DNA of 64,000 bases from Takakia lepidozioides (taxonomy: Eukaryota > Plantae > Bryophyta), in assembly GCA_030704615.1 (NCBI GenBank), contig CM060731.1, positions 82,026,001 through 82,090,000 of the forward strand, in the 5' to 3' direction. Below, piece by piece: positions 1 through 64,000 of the stretch. Position 1 is the first letter of the stretch. Every line of letters begins with the position of its first letter. The notes beneath the pieces are model-generated. The model did not search any database. It was not told where the DNA came from and was given only the letters and a program-made list of their open reading frames with translations. The position numbers and the translations under genes are program-made.

Positions 1-3000
1 TGTCTTTCTATTTTAAAGAAGAGACGCAGGCAGTGTCTGACAGCCCAAAAGAACCCCCTCGAAACTCATTCAGTGGACTCCTTCAGAGAAAAAACCAAGA
101 GACTCCCCTAGTCCCAGCCAGAGCCTCTGTTGATGGAAGCATAGTTTACAACGATCCACCAAGGACACCATCCCGGGACTTCAAGGGTATCTTGAAAGCC
201 TCTTTCCTGAGGGAAAAGCCGAGGGTGTCAGCAGACAACTGTAAGGAGGCTGGAGGAGTTTTAGTTTGTCAGGAGGAGGTTACTGGGGGTGAAACTTGGC
301 AGCCAAAAGATGTGTCACAGATGCTTGCCATTGGAAAAGAACAGATGCAATCATCTGTTGAGTTACCCAGTTCAGCTCTTAGGGAGAAGGACTGGTCATC
401 AGGAGATAGCAGAGAGAAGCTGTCAGTTATGAGAACTGTCGCCAGCCCAAGGCAGTTGATTGGGGGCAAGGATATACCCAGTTTGCCAGTGTCAGTGGAG
501 TGTGTCAGTGACCAGCTAGATGCGTCCACGGATGCTGTTGTGACTAGTGATGCAACCAGGTTATCCAGCCATAAGGATTCTGGTCGATATGCTATTGAGA
601 CCAGCGTCACACCCACACCAGTCCTGGACTTCAGGGAGTCACTCCGTGCTATTGATTCCAAGGACTGGCCCAGAGCTTCTGAGAAAGGGCGAGATACGTC
701 TGGAGGTTCTGATGGCAGAGACCCACCCCGTGCTTCTTCTGTATCCAGGCATTCTGTTGATGGAAGGACTGGGGTCCGTCAAATCAGTCTGCCTCGGCTG
801 TCCCTTGATGGCAGAGACCAATTGCGGCCCAGTAGTCTTCATATGGAATCCAAGTATGCTTTGAAACTCTTTCTGGAGAACTTAACCAATGTTTCTCCTT
901 ACTTAAGCAAGGAGAACTCCATGGATACTGATGGAGAAGAGAAAACCAGGTGGCGGGCACCAAGTGTAGTAGCTCGGTTAATGGGTCTGGAAGCTCTGCC
1001 AAAGTCTACAGTGGTTCCGTCCCCGCCATCAGGAAGGTCTCCTGCAAGGGCATGCAGATCCCCGCAGAAGTTGGTCCACTCTAACAGGCCAGAAGGATTC
1101 TCCCTGGCAGCTTCAAATGACTTCAACTTGAACCAACGACCCTGTGAGGGACCACAGCATCGAAATCAAGTTTCTGTGTGTATGCCAGAAGAATCACAGT
1201 CAAAGTTTAGGGCTTCTTCGCCCTCTCCTGGGCAGGAAGAAAGCCTTCCGAACAATATGCCACCGCAGTTTCAACCGGACCATGCGCCCTGGCAACATCA
1301 AGTGGAGAACATGGGCCATCATTCTCCAAAGGTGTCTCCCAAGCACCACCGAATGGAAGGAATGCCCCATGTGCTCAAACATCCAGGCGAACAGTATTCC
1401 CCAAAGGAGGGACTGCTATACGGTGACATGGAGCAATGGCTACAGCAGCTGCGTCTCAGGAACACCATCCAGGAACGGAAAACACTCAAGCAAATCCTAG
1501 AGGCCATGCACCTTAAAGGCCTGCTACACCCTCCCCAGCACATGCATTCCAATGACTTCAAATTAACTCTTGCTAGACTAGAACCAACAATGGAGGAGGC
1601 ACAACCAGTCGTGCAACAGTCAAAGCAGCTGCCCTCTTCCCATGTTGTCACCTCTTCCAAGCTGGAGCAACCTTATCTGGGTTATTCGGATGCAAAGGAG
1701 GCAAAAGTGCACCAAGAGCCAGGCCTGGAAGTTGACACTAATAAGCTGAATCTTTCTAACAGCGGGATGCAGATGCCTAGTTACAATGGAGAGGCGTCAA
1801 TTGTGGTGATGAAGCCTCTCAACCTGAAACTGTCTCCTAAGTCATCAGCTTCTAGGCCTTTATCACCCTCTCTCCGATCCAAAGAAATGGAGAGTATGAG
1901 CAGCCACAGAACTAGCAGTTCAGGGAAGTTGGCAGCAGCTGGTGCACCTCTTGCCAGTAATGGTCGAAAGACTTCAATTGGCAGCAGCAAAAGGTATTTT
2001 TCTGCCTTTGGTTGCTTAATTTATATAGTGTAGCACTAGTTTTCAGCACAACGAGTAGATGCAGATGAGTGGTTGAGTAACATTTTGCTTCTGGATCTGC
2101 CTCTGGGGACCATGTTTGCCTGAAGGCAGTTGTCTGAGTTTGTCAACCAGCTGGAGAAGCTGTTTTCTGTAGTCATATCAGCCATGTTTCAAAGGTGGCA
2201 AATCCAACAAAGGTGATGTGTCATAAAAGATGAGATACTGAGGAGGTTCTACTAAACTTCATCACCTTTACATTGGGAAGAGGAGAGGGGGCCAGAAGAG
2301 TTCCTTGGGGAAATAAGGTGTGGCACAAACAGCTCACTGCAGTGGAGTATTCTTTGGGCATTGCTTTGAGTCTTCAAGACTGCTGATTAAGGACATTCTA
2401 GTAACGTGTAGTGATTGACTGCAGGAGCACTAATAGGAGTGCAACTGGTGAAGCTGTGACTAGTCATAAGTCATCAAGATCTCGTTCACAGGAACTTAGT
2501 AGCCAGTACAGCTTGGAGGAGGCAGCCACCATGAGACCGTCACGGAGGGAGCGAATTGCAGCACGAACTGTGAAAGCGGCAAGTGAGGCTATAGAGCTTC
2601 AGGCACCCATTGCCCTGGTTGTGAAACAGCGGTCATCAGCAGTGATGGACTCAAGTTCTTCAAGGTCAGCTGCCTTTGGTCGAAGCGCATTTGGTAGTAG
2701 CACTGGGCGATTGTTTGAGAGCGGAAGGGCTCAAAGGAAGCCTGCAAAGGACAATGATGAGCGTAATGATACTTCTGTTAAACAATGGTCCCAATCTAGT
2801 CGGGAATTGCTTAAGGGGAGGGCTAGCATTGACTCTGAAACACCCAGGGCTTTAAATCGTACTAGATCTGATCCTAAATCCATCTCCAAATATGCTGAGA
2901 GACCTTGTGCTCCTGACCCTTCTTCAACTAGGGGACAATGTGGGAGGACTCCTGCAGATGTTACAGTCCTTCGAACTAAGAGAACACGAGGCAGGGCTGG

Positions 3001-4939
3001 CCGAGACCCAGTTGAGAGAACCAGAGTGACACGGACCGTGGATGTGAGAGCAGTGGTTGCAGCTACTGAGTCCCAGGAGAAAGTCGGCACTGAGGGTGGA
3101 ATCGATCCACATGAAGCTTCGGCAGACTCCTCTGGATATATAAGTTTGCAATTGACGACAAGTGTGGGAACCCCTCTGGAGACATGGACAGCAGTTGCTG
3201 CACCTGCAATTGTTGGTGCCTCGCCAGACAATTCTAAACCAACGTTTTTAGGAACCAGTACAGGGACATCCTCAGACACTCTTGAGAAGAGTATAGCGGT
3301 TGTGAAGCCGGAACCTATTTTGGAAGAGTGTAAGACTCTGGAGCACAATGGGAATGGCAGCACAGATATTCAATCGACTAGCAGTTATTTGCTTGGCCTA
3401 AGCAGAAGTCTTTTGGCTTCCCAACAGGAAGAGGTGAGTGGCATCTGAATGCAGATATCAATTGTATGCTTTTTACATTGGGCGGGAGGGTTGCCGTCTT
3501 TGTGAATTTCTCATCCTGAGGTGGGCTGTTTTGTTGGTCATGTAAACGTATAGGTGGTAGCAGCCGAAGTGGATCTGAGAGGGTCTCCAGAGATGTTATC
3601 CCCACGAGGAGTGTCCCTGAAGAAACCCCAAATCAGCCAGGAGGGTGAGAATGGATTAGTGGGTGAAGGGACTGAGCAACCAAGCCCTGTGTCTGTGCTT
3701 GACAATTCCCTTTTCCACGAGGAAAAAAGCAGTCCCAGTCCAGAGACCAGTGATTTCGACAGACTTGAAGGTAGAAATGAGTTGTGTTTTGGTTGTGAAT
3801 AATGTCTGTTTATATTTGCATTTCTCTTGTGAAGCCGCTGCAACATTGTTGTCCATGGATTTCTTGCGGTTCTTCAATTGTGAGATAGGGTTTTGTCATA
3901 CTGAGTCTATCACTCACTTTCGAAATACACTCAATGTCAGCTCAGTCAGTCTGATGGTGGAACTTTCTCTTTTGGAAGAGCATACAATGATATGTTATGC
4001 AAATGGGTGCTTCATTTATTCCGAAACTTAGCAGTAAAAGCCAAGAACCTACTGATCTTTCTTGTTTGCGCAGGTGGCTTCTGTTCCATGAAAACTGGGA
4101 GACCGTGGGATGAACTCAGAAATACCAGTCCACATTCAGCAGGTGTATCCATGATGGCTGTTCATGAAGTTCCAGAAGAAAATGTGGTTCTCAGAGACTA
4201 CACCACGGTTGCACGGACGCTTGATCTCGATGACCAAGACTCCTACCTCAACAAACCTACACTGGAAATACAAGTTCCATACGTCAGTCATATACGTACA
4301 GCGACATCAAATAATGCCTTAGGCAGCTCCCTCAAGAACAGAGGTGAGGAGAGAGCCTATGTAAGGGATGTTTTGGTTTTGTCAGGGCTGACGGAGGAGG
4401 CCAGTTGTCTTAGTGATTGGCCTGCATCTGGGTACATCTTTGATCCTGTACTTTTCACACAGACACAGGAGCAATTTGAGCTGCGGGAGTCCAGGAGAAA
4501 GCAGAATGGAAACCTTGTAGGTGAAGAGGACACTGTGAAGAAGGCTTTTGACCGCCGGTTGCTGTTTGACAGTGTGAATGATGTTCTGGGAAGGAAGTTG
4601 TACCCCTATTTAAACCCACAACCATGGGGCTGCCAAAAACTTCGAAAGAAACCCACAGGTCAGCAGCTAGTCCAGGAGGTCTGGGATGAATTGCAAGACA
4701 TTCAGCCCCCTACATTTGATCACGATGATCCCCTCTACACTATTCTCCAGAAGGACTTGGCCCAGAAGGATGAGAAATGGTTCGATTTTGGGGTCGAGAT
4801 TAGGGAGGTTGGCTGTGAAATGGAGAGTATTATTTTTGAGGAGATGATGGAAGCAGCTGTGCAAGACTTGATATTGACCTGCACAGAGAAGGTTCGATCA
4901 AGGCCCCAGTGCAGTACAATAGATAAATTTTTCCAGTGA
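1..4939 (+). CDS. TRM: TON1-recruiting-motif (TRM)/LONGIFOLIA-family protein, 5'-partial; exons <1-1993, 2425-3433, 3554-3770, 4074-4939
   Basis: Motifs PSVVARLMGLEALP (DUF3741/VARLMGL), TLKQILEAMHLKGLL, SIVVMKP, EQPSPVSVLDNSLF, and a DUF4378-like C-terminus (DRRLLFDSVNDVL...EVGCEMESIIFEEMM). The three GT-AG introns have consistent phases (2, 0, 1). The frame is open from position 3, so the start lies upstream of the window. Confidence 0.9.
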
Positions 4940-5677
4940 GCTTCAAAGAGCCTCGCATGTACAATATCAACAATTTCACCTTATACAACAAAGTGTATGA
5001 CAGAACGTTCTTTCTTTTGGTACTTTCCACTGATTGCATTCTGGGGAATATGGAATATTCTATTGTTCATGCCCACAAGTGTGATACGGCGCACATTAGA
5101 AAAGGCCGGGGAGTTTAATGCGACCCCTTCGGTCCTGCCTGCGTGGCACCCCCACCGCCCCAGCGCCCCCTCGCCCCTGCGCCACCCCACCCCTCACGCC
5201 CCCCCCCATCCCTCTCCCCGCCCGCCGGCCGTCACCACACCACATGAACTCTGTGGCACATGACACCTGTCACCGCAACCCAACATCGCGCGCGGGATTA
5301 GCACATGACTCGGATGGATGGGATGTAACATGATCCATGTGTTGTAATCACCCATGATGATGGACAGCTTGACATGACAGGATGTGACACATACTCATAT
5401 ATGGCCGTAGGGAGATCGCGATGATCATGCTTTCGTGCTTTTCGCATCCAGTTCGCACGCACATGGTTGAATGCGGCCCCTCAGCTGTCACTCCCCACGT
5501 TGATGCTTGATTGATTTAATTCATGGCAGCCACAGGACAGGGTTTCCAAGCTTCCTGGCGTTTGCATGGCCGGAAATGTATGATCCCGGCGGAAGCGGTG
5601 TTACAAGCACTTCCTTGAGGAGTATGCATCGCGGCTATTATAAACTGTTGACTGAGCTGTGGCGGTGAAGCGATTAC

Positions 5678-7248
5678 TCATTCGACTTGAGTATAGGGTT
5701 TCTTTTTGGAGAATTTGGAAGTCATTTGTGATTTGCAGCACCACAATATTCTGAAGGCAATAGGATTCAGAACGGCGAGGTCACGCACAGCCCTGCATCG
5801 GACCTCGCGCATGAAACCATGGAGATCTTCAAAAAGGTGTTCGCAGTCCTCTTTCCGCACTCCCCAAAGGGCTGCAAGTCCTTCACGCACCTGGATTCGG
5901 GCTTCCTCGTATGGGGGCATGCCTCCGTACATGAAGTATCCAATCTCCAGGAAATTCTCACCCGCATTTGTAATGGCACATTGGCCATAAGATGATTCGC
6001 AGAGTTAACAAGATGGAGTTTCGGAGAATTGACATAGGTTTCATGTTGTGAACGTGAGACATCCAAACCTGACGGAACACCCTGCTGAAAAGCGGAATGT
6101 TTGGAGGTGGAGCGTGGTGGCGAGCAGCCTCAAGAATGACCATCAACCTATCATATTCATCCTCAGAATGTGTGAACATATCGGGGGGCAACTTAGGGAT
6201 CTCACCTGCTGCAACAATTTGGTACAGAGGGGACCAACCCCAGATTCCCTCCTGTTTCTCATCATATTGTTCTCTATCCCATTTTGCCATGTTGTCGTCA
6301 ACAAACTGCCTTCTACGAGCCTCCAACTCAGACTGGGCTGCAACTCCTTTCATTTCGAAATCCAACAATGCCATGGCATACTTGTGATGTGCCATCACCA
6401 GTTGGCATTCCGCCAACTGAGCGGGATGGTCACGAGTTACTCCAGGACATATGGCAAATAGCTCCACCACATTTTCCACAGCTCTCTTCTCCTCTGGAGG
6501 TGCATCAAACTGCTCCCCCGCCATTGCAGAGTCATGGAGCTGGTCAGTAATAGAGGAAGACTAACCAAAAACCCTAAACTTGAAAGGCAACTGCAAACAA
6601 AATGCAAAGACACGCATAATCAAAGAAGGAGTTGTGACCATGAAGGTGCAAGCCAAGAAGAAGGTGTGTTACCCGTCGTTTAAGCCACCATTGACCAAAA
6701 GCGTTGCCCATCATTTGGTCCCCGAACTCAAATTTCCCAATAAGAGCCACAAGACAATTGAGAAAAGAAGGCTCGTCTAGAGATGGAAATCCGTCGGGCA
6801 ACAAGTCGAACTTCATCAGATAGGTCAGTCTTGGGCATGAAACAGGTGCGGGTATGGGAGGCACAACAATATCCGAGGTCAGTAGCAACGACGCCTTTAC
6901 AAAGCCTTCCCTGGCCTCTTCTCTACTTAGCGGTGCATGGGGTGTGGACTTCACAATGTGCACTGGAGGTCTGCCATCTTGTCTACCTGAAGATGCAACT
7001 CCAACGTGCACTTCGGGTCGAAGACTTTGCTGTGGCATGGCAGGAGGTCCTACAAACGTAAACTTTACAATGCGCTCAGATGGAAGACTTTCCTGTGATG
7101 GCAGAGGTGCGTCCAATGAGTCCTTTCGAATGCGCTGAGGTCTAACAGTCTGCTGTGGCAGCGCAGGTGGTGCGTCCAACAATTGGAAATCGTCATCGTC
7201 ATCATCATCGTCAAGGTCCACTCCCGGCTCCTTCCGAAGACTCATGTG
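5678..7248 (-). CDS. Uncharacterised multi-exon gene inside CACTA-2 (probable exons ~7248-6673, 6539-6069, ~5960-5678)
   Basis: Three successive long minus-strand ORFs. The first intron has in-phase GT/AG; the second acceptor is unclear. Acidic/Pro-rich N-terminus and no recognisable domain. Confidence 0.45.
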
Positions 7249-7809
7249 CTTCCTGCGCTTAGGTTCTCGTGTAGTCTCCACGACTAAAACATGAAGCACG
7301 CAAATGGACTGCAACAGACAGAAATGGCAAGCCAACTGATGGTGCAGGGGGCAAGAAAAAAGCCTTGAAGGACTTCAATGTCATTTTGAGGCATCGGGAG
7401 GATGTCGACATGGGCTGGCTTCCTTGTCCACCAGGTGTGTATTGCCCTTACCACGGTTCGTGCTACTGCATTTGAGTTCCTAGTGGTTCTTAACAATTAT
7501 GTCCCTGGGGCCTGGTGTTGTTCTCATTTCATTTCTTGTCACGGCCACATTTTCACAATGCCGATGTTGGTGTGCAGGCTGTCTTGACTATGGGGAATCC
7601 AGCCTACATGACAAACTTGAGGCTGCCCGACAAATCCTCCATGAGGTCCACATTGAGAGGCTCGCAAGGGATGAGGCACGTTTCTGCAATGCCAAGTGTG
7701 GACATAAGAAGGCGGCTGTCCCTGAACTGCAGTCAAGCGCACTCGTTCACCTGAGTACAAATACGAACATGGGGGCACTCATTTTGGCCGCTAACATGGC
7801 ATGCAATTC

Positions 7810-9259
7810 CACAGCTTCTAGTGGACGACCATGAACCCAAACCGCCGTGTATGAGGTCGCAAATTGAGAGGGGCCCCTTGCAATGTCTTGCACCAAATCT
7901 GAAACCACCTCACCTTTCGCAATGTTATCCTCTACTTCAGTCCGAAGCCAATGGTGGAATGAACTTAGAGGCTGCAATTCCATGGGCAATTCTTGTGAAG
8001 GCACATTCCTACGCCGGCCCCTTGCTTGCAGAGCGCGTGTAGTCGCCCTTGCATGGTTCCGCCTCCACGCAACCGTCTCCTCCTGTCGTTGCTGAACAAG
8101 GTTATTGTATCGTGCCTCCCACTCATTTATGGATGGGGTGTTATTCAGTATGAACTCATGCGCTTGGTTAATCACCATGATGGGTAATTTTATCCTCTTT
8201 GAATTTTTGGGCAAAACGATGTCATTGGTTCGTACATCCTCATCTTCCTTCCACATCGGAGGGGCTTCCTTATCCACCCTTGCTAAGTACTCCATGCAGT
8301 AGAACATAGCCTCTTGCAATGTATACCCCTCCACCATGCTACCCTCCGGGTGTGCCATTTGTCTTACATGTGCTTTCAAAGTCTTCATGTATCGCTCAAG
8401 GTAGTACATCCACTGAGAATGAACGGGGCCGGCAATCGAAGCCTCTTCCACTAAGTGCACTACCAAGTGCACTTGGATGTCAAAGAAGGAGGGAGGAAGG
8501 TGCATCTCCAACATACACATGACCACCGCCGCCTCCTTCTTCATGCGTGGAAAGTCCGCTTCCTCCAACTCTTTGGAGCAAATCCACCGGAACAATGCTC
8601 CCAATCTATAGACTGTCTCGCGAACCTCGGGAGTCAATGTCCCACGTACTGCAATGGGCAAGATGTCTTGCAATAGATTGTGATAGTCATGACACTTCAA
8701 ACCATGGACCCCGTCTTCGTTGAACTTCATACGGAGGGATGACCCATAACCAGTTGGTGTTCGGACAGCTCCTATGGTGGCTATCACTTTCTTGTATTCC
8801 TCCTTTGTCCATTGCCAAGGTACACGCCTATACTTCCACCGTACAACACCCTTTGGGTCCACACCATTTTCTTTGGCCTATAGATGGGGCATGTGACCCT
8901 GCTCCTCAAATTCCTTTCTAATACCGAGAGAATCTCCTTTCACAGCCACTCCCTTCTTTGCCGGCGTGCCATGAAGAACACGAAAAAGGGACGAGCAAAC
9001 ATTCTTCTCAATATGCATGGGATCTAGAAGATGACAAATCTTCAGGTCCTACACATATCCCCACCCACAAATTCTTACACGTCTATTTTGTCCTGAAAAT
9101 GACAATGGAAATCATACAAAACCTGCAATATCATATGCATGCATAGCAATATTGATGGTGTTTTTGTGGAATATGTACCACCCAATATGACAACTCGTAG
9201 AAGATTGAAAGCCGCTTCATGCCGGGCACCTCCACCTCACCGGACCCCTCCGGATGGGC
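7810..9259 (-). pseudogene. CACTA TnpD-type transposase fragment (end of Transposase_21 region plus DUF4218)
   Basis: GMKRLSIFYELSYW (9259-~9182), then an exon from 9048 reading DPMHIEKNV...GLKCHDYH...PPSFFDIQVHLVVHL...GPVHSQWMYYLERYM...HPEGSMVEGY. It has an in-frame TAG near 8879, is truncated before DUF4216, and is cut by the LTR at 9260. Confidence 0.9.
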
Positions 9260-9390
9260 TGTTAGAGGGCTGCTTGGGACTTAGACGCTTTTACGGGTTC
9301 TGTGGGGTACCCTTAATTTTTGCGCAGATTTATGAATGGTAGACTGAGACTAACAGGAGCCTTAAGGGTGGCAGACGCAGGCTTTAGGGG

Positions 9391-9690
9391 GGTTACACAG
9401 CTCATCACAGTCTATCACAGCCAGACACAGCTTTACACAGCCCGACACAGCTTCGCACAGCCAGTCACAGCCCGACACAGCTTTAGACAGCTCGTCACAG
9501 TCTATCACAGCCAGACACAGCTTCGCACAGCCAGTCACAGCCCGACATAGCTTTACACAGCCCGTCACAGTCTATCACAGCCAGACACAGTCTAACACAG
9601 CCCGACACAGCTTCGCACAACCAGTCACAGCCCGACACAGCTTTACACAGTCAATCACAGCTCGGCACAGCTTGACACAGCCTGTCACAG
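9391..9690 (+). repeat. Tandem array of 30 x 10-bp units, each ending in CACAG or a close variant
   Basis: Examples: ctcatcacag tctatcacag ccagacacag ctttacacag cccgacacag. The 10-nt register is unbroken. Confidence 0.95.
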
Positions 9691-10910
9691 TGTACATGCG
9701 GAACAATTATCATTGACAGGGAACGACTGTGTGGAAACGACATGTGCAGAGGGAACGTGTTACTTCAGGGGTGACGGTTAGTTAGTTAGGTGGTTAGAAC
9801 AGCTTGCGGGTAGATTAGGTAGAGCGGCAACAGGAAAGGGATCACTTCTTGAGGAGGGGGACTTGTTCAGAAAAGGGGAGACGTAACGGAGAGCGGAAAC
9901 AGTGAAGAGGAGATGATGACTTGATTGAGGCTTAATTCATGCAAGCTGTAAAATTATACAGTATGGTAGATTGGGGACACCATGGTATAGGCATGATACA
10001 TGATTAATCTTAATCCGATACTGAATCGATACAAACATACTATGTAGAGAGACATGAGAGCAGCTGTGGAATGAATGCATGATTAATTGGAACATAGTAG
10101 ATACTGAAGCAATGTGATGCTTCAGTATACACGGTAAGGTAAATTGATAACATGAAGGCAAGAAGGAATACAAATAGGAAGCGCAACCATGATTCACTAG
10201 CTGTAGGTCATGACTGTCGCGCGGCTTTTACTCACCCATCCCTTCGTTATCCGAGGCGGAAACTCCAAGATAGAAGAGTTGGAAATCTCTAAGTACTCAG
10301 CCCGCTCAGAACAATCAGTCATGACCTACAGCTAGTGTATCATGGGGGTGTTTCCTATTTGTTTTCCTTCCCGCATTCATGTTAGCTAGTTACCTTACTG
10401 TTGGTAATTAAGTATCAGTTTGCTTCATCAATCTATCGGATTCCATCAACTCATCCATTCATTCCACAGCTTCACTCAGATCTCTCTACACAGTGTGAGT
10501 ATGAAGTGTGTATCAGATTAATATCTATCAAGTATCAGGCTGAAGCCATGGAGTCTCTAATCTGCTCTACATTACAATTCTACTGCCTGCATTCATTAAG
10601 CATCAACAGATCCTCCTCCTACTCCGTGCTCTCCCTCTATCTGCTCAGAGATACGCTCTCTCCTCATTTCCCCCAGTGATGTCCGAAGTCTTCCCCAAGA
10701 AGTGCTCCTCCCACTCCTTTTAGCAGTGATTCCCCAAGAAGTGATCCAAGAATTGATCCTTTTCCAGTCCTTGCTCCTAGCTTTATCTTCCTACCCGTTG
10801 TTCTAACCGTTTCCCTCACTAACCGTCATCCGTGAACTAACATGTTCCCTTCGCAGGTGTTGTTCCCCACAGTCGTTCCCTGTCCTGCTATCCGTTCCCT
10901 ATGGTCGTGA

Positions 10911-11133
10911 CAGCTATGTCAAGCTGTGACTGGCTGTGTGAAACTGTGACGGGTTGTGACTGGCTGTGTGGCTGTGACGGGCTGTGTTGGCTGTGATGGG
11001 CTGTGTCGGGCTGTGACGAGCTGTGTTGACTGTGTCTGGCTGTGTCGGACTGTGACGGGCTGTGTTGACTGTGATGGGCTGTGTCGGCTGTGCCGGACTG
11101 TGACGGGCTGTGTTGGCTGTGACGGGCTGTGTA
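10911..11133 (-). repeat. Mirror tandem array of ~22 x 10-bp CACAG units in the other LTR arm
   Basis: Plus strand reads gctgtgacgg gctgtgttgg ctgtgatggg ctgtgtcggg, the reverse complement of the 9391-9690 unit. Confidence 0.93.
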
Positions 11134-11256
11134 ACCCCCCCTAAAGTGCGCTACTGTCACCCCTAAGGCTCCTGTTGGTCTCAGTCTGTGCAAAAATTAA
11201 GGGTACCCCACAGATCCCGTATAAGTGTCTAAGTCCCAGACAGTCCTCTAACATTA

Positions 11257-11270
11257 CCCCTTCCCCTCTC
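11257..11270 (-). other. Polypurine tract (PPT) of the Gypsy element
   Basis: The minus strand reads GAGAGGGGAAGGGG-TAA directly before the TGTTAG that starts the LTR. Confidence 0.85.
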
Positions 11271-11706
11271 AAAAAACCATGTCCTCACGGTTTACTGATT
11301 GGGATTAGCAAACCTTTGTGAGCGAGTACCTTTCTGACGTTGAGAGTTTCGTGGCGGACTGTGTGTACGAGCCCGAGGTCTGTCACTGGTTGACGGAGAT
11401 GATTGAACACTACCTGGATATGTGAGGCCCTCTGGAGGCTGATATTGAGGTAACCTTTCAGGCATAGGAGACCCCCGTCGCTTCTTCTCTGCCATCTGAA
11501 TTGCATAGTCTTCTCCCATGTCAAAAGAATCCGCTGAAGAAACAGTTGTATCAGAATCCTCATCGCCTCTCAGGTGTTTTAATTGTCGAACTTTTTGTGG
11601 AATCCTCTGGGGCATACAATGTTGTCCTACCATGTCTGGAAGTTTATATTTTAAAACTTGTTATAAACGCTGAATGGCAAAATTGGTGAAGACCCTGAGC
11701 TCCTTG

Positions 11707-13886
11707 TCAGGTGAGTGGGGTACCAATGACTTGTGAATTGTGCAAGTATTTCCATGCCTCATGTCCTTTAGAGAAAATATCATCAAGGCCGAATTTCTGT
11801 GTTGACAAATTGTTCCAGGCCGCATGAAACCATGAACGAATTTGAGAATCCTTTTGTATCATAACTTTTGCCTCATATAGGTACATATGAGGTGGCACTG
11901 AAGGTAAGACCCAACGATCCCCACTGGAATAACTCAGAAAGCGCGATTGCATCTTGTGCTGCTCAATGTGATAACGTACCAGAAAACAAGCAGCGTAGTA
12001 TAACCCGCATCCCATGACAATACTTGCTACCTCCTTGGTCTTGGTATAAATGAATCCATGTACAACTTGGAAGGCAATTAATTCCTTCAACATGGTACCT
12101 GCCTCATGCCAGTACTGTGCAAAGTGATGATCCTCAATTGGTCGATTGTTCGGAAGAACTTTAGTTCTAGTTGCCACTGGCAGCCAAATGCGCATGATTT
12201 GATAGTAATGTACCAATGACTGCGGAGGACTAAATTCTTTCCAAGCCAAATCTAACATAATGGGAATTTGGTTGAAGGGCATAATCATAGCCCTACTGTA
12301 CTCCCTTGCAGCTGGAGTTTTAGGTGGGTTAAAAGCAGCATTCCCCATACCTCAGGCTGTGGTGGCTGTGGTGTGGCTGTTGTAACAACAGGGTCAGCTA
12401 CTGGCACAGTGACTTGTTGTGGTGTTGGTGGCACTGGCTCTTGTATCATTGGCATCTCCTGCACCTCCTGTGAAGAAGACTGAAAAGCCAAAGTTTTGGC
12501 TTGTAAATAAGAAGCCATTAGCTGTTCCTCTGGTATATAGACTCTTTTGTCGATATTTGAAGTGAGGTCCTCCACTTGAGTCTGCAGGCCGTCTACATCC
12601 TCCTGTAACTCCGCTATCCTACTATAGACATTGTCTATAGTAGTTGTGGCAATGTTCTGCACTTGCAGTCTGAGCTCATTCATCTCGCTTTGGGTGAGCT
12701 TTCGTGGTGCTTTGCCCTCCACTGGCCCTTGTGCTAACCAGACCTGCATAAGGTGGTTATCCACCAAGTTGCTTGTGGTTCCTCTGAGAGTGTGCTCCTC
12801 TCTGAGTTTGTACACATCTAATTGCTGTTGTAAAGCCTCCATGCGCTTCACATGAGGTTCAACCAAATTCGCATAGGCAGCAAGCAGATTATTGGCTTCC
12901 TTCCAAGCCTTGTTAGTGACCGAGATTTCATTTCTATTGGCCATGACCGTTTGTTGCAACTCCAGGATGTGCCTCTCTTGGTCAGATTCAACCTGTCTGT
13001 ATTGCTTGAAAGTATCCTCATTGCGACAGATTGTATTCTTCATATCGACAATGAGTTTCATTTGCTCAACATTCTCTTCCTCTGCCTTCGTACATCTTTC
13101 CGCTTGACTGTTTATTTCTGTTGTAGATTGGTCAAGCATAGTTGTGAGTGTAGCACATTGGATGGCCATCCTGTCATGCACTGTCTGCAACTCCATATGT
13201 AGTGCATTCACTTCTTGCAACTTGCTTTCATGCTTCACCTGCATTTGGTATAGCTGTTGCTTATGTGCTTCGTGCAAGTGGTCTTGTGTGAGGCCTGCCT
13301 CAATCAATTGTTCCTTGGCCAATTGCAAAGCCGCTTCTGTACTCTCCAAGTCTTGCTGCATTTTGAGAGTGACCTCTTCATCGACCTTGTTTGCACATTC
13401 TGTGGCAAGTCGAGCCTCAAACTCTTTCCTGAGTTCCTCCCTCAAAGCTGCCAATTGAGTAGTGGGAACATGGGATTTGACATAAGTACCCAACAAATTC
13501 AGTGTCCTGCTTATGGAACTCATAAGCATAGCCTGTTGAGGGTCATCTTGGTGAGCTTGCTGCTGTTCTCCCTGATCCTCAACAGTGTGATGCCTTACGA
13601 ACCATTCAGGCCATTGCCCCATGAGATTTTCTTCCTGAACTACTTCATCCGTCACTGGTGCTGCAGTGTTTTGACATTCTACCTATGGTACCTCCGTCAC
13701 AGGTGTGTGTATTATATGCACTGCAAGGTTTCCCTTGGACAACCGTTGCACCTCCGGAATCACTGTGTCCTTGACCATACCGGAATATTCATAGAGAAGA
13801 TCCCCCTTCTCAATTTCTGCCACCACCTGTTCTGTAGTGGGAATATCTAACCCTTCTTTTTCTAAATCAATTATTTCTGGTTGAAC
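11707..13886 (-). pseudogene. C-terminal half of the Gypsy extra ORF (long coiled coil plus unknown C-terminal domain)
   Basis: VQPEIIDLEK... continues in frame from ...PQVVHA at 28271. A single TAG lies at 13683-13685. The Q/E/L-rich helical ORF 12285-13655 overlaps ORF 11707-12348, probably through a frameshift. Confidence 0.7.
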
Positions 13887-14031
13887 TGCCACTACAACAA
13901 AAAGCGGCTTTTACGTCTCTGTGTTATGACTGCAAATGCAGTCATGGAAGCCATTTACGACTTCCTGACTCTGAAGACGTAAAGACCTAGTCAGTTGTGA
14001 CATGGCAGATATGACTCTCCAGGCTGGCTGT

Positions 14032-14725
14032 CACGTGGCGCCAGAGCAGCTGTGGGGGTAGTCATACACGCTGGCATTACTGAATGACTGAACGGACAGT
14101 GTAGTCCATGTCAGCCGCGGTGTCAGACAGACACGTGGTGGCTACAGAACATGCCACGTGTCAGACTGCGACGCCAGCCCTCACTGCCAGCTATGACAGC
14201 GGACGAGGGAATTAAACGACAGCACGTGTCGCGTCATAGAAGAAACGCGTGGTGCGACATATCATTGCCACGTGTCACTGTGGGGGACGGGGCTTCGCAG
14301 TCACATGTATGTCTTCATGGGGGAAATTTGGGGTCAACACGTGGCAGCATCTGGGGACACCATATGCCACGTTCGTGTGTGCCCACGTGCTGGACTTTCG
14401 AGAGCTGTGGTGGATTCTTGCCAGTCATACCTACGACTGGCGCAGTACGGTATATTCCATGAACAGGGGATTCCATGAGGACGTTGTAGTCCCAGGTGGT
14501 GCCACGTGCACGATCCTCTAAACCTCACGTGCTGCTTCGTAGACATACATTTGACTGGACGTTCTGCATATGGAGTCATAGGACCAACTGCGCGGGGACC
14601 TTAGGGGGTCACGTGTCGGAATGTAATATGCTCATACACGTATCATATTGGGTTCGGTACTCATGGTTATGACTCTAGACGGACACGTGGATATGCCACA
14701 GAGGCAGCCAATAGGGTGCCACGTG
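14032..14725. promoter_or_regulatory. Cluster of 12 CACGTG (G-box/ABRE core) motifs in the CACTA-1 left subterminal region
   Basis: CACGTG at 14032, 14132, 14155, 14223, 14269, 14338, 14384, 14503, 14526, 14610, 14684 and 14720; several are in ACGTGGC/ACGTGTC context. Function is inferred. Confidence 0.6.
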
Positions 14726-15108
14726 CATGTGCCATACAACATCACAATCATGTATACAGCAAGACTTTAGGCACAGAAGTGGCACAAAAGTGGCACAGAC
14801 GTAATTCTGAAAGACCACAATAGCAGCAACATCACCATCCAGCATCACCATTATCAACCACATATGAACAGCAACAACATAACCAACCATAGTGTGTGCA
14901 ATGGGGACATACCACCTACCACCACATTGCTCATTAATGAGGCATAAGTTTGCAACAACATGCATGAGAAAATCCAACATGTGATTGCTATCAAAATTGG
15001 ACAGTCAATTCAGAGAAACTGTCACTACTATAAGTTACCGTAGTTGCCAAATCCGGATGAGGCACAGGTGGAAATCCCCAAGAAATCCACGATGCTAGCC
15101 GACCTGCC

Positions 15109-18100
15109 TCATCTCTTTGTCTGCAAGGTCTTCACTAGTTTGTCACTCCACACAGTAATGTAACCTACAGTGTCTCCCAACTCAGTGTGATGAGGCTTCA
15201 TGGATTTGTTGTGATATGGTAGAGGGGCATTGGGAATGCGGACATCATCAATGTGGATGGCCACATAGCCTTCTGGCACAACAGGGTACCCTTCACTCAC
15301 CTCCATCCCTTGGAGACCAGCAATGCGGCCAGATCCGGCTGTTGATCGCGAAACAGTGTCTATGAGCTTGACATGGTCTCCCACCACGAACTGCCATCCC
15401 AGCCCAAACATGGCAGATTGCATGAGAATTGTGGAACATGGATCGTGGAACGTATTGTGTCTACAAGGTCTACAAGGAGCTAATAACAATTTGTCTATCC
15501 AGGTCGGGAAGGGGAGAATAGCAGATGCATACACTTACCCCATTCTGCGAATCAGGGATCAGTGGTGTCGGCTTCCTCAAAGGGTGAAGGTGTGCTGCCC
15601 TTTGATTTGGGGGGCCTCGTTCGTGGCCAAGCACCTACAACCAACCAACAAGCACCAAAAATGTATATTATCTACACTGGGAACTCAAATTACACTAACA
15701 CAATAAGATGCACCCAAACTGTCAATGCCTACAGTTGACACTGCGACAGTAATTTGACAAACTCTATCACAACATGTTTTACTGCCACAACTTAAGCACA
15801 AATGAGGCTGGCAATGGCACAAGGGAGTCACACAAAAATGCCTCTAATGTCTGGCACTGTGTACCACACTACAAAGTATGTTACCTGGCGAGGCTGAATG
15901 GCTCGAGGGCTGATAGCTTGTTGCCCAAATGTGGGTTGCCCTTTGAGATATTCTGGAATGCTCGGAGCCTTAGCTGCCCCCTCCAAGAAGGGCCATAAGC
16001 TGGTCAGAAGGAAATTATCATTGTGCGCCTCTACAGAACGACTTCTCCAAGGCAGTGGGAAAATGGCGCTGTATGCTGGATTTTTTGACCCCTTGTGCGG
16101 TGTGTCGTCAACAAGAAGAGTGGTTTCAGGATTCCAGACACAGTTGTCCCGCCACACTGTAGATAGGTTCTTCAGAAACCGTGGTTTCATGGGCAGGCTC
16201 CCATCCATGTCAGTGGACTGCTCACAATATCCCCCATCCCACTTGAATGCAAGGTCACGGTGCCCATGGAAAAGCCAGTCCACTGTGGGTAGGAAGTTAC
16301 GTGGTTGCATACAAGACCATGCTGCCACTTCAAAGTGTTCGAAACACTTGTCCAAAAAAGCTTTGCAACCAGGCCTTACAACGACCATCTTGCTACCACA
16401 TAATTTGTGCTCAAGGCCATTTGGAACCACAAACGCATTACCGCTCCCGACATGGACGCACTCACACAGCAATCCATTAATATCTAGGATGAGCAAATGC
16501 TTGCCCTTCTCCACTATTGTGTGCACGACATTCTCCGACATTAATTGAAGGTTGGGAGTGGAAGTGACAACCGTGGGTTGCTGGGTAATATCTGCCCGCG
16601 GGGAAACAAGGTCAATGTCCAGGGTTGTCTCAGATGCCCCCACCGCGACAGCAGCAGGCCGGAGTTCTGCATGCGCCTCCACTACCGCACAGTGTGACAG
16701 AACTGCACGAGGACGCGTAAGTTCCTTGGTAGGGGTGTCGTCCCCTCCACCTGGGCCAACATGCTCCACCTGCACATCATCCTCGAATGCATCAACGGGA
16801 GTGACGTTACCTGGTGACATGCCAGGCAAGTCAAACCTGTCCTCCAGACGTCTTGAGGCTGAAGGGCCAGCGATGCACGAGCTGTTTGCTATGGATGAGC
16901 CCACTAAGGCAGGTGAGGAAATGCTGATCCCAAATTTCTCAGCCATGGCCTTCTGGTACATCATCACATGCGATATTGTAGCCTTCAAATCCATCATATC
17001 TTTGTGTTGTGCACCCTGTGCTCTTTCCATATCCTCCACTTTGCGAGCAATTGCTGAATACCCAGAGGTCCCCTCCTGCCAGGTCCACGCAAGTCCATGA
17101 ACAACATGAGAACATCATGCCGTTGGTAGGGAAAATGCCTAGAACAAAATAATCGACAAAAAATGGGAGAAAGAATGATCACGTGGATCTCACCATCCGC
17201 TCGCTGGTCAATGTTCTGCTTACTGAACCTTCCTGGATTTCATGCAACGATGGACTTCGGCCTCGCTCCTTTGCCTGCATTTGTCATGTACCAGCTCAGT
17301 ATGCTAGCATGGTCAACCTGACGAGCGACATACCATTCTGTGACAACAGTGATTGAACAGAGGTTTGTCAGACATACTGTTGGGATGCAACCAATATTGG
17401 TATCCCCGCGCCCACTAACCTAGTCACTATGTCTGCAGTAATACAGAGAGCTGAGTGACAAATGCAGCTAATGCAGAAGAGTAATCACCAGCACAACACT
17501 ACCCTATGTTAATGACCACAAAAAGTCATGTTAACACTCACACTCACTCTCACTATTGCAGTTTCAAATACTGCCCTGACATCATCATTGCACGACAACT
17601 CTGATCAGACCCTCCTCTATCCACACTTACAGATTGGTATGTAAAATGAGGACCCCACCCACTTCACAACTTTGCCAGGTTCGGGTAATCCGGGTTTTCT
17701 AGTAATCCAATAATCCGGGTTTTCCAGATATCCTCTAGAAAACCCTTCACACAAGCATCAATCTGCTGGGTGTGATTTGCCCAAAAACTAGGCCTCAGGA
17801 AGGCCTGGGCTTTTGGCTCAGCCTCTCAACTTTCAAAGTTGGTGAACAGGGGTACAGGCACAATTCCCTTGATTGAATTGAAGACAACGTCTCTTTGGTG
17901 AGAGAACCCCGGACAGTGTATCAGAAAATGAATATGTCTTCAGATTGCCCACACAACGGACAATTGCACTCTCCCTTTCCTCTCTGCTTCTGTTTGCTGT
18001 TCAAAGGTAGGCTTGCTTCCTGCCCTGAGTTTAAATTTCAGTCTAGTGCCGAGAGTGGGTAGACCCTTGAGGTCATCCAAGATGTCCACCCCCATGTCAC

Positions 18101-21100
18101 TGACTAGAAAGAAGTTCAGGGAAGTTCTCTGCCTAACTTCATTTCATCAGACAATCTCATGGCTTCAGACACTACAGCCTCTAAGGCAGATTTATCCAGC
18201 AGGGTCAAGACTTGCGGATCCAGGTCCAGGTCCTTGAGAATCTTTTCTACTCTCTTCTGCCAGGACTTAGCCTGTTTGACAGGGCGGTCCTGTTTCCAAG
18301 ATATAGAGTCGATCAACTTAGGATATCTGGTGTTGGGCATATGTTGCAGCTGACCCCACCATCTGACCTTGAATTCATCTCGTCGGGAGCTTAAGGATGG
18401 AATGCCAAACTCACCCCGAACAACCACATTGGCTGTTTTGGAGCATGCTGACATACACTCCTTAAGCACCCCCACTTGAATGGATTCTAGAGACTTAGCC
18501 TGGTTGGAGCTATCAACCCATATAGCAGATCTGTACTCCAAGGCAGGTCCCCCCTTAAAGAAAAGCCTTCAAGCACCTTGCGACAAGGTGAATGAACACT
18601 TTAGTTCACTCCACAGGCAACACCCCTTCAAGAAAAACCTGATTGCCGGGGACATAATTTGGAGAATTCAATGACAAAGCCTGGTGGCACTTCGTACTTC
18701 CCTCCTAACATGGTGTAAAATGGGGGAAATGGACACCCCATTATACATTGTACTCATAAGACGTTGTTTGCCGTAGCCTTCTGGCCATTGACCCCCGCCC
18801 AGTTTGAGCGGGAACAAAAGGAACAGAACCTACCTCAGTCAGGGGTTGACGTTGGTAGTAAGACTTACCTTCATATAAAGATTTAATCCGGGTTTTCCAG
18901 ATATCCTCTAGAAAACCCTTCACACAAGCATCAATCTGCTGGGTGTGATTTGCCCCAAAACTAGGCCTCAGGAGGGCCGCGGCTTTTGGCTCAGCCTCGA
19001 GAGTTTCAAAGTTGGTAAACAGGGGTACAGGCACAATTCCCTTGATTGAATTGAAGACAACGTCTCTTTGGTGAGAGAACCCCGGACAGTGTATCAGAAA
19101 ATGAATATTGTCTTCAGATTGCCCACACTACGGACAATTGCACTCTCCCTTTCCTCTCTGCTTCTGTTTGTTGTTCAAAGGTAGGCTTCCTGCCCTGAGT
19201 TTAAATTTCAGTCTACTTCCAACTTGTGGGTAGACCCTTGAGGTCATCCAAGATGTCCACCCCCATGTCACTGACTGGAAACAACTTCAGGGAAGTTCTC
19301 TGCCTAACTTCATTTTCATCAGACAATCTGATGGCAACAGACATGCCTTCAGACACTACAGCCTCTAAGTCAGATTTATCCAGCTGGGTCAATACTTGCG
19401 GATCCAGGTCCAGGTCCTTGAGAATCTTTTCTACTCTCTTCTGCCAGGACTTAGCCTGTTTCACATTATAAACAACAATCAGCCAAGGCAAAGAGGGCAA
19501 AAAGGCTGGTGTGTGAACTTACAAGCCGAGCCTCAACAGATGCCTTCCCACCACGTCCTGTTTTTGAAGGCTTCTTGATTGATGAATTTGCAACCTTCAT
19601 GAGGGCACTTTTTGCGTTGAATCCTGCTGTCTGCCAATACGATACCAGCCTGTCCCAATGAGCTTCCTTCAGATGCGCAGGCCTCCCCTCGCCTGCCTTG
19701 TACATTGCATGGATCTCGTGTCTTTGGGTTTTCAAGGCAATGCCAAGTGTCTTCCTCATGTGCTCATAGTCAAGACCACGTGGCGTGTACGCAAATGTAG
19801 AGTTTAGAATCCTATATATTTCTTCAATGACAGATTCATCCTGCGCTGCAATATGCATTGACATGTCACACAAACGCCACATCTGGCCTTTGAGGGCTGC
19901 ATGCCAGGTATTGCGTGCTGGTCCAATGGGCTCTCCAGCTTTGTCAACCGGAAGCACTTGAGGGGGGAGTCCATCTTCGTCTCGCGCATCATGGTTTCGG
20001 ATTGCCTCTGCCCTGGCACGCCTGTTCGCCCGCCTCAAAGCATTAGCTCGCTCCTTCTTGGTCATAGGGGTCTCTTCCTTTGCCACCTCAGGTGGTGGGG
20101 CAGCTGGGGGTTGCCATGGGGAATGGGGGGCGGGACAGTATCGCCCACCGTATGGCCCAAAAGGTTCGTATGGTGGACGTGTAGATGCCGGGTAAGCATG
20201 TGGGTCTAGGAGGTAAGGGGGAATAGGTGGAGGAGAATGGGCATATGGCTGCTGTGGGTAACCACCTGGAGGGGGCTTGTATTGGATGTGCGGGTTGTAA
20301 GGGCCCGCAGCGCCATACTGATCGGGGGTGGGGTAGGCATGTGGGTAATGTGTGTACGGAGGGTACTGTGGAATAGGTCGTGGAGGTGGTCGTTCTGCGC
20401 TTGGGGACTTGTTTGTAGCAGGGTTGACTTGTTTGAACAACCCCCGCCCCGATGGACTGCCCACCACAGCTGCAGCGCCTTCGATGGAAGCTCGCCTCTT
20501 CCTGGCCTGCACAGAATAAAAACCAATTCAAACATTAAAGTCAATCAAAGCATTCAAATGAAATCATGGCAACTTAGAACAAATTAACGCCGTGCACCTG
20601 CCATTTTAAAGCTTTGATTGTACTCATCCTCCTATGAGCAGGTCCTCATCCCCTCAGACTCATCAGGTGCCCCACACTTCTGTTTACCCATTCAGAAAAG
20701 TGGGGGCTGAGCCAAATCTACATGGCCAATTCCAAAGCCTACCTAGTGGGGAGACCTCAAAAACCATTGGCATGCTTGTATCAAAGCGTGCATACAAGTA
20801 CTTGCATCAGTGGGTAGATGGACTCATTTGAATGGACATTGCATTTTAGTTGTAAACAGAAACATCACTATGTATCAACCTCTTAGTAAGAGCCTTTGAC
20901 TTTAACCCAAACTATGTACACGATGAAGATATAGCAAAAGGGGTTGATTTCCTATCCCATTGTGGGGTTTCACTGCCTATATGCTCGGGCATCCCTTCCT
21001 TCCTACATCCCAATTTTTCTAGCAATGCCATCTCCCCAATGTGAAATTCCCAAAGTGAGAACTTTCCAAATGTGATTGCATTCAAAGTTGTGCCACGTCC

Positions 21101-21450
21101 ACTGCCAGATTTTCTGTGGCTTCCACCTTTCAACCTCTTCTGTGTGGGAAGTGCATTTACATCCTGGAATGCTAAGAAAGTCTCAGACACGTTCTGTACA
21201 TTTGCATGCTTCCTTCATGGGTATGCTGAGCATGTGAATGCATAGAAATGCTGAAGATGTGGCGTCATAGTGAGGAGGTGCTTACAGATGGTGATTTTGC
21301 CGGCGACGGGCGTTTCTGGGGAAGCGAGGGTGCAGGAGCTGGGTGGCGAAGAATATCTTCGCTAGAATCGCCAGTGTGCTCGCCCGCAGGGACACACAAC
21401 AAATCCTCCTCCTCGTCTTCGTCTACATACTGTCGTGCCTCGTCGGCCAT
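15109..21450 (-). CDS. CACTA TnpA-like protein: Pro-rich region, Transposase_24 (Ptta/En/Spm), FCP1/NIF-like HAD phosphatase domain, C-terminal TNP1/En-Spm (DUF8039-like) domain; exons ~21450-21286, 20506-19523, 17274-17194, 17075-15885, 15634-15539, 15390-15109
   Basis: All junctions are GT-AG and phase 0, with no stops. Transposase_24-like: HWDRLVSYW...KTGRGGKASVEARL|AKERGRSPS. FCP1-like: LLILDINGLL...VRPGCKAFL...AAWSC...FLKNL...TLLVDDTPHK...NPAYSAIFP. C-terminal TnpA-like domain: GDHVKL...PEGYVAIHIDDV...APLPY...LGDTVGYITVW. The 5' exons are uncertain. Confidence 0.82.
17686..18550 (-). mobile_element. Non-LTR retrotransposon (LINE) ORF2 3' fragment, copy A, in the TnpA intron
   Basis: PALEYRSAIW...SLESIQ...VRGEFGIPSL..RR (post-RT region) and a C-terminal CPLCG...HFLIHCP Cys/His motif; frameshifted. 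Confidence 0.8.
18746..19463 (-). mobile_element. 5'-truncated LINE, copy B, with 7-bp TSD CATTATA
   Basis: Near-identical to copy A over ~18885-19460 and keeps the 3' end (...GGCAAACAACGTCTTATGAGTACAATG). CATTATA occurs at 18739-18745 and 19464-19470. Confidence 0.8.
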
Positions 21451-22057
21451 TGTTTCTAGCCTTCCACTGCGTCTGGGTGGTCCCGTGGGTAGTGGAGGTC
21501 GACGGCAAGCACGCTTTGGTTTCGGAGCAAGAAGCCTGCAATCCTCGCCCCATGAAGAAATTAACCAATCCCGCTCTCTTCATGGTGCGCCATGATAGTG
21601 TGGAGACAGGCGTCGCCTCACAACCATCATTCTGTGTACTTAGCAATGCAATCCCAACACTGGGAATGTAGAAAAACTCGTAAACCCAAAAGACAAGGAT
21701 GCGGGCAATTTCAGGCTAAACCGTAGACCTCTCACATTTTAAAAAAAAAACCCTAATGACAAGCCCCTGCAATGCGATGTCTGACAACCCCAAACTAAAG
21801 TATTCGGGTCAGTTGAGCACTCCGGTTGAGGTGGAATGCTCTCCTGCGAGATTTAGGCCACAACACTAGGGTGAGCCGCCTCTCAGTATACTCACAGTGG
21901 GTGCGAACCAAACAACTCCGCCTCAACCTCTTTGTTGCGAGCAATGCAGGTCTCCCTTAGCTTCTCATACGCAGTCAGAGGACCGCACGGGGAGGGCCTG
22001 ACCATGGCAGTCTGACATCAGCTGCAAAGACCCTTGCACACCCCCTGTGTAAGTACA

Positions 22058-25000
22058 ATGTATACAACGAGAGCGGGGTTTCGGCTAACAGCTCAACGAC
22101 TCCGTGTGCGCAGGAAAGATGAGAAACTGTGGCGACTAGAGGAGGCGCATGCCATTGCACAAGGGCACCGCAAAATATTGTGCAACTGCAAAATATGCCA
22201 TGGAGGGATCTCGCAGTTTCTACCGATGGCCAAAAAACACCTAACAAAGTATGGGAGGGACCCAAACCTTCGACAGTGTACAGTCCCGGTACGCCTTGCA
22301 CGACGCACGCACTCTGACATGCTCGCAGCACGCCCGCGCATGTCCGCATTTTGGACAGTCGTGGGAGTGACTGGAGTCCGAACTACGTGTCGTTCTTCCG
22401 TTGGATGTATTGGAGTCATGGAGTCGTAGTGATGGAGTCATGTAGTCGGTAGTGCGTCAGAGTAGTCATGTCCATGACTTCATGACCGTGGATCATGGAC
22501 ATTTCAACTACGTGGTGTTCTTCCATTGGTTGTACTGGAGTCATGTAGTCAGGGTCATGACTACATGGTCGTTGTTGACTGCCATGTGTGAAGGCAATAT
22601 GCATTTTGGGCTTTTGGCAGTTTGTTGCCATGTGTCATGCCTTCAACGCACTGCCCACTTGGGCATATTTGTTGAGAGCTTTCACTTTGTTGGTCTGTGC
22701 AGATAGCTGTCTGTATGTGGGGATGTCTCCCTCTATCACAGAGGGTATGTTTGTTTTGTTTTTCGATGAAAACTGTGTTCCTACTTTGCCGTATTATATG
22801 AGAGTAGTTTTCATTTGTGTTTGTGTCTGAGCTCCACAAGCTGCTTCGAAATGAAGTCTGTGGCCGACCAATTTCGTCTCCTGATTCGCAAGTGCGGGGG
22901 AGACTTGTAGCATTCACCTGTATTGAACTAGTGCAATTCTACAAAGTGTTTGCTTACATGACAGTGTTTAAATGAAATTTCATAATCTGGGAGTTTTGAA
23001 AAAAGCCTGTTCATCGTATCCCAATTTATGATTTCATTTGCGTTCACAGGGCTACATTACATCCGACTCTGAAGTGGAGGCTGAATGTAGCCTAGAGAGT
23101 GTTGCAAACGACGTCAATTTGGATGGACAAGACGGCAATGGGCTACGGGGCCAGATTGCCCGTGCTGTGCAAGATGCATTTGAAATATCAGATACCCTCC
23201 GGGAGAATCCCACACCTGCCCCAAATGCCCTTCACTTGGACAATGATGAGGCTGTTGAGAATGGCGCAAATCCCTCTGAAATGCCTGATGGGGAAAATAT
23301 GGGCGGAGAAGAAGCAGGCGCGCCAAATGATCTTCACCATGGAAAACTCATGCGAGAGTCCCAAATCCCCTTATACGATGGGAGCGTTCACAACCGATTG
23401 ACTGCCACATTGATGTTGCTCAATTCTTGCGCCACTCACAGATGTACCAACGCATTTGTGGATGAGTTATTTTCATTGTTGAGGCTGGAGATTTTGCCCA
23501 AACAAAACACCTTGCCGAAATCGCAGTATGAGGCAAAAAATATGATCGCCATGATGGGTCTAGGATACAAACAGATCCATGCCTGTGAGCGTGGATGTGT
23601 ATTGTTTCGTGGAGACCTCAAAAAGGCTGCTAATTGCCCCAAGTGCCATAGTCGTCGATACATGGACGGCCGTGGGAAGGTGCCCAAGAAGGTGTTGCGA
23701 TACTTTCCTCTCATACCTAGATTGAAACGGATGTTTCGAGTTAAGACGCTGGCAGAGCTCATGAAGTGGCACAACAATCATAGAAGTGCAGATGGCATGG
23801 TCCGGCATGCTGCAGACAGTAAGGCTTGGTGCCATATTGACAACACATGGCCGGATTTTGCTTCAGATCCAAGAAATCTGCGTCTTGGATTGGCACTGGA
23901 TGGGGTCAATCCTTATGGCACCAAATCCACTTCTTGGTCCACCTGGCCCATCATGGTGCTCAATTATAATCTACCTCCATGGTTGGTAACGAAGAAATTT
24001 TTTGTCATGTTAACACTCCTCATTCCTGGAAAGGAATTGTGACAAGTGAAAATGTGGATGTTTACCTGCAACCACTAGTGGAGGAGCTAACGACATTGTG
24101 GGTGGGAGTTGCAGCCGTGGATGTGGCAGCCATTGAAGGAGAGCGGGCTTTTAACATGCGTGCAGTCCTCATGTGGTCCATACATGACTTCCCCGCCTAT
24201 GGCTTGTTATCAGGTCAGGTTCACCAAGGGTACTGTGCTTGTCCAGCATGTGGACCTCAAGTCGATTCCAGATATTCCCCAGCTTGTAAGAAATTGATAT
24301 TCCAGGGGCATCGACGCTATCTTCCCCACAATCATGCCTATAGAAGATCCAGACTTTTTAATGGGGCGCGAGACATGAGACCTGCTCCACATACAGTGAC
24401 AGCCACCGAAATCAAGGAGCGTGCACGACATTACAAACAATGGATTGATGATGGTGGGACTGTAGGCGCACAGAACGATCCCTCCAAGCTCCATGGCGTA
24501 AAACGATTGTCCATTCTGTTTGACTTGCCTTACTGGGAGGTGCGATTACCACACATGTGTTTTGGGAACAAAACAGTGCATTGGTTTTTCATTGTGCATG
24601 ATTGTTTGTTTACTGAACCTGTGCTGTAAACATCATTCATGACTGCATTGCAATGTGCCTAATTTGTTAGACCACATGGTGCAGCATCTTATCATCCGCC
24701 ACACTTTTGATACCATGCATTGCGAGAAGAACGTGACGGAGAACATAATCAAGACTATTTTCGGCGAGAAGGACACGATGCAAGTTCGCCGCGATATGGA
24801 ATTGCAGGGCATTCGAAAGCCTCTTTGGTTACGACGCCATCCCACCAGAGTGGATACATTGGTAATGCCTGATGCGCCATATGTGCTCACAAAACCAGAG
24901 CAGCGGGTGTTCCTGGAGATTATCACGAATCTGAAAGTACCCACTGGCTATGCCTCTGCTTTCAAAAAACATGTGGTCAAACAAAAGTTGAGCCAATTGA

Positions 25001-26591
25001 AGTCACATGATTATCACGTGCTAATGCAACAGATCCTCCCACTTGCTCTACGTGGGTTGATGGCGCCTGGGGTTCGCAATGCCATACTAAGAGTGTCCCG
25101 TGTGTTTCGCAAGCTTTGTGCAAAATTCATTGATCCCACCGAGCATGAGGAATTGAAGAAGGAGGTGGCAGTGACTCTTTGTCTTCTGGAGAAAGAGTTC
25201 CCACCCTCATTTTTTGATGTTATGACACATTTACTTATCCACTTGGTGGATGAGGTGGATTTGTGTGGACCTGTAGCTTCTCGGTGGATGTACCCGGTGG
25301 AGAGAGCAATGAAGGATTTTAAAGGGTATGTGCGAAACTTGGCGAAGCCTGAGGGCAGTATGGCGGAGGGCTACGTGTTTGACGAGGCATTGGGATTTTG
25401 TACAGAGTACTTGTCTTCTGTTGATGCTACTAGGCGGAGAGTGTGGGATGCAGGAGAGGAGGAATCAGTGTCGGGCTGGGTATTGGAAGGAGTTGGTCGA
25501 CCACGGAGGTTGACCCTCGAATTGTTGCAGCTTGTCCACGACTACGTCATTCACAACCATCCCAGTTTGAGCATTATGTTGGGGTAAGTGGCAAACGTTC
25601 TGGTACCTGCTATGCATGGGTATGCTTTGTATAGGTGTGTGTGCAGTAGTTCTTCCATCGGCTGCAGGGGTTGCACTAGATAAATTTCTGTGGTTGTGCG
25701 TGTGTTGGCAGGTCCTATGAGGTGGAGAAATGCAGGTTGGAGACTGAAAATGCTACTAACCAGAACAAGATCCGTGCTCTCCCTCACTTTGCAGAATGGC
25801 TGGTAAAAGCAGTCCGCCAGCATGTGTCAAGTGTTGCCAACCATGCTACTGATTCAGCCTGCAAGGAATTGTTGGACATGTCCAAACCCCCATCAGTAAT
25901 CGCAACATCATACAAGAGCATGTCGGCTTATGGAAACCACTTCAGGGTTACTTCAGATGGACTCAACAGCCCCTTTGTGACATATGACTCGGGGGTCTCT
26001 ACTGTTTTCCAGCATGACAGTACTTGCATTGACCGTGAGCAGGTGGTGGAAAGCGTACGGTATGTGGGTGTCATAAAGGAGATTTTAGAATTGGATTATG
26101 GCTCCACAAACACCACGGTGCTATTGTGTTCATGGGTACGTGCACGACGTGTGGGCTCTCAGCCTGTGTCAATGAAGCAGGACGAGTCTGGCTTCACATT
26201 GGTGAATTTCTCCCACTTGTTGCCTCCACTTGAACAGCCTTTTGTGCTCCCATCACAGGTCGAGCAAGTTTTTTTCTCTGAGTGTGTGAATGAACCGAGA
26301 TGGAACGTGGTGCTGGAAAAAAACCCCAGGTCACGCAGGGCTGTTTCTGATGTGAGCATTTGCAACGATGATATTGCAAGTGTATCAGGCCTCTTAGCCC
26401 CCAATCACATTGAAGAGACCAATGTTGCTAGTGACAGGGTGGGCCAGACCATCCAAGTGACACCTGAAGAGGTTGCTTCACTTTACAGAGACATGCGATC
26501 TGAGGAAGCACATCCATGTCCCACGGAGGACAGTTGCGATGGAGATTCAGAGTCCAGTGATGAGGAGTTGGTTGATGTGGATGTGTACTAG
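22058..26591 (+). CDS. CACTA TnpD transposase (transposase-associated Zn domain, Transposase_21, DUF4218, DUF4216); exons 22058-22288, 23050-24539, 24685-25583, 25712-26591; one 1-bp frameshift near 24037
   Basis: ILCNCKIC...HLTKYG; IHACERGC; RNLRLGLALDGVNPY; SIHDFPAY; DTMHCEKNV; LKSHDYH; GPVASRWMYPVER; YVGVIKEILELDY; QPFVLPSQVEQVFF. Intron phases are consistent. Exon 2 is 1490 nt, one base short of frame. Confidence 0.92.
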
Positions 26592-28270
26592 TACCTAGAA
26601 TGAGGTATGACTTTCCCCCCCAACTGCCTTCCTCTATCTCAAGTATATGAAGGGTGGTATTGGGCAAAATTGAATATGTAATCCCGGTTGATTCATGAAT
26701 AATGTGGGATTCATAAGACTGGCACTAAGGGTTGCCCTTGGGGGTGTCCTTTTTGCAGGGTGTTGGAGGTGTCCAACTTACATGGCGTGTCTGTCTGGCA
26801 ACGTGTCATGACATTTATGTCACTATAGACTTTGGAACGGCATGCAAATTTACACATCAGTTCTGCCTTTGGGTACATTGTTGACAAAGTGCATGTGCCT
26901 TCCAGTTTACATTACATAATTGCCCCAGTGATTTTGTGGGTCTTATATTGGGCAGGCTCGTGTTTATGGACCATTGAATACCAATGGAGTGCTTTTAAGC
27001 TTGGTCCCTACTTATCATATTTTCATTTTTCCCCAAAAGAATCTGGCAATCCGCATAGATGATGCTTTGGCTGGTTGAGTGGGTTATTTGCGTAGATGCA
27101 TTTTATGGGCAGTTTCTCTCATGCCCCAGCTAACACCATGTGACTCACTTGTATAGTCCCCCATCTGTGAATGGCTCAAGCAGGGTGCAGTACATTCAAC
27201 ACTACAATGTTGCTGCCCTGCAGGTGTTCCATGCCTTGCACCACATCATTATTCCCTGATGTCATCCTGCTGCTGTTCTAGCTTGGGGCAGGTCATTGGG
27301 GATATGTACATTAGAGAGAACAACATGAGCTGTTATCTCAGTTTTTTTATCATACAAGAAGCTGAATTCATGGGCTCTCCCATTCTTAGAAAACCCCCCC
27401 ATGGCAAAGTGGGTGGATCGGAACAGACCGTATTGCCAAGCTTCTATTCCAGTAGCACATGGCGTGGAGCTCCGGAATGGCCTACTACAGGGACGACATG
27501 CACAAGGCGATATGTTAGAGTGTATTGGATTTCATATTTTCATGGTGTTCTTGGTCACTGCCCAAAGACTTTTGTTGAGCCCATGTTTTGCATCACTCTC
27601 ATGAGTGAATTTTTTGATTTGCATGAATTTAACTATCCCCTGAATGCATCATTTGTTTGTCTGTCATTCCGCAGTATGAGGCTTGCTTTTGATGTTGTCG
27701 GCGATCAACAAACACTAAAATGCACGCCGCCATTTGAACGTAACGTCACAAACAGATGCGGTTCCAGATCGCCTCTCTAGCATGTTGGCTTCACGTTCCA
27801 TTCTTCTCCACAAAGCGCCAACGGCCTACTAAGCTGCTTCGTGTGCAACCGTTCCCTTCACTTGCATCCCCCGCACCACAATATCAAAGCCACTTAACCA
27901 ATCATATGTAGACACCTCATAAGTTGTTCCATGTCACAGACTCTCCATGTCATGACGACATGTGATGATCTGGCAGAATACATTAGAGTGGCAGTCATGA
28001 AGTCATATGTCCGTCTAGCAATATGCACACGTCATTCACGTATGGGCATGACCCTGACTGGTAGTCATATCCACCATGGCAATATTCCTGGTCAAAGGGT
28101 GTTTGACCTGTGTTGCGCAAAGTTCGGAGTCATACAGTCGCATAACCGGCTTCGTCGTGATCTATGTTATGACTTCAAAAGGCATTTACGACTGCAAATG
28201 GCATTTCTGCCACAAATTGGTCGTGACTGCGCACCCATGGGAGTCATAAAAGCCGCAATCTGTTGTAGTG

Positions 28271-29641
28271 TGCATGGACAACTTGTGGTAAACTTGTGAC
28301 AAGCCGATCCTCTGGCTGTGATGGCTGTGATACTGAAGTAACTTCCTCTTCCCTCTCTGAAGGTCCTGCTTCCAGTAATAGCAGTTCTCTGTGCTGCTGT
28401 GCCCCTTCCTGCACAAAAACTTGGGAAACATTATCATGCGGATTCCGTGAAGCCAGTGGATCCGCCACTACAGTCTTTCCCCGCCTCTGTCTCTTATTCT
28501 CGGGTTGCCCTGCCAGTCCACCCTCACTGTGTGAAGAGCCTTGCTCTTCCATTGCAGTGGTTTCTGGCTCAAACACTTCCATCTCCTTTCTTTCTCGCGC
28601 ATCAAGTATGCCAGAATCAAGAATTATTTGAGCAATGATTGGGCCAGACACTATGATAGGAGATTTTGCGGCAGTGCCCTGTAGTCTTTTCATCTCCTCT
28701 ACCAGTGCGTTGTACATTATGTCCGCCCATTCTACCTCTTCTCCTCTCAGGGCTTTGAGTATTTCCTCTGTGAAGGATCTGCTCAAATACTGTTGGTTCT
28801 GTTTCATGGCAAACAGAACGTTCAATACCTGGCCTACCTCCTTTAGCCCTGGGTACACGGCCATGGTACAAGCATAACCCTGAGTTTTAAAGAAACTCCC
28901 TTCTTGGAATAAGTCCCCTATTTGCAGTCTTGCCCTGTGCTCCTCCACATGCACCTGACCTGCTGGCAATCGAAACAATTGCTGTAGGTATAGGGGAGTA
29001 ATTACTAATTCAACTCCCTTCACCGTTGTTGCTCCTGTCCTTGGTTCAAAGTTCTGCAAGAATTCTAACATGTACTGTCTATGGTGCAATGTCCAATCTT
29101 TGCTTTGCACTTGCAATCTCAGCTCCTTCAGTAACTGTATCGCATGTGGAGTAGCAATCGTTTGTTTCTGCAGGATTGTGGTGCTCTTCACCCTGATTTC
29201 CTCCATTCCTCTCATTCTCTTCATTCTAGACCCACAGAAATGTTTTGGCTGTAACAATTGAAGAAATGCATGTAGTGCACAAAGCATAAACGTATGGTTG
29301 CCACAAAAAGCTATGGGTAATTTGTTGTAAGCCTGCGGGGCTTGCAAGCATCGATCAAGCGAAAAGATCCGCTCCGTTCTTTCGTCCCTATGCCACTGCG
29401 TAAGTAATATTGCGAGCGTATAGTCTGTTAGTTCCTCCATAGCTTCAAAGCTATAGCATTGATGGTTTGTCCCGTCGAGACGCCTGTTACTTAGAACGAC
29501 GCCGACTCTTGCGCTTAATTTCCCTCCAATTTCTTGATCCATTCTCTGGCTTTCGATTGGCTGTAACCGCTGTGACTGGATTTTAGATTTAATTTTCTTT
29601 AGTGGACTTTCCCTGTTGGACTGTCCACTAGGATAACACAT
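28271..29641 (-). pseudogene. N-terminal half of the Gypsy extra (env-position) ORF, resembling the Athila-type putative plant transposon protein (Transposase_32-like)
   Basis: YMLEFLQNF...TVKGVELVITPLYLQQLFRLP...GEEVEWADIMYNAL...PIIVSGPIIAQII. It lies between integrase and the PPT and is cut at the CACTA TSD. Confidence 0.7.
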
Positions 29642-29933
29642 GTGACAAGAATTTCACTTTTCTATACTTGCCGTTTGTTCTGTTGCCCCTTTTCTGTATT
29701 CATTAATGGGCCCGCCATTCATCCGAATTGACGTGCTAATTAGGTATTTTGACGGCCATTTTTGTCCTCTTTCTTGATGACATCCGTTCTTGCACTTCCT
29801 TCTCAGCTGTGTGTTGCGCCCTGACTTCCACGTGTCCTTTTCTAAACTGGCTTCCGTCCTTTCTTCCGCCGGCCATTTCACTGAAGTTATCATGCGTCCA
29901 CCTGTCACTGATTCTATGGATTGTGTAACCCTA

Positions 29934-30185
29934 GTAGGCTGTGTTGAGCTGTGACAGGCTGTGTCATACTGTGGTACGCCGTGATACGCTGTGTTGCACT
30001 GTGGTAAGCTGTGATAGGCTGTGACACGCTGTGGTAGGTTGTGATAGGTTGTATTGCTCCGTGCTGGGCTGTGATATGCTGTGTCGTGCCTCGCTGGGTT
30101 GTGATAGGCTGTGTTGCACCGTGATGGGCTGTGATAGGCTGTGATAGGCTGTGTCGCGCCGTGATGGGCTGTGATAGGCTGTGTC
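29934..30185 (-). repeat. Internal tandem array of ~25 x 10-bp CACAG units between integrase and the extra ORF
   Basis: The minus strand reads cacagcctat cacagcccat cacggcgcga cacagcctat..., with the same core and period as the LTR arrays. Confidence 0.92.
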
Positions 30186-33100
30186 GCGCTTGTTCTGCCC
30201 GCCCTGGTCATATATGCTCGGCCTAGCGACAAGTGCTCCATACTCCGTTGGTATCACTGGTGCAGCCCGTGACTGCTTTTGCATTTCAACATGCAAATCA
30301 TGCTGCAATGGTTTGTCATGGATACCACTGTACCCCTTCAACTTATTAGCATTGACTCTTCCCAGCATCTCTTTGTTAATGGTTTGTAACATGGCGGTGT
30401 TGTTATCATACATCTTTTGTATGACATAAGGTCCTTTCCATGGTGATTTAAGCTTAGAAGCTTTAATCTTTCCTTTCTTCTGCAACCATAGAACCAAATC
30501 TCCCGTCTTAAAAGTCTTTAACTTGCCTTCATCAAACTGTTCCTTTCTCTTCATCTGAATTCTGGTCATATTATCAGCTGCATCAGCACGTACTTCTTCC
30601 ACATGGTATAATTCATGTTTCCTGACCTTAATGGAATCTTGCAATTCCATTCTCTTTCCCCATTCCGTTTTCATGGTAGGTAACAAGAATTCCACTGGAA
30701 GTAAGGCTTCCGTACCATAAACTAATTGGAATGGTGTATACTTAGTGGTGACTTTATATGAAGTCCTGTATGACCACAAAGTTGTCAGCAGCTTTGTATC
30801 CCAATCCGTTTAGTCAAGATAGTACATAGTATTTTGTTGGTAGCCTCTGCCTGCCCATTACCCTGTGGGTAATATGTTGTACTCTTCCTATGCACAATCA
30901 TGAACTCTTTAGTCAATAATTCAATGGTCTCATTAATGAAGTGACTTCCCTGATCACTGATAAATTCCAAGGGACAGCCAAATCGTGTAAGTATGTTCTC
31001 ATACAGAAACCTTGCTGTGGACTTGGCTGTGTTGTCCCTCAAAGCTTTAGCTTCCACCCACTTCGTAGTATAATCAGTGGCTGTAATTATGTACCTGTTC
31101 TGTGTATTCTTGGCTGGTGGGTTAATTGGTCCAACAAAATCTAGTCCCCATTTCTGAAATGGTTCCGTAGGCATTGTAGGATGCAAAGACATTTTCCCAG
31201 ATCTCTGCAAAGGTCCTAGCCTCTGACATTCATCACAACTCTGACAATACTTGTGTACATCTTTGAACAAAGTAGGCCACCAGTAACCTGCATGTAGTAT
31301 TTTCCTGCTGGTAGTCTCTTCTCCAAAATGACCTCCTGCCACTCCTTTATGAACTTCCTCCTATTAACTTCATGGTGGTATAAGCATCGCTTCAGCACTC
31401 CATCTGGTCCTAGCTTATACATTCTGCTCCCTACCATAGTGTAAGGTAGAGCCTTGATAGCAATTCTCTTTCTCTGCTCCTTTCCATAACTTGGTGGGCA
31501 CTGACCATGAGTAAGGTAGTATCTGATTGGCCACTGCCAATCTAACCAGTCATCTGCACTTCCTTGCACCTCCATTGCAAATAGACTCGCATCTGGTAAT
31601 TGATCATCTACTCCTGTGGCTGGTTCTCCTGTTGATAACCGTGACAAGATGCAGTCTCCCAGGCTTGTAAACAACCTCGAATTCAAACTCGTGCAAGATT
31701 ATCAACCATCTTGCTATTCTTCCGCTTATCAGAGGTTTGTTTACCAGGTATATCAGAGCCTGGTGATCCACATAGAACATAAACTTCTTGCCTAACAGGT
31801 AATGCCTGAATTTCTTCACTGCATAGATCATTGCCAATGCTTCTCTTTCCGTTGTGCTATAATTTCTTTCGGCATTGTTCATCAATCGGCTAGCATAGTA
31901 CACAGGTGAATCTATCCTTCCTGTTACATTTTGGGCTAACACTGCTCCTAGTGCTTCTCCAGAAGCATCACAGTGACCATGAAATATTTCCTGCCAGTGA
32001 GGACTAATCAGCACATGTGTAGTTGTTACTGACAATGTAAGTTCCTCAAAAGCCTGTTGACATTCAGGTGTCCATGCAAACACTGCATCTTTCTTCAGAA
32101 GTTTGCTCAATGGTGTTGCTATCTGTGCATACCGTCTGACAAATCTTCTGTAATAGCTTGTTTATCCAAGGAATCTCCTTAGACTCTTAACATTCACTGG
32201 TGGTGGAGAGGCTTTAATGGCCTCTGTTTTCCTGGGATCCACAAGAAGTCCCCTCTTACACACAATGTGTCCCAGAAGCACCCTTGAGTTCACACAGAAA
32301 GTACACTTCTCTGGATTCAGGCCCAGACCTCTCATCCTGCATCTGGCCAGACATAACTCCAATTTATGTAAGTGCTCATTCTTAGAGTTGTACACACTGA
32401 AATCATCCAAGAACACCTGCATGAAATCATCCAGATACTCATGAAAAGATTCACTTATCACTCTCTGAAAGGTCGTTGGTGCATTGCAAAGTCCAAAGGG
32501 CATGACTTTGTATGCATAAGCACCCCAGTTTGTGATGAAAGCTGTTTTTCCTTGGTCTTCTTCTGCCACTTGCACTTGATTATAACCACTGAAGCCATCC
32601 ATGAATGAGTACATCTCATGGCCTGCCACAGTGTCTAATACTGCTTCTGTGAATGACAAAGGGAAAGGATCTTTCTTCGTACAAGCATTCAGCTTCTTGT
32701 AGTTCACACAAACTCTTAGTTTACCATTCTTCTTGGGAACTATCACAATGGGTGACAACCAAGTTGTATACTCTATTGGGTATATAAACTTAGCCTCAGC
32801 CAACTTCTTGATCTCTTCTCCAACCTTCTGTGCGTAGTTGGGATTCATTCTGTACCTTGCCTGCTTGATTGGTACTGACCCCGGTTCCAGTTCAATCTTA
32901 TGCTGACAGATTTCAGGTGGTATCCCTTTTAAATCCTCATAGCTCCAAGCAAATACATCTTTGTATTTGATGAACAAACTCTTAGCTTCTTCAAAGAATT
33001 CTGGCTCCAAATCAGCTCCTACCTTCACCATCCTCGGTTCCTCTTTAGTTCCCACATTCACTTCCCTCACTTGCTCATCAGCTGTGATTGTCCAACCAGT

Positions 33101-34407
33101 CACCACTTCATCCTGTAAACTCACAGTGGCTGGTTCCTCTAGGATTTCCATTTCTCCTTCTTTTTCTTCATAGAAATGTGATGGGTAACTGCTGGCTTCC
33201 TCTTCAATCGGTGTTGTTGACACTACACCACAACAGATACCCCTTAAACAACTTAGGCCTTCCAGCCGCATCTCTGCAACCTGCTCCCACTCTGGGTGTG
33301 CAGCAAACAGGGTAGCTTCCTACTCCTCATCCAATCCTCCTCTCCAGTCATACTCTCTGACTCCTCGAGGTCTTCTCGTAGCAGGTAATCTACTAGATTT
33401 CTTTGTGGTAATTTGTATCTCGTGTATCCCATTATGCACGGTTAGTAACTGAGAATTCCAGTCATGGAATACCCTGGCCTGTTTCAGCCACGGACGTCCC
33501 AATAATAAGGAGTAAGCCTCCATGACTTCATCCATCTTCAACACAGTTACTGTGATCATAAAGATCATCTTCTGTATCTGTATCTTAACTCCTCTTATTA
33601 ATCCCAATGGCTGTACACTTCTTTGATTTGCCATTGTTACTGTAAATGGGGCTGGTTTCATGTTACTTAGACCAAGCTTCTTTCTTAATTGGTCTGTCAT
33701 TATATTTACTCCAGAACCTCCATCTATCAGTACATCAGTTAGTTCTGTGCTTCCAATTCTCAATTGGATTACTGGCATAGAATCATCAAAATCCATGACT
33801 GTTTCTCGCCTTTCCGGCTTCACATTATAACTGGTCACCTTGCTGTTCAGGTCTGTGTTTCCTGTCTCCTGGGCAATTTGATTGATTGCTTGATACAGCC
33901 TGTGCCTACAATAAGGTGCCACAGTCAATAGCTGTCCAATAGTAATCTCTGCTTTGGTCTGGCATATTACTTCAGCCAAAGTCTCTTCATTATTTTGCAT
34001 GTCTGCATCTTCTTTCTTCCTTTCATCCTCACTCACTTCTTCTTCTCCATCAGAATCAGAGGAATCTGCCACAGGAATATCAGTACTCTTCTGCATTTCC
34101 TTTATGGTATCTGCCACTTCCTTGCGCAGTTCCTTCTCATCTCTCCAAGCCTCATCATCTTCAGGCATATCACTGCCACCTTCATTATCATCTTCTTCCT
34201 CTACTACTGGAGGTATTAGTTTGGCTTTACTTCTTGTTACTATCATTGTACTTACTTCTGGTACAACACATGGCCTAACCATGTGAGCTGCCACCACTGG
34301 GCCCTCATTCACAGGAGCTCTCATCTCATTCTGGTGTCTAATCCAGAATGAACAGGCTGCCTTGCGATGTCCTAGCTGATTACAATAGTAACATAGTTCT
34401 TCACCAT
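29964..34407 (-). pseudogene. Gypsy gag(3' end)-pol with stops and frameshifts
   Basis: Zinc knuckle CYYCNQLGHRKAAC (~34393-34352); protease VLIDGGSGVNIM; RT WLSPIVIVPKKNGKLRVC...MDGFSGYNQV...MPFGLCNAP...FLDDF; RNase H CDASGEALGAVL...ERNYSTTEREAL; integrase GGHF...CDECQR...WGLDFVGP...SDQGSHF...PQGNGQAE...WKGPY. Stops near 33320 and 32162; frameshifts near 31645, 31360 and 30810. Confidence 0.95.
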
Positions 34408-34822
34408 TTCTGGCTCCAAATCAGCCCCTACCTTCACCATCCTTGGTTCCTCTTCAGTTCCCACATTCACTTCTCTCACCTGCTCATCAGCTGTGATTGT
34501 CCAACCAGTCACCACTTCATCTTGTAAACTCACAGTGGCTGGTTCCTCTAGGATTTCCATTTCTCCTTCTCTTTGTTCATAGAAATGTGGTGGGTAACTG
34601 CTTGTTTCACCTTCAATTGGTGTTGCTGTCACTACACCACAGCAGATACCTTTTAAACAAAAACATGTGTGCAACTTCTTTCTTCCATTCATCCTCACTC
34701 ACTTCCTCTTCTCTTTCAGAATCAGAGGAATCTGCCATAGGAATATCAGTGTTCTTCTGCATTTCCCTTATGGTATCTACCACTTCTTTGTGCAGTTCCT
34801 TCTCATCTCTCCATGCCTCATC
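34400..34822 (-). repeat. Internally deleted duplicate of Gypsy gag-pol segments
   Basis: 34400-34655 resembles ~33000-33250, and 34660-34822 resembles ~33997-34158; the two pieces are fused with the protease missing. Confidence 0.85.
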
Positions 34823-34966
34823 AAATTTGGTGAATTCTATCACAAAACAGAGGTGGAGAGGATGCGTCAAATTGCGGAAATGGAGAAATTCCGCCTTACC
34901 ATGCAACTTGAAATGGCAAAGGCTTTGGGTGGACAATCCTCTACACCTCCCGCTCCTCCTGAATAG
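34823..34966 (+). pseudogene. C-terminal remnant of a Myb/SANT-trihelix-like protein, probably the second gene of the Harbinger
   Basis: KFGEFYHKTEVERMRQIAEMEKFRLTMQLEM resembles the trihelix/ASIL-type C-terminal coiled coil. It converges on the Harbinger transposase. Confidence 0.55.
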
Positions 34967-35682
34967 CCATAGGGCCTCCAAAGTAGTTTATTTGCTTGTG
35001 ATTTAAAAGAGTGCATTGTTGCCTCTTCATTGTTCAATGGTCCTCACTATTATGTGCAAGCAAATAAATGATTTCAATTTGCAACCACTTCTACAATCAG
35101 ATCACACATTTGTACCAGAGTCGTTTAGAGTCATAATTATAATTCTTACAGTCCTTACAGTACTTATAGTCCTTATATTACTAGCAGTCCTTACAGTCAT
35201 AGATGCAGAATCATTATGGTCCTTACAACCCTCTCAAGTGTATGTTTTATCGGGCTGTGTATTCTCTTATGTTCATGCTTGAAGCCCTTTTGCTCTTATG
35301 TTTCTGTTTGTAGTCCTCTTGCAATCATTAATCTTTATTATGCTCTTATGTCCTTATGCTCTTGTGTACCCTTACAGCCTTTCATGCTTAATTATGCTTT
35401 CAGTCATTACAGCACTTACAGCCTAGCGTTCAATTTAGAATTCATTACAATCCTTTTACATTAGAATATCCATGTTTACATGCTTACAATGATCACGTCT
35501 ATTCTTAGATTCCTCTTATGTACATGCTTACAATCATTATAGACATGCCCTTGCAGTCCTCTTGCAATTCTATGTAACCACACAACATGAGATTGGCCAT
35601 AATTGTGCACCAAATTTATTGCTGTGTGCATATGCAAATTTTGCACCATGCCTTGGTTACATTGGTTCATATCATCTATTCT

Positions 35683-36783
35683 CTAACCATTGCTGGAACA
35701 ATGCTTGTCGCATGGCAGTGCCTGCACGCTCCGCCCGTTTTTCCCCATAACAATAGCAGGCGGAGGCACATTAGGATTGTTGTCATTGTTCAAAGGGTCA
35801 TGTGGAAATTCTCCTCGCCACACCTCCCCATTATCGATGCAAAAATTGTGCAATACGCAACATGCCACAATCGTTTGTGGTGCATACGGTACTGCAACGT
35901 TTAATTTCTGCAATATCCTCCACTTGTTTTTTAACATGCCATAAGCATTCTCGATTTTTACCCTTCCTTTCGTAGACATTTGTCATATGCATTCTGGTCA
36001 CCTGTGCCAATGGCCTTTGCATGATGAGGTTTTTGACACCACGTTCGAACTGGATATGCCGCATCCCCCACAAGAAAAGGAGGCCATTCTGCGTCACCGG
36101 CTCTAAGGAGCGGTTCTTTCATGATTACTCCAGTTCTCAATTTTTGCCACAACGAACTGCATCTAAAATGTGTGGCATCATGCGTTCCACCCGATCGATT
36201 CACACACACATCCAAAAAGCGTCTGTTGTGGTCACATACACCTTGCATCAATATAGAGAACCCGCCTTTATGACAAAAATAATCGGCGGGCACATACTTC
36301 ACATCTGGTTGTCGCCACAAAGGAATTTGGGATCCATCAATTGCTCCCCACATATTACGAACTCCTGGTAGGCAAAAATATGAATTGACGGTACAAGTGT
36401 GTTGCAAGAACAGCAGTAATAAGTTTTGTGTAATCAGTCACAGTTGATGGTCCTACACCCATAAGATCGGCCACTTTTCTCACTGGCAAGTTGTGTGCGA
36501 GTCTAATCAAAACAAGGGCTACTGCGTGTTTAGGGTAAAGAGGGGTTCTCATGGTAGTGATTTGTTTTTCAATGAACGGTGTCAACAGGCTCACCAATTC
36601 CAAGAAGTTGATATGAGTCATACGATATTCTTTTTTCCACCGTGAATCGAGCATGCCATCTCCAAGCTCTGGCCAAATTCGACAATGGATGGTCTCCCAC
36701 AAAACATATTGTCCTTGTAGTTTCCACCAAGCTTTGTTGCATCTCCGTCTCTTTTTTCTTCTCTCCAAAGTCTTGCAAGCCAT
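35683..36783 (-). pseudogene. PIF/Harbinger (HARBI1-like, DDE_Tnp_4) transposase, frameshifted
   Basis: WKKEYRMT..NF.EL...VALVLIRLA...VGPSTV; WGAIDGSQI; GGTHDATHF; GDAAYP; RVKIENAYGMLKNKWRIL; IVACCVLHNFC. Frame breaks near 36370 and 35975. Confidence 0.92.
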
Positions 36784-37214
36784 GGCAGCAAATATACAGA
36801 ATGTAAACAGAGTAAAAGAAGAAACCCCTCCAAGCTCACATTTGAGCCAAAGATTAACCAAAAAATCAAATAAATATGCATCATGTACACCTAGTACTAA
36901 CTGTCATAAACAGCTTGTACACTTAGTACTCTCCAGTATAACTCTCATAAGCTTGTACTCCTAGTACCTGCATAACTCTCATAAGTGTATCACATAGTAC
37001 GAGCAGAGCTCTCACAAAAACAGAGGCAAAATCCCTTGCTTGGGCGTGGCTAAACTCAATGTTGCCTCACATGTGCATATCACGTGTGAACATGTTGCAC
37101 CGTCCGTCCCGTCCGTCCCCATTCACGCGTGCGGAGGGCCCGCCACTATGGCTGGTCGGGACGGACGGATTTACGTCGTGAACCTGCCTTCAGGACGTTC
37201 ACGGTGACGGGGCA

Positions 37215-40200
37215 GCAAACGACGTCTTATGAGTACAATCACCCTTGAGTACATTCTCTATGAGAACATTCTCTCGCACTCTCTCTTGGCTATCTGTCCT
37301 CACCTCTCTCCTGCTACTGCTAATTCCACAACCCAACGCCTTCAACTCCACCCACCCTCACACCCTCCACCACATTCCAGACAATTTGTCACGTTAACGC
37401 TTGCATGCAGTCGCCAAATGGGCCCCACATGCAATAGCCATGTGGGGCCCTGACCTGGGGTACGGTGCTTCGACTATGTATTCTATTGTATTTTGCACGT
37501 GACGTAGTGGTTGCTGGAGCATCCGCACTCGAAGCCCGTGGCCGAAGGCTTTTTGCAGATACTTTTTACATTCGAACAGTACAGGATGTTACAAGTGCTT
37601 ACAAGTACTTGTGATTCTTAGCTGCGAGAACTGTATAGATCTTGGGATCCGCTGTGAGAAGGACTGATAGGGTATGGACTCTCTTAAAGCAGCGTTGGTA
37701 CCACTGCTGCACTGCGTTGATGGTGATCGACGCAAGAAAGGGATATGTCGACCTATAGAATTAAGGAATTAAGAAATTTTATGCTGTCCACGGGAAGCAG
37801 AAGTAGTTTGGCAATCTGGAGATTGCTCACAATGGCTTTCTGTGTATACGCGCTTTAAGTTTTGCACGTTTCATCTCCCTTACAGAGGATCCTCAGGTCA
37901 TCAACCATACATTGTGGAATGCCCAGTGACTTTTTGTGCACGTGATCTGGTGGAGAGAACAGTACTGTTTTGATAGTCCAAATGTTCAATATTCTCCTAG
38001 AGCTATTATATTGAGCCCCGTAGACTGACCAGAGTTGACCAGACCTGTAATTTAAAGTGTCCAGATCGCTTGACTGCAGTATGGAGCACACAGATTTCGT
38101 GTGCTCTTGAAATCCTTCGAACGAGGTATGTGACCCAAGTGCTCAACCATGAAAGATTTGTAGCCTGATTGAGAAGGCCCGGGTTCTAAGCCTCTAGAAG
38201 GGCGGCTCAAGTGCCACAGACACAGCGGGAAGACCTTTTTGCGTCTCTTAACGATTGTAGAAGGGCTCAGAGTATCTTCATCGATCAATCTCAGATAGAT
38301 TGAGTGAATCCAACTGCAACTTGAGAGGGGTGCAAGCAATTCTTTCCCGCGTTCATTTGGTGTATCTGGAAGGACTATCGAATTAGGACAACCTGCAGAT
38401 CACTTGAGATGTTAACATTGGAGCAATTTTATCATGTACTCAGTGCAGTGCTCCCATTATATGTTGCGTTATTCCTTGGATATGGGTCGCTGAGGTGGTG
38501 GAACATCGTTACTACTGATCAAATCCGGGGGCTCAACAGATTCACATCATATATCGTTTTTCCTGCACTTCTGTTTCAGATACTGGCCTTCAACAACCCC
38601 TACACAATGGACCTGCGGCTTATTGCAGCTTACAGTCTTGCCGCCACTCTTATTCTGGGTACGCTCGACCTAAGCTATGTTCACACTACTTTATAGATTG
38701 CACGCAATACATGTGGTCTCCTTAGACTCTTTGATGGAAGAAATGAGCTTCCGATAGGGTCCAGGTTTGTGGAATCTTTGAGCTTGTAAAATTCCTTGTT
38801 CATGCGAGGCTCCGAGCCTATTTCCCGTTTCGAGATATACATGTAGCGCAGTATATTTATCTTTAGGATATCTTCAGCCCTGGAATGAATAGGGATCCGG
38901 ATGATCGTAGGTAGTTGAATTCGCGATTTAGACCTTTTCACCTGTACTTACAGATCATGGAGTCTTCACATTGTCTCAACATTTGGGGCAGGAGCTTTTC
39001 CGATCGGGTTAAATGTTGAAGGATATTTTTTCTTTCTTTGACAGAAACGGAGACCTTTATTCCACAGACAAGGTAGAGCAATCCATTCGCATATGATAAC
39101 ATCTCAAGAGAGACTCGGGAGGCATTCCACCGTACACCTCTATCCAAACGAAAGCAAAATAAGGAAGAACTAGCCCAAATAGATAAAAATTCGCCCTCAA
39201 GATCTGTCTGCCATTGAATGCTACGATTGGGAGCATGTTTCCGTGGTTGATGCCACTAGAGATGGTGTCCTTCCATGCCGGAGTCAAGACTTGTTGCACA
39301 GAAAATAATTGGCCTCCCCGAACAAAGCGGCACCTCTCGCACCAAAAGGGATCTTATTTTTAAAACGAGGCAAATGTGAGTTCATATTAGGAGATTCAAT
39401 AATCAAGTTCACTGTACATGTACAGTTTCCTAACCCTTGGTACACAGATTCTTGAGAATTTCTTCTAGACCTTACCATGAAGTATAGAGCCATTCGAACT
39501 TTGAACATCATACTGCGAGATTGCAAGTGACTATATAGGCCTATGTAGGAAGGTTAATCAGCATCCTCCAAGAGACGACCACTACTCTAGCTGCAGGCAT
39601 ACGCACTTGGTCTGGCAAGTTACGAATCATTTGAACATGACTATTTCTGTTTAGTTCTCTGATCAGAAGAAAACTTGTGCACGCGTACGTAAAAAAACTT
39701 CTCCCAGCGCTCTTTTCGAGTCAAGTGCTGGCCTTTGCCCTTTTCCTGTTCGCTTCTTGGTCACCAACTAGTGCAGCTCCGGGACCTATCAAAGATGGGA
39801 ATCATTTCCTCCTATCACGGCAGTATGGATCTGCAAATTGTGGTTGTTTGTGAGTCGATCTTGTGTATGTCTTTCCCACCTGGATGCTGTCCTCATATCC
39901 GACGCGTTTTCAATTGACATCTTCTGGACAATCGGGACCGGAGCCGATTCTCGATTCTTCCAGACGTATCTGGATCGAGGCGATTGCCAGTCCTGAACTT
40001 CCAAGTTCCCATAACTCCTTGTTTGTAGTCTAGCCGTTTTTGGATTCACTGCAAGCATATCGCAAACCAGTAAATAAGTTTCAAGGACAGTGTTTTTCCA
40101 CACAGACTACAGACTTTCCATGTTGAGGCTGCTGTACCTTGCGGACATTTTCTAAATTGTATGTTTACCTACAATTCATGCATCATATTTGCTGAGTAAC

Positions 40201-43022
40201 ATTGCCATATCTGTGCTCTTCCAGGTGTCCTATGCGGGTGGGCGTGGTTCGCAGAATCTGGCAGCATCGACTGGGTCATCACTCTTCTGCAGCTTGCAGT
40301 ATTCCCTAACGGTATAATTGTGGGTATACCTGTGCTATCGCCGCTCTACACTGGTGCTACCCAGGGATGTGCAGCTATCTTCATTGGTCAAGTGTTGTGG
40401 ATCAACGTGTTTCTACTCCTCTACGAAACTCGCAAAGTTCTTCTTGATATGTCTGGAACAAAGGTAGAGCTAAGAGTTTCAGAGGATGTGAGCAATGTCG
40501 AAGGGAGCACTGCTGATGGGGTTGTCGCTGGAATATCCTCCGGGGGGGAAGCTCAATCTCGCAGTTCTTTTACATTGTCAACGGATTCCTCACTGCCTCA
40601 AAGCCAGGGCGTTTCTGGTGGTACTGATGCACCCAGATCACTGAACCCAATATCTAGTGCTATGTTTCTGTTGACTCAATGTGGTACATCATGCATGAAT
40701 TGGTTATCTCAAACTCGGCATAAATTCGAAGTACTTAGACGAAGCAGCATCATGCTAGTTGAATGAATACACATGATAGATATCTGTAACGGTGAAGGAA
40801 GTCCAAATCTACGTCTACATATCATTTACATGGCCAACTCTTTGTTACATCAGAAGGGAAGGTCGACGGAGAAAAGGGCGATGATTGTCAAATTACGATT
40901 GGTTCAGCAGGGGCGGAGAAGGAACCAAATGTGTTTTCAGAAACTCGAGCGCTGCAAGCGCAAAACTTCAGGGGTACGTCTGTCACTGTGGGGGAGGCCC
41001 AGTTGCCAGGTGATACGAAGCTGATCTCAAATGGCCAGATTCAAGCATCTGAGACCGAGTCTGCGCTAGAGAGAGGTAGAGAGTACCTGGAAGTGGAGAA
41101 AAATGTCCCAATGCAAGTGGCTGTCAAGGTGATGAAGAAAATGCTGCAACTACCCATGACGTATGCCAGCTTTCTGGGTGTCATATATTCGCTCATTGCA
41201 AGCAGGTATGTACAAGAATCTCATTTCGAAGGATTTCTGTTTTCAGATGGTGTCCAGGTATCGATCTAGATAGATGAATCGGAAGAGTTGTACCATACTG
41301 GAACCTATGTCATTTGCTTGAGCGAGTTCAGATGAAATGTACATATTAAACATATGAACTCGCACAGGCACCAACTTGAAATCGAGATGAGCTATCAAAT
41401 AGATGCACAGGATGGGGACAGTGATGAGCTGGCTCTGAAAGATGTCTGGACAGAGTATCTGACGTGGTTATATGCAGCAGTGAGTAGTGAGCGGTTCGCT
41501 GTAACCAACTGGCAGGCTAATTGATGAATCTCGGATCCTGTTACTTTTGCAGGTGGGGTTTTGCATTTCCTCTCATTTTGAAAAATTCTCTGGACATCTT
41601 CAGCAGGATGGGCGTTGGCCTTGTTCTGTACACAATCGGTATGGGGCTGAAAGACAGTATCTAGTCTCGAGCGTAGTTGATCCAGCTAAACTACAATATT
41701 AGAACCGGGATTAGAATACGACAATGTTACGACATACTTTGGAAGGGCCTCGCCCTCAGCTCTTCCTCAGTACGAGAGAGTCTGCTGTCCTCACCTAATA
41801 TATGCATTGTTAGGAAAGGGAAGGGAGAGAGGTTTAACGTGAACCGGCGATTTCCATACTGCCTTCAATGGTCAATTATTTGAGTCACAGGATGGAAGCA
41901 TAAGACAGACTTTCGAGAGCAGTTTTCCCTTCTTAGTCGATCTCTGAAGTACGGCTGACTGTATTGTAGATCTGAAACAAATATTTTGAATAAATCGGTC
42001 GTGAAATGGCTGTACATACGCTTGGCTCATACCTCCCTACTGTTCGTGCTACCTGTCAGGCTTGTTCATGGCGGGTGAGAAGACGCTGTTATCATGTGGA
42101 ATATGGCTTACGCTCTATGGATCGTTTTGGCGATTCGTTATTGGACCTGCGGCCATGGGTCTGACATCCCTGTTGATCAGATTCCGTGGAAACGCTCTTC
42201 GCTTCGCAATTGCTCAGGTCTGTGTACCTGTAAACGTCGAACAATAAAGAATTGTCACATGAACACTTCAGAACTTAGACTTTGTTCAAAATGATTAACA
42301 ACATGTAAGTACTCAATTTGGTATATAAGAGGATGAATTTTAATATTCAAGCTCTGCTTGCAGGTCTCAACCACCAATGATTATCATAGGCTTGTCAATT
42401 GTTTGATCAGGTGCTATAAAAAGTGGGTAGAACTTTGCCATACATTTGAATGCTTATGCCTTACCCGCTTCTGCAACAGGCCGCACTGCCACAAGGAGTC
42501 ATCTGTTTTGTGTTTGCCAAGGAGTACAATTTGCATGCCAGCATCTTCAGTACAGCGTATGTTGAATTTCTCTACCATTTTCAATTTTCCATCCAACTGT
42601 GTACACCATGTTGTACAATACGTCAAAACTACCAGATACCACGGTAGTATAAATTGTGGAGCTCGAAGTAGAGATGATTCATGCACTTCACGATCTTTGA
42701 GGACCGGCTCATGCACTAGCGACATAAATAGACGTGTAGATATACTCAAAACAATTTCAGGAATCCCAGTTGACGATCATTTAGTATTTACGTGATTTAA
42801 CAAATTGTAATCAGCAGAAACCCTGACAGAGACGGTGGCGCTGGATTTGCAGGGTCTCATTTCAAACAATTGTATTTCTCCCCATTGTGCTAGCCTACTA
42901 CGTAGTGCTTGAGCTCTTGTAATTAGGAGCTCAGATAGTGGAAGCTGATTCGGCAGGGCTCCGGTCTTGACATCCATGAGTACCTTGTTATTTCTATCCT
43001 GCCAGCTTTCTTCCTTGTTGCC
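37215..43022 (+). repeat. Tandem duplication unit 1 (PIN locus)
   Basis: Colinear with high identity to ~47260-52971 across the upstream region, exons, introns and 3' flank; both copies end at TTCCTTGTTGCC. The left boundary is approximate. Confidence 0.9.
38409..42922 (+). CDS. PIN: Non-canonical PIN-family auxin efflux carrier, copy 1 (~462 aa); exons 38409-38658, 40225-40620, 40854-41205, 41553-41638, 42060-42217, 42480-42556, 42853-42922
   Basis: MLTLEQFYHVLSAVLPLYVALFLGYGSLRWW...GLNRF...NNPYTMDLRLIAA; IDWVITL; QAALPQGVICFVFAKEY. It has the typical PIN 86/158/77-bp exons, consistent phases and no stops. Confidence 0.92.
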
Positions 43023-43462
43023 CAAACATAATGTTGGCATTGTAAACATTACAAAAATAGTGCACAACCATCGTATGAAGACCCCACCACCACAACCAGC
43101 AAGGATATAATCTAGATCTATATCCAAAGGAAACCAGCACAGAAGGCTTGTGTCGAATATATATTCCGGCGCTTATATCAACGCATCACAGAGATCATGA
43201 GTTTATTGCCATGAGTAGAAAACGTTTTTTTTTTTTATCGAAACCAACCAAGTGCTTAGATGTTAAAGCGAGGTTCTACAGCAAACCAGGACATTGAGGA
43301 GACATTGGTTTCTGATAACATCGAATTGCTTAAACTCATCATTATTTCCAAAATATGGCTATATAAGATTGTTCCAAGACTTCCAACTCAACAAACAGTA
43401 CTGATGAAAGGATCCTGATCTAAGCTGGAGAGGAACTTTAATTGAGTTTCCATGTGGAGGTC

Positions 43463-43915
43463 TCATCCACGCCAGCTTTGGTACCATTCATAGAAGTTTG
43501 TGCTGGCATACTGAGTGAACCAAAATCCAGAGGGCGTGACTTTCCAATAGCAGACCTCGCAAGATAGTTCATCAGTATCACTAATCATGCTGCCCCAGAT
43601 GATGAATTCGACCTTAATATCCAACCAGGTGAATGTACATCCCCACGATGCCGTATGATGGTTCTCGTCCTCTTGCGCGAACTCCAACCGGTAACTGTTT
43701 CCTGGGTCTAGATATACCAGACCATTGGGGTCGTGCATACGATCAGAAACGCAGTGGATCGAGATGGTCGATGGGCCAGAATAAGGACCCCGCCTGGGAT
43801 TTGGCGCACCTGGCATGGCATTTGTGATAGTAATGCTAACACCATGCACCTGGCTGGCCATCAATGCCAACATCAGTACCACCACGCCCACTCTTATAAA
43901 GGTTGAACCCTTCAT
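43463..43915 (-). CDS. SPH: Secreted S-protein homologue (plant self-incompatibility S1 family), 150 aa
   Basis: Signal peptide followed by ITITN...ISIHCVSD...LDPGNSYRLEF...WGCTFTW...SCEVCYWKVTPSGFW...YQSW; intronless. Confidence 0.8.
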   Translation of the reverse strand: MKGSTFIRVGVVVLMLALMASQVHGVSITITNAMPGAPNPRRGPYSGPSTISIHCVSDRMHDPNGLVYLDPGNSYRLEFAQEDENHHTASWGCTFTWLDIKVEFIIWGSMISDTDELSCEVCYWKVTPSGFWFTQYASTNFYEWYQSWRG

Positions 43916-44857
43916 CTGATCTCACCTTGTTTCTCAACAGGACCCCAGGCTGCTCATTAACACAAAAACGTTGCCAAAAGGGAGCATGTACAGGGAAAGA
44001 GCTGAGGGGAGAGACTTATACTGAGGCACAGAGATGTATATTCATATTTTAACTTGGACAATGACCACCAGCGAGTCCACTTGACTGATGTATCTATTGC
44101 TTTCACGTCACCATCGATGCCTATAAAATGGTGATTGATTGCTCACAATATGAGAAGATTGGAACATCAAACCCCTATCAGTGATCTATACGGCAGTTTT
44201 GCGTGGGCTGCACACATAACATTTAGCTACTTCAATTTATACATGTGAGATTCCATCAGTCTAGTAAAGATCATCGAGATATCCATGGCTGTTATGGTAC
44301 ATCCCATCTTTATCGACTCAAAGCTGGGTGTTTTTCTTTATTTCGGGTGATCAAAGCTGTTGCCCGTTCAAGCGACAAGGGAGACATATCCCCATCCAAG
44401 AGGGGGCAAGAAGCTGTAGCTGTGTCACATCTTAGAGAACAGGTTCTATCGTAAGTAGATTCGTAAAGCACCGGTCGAAAAATCTCTTTGTAGTTTCAGG
44501 GCGCTTATTCCCGTGAATGGCATCCGCGGGCCCACCAGGCGCCTTAAGTTACATTGTGTAAGCACCCTGTGTAAGCACCCTGTACAGCGTGGTGGGGGTG
44601 CTTACACAAACCAATCTCCCTTAATCGTGGAACGCCTTTGTGCATGGCCTTACCCTAGACATGAAGTCCTCCAAGATACATTTGGGTTTTGTACTCAACT
44701 TGGCAATTCCATTTTGCAATAGAGGTCAGCCCATACCAGCCTGGTATTGGGCACTACCTTAAGATAAGTGAATTTTTTATTTCTTAATTATATACATATA
44801 TATGTTTTGTATTATATTACTCATCTGATCAAACCATCCTGGCCATTTTCTGACTGT

Positions 44858-45610
44858 TACGTACTAGAGAAGGGGCCGGGTAGGGCCGACTCTGCCGGGT
44901 GCGCGGCCACCGGGCTCGGCCTGTAGAAGCAGGGTGTGGCGTATTTTTGCGACTATGTGGCAAATCTGATTGGGGTTCAATTATCCCATATTGATTGCCC
45001 GGATTCAGAGCCCCCCGGAGGATATAAACGGAGGATATAAACGTACTAGAGAACGGGCCGTGTTTGGCCGATTCTGCCCTGTAAACGGCCTTTGGGCGAG
45101 CCCTATGGCCACGCACAGGGCAGAGTTGGCCAACGCGGCCCGTTCACTGGCGTTAAAAGCAGGTGCGGCGGATTCTCTCCGCTATGTGGTGCTATATGAT
45201 TGAGGTTCGATTATCCCGTATCGATTGCCCAGATTCAGAGCCCTGGGGAGGATATAAACGGGCGAGCCTCAAGGGAAGGCAGGTGGGTTGATGGCTGACA
45301 TGGGCCTCGGTCGGTGGTAGGTATGCCGTCCTCTGTACGTAATTGGCCATCCCTGCCGATTCTGCCCTGGGTGGCCGATTCGGCCTGAGAATTAGGCCGA
45401 AAAAGTGGCAGAATCTGCCACACCTGCTTTTAAGGGGGGCCAGCTTGAAAGGGTAGGTGGGAGGCTGCTGCCATCCCGGGTGCATAATCGGCCACCCCTG
45501 CCTATTCGGCAGGCAGAATCGGCAGTACACCCTGGGTGGCCAATTGGGCTTGAGAATTAGTCTCAAAGAGTGGCAAAATACGCCACACCTGCTTTTAACG
45601 GGTGGGTAGG
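44858..45610. repeat. Composite GC-rich direct and inverted repeat block, probably a non-autonomous TE
   Basis: Two ~190-220-bp direct units start CGTACTAGAGAA and end GGATATAAACGG. Two further units contain GCCACACCTGCTTTT, which is inverted relative to AAAAGCAGGTGCGGC. Confidence 0.65.
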
Positions 45611-46372
45611 TACTCACAGCTTTATAGAGGCTTCCTTGCTTTTTGGCCCCTTTCTCAAGAAAGTCTACCAAGTGCATAACATCTGTCGACCTCTGCTGCA
45701 AGAAATGATGCAATGTTTCAAGCTTTCAGCTTTCACTTAATGTTTGTCCACTGGAATCTATATTAAATATGTAGAGCAGTTTCATTCGGCCCGGTTAATT
45801 CTAGAGTGGTCTAGGAATTAGCGTGGTCCAGGAGTTAAAAGATGGGCCCAATGTATTAAGGCCACTTGTATTATTTAATGAAATAAAGGGTCCACAAATT
45901 AAGGATTGACTTTTTAACGTCTATATATTAAGCTCATTTACATATGCCTCATTTACATATGCCCACTTGAGTTGATCCTGAGAGACTTGAGTGAATGAAG
46001 AGCACTTTAACACATACACATGGTCAAAGAGGGGGTCCAGTAAACAGTTGTTAATAGTTAAACACTTAAAACGTTTGCTTAGTAGTTCAGCCAAGTAGGG
46101 AGTAAGAATTATGTTGTTTTTTAATGCGTAGAATGGAGGGCCTACAGTATCAGGGAATTCAACTCCCCGGGCACTTCTATTACTTGGCCTAGTCACTAGG
46201 CCGTTGACCTTGAAGATTGCATAGCAGGGCGGTGGTATGCTTGAATGTCAGTCATCCATGGAGGCTCCCCATGAAGCTCCACAGGTCACGGAAAGTCTCA
46301 TCAGTGGGTCACCGTAAGCTTAAACCAAGCCCTCTCTCTTGCACTCAGCCCCTGACAAAGCTGGGTTCTGTC

Positions 46373-47192
46373 CAGTGTTGGGCGGTTACCCGCCGGGACC
46401 CAGGTTAACATCCGGTTCAGGTTAACCGGAACCGGACCGGAACCGGCCCATTCCTACAGAACCTGACCCGGAACCGGAACCTGCCAATGGGGATCGCAGA
46501 ACCGAACCGGCGGTTCCTGCTGGGTGTGAGAACCGGAGAAGGGGGGCGCATGGGGGATAAAAACAGGTTCCGGTTTTTGACCCTTGGTGGGGCTGGTGGC
46601 CCAGGGCAAAACTTATTTAATGCTCTCAAGCTCCTGAGATCCTGGGTTCAATGCTTGAAGGCCATGAGATTCTATGTTCAATGCTTCAGCGCCATGAGAT
46701 CTTGGGTTCAATCTCCAGCTCCATGATATCCTGGCTAAGTTCATTAATAAAATGTTTGAAGATGCCAATACTTGCCAGTAGCTGAATAGTACTTTCAACC
46801 CATAAAATTTTACCCATTTTCTTCTACCAGTTTATTTAGAGTATTTTTGTTTGTTTTTTTGTGTTAGTGAAAACTAACAAAATCGTTGGATTTTAGTTCA
46901 AATATGTGAGTACACTGCTATTTAATCTACCGGACTGATAAAATATTTTAAATCTAATTAAATTAAACAAATATATTTTTAAAATAGAACCGGAACCTAA
47001 CCGGAACCTATGGTTTTTATCAGCAACTAACCGGTAACCGGAACCGCCCCCATGTTTAAAAGTTGGATCCGGAACCAGACCGGAACCGGCTCAATAAAAA
47101 AAAACCGGAACCGGATCCGGAACCGTCTCTTGAAATAATTGTGGAACCAGAACCGAAGGTTCTTTCACAAATGCAAGAACCGCCCAACACTG
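46373..47192. mobile_element. hAT-type MITE (820 bp)
   Basis: Perfect 15-bp TIR CAGTGTTGGGCGGTT / AACCGCCCAACACTG, 8-bp TSD GTTCTGTC / GATCTGTC (7/8 match), and AACCGG subterminal repeats. Confidence 0.9.
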
Positions 47193-47259
47193 GATCTGTC
47201 CCTTTAAGCTTATGTTCCGCTCAAGCTGGGGCCAGAGTTCAGTGGCCACAAGGCTACGG

Positions 47260-50200
47260 CAAACAACGAGTACATTCCTCTCTTGCCTATGCCTATGCTA
47301 ACGGGGCCACCAGCCACCACATTAATGTAGAAGATTCGTCAAGCAGCCAAATGGGCCCTTGCATGCAGCCAAATGACCCCACATGCAATTGCCATGTGAG
47401 GCCTGTACCAATATCCACCTCCTTCGGACAGGCCTCTTAGAGGTTCACCCCGGTGCTTCGACGATGCATTCTATTCTATTTTGCACATTTGGGCCCAGTC
47501 ATGATGCAGCAGAGGTTGGGTCCGGAGCATCCGCACTCGAAGCCCGTGGCCGAAGGCTTTTGCAGATACTTTCTACATTCGAACTGTATCTTGTATCAGG
47601 ATGTTACAAGTGCTTACAACTAGTGGTGCAATCCTAGCTGCGAAAACTGTAAATATCTTGGGACCCGCTGTGAGAAGGACTGATAGGGTATTCACGCGTA
47701 GGCCCCTGCACTGGACCCGCAGAAGAGATGGACAGCGCTGGTCCCACTGCTGCACTGTGTTGACGGTCGACGCAAGAAAGGGATATGTCGACCTATAGAA
47801 TTAAGAAATTAAGAAACTTTATACTGTCCACGGGAAGCAGAAGTAGTTTGCAATCTGGAGAGTACTCACAATGGCTTTCCGTGTCTGGTGCATACGCTCT
47901 TACTTCCCAAAAAATTTGAATGTTTCATCTACCTTACAGAGAGGATCCTCAGGTCATCAACCATACATTGTGGAATTGCAGTGACCTTTAGGGCATGTGA
48001 TCTGGTGGAGAGAACAGTACTGTTTTTGATAGTCCAAATATTCGCAATTCTCGTGTATTATGTCGAGCCCCGTAGACTGACCAGAGTTGAGCAGACCTGT
48101 AATTTAAAGTGTCCAAATCGCTTGATTGCAGTATGGAGCACACATATTTCGTGTGCTCTTGAAATCATTGGAACGAGGTTTGTGATCCAAGTGCTCAACC
48201 ATGAAAGATTTGTAGCCTAATTGAGAAGGCTCGGGTTCTAAGGCTCTAGAAGGGCGGCTCAAGTGCCACAGACACGCGATCTTGCTGGGGAAGACCTTCT
48301 TGCGTCTCTTACGATTGTAGAGGGCTCAGAGCATCTTCATCGCTCGATCTGAGATAAATTGAGTGAACCCAACTGCAACTTGAGAGGGGTGCACTTGAGC
48401 AATTCTTTCCCGCGTTCATTTGGTGTATGCGGAAGGACTATCGAATTAGGACAACCTGCAGATCACTTGAGATGTTAACATTGGAGCAATTTTATCTTGT
48501 ACTCAGTGCAGTGTTCCCACTATATGTTGCATTATTCCTCGGATATGGGTCGGTGAGGTGGTGGAACATCGTTACTGCTGATCAAAGCCGGGGGCTCAAC
48601 AGATTCACGTCATATATCGTTGTTCCTGCACTTCTGTTTCAGATACTGGCCTTCAACAACCCCTACACAATGGACCTGCGGCTTATTGCAGCTTACAGTC
48701 TTGCCGGCACTCTTATTCTAGGTACGCTCGACCTAAGCTATGTACACACTACTTTATAGATTGCACGCTATACATGTGGTCTCCTTAGACTCTTTGGTGG
48801 GAGAAATGAGCTTTCGATAGAGTCCAGGTTTGTGGAATCTTTGAACTTGTAAAATTCCTTATCCATGCGAGGCTCTGAGCTTATTTCCCGTTCATACGGA
48901 GATCGAGGCTCAGATATGCATGTAGCGCAGTATATTTATCTTTAGCCCTGGAATGAATAGGGATCCGGATGCTCGTAGGTAGTTGAATTCGGTGTTTAGA
49001 GCTTTTCAGGTGTTTACAGATCATGGAGTCTCCACATCGTGTCAACATTTGGGGCAGGAGCTTTTCCAATCGGGTAAAATGTTGAAGGATCTTTTTTATT
49101 TTCTTTGACAGAAACGGAGACCTTTATTCCACAGACAAGGTAGAGCAATCCATCAGCAATCCATTCGCATACGACAACATCTCAAAAGAGACTCGGGAGG
49201 AGTAACATTCCACCGTACACCTCTATCCAGCTACGATTGAGAGCATGTTTCCGTAGTTGTTGCCACTCTGCCATGCCACTAGAGATGGTGTCCTTCCATG
49301 CCAAAGTCTTGGCACCCAGAAAATGATTGGCCTCCGGGAACAAAGCGGCACCGCCGCACCAAAAAGGATCTTGTTTTTAAAACGACGCAAATGTGTTAGG
49401 AGAACTTGGAGACTTCATAATCAAGTTCACAGTACATGTACCGTTTCCTAACCCTTGGTACACAGATTCTTGAGAATTTCTTCTCGTTTACAGACCTTAC
49501 CATAAAAGTATAGAGCCATTAGCACTTTGGACATCATACTGTGAGATTGTAAGTGACCATGTAGGCTTATGTAGGAACTTAACCAGAATCCACCAAGAGA
49601 CGACCAGTACTCTAGCTGCAGGCATATGCTCTTTGGTCTGGAAAGGTGCAAATCATCTGGATGAACATTTCTATGTAGTTCTCTGATCAGAAGAAAACTT
49701 GTGCGTACGTTTAAAAAACCTTCTCCAAGCCCTTTTTTCGAGTCAAGTGCTGGCCTGTGCCCTTTTGTTCTGCTCCTTGGTCACCAACTAGTGCAGCTCC
49801 GGGACCTATCAAAGAAAGATGGGAGTCATTTTCCTCCTAACACGGCGGTATGGATCTGCAAATTGTGATTGTTTGTGAGTCTATTTTGTGTATGTCTTTC
49901 CCACCTGGATGTTCTGTCCTCATCTCCGACGCGTTTTCAGTTGGCATCTTCTGGACAATCGGGACTGGAGCCGATTCTGTGGTTCGATTCTTCCAGCCAT
50001 ATCTGGATCGAGGCGATTGCCAGTCCTGAGCTTCCAAGTTCCCAGAACTCCTTGTTTGTAGTCTGGCCGTTTTTGGAGTCATTGCACGCGTATCGCAAAC
50101 CAGTAAATAAGTCTCAAGGACTGTGTTTTTCCACCAGACTACAGACTTTCCATGCTGAGCCTGCTGTAGCTTGCGGAACACTGTATGTTTACCTAAATGC

Positions 50201-52971
50201 ATCACATGAATCGATATTTGCTGAGGAATGCCATATCTGTGCTCTTCCAGGTGTCCTATGCGGGTGGGCGTGGTTCGCAGAATCTGGCAGCATCGACTGG
50301 GTCATCACTCTTTTGCAGCTTGCAGTAGTGCCCAACACTATCATTGTGGGTATACCTGTGCTATCGCCGCTCTACACTGGTGCTACCCAGGGAATTGCAG
50401 CTATCTTCATTGGTCAAGTGTTGTGGATCAACGTGTTTCTACTCCTCTACGAAACTCGCAAAGTTCTTCTTGATATGTCCGGAACAAAGGCAGAGCCATT
50501 AGTTTCAGAGGATGTGAGCAATGTCGCAGGTAGCACTGCTGATGCGGTTGTCGCTGGAATATCCTCCGGTAGGGAAGCTCAATCTCGCAGTTCTTTTACA
50601 CTGTCAACGGATAGCTCACTGCCTCAATGCCAGGGCCTTTCTGGTGGTACTGATTCACCGAGATCACTGAAAACCCAATATGTAGTGCTATGTTTCTGTT
50701 GACTCAATGTGGTACATCATGCATGATTTGGTTATCTCAACCTCGGCATAAATTCGAAGTACTTAGACGAAGCAGCATCATGCTAGTTGAATGAATACAC
50801 ATGATAGATATCTGTAACTGGGAAGGAAGTCCAGATCTATTTCTACATATCATTTACATGTCCAACTCTTTGCTACATCAGAAGGGAAGGTCGACGAAGA
50901 AAAGGGCGATGATTGTCAAGTTACGATTGGTCCATCAGGGGCGGAGAAGGACCCAAATGTGTTCTCAGAAACTCGAGCGCAAGCGCAAAACTCCAGGGGT
51001 ACGTCTGTCACTGTGGGGGAGGCCCAGTTGTCAGGTGATACGAAGCTGATCTCAAATGGCCAGATTCAAGCATCTGAGACCGAGTCTGCGTTAGAGAGGG
51101 GTAGAGAGTACATGGAAGTGAAGAAAAATATCCCAATGCAAGTGGCTGTCAAGGTGATGAAGAAAATGCTGCAACTACCCATGACGTATGCCAGCTTTCT
51201 GGGTGTCATATATTCGCTCATTGCAAACAGGTATGTACAAGAATCTCGTTTCGAAGCATTTCCTTGAACGAGTTCAGATGAAATGTACATATTAAACATA
51301 TTTCGGGAACTGGCACAGGCACCAACTTGAAATTGAGATGAGCTATCAAATAGATGCACAGGATGGGGACAGTGATGAGCTGACTCTGAAAGATGTCTGG
51401 ACAGAGTATCTGACGTGGTTATGTGCAGCAGTGAGCGTTTCGCTGTAACCAACTGGCAGGCTAATTGATGATCTCGGATCCTGTTACTTTTGCAGGTGGG
51501 GTTTTTCCTTTCCTCTCATTTTGAAAAATTCTCTGGACATCTTCAGCAGGATGGGCGTTGGCCTTGTTCTGTACACAATCGGTATGGTGCTGAAAGACAG
51601 TATCTAGCCTAATATTGTAGTTGATCCAGCTATACTACAATATTAGAACCGGGATTAGAATACGACAATGCTGCGATATACTTTGGAAGGGCCTCGCCCT
51701 CATGTTTTCCTGTTTCTCAGCTCTTCCTCAGTACTCGAGAGCGTCTGCTGTCCTCAAGGGAAGGGAGAGAGGTTAAACGTGAACCAACGATTTCCTTAGC
51801 ATACTGCCTTTGTCAATTATTTTGAGTCACAGGATGGAAGCATAAGACAGACTTTCGAGAGCAGTTTTCCCTTCTTAGTCAATCTCTCAGGTACGGCTGA
51901 CTGTATTGTAGATCTGAAATATATGTCTTGACTCTCCTCCCTCTTGAATATATCGGCTATATGCTTGGCTCAGACCTCCCTACTCTTAGTGCTACCTGTC
52001 AGGCTTGTTCATGGCGGGTGAGAAGACGCTGATATCATGTGGAATATGGCTTACGCTCTATGGATCATTTTGGCGATTCGTAATTGGACCAACGGCAATG
52101 GGTCTGACATCCTTGTTGATCGGATTCCGTGGAAACGCTCTTCGCTTCGCAATTGCTCAGGTCTGTTTACCTTTACACGTCGAACAATTAAAAATTGTCA
52201 TGAACACTTCAGAACTTAGACAATGTCCGAATGATTAACAACATATAAGTAGTATGTACTCAATTTGGTATAGAAGAGAAGGATTTTAACATTCAAGTTC
52301 TGCTTCCAGGTCTCAATCACCAATGAATTTAATAGGCTTTTCAATTGATTGATTAGGTGCTGTAAAGTGGGTACTTGCCATACATTCGAATGCTTATGCC
52401 TTACCCTGCTTCCGCAACAGGCCACACTGCCACAAGGAGTCATCTGTTTCGTGTTTGCCAAGGAGTACAATTTGCATGCCAGCATCTTCAGTACAGCGTA
52501 TGTTGAAATTCTCTACCATTTTCAATTTTCCATCCACTGTACCATGTTAATGTACAGAACGTCAAAACTACCAGATGTCACGGTACTATAAATTGTGGAG
52601 CTCGAAGTAGAGATGATCCATGCACTTCACGATCTTTGAGGACATGCCATGATGACACTACCGACATAAATAGATGTGTACATATACTCAAAACAATTTT
52701 TTTTCAGGAATCCCAGGTGATGATCATTTGGTATTTACGTGATTTAACAAATTGTAATCAGCAGAAATTCTGACACAGACGGTGGCGCTGGATTTGCAGG
52801 GTCTCATTTCAAACGATAGTCTTTCTGCCAATTGTGCTAGCGTACTACGTAGTGCTTGAGCTCTTGTAACTAGGAGCTCAGATAGTGGAAGCTGATTTGG
52901 CAGGGCTCCGGTCTTGACATGTCCATGAGTACCTTGTTATTTCTATCCTGCCAGCTTCCTTCCTTGTTGCC
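47260..52971 (+). repeat. Tandem duplication unit 2 (PIN locus)
   Basis: Colinear with ~37215-43022. Confidence 0.9.
48472..52869 (+). CDS. PIN: Non-canonical PIN-family auxin efflux carrier, copy 2 (~461 aa); exons 48472-48721, 50251-50646, 50882-51230, 51496-51581, 52003-52160, 52421-52497, 52800-52869
   Basis: Same exon structure as copy 1 with a 3-nt deletion in exon 3 and intact splice sites; motifs VPNTIIVGIPVL and ATLPQGVICFVFAKEY. Confidence 0.92.
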
Positions 52972-53190
52972 TAGCGGCCCATTAAACCGTCACTCGGACC
53001 AGGATTGTTAACAGTAATAGCTAGTGACCTGTTCACAAGGGGCATATAATGCATTCCCTTATAGAAAAAGATGAGATTTTACCTGTCTTGATGCATACTT
53101 TACTACACTTATCTGGGAAATCCCTCCATCCATGAATAATGGGACTCTCCCTGATGGAGTTCCTCAACCCCACCTTCACACGGTAAAAAT

Positions 53191-53470
53191 GAAAAAAATG
53201 ACCATTTTAAAATGTGAGAAACATCAAATGATTCAATCCTGGTAAAAACAACCATTTTAGAATATGAAAAGCTGCAAATGATTCAATCATGGTAAAAGCA
53301 ATCATTTTAGAATGTCAGAAACTGCAAATGATTCAATCCAACCATTTTAGAATGTGAGAAACTGCAAATGATTCAATCCTGGTAATAACAACCATTTTAG
53401 AATGTGAGAAACTTCAAATGATTCAATCATGGTAAAAGCAACCATTTTAGAATGTCAGAAACATCATATG
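53191..53470. repeat. Tandem array of ~50-bp units (~5.5 copies)
   Basis: Unit approximately ACCATTTTAGAATGTGAGAAACTGCAAATGATTCAATCCTGGTAAAAACA. Confidence 0.9.
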
Positions 53471-53812
53471 TTTCACTCTTTTCATTTTCACTTGTAATCA
53501 GGGAATGCACCCCATAGTGTCACATGGCAAAATTGGCAATCCAAAGGTAAATCCATAAGTATTGCTCTATGCAACCTGAGTTTCTAGTTCTACTTTTCAT
53601 CGGGGAATATATCTCACATTGTGAGATTCTAAGTATCAATGTCGTGCTCCCTTCAAAACAATATATGCCTTCAAAGTAAACTGTACACTCCTAACAAGGC
53701 TCAAAGGATGATCAGAATTGGAGCTACTGGGCTCTAAAGCTACCACTGACTGCAGCTACATGGTTGTAATGCTCCCAAAGGATGTCCATCACTGAATCAC
53801 ATGCATCCTAAC

Positions 53813-56435
53813 TTATGCCAATTTCTTGATGTTATCTAAGTACAAATGTTGCAGCCCGTTGCTAATAGGAGGAGGATTGATGATGCCAATCTTGAATTCT
53901 GTAAGTGCCCATACTACCACCAAATCCAAATGCTTCAGCCTCCTCTTTGCATCAACCTCTCGTTTTTTGATGGGGATGCAAAGTTCTGGGAACTTCTTGG
54001 CAGCATACATAGACACATTGGCAAGCACATCATGTATGTTATCCAGCCCCATGACCACCATGGCAATGGTCTTTTTGGCATTCTCTGCTAGTTTCTCAAC
54101 CTGGACTCCATGCACAGTTACAAATGCATTGCTTCAAATCCCTCATTTCTGTCATACTACTCATCAAACTAACACTCTGGAAATATACAGCTACAAATGG
54201 TTAATACTGAGAGAGATGCATACCTAAAAAACTGCAATGAGGCTACCATCAAGCGCTACATCAAGACGATCATGGTCGACACCACCCTTTCCATTCGTTT
54301 TTTTGCATAACCTTCAGATGCGTTGGGCTCGCGGACAGAGAATTTATAGACAAGATTTTCTGGACTTTCACAACTGGTACAACTTCAATCTATCTATCCA
54401 TCAACACCCTTCCCAAACATAGTACACCATTAACACAAATAAACTTCAAGAACCAAACAACGTCACATGCATAATCAGCTTTACAACAGGATTCAGATAT
54501 ACAAAGATTACTTACTTCTTTATAGGCTTTTTGAAAGGAGTCCGAAGGTCTGTACCAGGAATTTTCCTCTTCCTCTTTAAGCTTGCTTGCACATGTGTGT
54601 CGTCCTCATCCTTTTCCACATAAACCACTGACATGAGATGCAAGGCACATCACTGTAAACTTCACATTTCAGACTTCTATTGTTGTACTTTCATTCAGCT
54701 ATACAACAAACTTTGAGCCCATCCTATTTATATTCTTTACTACTAAAGAACAAGTGAAAGTAATGTACAGAAAGTGTTTAGGTTGGAAGAAAAACTTGTG
54801 AGGCTCCACGCTTTCGGAGAAGGCCGCTTGCACTGGGTCAGGTTGCTCAGTATGTTCCATGACATCATGTTCTGCTAGCTCCATCATTGGAGAGGGTGCT
54901 TGCACCTGTGTGTCGCCCCCATCCATTTCCACATAAACCAATGACATGAGACGTAAGGCACATCACTCTGGAATCTGAACGTCCTTTACATGACAAGTCT
55001 TCTGAAAATCAGACAGAATTAAAATACAAAAGGGTTTACCTTTGGTCTGGCAGTTTTGGACTCTGTTTATGCTCCTTGTTGGCCAAGTAATGTTTGAATT
55101 CCTTGAACCATTGGTAGATATCCTCTCTACTTGCCAGCGCATGCAAGTAGTGCTACTACCATTTTTCAATGAAGAGTAAAGCACTCAAGGATGGCTCTCG
55201 CGCTTTAATGAAGTCCTTAACCTTGTCTACCATCTCTTTAGAGTTCCTCAAGTTGCAAGTCAGAAGAGTTCTGATTTCAGGGTCTTCTTGGTTTGAAAAC
55301 CAAGACCTCACCATCTTCACATTCTGATTATATACTCTCCACTGTAAAGGGTGATTATCCCTAAGGAAGTCTCTACCCCACTTCACCTCTCCCCTTTTTG
55401 AATGTTGAGGTGGTTTCTTGAATACACACGTTCATACAAGGTTCTCATGCATCCCTCTGCCTTGGTAGATAGGGTTACTACCTTTCACAAGAGGCTCAAT
55501 TTTGCTATCACCCCTAGGTGCTCCACAATCTGTACAGAACCTTGCTTTCTCTGAAGGAAATTCCTCACCACACTTGCCACACTTTGTTAGTTACCACATG
55601 AACCTCCAAAAGAGATGGCGTCTTTTCCAGACCATTTCTCGCATCAGCCCTAGGTTCTCTTGGGGATGTTCTGGTCTTCTTCAATTTTCTTGTGGAAGAA
55701 CCCTTGGCGACTATCTTCTGTGGGGGCTCAGGTTGTTCACCATGAATTTGTAAAGGTTGTAGCCCCAACTCGAGCATGCCTCATTGTTCCTCTTCATTTT
55801 TTGGATCCTCAGCAACTCATATTCAGTCACTTCTGCCATAATCGCCCTTTTCTACAAATTGTGCTTCCCTGTACAAGACCTGAGAGTGCAGCGAAAGCAT
55901 CCAATGAGATCAATTAGCAGCAAAAGGTACTCCTACTACTCATCCCAAGGTAAATGAAGTGACAGAGTAAGCATAAATCACCACGACCATAGCCACCTGT
56001 AGGACCTACTTATCTATCCCAAACAATAATGCAAAATACGTATAGGCTTCCCTCCTTCCTAGTGTCGTGCAGATATCTTGCTTTACAAAAATCTTAGAAG
56101 TAATCTAATGTAATCTACTGTGAACTCTAATCTAGATCTAAATCAGGTCTATTCTACCTCAACATATGTGCTCTAGCTTTCACAACCACACAACTCAATT
56201 CATATACTTCAAGATACTTCTGTCTGGAGAACCTCCTAATTCTCTTGTTGACCAAAGACAAGCAGTAGAACAAATGAAGATCCTCAGACTCTGAGAGAAA
56301 TGGAACAATCACATCAGCTGTAGGTACTACATCACTGTCCTGATGTGGTTGGATACATTCTTCATCAAATTTGGCAGCAGCTCTATGTAGAAGAAGAACT
56401 ACAACTTGAAGAGTTCTTCTTGATGCCAAACCCAT
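53813..56435 (-). pseudogene. Decayed multi-exon gene of unknown, probably TE, origin with a zinc ribbon
   Basis: CGKCGEEFPSEKARFCTDCGAP near 55515-55580; scattered same-strand ORF pieces with stops; a duplicated ~70-bp exon-like segment at ~54590 and ~54900. Confidence 0.4.
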
Positions 56436-57105
56436 GGTCTCTGAACTAAAAAAAGAATCCTACCAGCTAGAAAAAAATGCCAAATGATGAGCAGAAGAGG
56501 ATGAGTGTGCATCAAAGACGAATAGTCTAACAAAGATGATAGAGAAAATGGAGTGACGAACTCAGTGCAAGACGCAAGAGAAAAGAGAGTACCAGACGCG
56601 AGAGAAAAAGACAGTCCGAGACGAGAGAGAAGAGACGCGAGAGAACTGAGATTCATCCAAGAATGACCAAGATTCATCCATTAGATTCATCCATCCACTA
56701 AGAGTAAACTGAGAACGCTGGTTCCGGTGAGTTTGGGTCACAGTCACCAGAGGAGTTAGCCTTGTGGCCCCCAGTTTGATCTCAATGGTCCCCCTCCCCC
56801 AATTCTCTGTTGTTTTGCTCCACTCACACAGGGGACAGGAAGCCGCTGACAAAGCTACAGCATGCAAACTTTATAAATAAGAACATCATCACTCTCAAAA
56901 CTTATGTCAATAGATGAGATGGAACCTACAAGACTCATTGCCTTAGCGGTACCTTGGGACTTACTGAATCATTGTCACAAAGCACCCAGCAAGCCCCTGC
57001 ATCAAGCCGAAATGGCTCATCATGGCTCATCATTATCATTAGTATTATATTAATCTCCTCTCCTCCCAAAGCTGCTCTAGGGGAGGAGAATGGATCATCA
57101 CGCAC

Positions 57106-57288
57106 CTGCACAAAGAACATAGAGCGCGGTGGAATCTTCATGTAATGTCCCAGCTTGAAGTCAGACAGAAAGGCGATGGCTTGTTGAGCGCTGTTGTAGC
57201 CATATGTCTTGAACAACACATTTGCTATAGGTTGGCCTGGTAACAGGAGACCCATAATGTATTCTGAAATTATATTCAACCCTGGTGT
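57106..57288 (-). pseudogene. OPT: Isolated exon of an OPT-family oligopeptide transporter
   Basis: [31 protein letters not shown]...[22 protein letters not shown] between AG and GT; no other OPT exons seen. Confidence 0.85.
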
Positions 57289-58636
57289 CTGATCCCCACC
57301 AAACCAAGCCCATGCACTTCCTGTGAAAATTCGACACCACTTACAATAGTGTATTGAAAAAGTGTATTGAAACACATTATTAAGCATACACAGTCCATGA
57401 CTACAAAGAAGCCAGGTTAATAAGAAGACCATCTAGAAAAAAAAGATAAGTTGATGCAATTGTACGTGGAAGGGAAATCTTATTGCGGCACACTTGTTTT
57501 GAGAAATTACTTTGTAAATGCTGAAACACAGTCCAAGCACTTATATGATCACACCGAGCTGACCTCGTTTACTTGATCCAAATGCAAACACTGTTGCTGC
57601 CTCTGATGGCCCTGATGTAGCAGTCATAGCGAACAACCTTCTCACTTAGAGACCACCCGCCACCTCCCCACCGGAACTTGCAGATCATACATTATGAAGT
57701 GGATAAAGGTGATTACAATGACTTCAATGGCGAGGCCCTCAATATGATTGCCACAAAGGGTCATGCTGATGAATTATTCCTCACATGTTCTCCAGAATTG
57801 ACTATGGGTACTGATCATGGCTCTTACCAGAATCGGAAGCTCCCAACTGTCCACAACGAATACTTCCCCATGCCCAGACCTGCTGTTCTTCTGCCCAAGG
57901 TTGATCATACGGGAATTAGACAGTGGCACAATAACATTGTGTCTCCACTAGTACTTACTAAAATAGTCTGGGAGTTAAAATGTAGGGTAAACATTATGAA
58001 TAGTAATCTGGAACATGCTATATTCGTAAGTACTATACCCATCTATACTTGCAGGTGACCTGTCCTTGAGAATAAAATACAAGCGTTCAGACTGGTACCT
58101 TGCAAAAACTTACTTTGGATAATCAGCAAATGAGCCGTGAAGTTCAGAGTCATACCTGAAAGAGCCAGACCGTGGCTCTAACCGAGACGGTCTTTGGGGG
58201 AAACAAAGAAGACAACACGGCACAGCTCTCTCTAAAACAACTATCACTTCTCGTGGAAGTGCTGGTCCTTTCAAACTGCAATCAACAGTGGGAGCAGGAG
58301 CCCATAACTACAGGACCGTCACTATGGTGGACAGATGTACCAAGTCCCTGCCTTAAGACCTGAAGGGCCAAACTAGTCATCATACAGAACAATGATGGCA
58401 AGGTACTTGAGCAGTGCAATGCACAGTGTACAAACTAGAGCAGATTCTGACGCTCACACTGGTCCTGAATTACCCCCTAACAGGAAAAACCCCTTCCATA
58501 GTGGGCGAAAAGAACATCTTCGTCACTCTGGCTTTCACTATTTGTGGTCTCTGGCCCTCGGGATAGATAGTTTTCCATCAAATATAAGAGACTAGGGGAG
58601 GGACTCCATCTCAGTTGATCACTGACATGGTGCACA

Positions 58637-59336
58637 TTATCTGCCTCCTGACTTCAAACTATTACTCAACCTGCAGCCAAGACACCCAGTAAGCCGGCAT
58701 GCAGCCCCGACTTTCTTCCATCTCATTCAAGACAGACCTGAACCCTACATATCGACAATTTCAAGCTCCAAGCCTTCATCAAATATAACCTAGGGCATCA
58801 CACATCAAGTTCCACGTGTAGGACTAAAAAGATTGTTCTAATGAGTGCCACTGAATATAACTTGACCACCGGCAAAGTAACACCAAGGAAATATACCTAT
58901 CCAATCCCTCAAATAGATCATCCCCCTTGATAGCAGACATTTTGAATATAGCCCATTGCCGGTTCTTGATCTTGTGCAGGTTCAGAGCTTCTGTAATGGC
59001 CGCATCATTCAACGCTCCTGGTAAGTCCTGCGCCATCCCACCATTAACCTCCTTACATCAAAGTAAGATACAAGTGCAGACAAATCCACGCTTGTCTCTT
59101 TTGCAGAGAACACCAGATAATGCCGTGCAGCACACCTTGCTTGTTCACAGCACACGGTGGTAGGCGATGGTTGCACGCCTCCTGTGTAGCTCAGAAACTA
59201 GAGCACTGTTCAAGCACCCGGAGAAGATGCAACAACAGCCCTAATTCAAAACCCACCTAGATCCCCATAAGAGTCAATAGTTGAGGACCTGCTTATTTGC
59301 ATAGATAAGAACCACCACATCCTTCAGTTCCTCCTC
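58637..59336 (-). pseudogene. ARL1: Last three exons of an ARF-like GTPase ARL1 (59336-59289, 59027-58897, 58670-58637)
   Basis: EEELKDVVVLIYANKQ|DLPGALNDAAITEALNLHKIKNRQWAIFK...LFEGLDR|LSNSLKSGGR*. Introns are retained, the N-terminal exons are absent, and the conserved Trp has become Arg. Confidence 0.85.
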
Positions 59337-61546
59337 CTGTACAGCTCAATCATGCCAAAGTCAATTTACCTCAAGATTTCCGAATCACAAACTTCTTCTG
59401 TGGCAAAAAGTTCTCTATTGAGACATATGTTGCCTCTCTGACAGCACACCTCTTGTGGTCATTTGTGGACATGTTGGACAGGACCCACAGCTGCATAGCA
59501 CTGTTTGGTAAGGAAGAATTACAACACACATCCCTGACCAAGTTGTGGGCCATCGCTATGATGACAACAAACAACACATAGACTACAAGCAATGGTAGAT
59601 TATGCTCTGGAATAGACAAAGAATGATAGAATTGGTCTGCATGCAGGGGGCTGCATGCAGAATCATACGACCATTGATGCAATTGCCCTTGAAATTGATA
59701 ACAGGTCAAAGTGAGACCAGGGTCGATTGCAACATTTGGAACCCTGCAGCAACCCATGACACCACAAACGACCTGAAGCTGCTGTAGAAGGAAGGAAAAT
59801 ATTGGGGCTACTGTTGAAACCCCCTGCCCCAGATATACAAGTTTCATGTCCCTGCAAAGAGAAGAAAGAGTTACAAACACTAGCCGAATCACTTTTGTGC
59901 AAACATGTCTTGCCTGGAAGTTTGCAACTTACCAGTCAGAGCAGCACTGTGGTCTCCATTTGCAGAAATGGTCACTATTCTCTGCAAGTCCAATGCTGAG
60001 ATGGGCTGAGGGCGAGAAACTCGCCCAACCCCCTTGGTCCCGCTATCAGCAAATTTTTGTGGATGTATCAATTGGCCACTGTTGACTATTTGAACAGAAG
60101 CTCATTTGATTTACTGGGAGCTTCCTCGAGAACGTCCGATTTAAAACGGAACAGTGGCAATCGCTTGTCGGTAGGATAATTCCACTCGTAGTTTAGTTGT
60201 GTAGTTTGCTAAACAACAAACAACCCGACTGTAGCAGACTCACTTTGGACAGAGTCTCACCTAGGACAAGGGCAAGAGTGTGGCGCATGCCACAGGCAGC
60301 CATGGAAACCCTGGCAAAGCCACATGCTCAACTAGACAGGGCCGTAGGCGCACTCCAAAGTCATCAAGCCCAAGCTGCCCAAATTTCCCATCCCCACATG
60401 TACAAAGCACTCCACTCTCTACAAGGCACAAGACGTTCAATGTTGAAAGATCCTCCCTGGCTGTGTTCTGTAGTATCCTGGTGTCTGTCAGTCTCTGCCT
60501 TGCTCCTGTGCCACCCTCTCTCTTTCTGTTTGGAAATGAAGATGTGTGCTGTACAAAGATCTACAGGCACATTATAGATAGCTACAAAAGCTCAATACAT
60601 TTGCACTAAGCAAGGTATCAAACCTCATGATGCGAAATCACACGGCACAAGCACAGCTGCAGCAAAATAGAATAGCTTGCCTCACAAGTTGAATCATAGC
60701 CCCGCAGATCTTCCAAGATTTATCGAAATGGATGTCAATCAACATTCCCTGTGCAACAAACAGGAACTTGCCCAGCGCTGTGTTACATACACCAAAAATA
60801 GCAAGTTTGCTGACTTTGATAGAAAACATTTAAGTCTGTGGTCCTATCGTAAGCAATCACACCTCATGGGAAACTCTCTGTTGGTTGTCACCAGACACAC
60901 AATCTACGGCCACACCAAGAAAGTCACTTGCCGCCTGACTTCGGCCTCAAGTAGAAGCTCCCTCTCCAGTAAGCCCCTCACAGTAGGCCCCACCGGAGTT
61001 TCAGGACGGGAAGCAAAGTCAGAAACGTCGGGCCCACTCACGAGATCTGGAGGAAATACCTAAGCAGGTGGCAAATAAGCAGTTGGCAGGTGTTAGAAAA
61101 CATCCATCCATCCATCCAAGGGTCATCATCCCCTGTGGATCCGACAGGGTCTGGCTAGTGAAGACATTCAGTGATCCCCCTGGACGGTGTGTGCCAGCCA
61201 CCTATGTGGCAGAAAGCACTACAATAGCGCGCATGGTCCAAGCAACTGAGACAAACCTTGTCGGTGAGATTAGAGAGCACACTTCTTTAGTTCTTGATGC
61301 AGCTTCTTTAGTTCTTGATCAGCTTTGTAAGGGGAGAAGCATTGGAACTGAGTTACGAACTGTGGAAGGGATGTTTGGCGTTTGCGATTCTGATGGGATG
61401 GTAGGTTGCAGCACAGACTGGTGTGGAACACTCTCAGTAAAATAACCCATAATCAGATCCTTCACAATGGTGCAACAACTTGCTTGAGAAGGTGAGGCTA
61501 TCTAGGTATGACAGTGAATTTTCCTCTCCACTGGAAAAAATGAGGC

Positions 61547-62921
61547 ATGGGTGTCACGATGTCTATTGGTGCTACCCCTTTGAGAGAGGTCTCAAATATT
61601 GTGAACATTTCATCAAACCAGATTAACAGCGAGGTGACCTACAGCGATTATTTTTCGAGACTTTGGTTCACCAAAGTTCACAAGGCTGTGCAACTTGATT
61701 ACGATGGCTTACTTCCAGGCATTAGGGCATTAGCAGAGGTTCACAAGTACCTTCAAGTTCCTAAGGATGTGCGTCGTTTGATGAGCAAAGATTTGACAGT
61801 CTGCGAACCATGGCATCAAGACTGTGTAGTGGTGGTTCCATCTCAGGAGATTGCTCGGGTGGTTTGGAAATCGGTACAATGGCTGCCACATTGCTCATGT
61901 AAGCAAATCTTAATTAGGAAGGGCATCGTTGTGGGGAAGAAGAAGTGCCCTCAAACAACCATCTCAGAAGACATGGGTTTGTACTTGCAACGATTTTGGA
62001 GCAGCCTTGGTGTCATGACAGATGGAAATGCAGCACTCTTTCAGAACTTAGTGCAAGATTTCTCTTTTTTGTTGTCACAAGGGAATGAATATCGAGTTGG
62101 TGACTCTGTTATCGTTGAGCCTGACGAGCCTTATGAAGGCCACTCGTGGACATGGAAGGCCCAGATCACCCGGTTTTTCATTCACGAGTTTTATGGTGAC
62201 AGACGAGTTTTTTCCAAGGCCAGTACTACAACATTGCAACATCACCACGTCTGCTGTAGCGCTTAAGCACAGCTGTACTGGTATGGTCATCTTACAACTC
62301 TGTCCACAAAGGTGGCCTGGAAATGATATCAGGCCTTCCCATCTTCTAATGCACAAATTCATTCCAATGCCTTTGGTAGGGCAGAATACTAGGATTCTTG
62401 TTGCATACGAGATGGAGGATATCTCACCACGGGACCATCTATTCCAACAAGGCATGCCCGGTCGCTGCCCTCCTTATCCGGAAATAGGGGATGTTGTGAT
62501 GGTTAGGAATATTAGCACCCCTGAGTCGTTCTCGGTGGCAGTGGTGAGGAGCGTGTCTGAAGCAAGGTTCACAAGTGATTCTCCCGAGGAAGAAGAAACT
62601 ATGAGGAAAGCAATCGCACCAGGGCCACTTGCAAAGCAAGACTACTTCGTCGGGGAGGTGGAATTGTGCATGTTGGAAGCTGTTGGCCGCGTGTCTGGTG
62701 GCCCCCTCAACAGATACAGGGCCTCTGGAATTATGAGCACCAGATCGTGGCATTCTCTTGAGAGAAGGTTGTATGATGCCCAAGTTACACGTCGCCGCCA
62801 TGGGGAACCCATTGAGTGGGCATGGCAGGACGGTGGCTCGCGATGCGATGATGAAGTCTTTGCAATACTTTCAATTCTCAATTCAAAAAATGAAATTGCA
62901 ATACCCAGGGGGTCGCACTGA
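61547..62921 (+). pseudogene. Frameshifted ORF with a BAH-like domain and a second SH3/Tudor-like segment, probably TE-encoded
   Basis: EYRVGDSVIVEPDE...WKAQITRFFIHE...RRVF(fs)QGQYY, followed by PYPEIGDVVMVR...AVVRSV. Frame breaks at ~62210-62240. Confidence 0.5.
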
Positions 62922-63160
62922 ATATGCAATGATTTTGAAAGTCACAAATCAACATTTTGATTGTTTGGTGCTCAAGGAGAGATAGTTAGGACAAGTGTGG
63001 GCTAAGACAGGGCTGTTTGGGGGATTTGTACTCATGCCCTTCTGAAGGCAAATTGCCATTAACTTTTGATTTCGCCTTTCAGCTTTTTGATGGAAGGAGA
63101 TTGAAGAAGGCGCTTCCTTGATGCAAGGATATGCAGACCTTAAGTTTGGTGAGAGCACAG

Positions 63161-63316
63161 GGAAACTTTTACCCAACTGTGTACTTCCATGAGTTCTGGA
63201 TGCTGAGAGACAAGCTGGCCGCCATCAATGAGACACTGCATGAGGTTCACTTGGATCTGGAGCTGGGTCCCATCAGTCTTATGCGCTGGCAGCTATACCC
63301 GCAAGTCTATCATAGT
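63161..63316 (+). pseudogene. CLPTM1: Isolated fragment of a CLPTM1-family membrane protein
   Basis: GNFYPTVYFHEFWMLRDKLAAINETLHEVHLDLELGPISLMRWQLY matches the CLPTM1 luminal motif; no flanking exons seen. Confidence 0.78.
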
Positions 63317-64000
63317 GAGAGCAGACAGCTTTGAGTTATTTGTTTTTGTAGGAGTCGCTTGGCACGTCCTTCCTCTCGGTCTTTGTTTTTTGCCTCTAAT
63401 GGTGGGCAGGTTTGTATGTTTTTGCAGCTTCAATTTTTGGGACTGGAGCTGCAGCTATGACAGGAGCTGCAGCAATGACGTGAGGCTTCTCGGTAGGATT
63501 TTGGTTTAGGAAATGCAGCTATGACATGAGCTGTACCTTGTTCACTATTTTGTTTCTTTTCATATGTACTTTCAGAGCTGCAGCTAGGACATGAGCTGTA
63601 GGAGTGAGTGAGCAAGGCTGTCGATGAAGTTGGAACCAGTAATAAATGCGGGGCTGCAGCTCTTAGCAGGTCAGTCCTGCTTGGCCAGCAATCGTCTGCG
63701 TTTGTTTAGTGGTTTTGTTTGTCCCCTTTCTGTGTTTTGTTCATGTTGCATTGCGAGTCATTGCTGTAGGTGTTAGTCCCCCAGCCAAGCGGGGGTGCAA
63801 ACAAGGATGGGACATTCCCCTGTGGGTCAACGGATCCACTATCGAGATGAGCAACTGCACTACTTCATCTTTTCCTATAGCCCAAGGGGGAGATATCTAC
63901 AGACTGAAGGGCAGCCCAACAGCCCCACACAAACCTGCCTACAGTCTTGTGTGAGAGGGATTTGAACCCAACAAAATCTGCCCACTGGCAGCCCACACAC

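Follow-up and report, generated by a model that had tools for sequence, protein, structure and literature searches.

TnpA of the En/Spm system is the classic "controlling" factor that both represses and reactivates Spm, and its biochemistry is poorly known. Host-derived enzymes are carried as cargo by other DNA transposons, the ULP1 protease being found in KI-MULEs and CACTA elements. The pseudo-enzyme Tim50, a relative of the SCP/FCP phosphatases, binds presequences through its NIF fold. In SCP/FCP enzymes, the motif DxDx(T/V) constitutes the conserved catalytic site, with Asp96/Asp98 described (PMC7281111), while TnpA-like domains have been stated to be confined to flowering plants (PMC13547354). 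The locus analysed here lies in a moss-like genome and encodes a CACTA accessory protein, designated ORF2, that carries a NIF domain, which is present in no described TnpA. A literature search found no published description of a NIF–CACTA accessory fusion, so that the fusion is apparently undescribed, as the original prediction had supposed.

The window, i.e. the whole 64-kb stretch of Takakia lepidozioides DNA analysed, contains an apparently autonomous CACTA transposon with the following features:

13890-28270, no strand: complete CACTA element of 14,381 bp with inverted ends and a 3-bp target site duplication (TSD)
13890-13909, plus strand: left terminal inverted repeat, from end comparison
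28251-28270, minus strand: right terminal inverted repeat, from end comparison
22034-27780, plus strand: tnp2/TnpD-type transposase gene of several exons, transcribed divergently from ORF2
14032-14725, no strand: 12 CACGTG palindromes grouped in the left subterminal region, from site counts
22412-22564, no strand: six ATGACTNC motifs clustered internally, in the region between the two genes or at their 5' ends

CACTA terminal inverted repeats, a 3-bp TSD, a tnp2/TnpD-type DDE transposase and subterminal repeated motifs were all found, which places the element in the CACTA / En-Spm superfamily, in agreement with its earlier classification. The inverted ends (CACTACAAC…, CACTACAACA…) are repeats of the type that begins with CACTA, and the 20-nt termini CACTACAACAAAAAGCGGCT and CACTACAACAGATTGCGGCT are identical at 17 of 20 positions. 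They are flanked by the TSD TGC (13887-13889 and 28271-28273), which is identical on both sides. The insertion site is within a gypsy-like element, and the sequences flanking the transposon are open and share one common frame across the empty site. Since a single element with matching ends and TSD encloses ORF2 and a related gene recurs elsewhere, we rejected the explanation that a host gene lies by chance amid transposon fragments. The transposase gene includes Transposase_21 in the ORFs 23038-24042 and 23979-24629 (Pfam E values of 4e-32 and 8e-35), DUF4218 in ORF 24655-25587 (E 1e-38) and DUF4216 in ORF 25722-26591 (E 6e-8). Twelve of the 20 CACGTG sites of the whole window fall within the ~700 bp of the left subterminal cluster. 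The motif ATGACTNC occurs at 31 sites in the window compared to 11.1 expected, a count that none of the shuffles reached, and is clustered at both element termini (13926-14065 and 27991-28247) as well as internally. These arrays are candidate binding sites, and they resemble the En/Spm arrangement in which short motifs repeated at both ends and near the promoter region are possible targets of a TnpA-type protein.

ORF2 is the second gene of the element and occupies the position of TnpA (21450-15109, minus strand, opposite to the transposase). It is composed of six exons, read here in transcript order:

21286-21450, minus strand: exon 1, 55 codons, ATG and acidic N-terminus, open frame followed by the donor GTAAGC, without RNA support
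19523-20506, minus strand: exon 2, 328 codons, AG acceptor, GTAAGT donor, open frame
17275-19522, minus strand: intron 2, with two LINE-like 3' fragments forming a direct repeat of ~1.18 kb
17194-17274, minus strand: exon 3, 27 codons, GT-AG borders, phase 0
15885-17075, minus strand: exon 4, 397 codons, helical N-terminal part, linker and NIF domain
15539-15634, minus strand: exon 5, 32 codons, both borders in phase 0
15109-15390, minus strand: exon 6, 93 codons and stop, small C-terminal domain, acceptor ..ggcag followed by open frame

All six exons are stop-free, with lengths that are multiples of 3, and are separated by five GT-AG introns in phase 0, giving 932 codons. This bears out the proposed stop-free spliced gene of more than 900 amino acids, and the exon model arrived at the same borders for the junctions 17194/17075 and 15885/15634. 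In exon 2, a Pro/Tyr-rich low-complexity region is accompanied by a basic stretch, and the C-terminal half is conserved. The repeats in intron 2 belong to the families D11 and D19, which reach contig depths of thousands in the sequencing runs X1 and X2. Like TnpA of En/Spm, ORF2 is thus a multi-exon second CACTA gene beside a tnp2/TnpD transposase, but its transcription diverges from that of the transposase gene, whereas maize and Arabidopsis show alternative splicing or a head-to-tail tandem (PMC13547354).

A related sequence, L001, found in shotgun data of Takakia lepidozioides, represents a ~40% identical lineage (37-46% at the amino acid level). Its exon order corresponds to that of ORF2 (exon 2, mini-exon, NIF exon, mini-exon), likewise with phase-0 GT-AG borders. 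ORF2 exon 2 matched L001 ORF 144-1520 with 37% identity (E 3e-27), and the L001 mini-exon 1749-1850 is homologous to exon 3. Two metagenome scans, one with an exon-2 alignment and one with an alignment of transposon-type NIF domains, found no relatives, and the fusion is known only from this genome and Takakia-derived DNA.

The original prediction had labelled the parts flanking the NIF domain as Transposase_24 and as a C-terminal TNP1/En-Spm-like domain. Neither label was borne out by Pfam: all ORF2 searches were run with each exon as its own query, and neither exon 2, exon 6 nor the homologous L001 ORF matched Transposase_24 (PF03004) or TNP1 (PF03017) at E<=10, in which ORF2 differs from En/Spm TnpA. 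A Transposase_24 domain would be split across exons 2-4, whereas the Pfam queries were single exons. The Atlas language model gave one weak lead from exon 2 to PF03004 (score 0.87), and its leads for exon 6, all below 0.9, pointed to an SH3-like small barrel; the AF2 single-sequence model of exon 6 was unusable (pLDDT 34). Given the blank Pfam result, both names derive from position and one weak language-model lead, and DNA binding by ORF2 is an assumption since no TnpA domain is detectable by Pfam.

Within exon 4, one domain was assigned:

15966-16496, minus strand: NIF / FCP1-homology HAD domain (PF03031), exon-4 residues 194-370

Exon 4 matched PF03031 with an E value of 1.5e-15 and 57.7 bits compared to a gathering cutoff of 21.8, confirming the FCP1/SCP-type domain foreseen at ~16500-15930. 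The domain lies in frame within exon 4, and is therefore an integral part of the protein and not a loose captured fragment. The motifs named earlier were all located by coordinate on the minus strand: motif I (LILDINGLL, 16493-16467) has the nucleophile Asp, Asn in place of the second Asp and Leu at the fifth position, while motif II (AAWSC, 16325-16311) keeps WS, motif III (FLKNL, 16178-16164) the Lys and motif IV (LLVDDTP, 16118-16098) the DD pair. Motif I thus reads D-I-N-G and departs from the catalytic signature DxDx(T/V) of NIF / FCP-SCP phosphatases. A phmmer search of the domain against PDB sequences gave no match, whereas a fold search did: its AF2 model (pLDDT 86.7) matched CTDNEP1, SCP1/2/3, UBLCP1, Tim50 and Fcp1 in Foldseek with E values of 1e-9 to 1e-5, a probability of 1.00, TM ~0.6 and 16-20% identity. 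The domain therefore shares Pfam family, fold and the nucleophile Asp, Ser, Lys and DD with human SCP1-3, CTDNEP1 and UBLCP1, yeast Fcp1 and Tim50; it differs from them in having DxNG, in the low identity, in lacking BRCT or any other known targeting domain, and in being embedded in a transposon protein.

An exhaustive protein search retrieved 1210 NIF relatives; word-index protein searches with exons 2 and 4 had returned nothing, which reflects a limit of the index, as the exhaustive search found relatives. The closest are plant 'FCP1 homology domain-containing' proteins of the DxNG type with 33-40% identity, among them those from Sphagnum (KAH8970694.1), Ceratodon (KAG0621609.1), Diphasiastrum, Ginkgo, Helianthus (NIF+DUF724) and Elaeis. 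Most of the plant NIF domains nearest to that of ORF2 share DxNG (142 of 158), implying that the Asn in motif I is not a product of decay. In an alignment of the domain with 14 relatives, D, N, G, W-S, K and DD were invariant, and 27 invariant columns, including L-D-x-N-G-L, R-P-x-C, W-S, K, DD and N-P, were common to the ORF2 domain and the plant DxNG subfamily. Normal turnover is nevertheless doubtful because the residue replaced by Asn is the general acid/base of SCP/FCP. The domain might still work as a Ser/Thr phosphatase with full activity if a different residue or a water molecule supplied the acid/base, its target being the Pol II CTD or a small-RNA-pathway factor at the element; its complete set of metal- and phosphate-binding residues, its SCP-like fold and the retention of Asn across land plants, which suggests selected chemistry rather than decay, speak in this direction. 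We consider this quite unlikely, given that DxDx(T/V) is the conserved catalytic site of the SCP/FCP enzymes (PMC7281111). Furthermore, to our knowledge no DxNG member has been assayed to date.

The plant DxNG proteins are products of single-copy-type host genes and, unlike ORF2, often carry tandem NIF domains or combine NIF with DUF724 or CCCH fingers. BLAST with exons 1, 2, 3, 5 and 6 found no match in the 150 best NIF representatives, indicating that these proteins do not share the non-NIF parts, and a transposase domain was absent from all 90 host DxNG proteins scanned. In a tree of all rows, the window domain was placed outside a 69-row host clade (SH-aLRT 95), whereas without the other long branches it fell inside a 16-row non-angiosperm set (98). 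This placement is unstable, with the transposon copies on very long branches (2.0 compared to a median of 0.34), and neither tree names a donor or a direction of transfer. Of the proposed host origin, the occurrence of the DING variant in a plant FCP1-homology family therefore stands, while this family as the likely donor is not supported by the trees. Transposon-borne and host DxNG proteins may have exchanged the domain more than once.

The long branches also speak for the possibility that the NIF fold has lost catalysis and serves as a scaffold making protein contacts only, as in Tim50, and that it oligomerises ORF2 or docks the transposase. Every member has Asn in place of the general-acid Asp, and Tim50 structures are among the Foldseek matches, which is consistent with such a role. 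However, both transposon lineages have kept the nucleophile Asp, the Ser, the Lys and the DD pair, none of which varies in the host family, and full motif retention would be unexpected if the phosphate/Mg site were irrelevant; we therefore regard a pure scaffold as doubtful.

Expression was traced in run X1, by our guess a probable RNA run, whose contigs derive from a ~90% identical sister copy and not from the window copy. In this sister copy, two predicted splice junctions were exact and a third was approximate. One contig, covering 15883-16441 of exon 4, has a joint at 15632/15883 which, with the cut moved by +2 to 15634/15885, is bordered by CT..AC, i.e. GT..AG on the minus strand, and so corresponds exactly to the borders of intron 4. 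Exons 4, 5 and 6 are continuous in contig record 1, where exon 5 is connected to a sequence starting TTCATGGTG compared to TTCGTGGTG at 15390 in the window. A further joint, 17264->19543, fits the exon 2/3 junction (30 divergent letters compared to 30 expected). Of the two junctions singled out in the original prediction, 15885/15634 is thus exact in the sister copy, while 17194/17075 has no supporting joint. Two codon anchors in the sister copy are separated by 119 letters, from which we calculate that 1 nt is missing where exon 5 meets exon 6, leaving the last domain of this copy out of frame. The fusion gene is apparently transcribed and spliced, as seen in this out-of-frame copy.

Such damage would be expected if the NIF part were evolving neutrally as a passenger, having been taken up as a fragment of a host gene by Pack-CACTA-like transduplication and being intact only because the copy is young. 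Concordantly, the perfect TSD and the near identity of the ends point to a recent insertion, and the differences of the sister copy, counted for 33 of ~73, comprise 10 synonymous versus 20 replacement codons, a partial count not distinguishable from neutrality. The comparison with L001 makes this explanation very improbable. That lineage keeps open exons and all motif residues, although synonymous sites are saturated (pS 0.83 in the NIF domain compared to pN 0.38) and the introns of the two lineages cannot be aligned. Moreover, no other part of the protein is as well conserved as the NIF domain, pN being 0.47 in the conserved half of exon 2. Saturation thus extends to the synonymous sites but not to the replacement sites of the NIF domain, which speaks for an old NIF fusion that is conserved in the accessory protein under long-term selection.

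Altogether, we favour, with a probability of roughly 0.55, the reading that a CACTA accessory protein has long carried a plant-type DxNG NIF module, which acts as a phospho-dependent binder or slow phosphatase favouring expression or transposition of the element. The remainder of ORF2 would recruit the protein to motifs repeated within the element itself, where the NIF module, keeping a Mg/phosphate site (nucleophile Asp, Ser, Lys, DD) but devoid of the general-acid Asp, could bind, or dephosphorylate with slow turnover, a phosphoprotein of transcription or silencing, the RNA polymerase II CTD being the obvious candidate, and this action would favour element expression or transposition. That the domain tunes transcription or silencing of its own element is something we purely infer. 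A more specific version, in which the module is an effector that, together with the Pro/Tyr-rich region, engages phosphorylated RNA polymerase, be it Pol II or the plant Pol IV/V machinery, or else a small-RNA factor under phospho-regulation at the element's motif arrays, seems unlikely to us; if true, it would represent a counter-silencing or transcription-capture device unknown from any transposon. As with ULP1 cargo, a DNA transposon would keep a host domain related to chromatin or transcription under selection, but here a phosphatase-like HAD domain is fused inside the ORF2 accessory protein and does not form a separate gene. A conserved phosphatase-type domain in a transposon of an early-diverging land plant would offer an assayable handle on the contact between transposons and the host transcription or silencing machinery, and it draws attention to the DxNG branch of the CTD-phosphatase family, which is large, uncharacterised and spread across the land plants.

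A CACTA-type end search identified one strong end pair in the window, CACTACAACAAAAAGCGGCT at 13890 and an inverted CACTACAACAGATTGCGGCT ending at 28270, which match at 17 of 20 positions, are both flanked by TGC and delimit an element of 14,381 bp. Both flanks are open on the minus strand in one reading frame within a gypsy-like element, which fits a clean insertion. The plus strand of the CACTA element encodes a tnp2/TnpD-type transposase (Transposase_21 in two ORFs, DUF4218, DUF4216), and the accessory gene ORF2 is located on the minus strand and transcribed away from it, the ORF2 start codon being located at 21450 and the beginning of the first transposase ORF at ~22034.

Exons of ORF2 and coding region of the element hosting the insertion
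21450-21286, minus strand, ORF2 exon E1, 55 codons
20506-19523, minus strand, ORF2 exon E2, 328 codons
17274-17194, minus strand, ORF2 exon E3, 27 codons
17075-15885, minus strand, ORF2 exon E4, 397 codons
15634-15539, minus strand, ORF2 exon E5, 32 codons
15390-15109, minus strand, ORF2 exon E6, 93 codons and stop
34324-32162, minus strand, protease and RT of the gypsy-like element into which the CACTA element is inserted

The window is of plant origin and includes a VARLMGL/DUF4378 host gene at 33-4939. The gypsy-like retroelement (aspartyl protease, RVT_1) occupies 11707-13655 and 28244-34324 on the minus strand. Outside the CACTA element, a second CACTA transposase remnant was found at 5958-8862 on the minus strand (DUF4218, E 3e-33). 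A 2-kb element at 9260-11253 has 69-nt inverted ends, 90% complementary, with CACAGCnnnn arrays of 10-bp period inside each end (9343-9720; inverted, 10912-11132); by appearance this is a TIR or foldback element of the non-autonomous kind rather than an LTR element. A third, solitary CACAGCnnnn array lies at 29911-30212. Direct copies of ~5 kb at 38004-42973 and 48056-52920, 93-97% identical and ~10 kb apart, may have arisen by tandem duplication or may represent very long LTRs.

The ORF2 model was obtained by minus-strand reading with a script check, and searches and folds were run exon by exon. Its six exons, 932 codons in total, have no internal stops, each length is divisible by three, and all introns start with GT and end with AG. 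The junctions 17194/17075 and 15885/15634 of the original prediction agree with this exon reading. In intron 2 (2.2 kb), a pair of LINE-like 3' fragments with a zinc-knuckle tail forms a direct repeat (17700-19500, minus strand), the copies being 1.17-1.18 kb apart. Contig depth over these fragments reaches thousands in both runs compared with the window; this repeat is thus very abundant or highly expressed.

Only two runs contained parts of the window, both in the form of contigs and both only presumed to be RNA. In one of them, X1 (33 Mb of contigs), a 1,084-nt contig of ~90% identity aligned to 15108-15347, 15540-15632 and 15883-16441. Its joint 15632/15883, which can equally be placed at 15634/15885 with ends CT..AC, corresponds exactly to intron 4, so that one of the two predicted junctions gained support and 17194/17075 (the E3/E4 junction) did not; E1 likewise gained none. 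The other joint of this contig leads from E5 to a sequence starting TTCATGGTG, equivalent to window TTCGTGGTG at the E6 acceptor 15390. A further X1 joint, 17264 to 19543, shows 30 divergent letters, as does the spliced model, and fits E2/E3, and a 188-nt contig lies on E2. Since introns were removed at GT-AG borders, the X1 contigs are probably cDNA-derived and less likely from a processed retrocopy. The 1,084-nt contig represents a sister copy of ORF2, not the window copy. It carries an in-frame 24-nt deletion and a 6-nt insertion, and within the G-run at the E5 donor it has a net loss of 1 nt (119 letters counted between two codon anchors), which implies that its last domain would be out of frame; 33 of its ~73 differences gave 10 synonymous versus 20 replacement codons, a ratio not distinguishable from neutrality.

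In Pfam, the FCP1-homology domain NIF (PF03031) mapped to E4 residues 194-370 (16496-15966 in the window), scoring 57.7 bits versus a cutoff of 21.8 (E 1.5e-15). Lying inside one of six open phase-0 exons, it is an integral part of ORF2, as had been proposed, and not a loose fragment. Its AlphaFold model (pLDDT 86.7, alignment of 15 relatives) matched CTDNEP1, SCP2, SCP1, SCP3, UBLCP1, Tim50 and Fcp1 in Foldseek, with E 1e-9 to 1e-5 and TM ~0.6. A script check located the motifs LILDINGLL, AAWSC, FLKNL and LLVDDTP read earlier in E4, indicating that the domain keeps its nucleophile Asp, the Ser and Lys of motifs II and III, and the DD pair; Asn replaces the second Asp of DxDx(T/V), as also claimed. 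The conserved catalytic site of SCP1 includes two Asp, Asp96 and Asp98 (PMC7281111), whereas the ORF2 domain has Asn in place of the second. A fully active phosphatase is improbable; an inert, Tim50-like scaffold is a somewhat more probable but still unlikely alternative, Tim50 being among the structural matches but the catalytic motifs being retained.

An exhaustive representative search returned 1210 NIF relatives. Among those with names, the closest are host proteins of the 'FCP1 homology domain' type from Sphagnum, Ceratodon, Diphasiastrum, Ginkgo, Welwitschia, Helianthus, Elaeis and others. L-D-x-N-G-L was invariant across 15 aligned NIF domains, and DxNG occurred in 142 of 158 domains from the best 150 of the 1210 proteins. 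This bears out the proposed occurrence of a DING-type variant in a host plant family and marks the Asn as a hallmark of a land-plant-wide subfamily rather than decay in the transposon. Partner domains in NIF representatives included DUF724, CCCH fingers, a GeBP-type DNA-binding domain and RRM; no transposase family was found in the 90 scanned. On the tree, branch lengths are ~2.0 for the window domain and for its one TE-type relative (median 0.34), and the position of both shifts once other long branches are dropped. The NIF domain of a liverwort protein (P0059, Riccia sorocarpa, KAL3700794.1) reads LDVEG and groups weakly with these two transposon-borne domains. Separately, contig L002 (Logan SRR31724245) has at 1727-4465 an uninterrupted 912-codon ORF (P0014) with a DLNG-type NIF and a C-terminal Ulp1/C48-protease-like region (weak Pfam match, 0.0085; His and Cys motifs seen by eye), another NIF fusion whose partner domain is typical of transposon cargo.

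The closest single-domain relative, P0008, is 42-46% identical to the window NIF, varying with the alignment, and is encoded on L001, a 3.6-kb contig of run SRR15431198, in which washed plants of Takakia lepidozioides were shotgun-sequenced (PMC9021317). L001 is genomic and its exon layout matches that of ORF2: a Pro/Tyr-rich ORF that shares 37% identity with E2 over its final 146 residues (E 3e-27) and ends ...ARL|GT, identical to the E2 end; a 34-codon mini-exon with the shared core G-R-x-P-S-L-x-E-I; a third exon with the window-like opening helical segment followed by NIF with LDLNGLL; and a final 39-codon mini-exon, all borders being phase 0 and GT-AG. Between the two genes, Nei-Gojobori pS and pN were 0.83 and 0.38 for NIF and 0.75 and 0.47 for the conserved E2 half. 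Synonymous sites are saturated and introns are not alignable, yet NIF is the best-kept part, indicating that the fusion is old and its coding capacity maintained. That NIF is a neutral passenger, as the frame loss in the sister copy might suggest, is accordingly very improbable.

Pfam matched nothing in E2, E6 or the homologous L001 ORF even at E<=10, and the Transposase_24 and TNP1 labels first given to these parts were dropped. In a language-model search, the conserved E2 half was nearest to unannotated Streptophyta clusters; at rank 8 (score 0.87), a cluster with Transposase_24 in 32% of members provides a lead only to such kinship. Leads for E6 were solely SH3-like small barrels with scores below 0.9, which would be compatible with the small beta-barrel reported for the Arabidopsis TnpA C-terminus (PMC13547354). 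Given these weak leads and the Pfam result, we refer to the gene as ORF2, in TnpA position.

The window has 31 copies of ATGACTNC versus 11 expected, with clusters at both element termini and at 22412-22564, close to where ORF2 and the transposase gene have their 5' ends. Of 20 CACGTG sites in the window (a G-box-like palindrome), 12 fall within 14032-14725, 700 bp of the left subterminal region, a cluster without counterpart at the right end. Both are candidate protein-binding arrays.

Altogether, the CACTA element looks autonomous in its anatomy, and its accessory protein has a conserved NIF domain with the full metal/phosphate-binding set and no general-acid Asp. We propose that the non-NIF parts of ORF2 would recruit it to the element, where NIF may bind or slowly dephosphorylate a phosphoprotein that belongs to the transcription or silencing machinery. 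As its target, the Pol II CTD would be the first candidate, by analogy with SCP/FCP enzymes and from the Pro/Tyr-rich region in ORF2. We assign this reading, anatomy included, a probability of about 0.55, the functional part alone being much less probable. The fusion is real, integral and old. It is apparently undescribed: full-text literature searches combining CACTA or TnpA with phosphatase, FCP1 or NIF yielded no description, in line with the original prediction, and an atlas of Arabidopsis TE products mentions no phosphatase and states TnpA-like domains only in flowering plants (PMC13547354). The NIF fusion exemplifies a known theme, that of transposons keeping host-derived regulatory domains.
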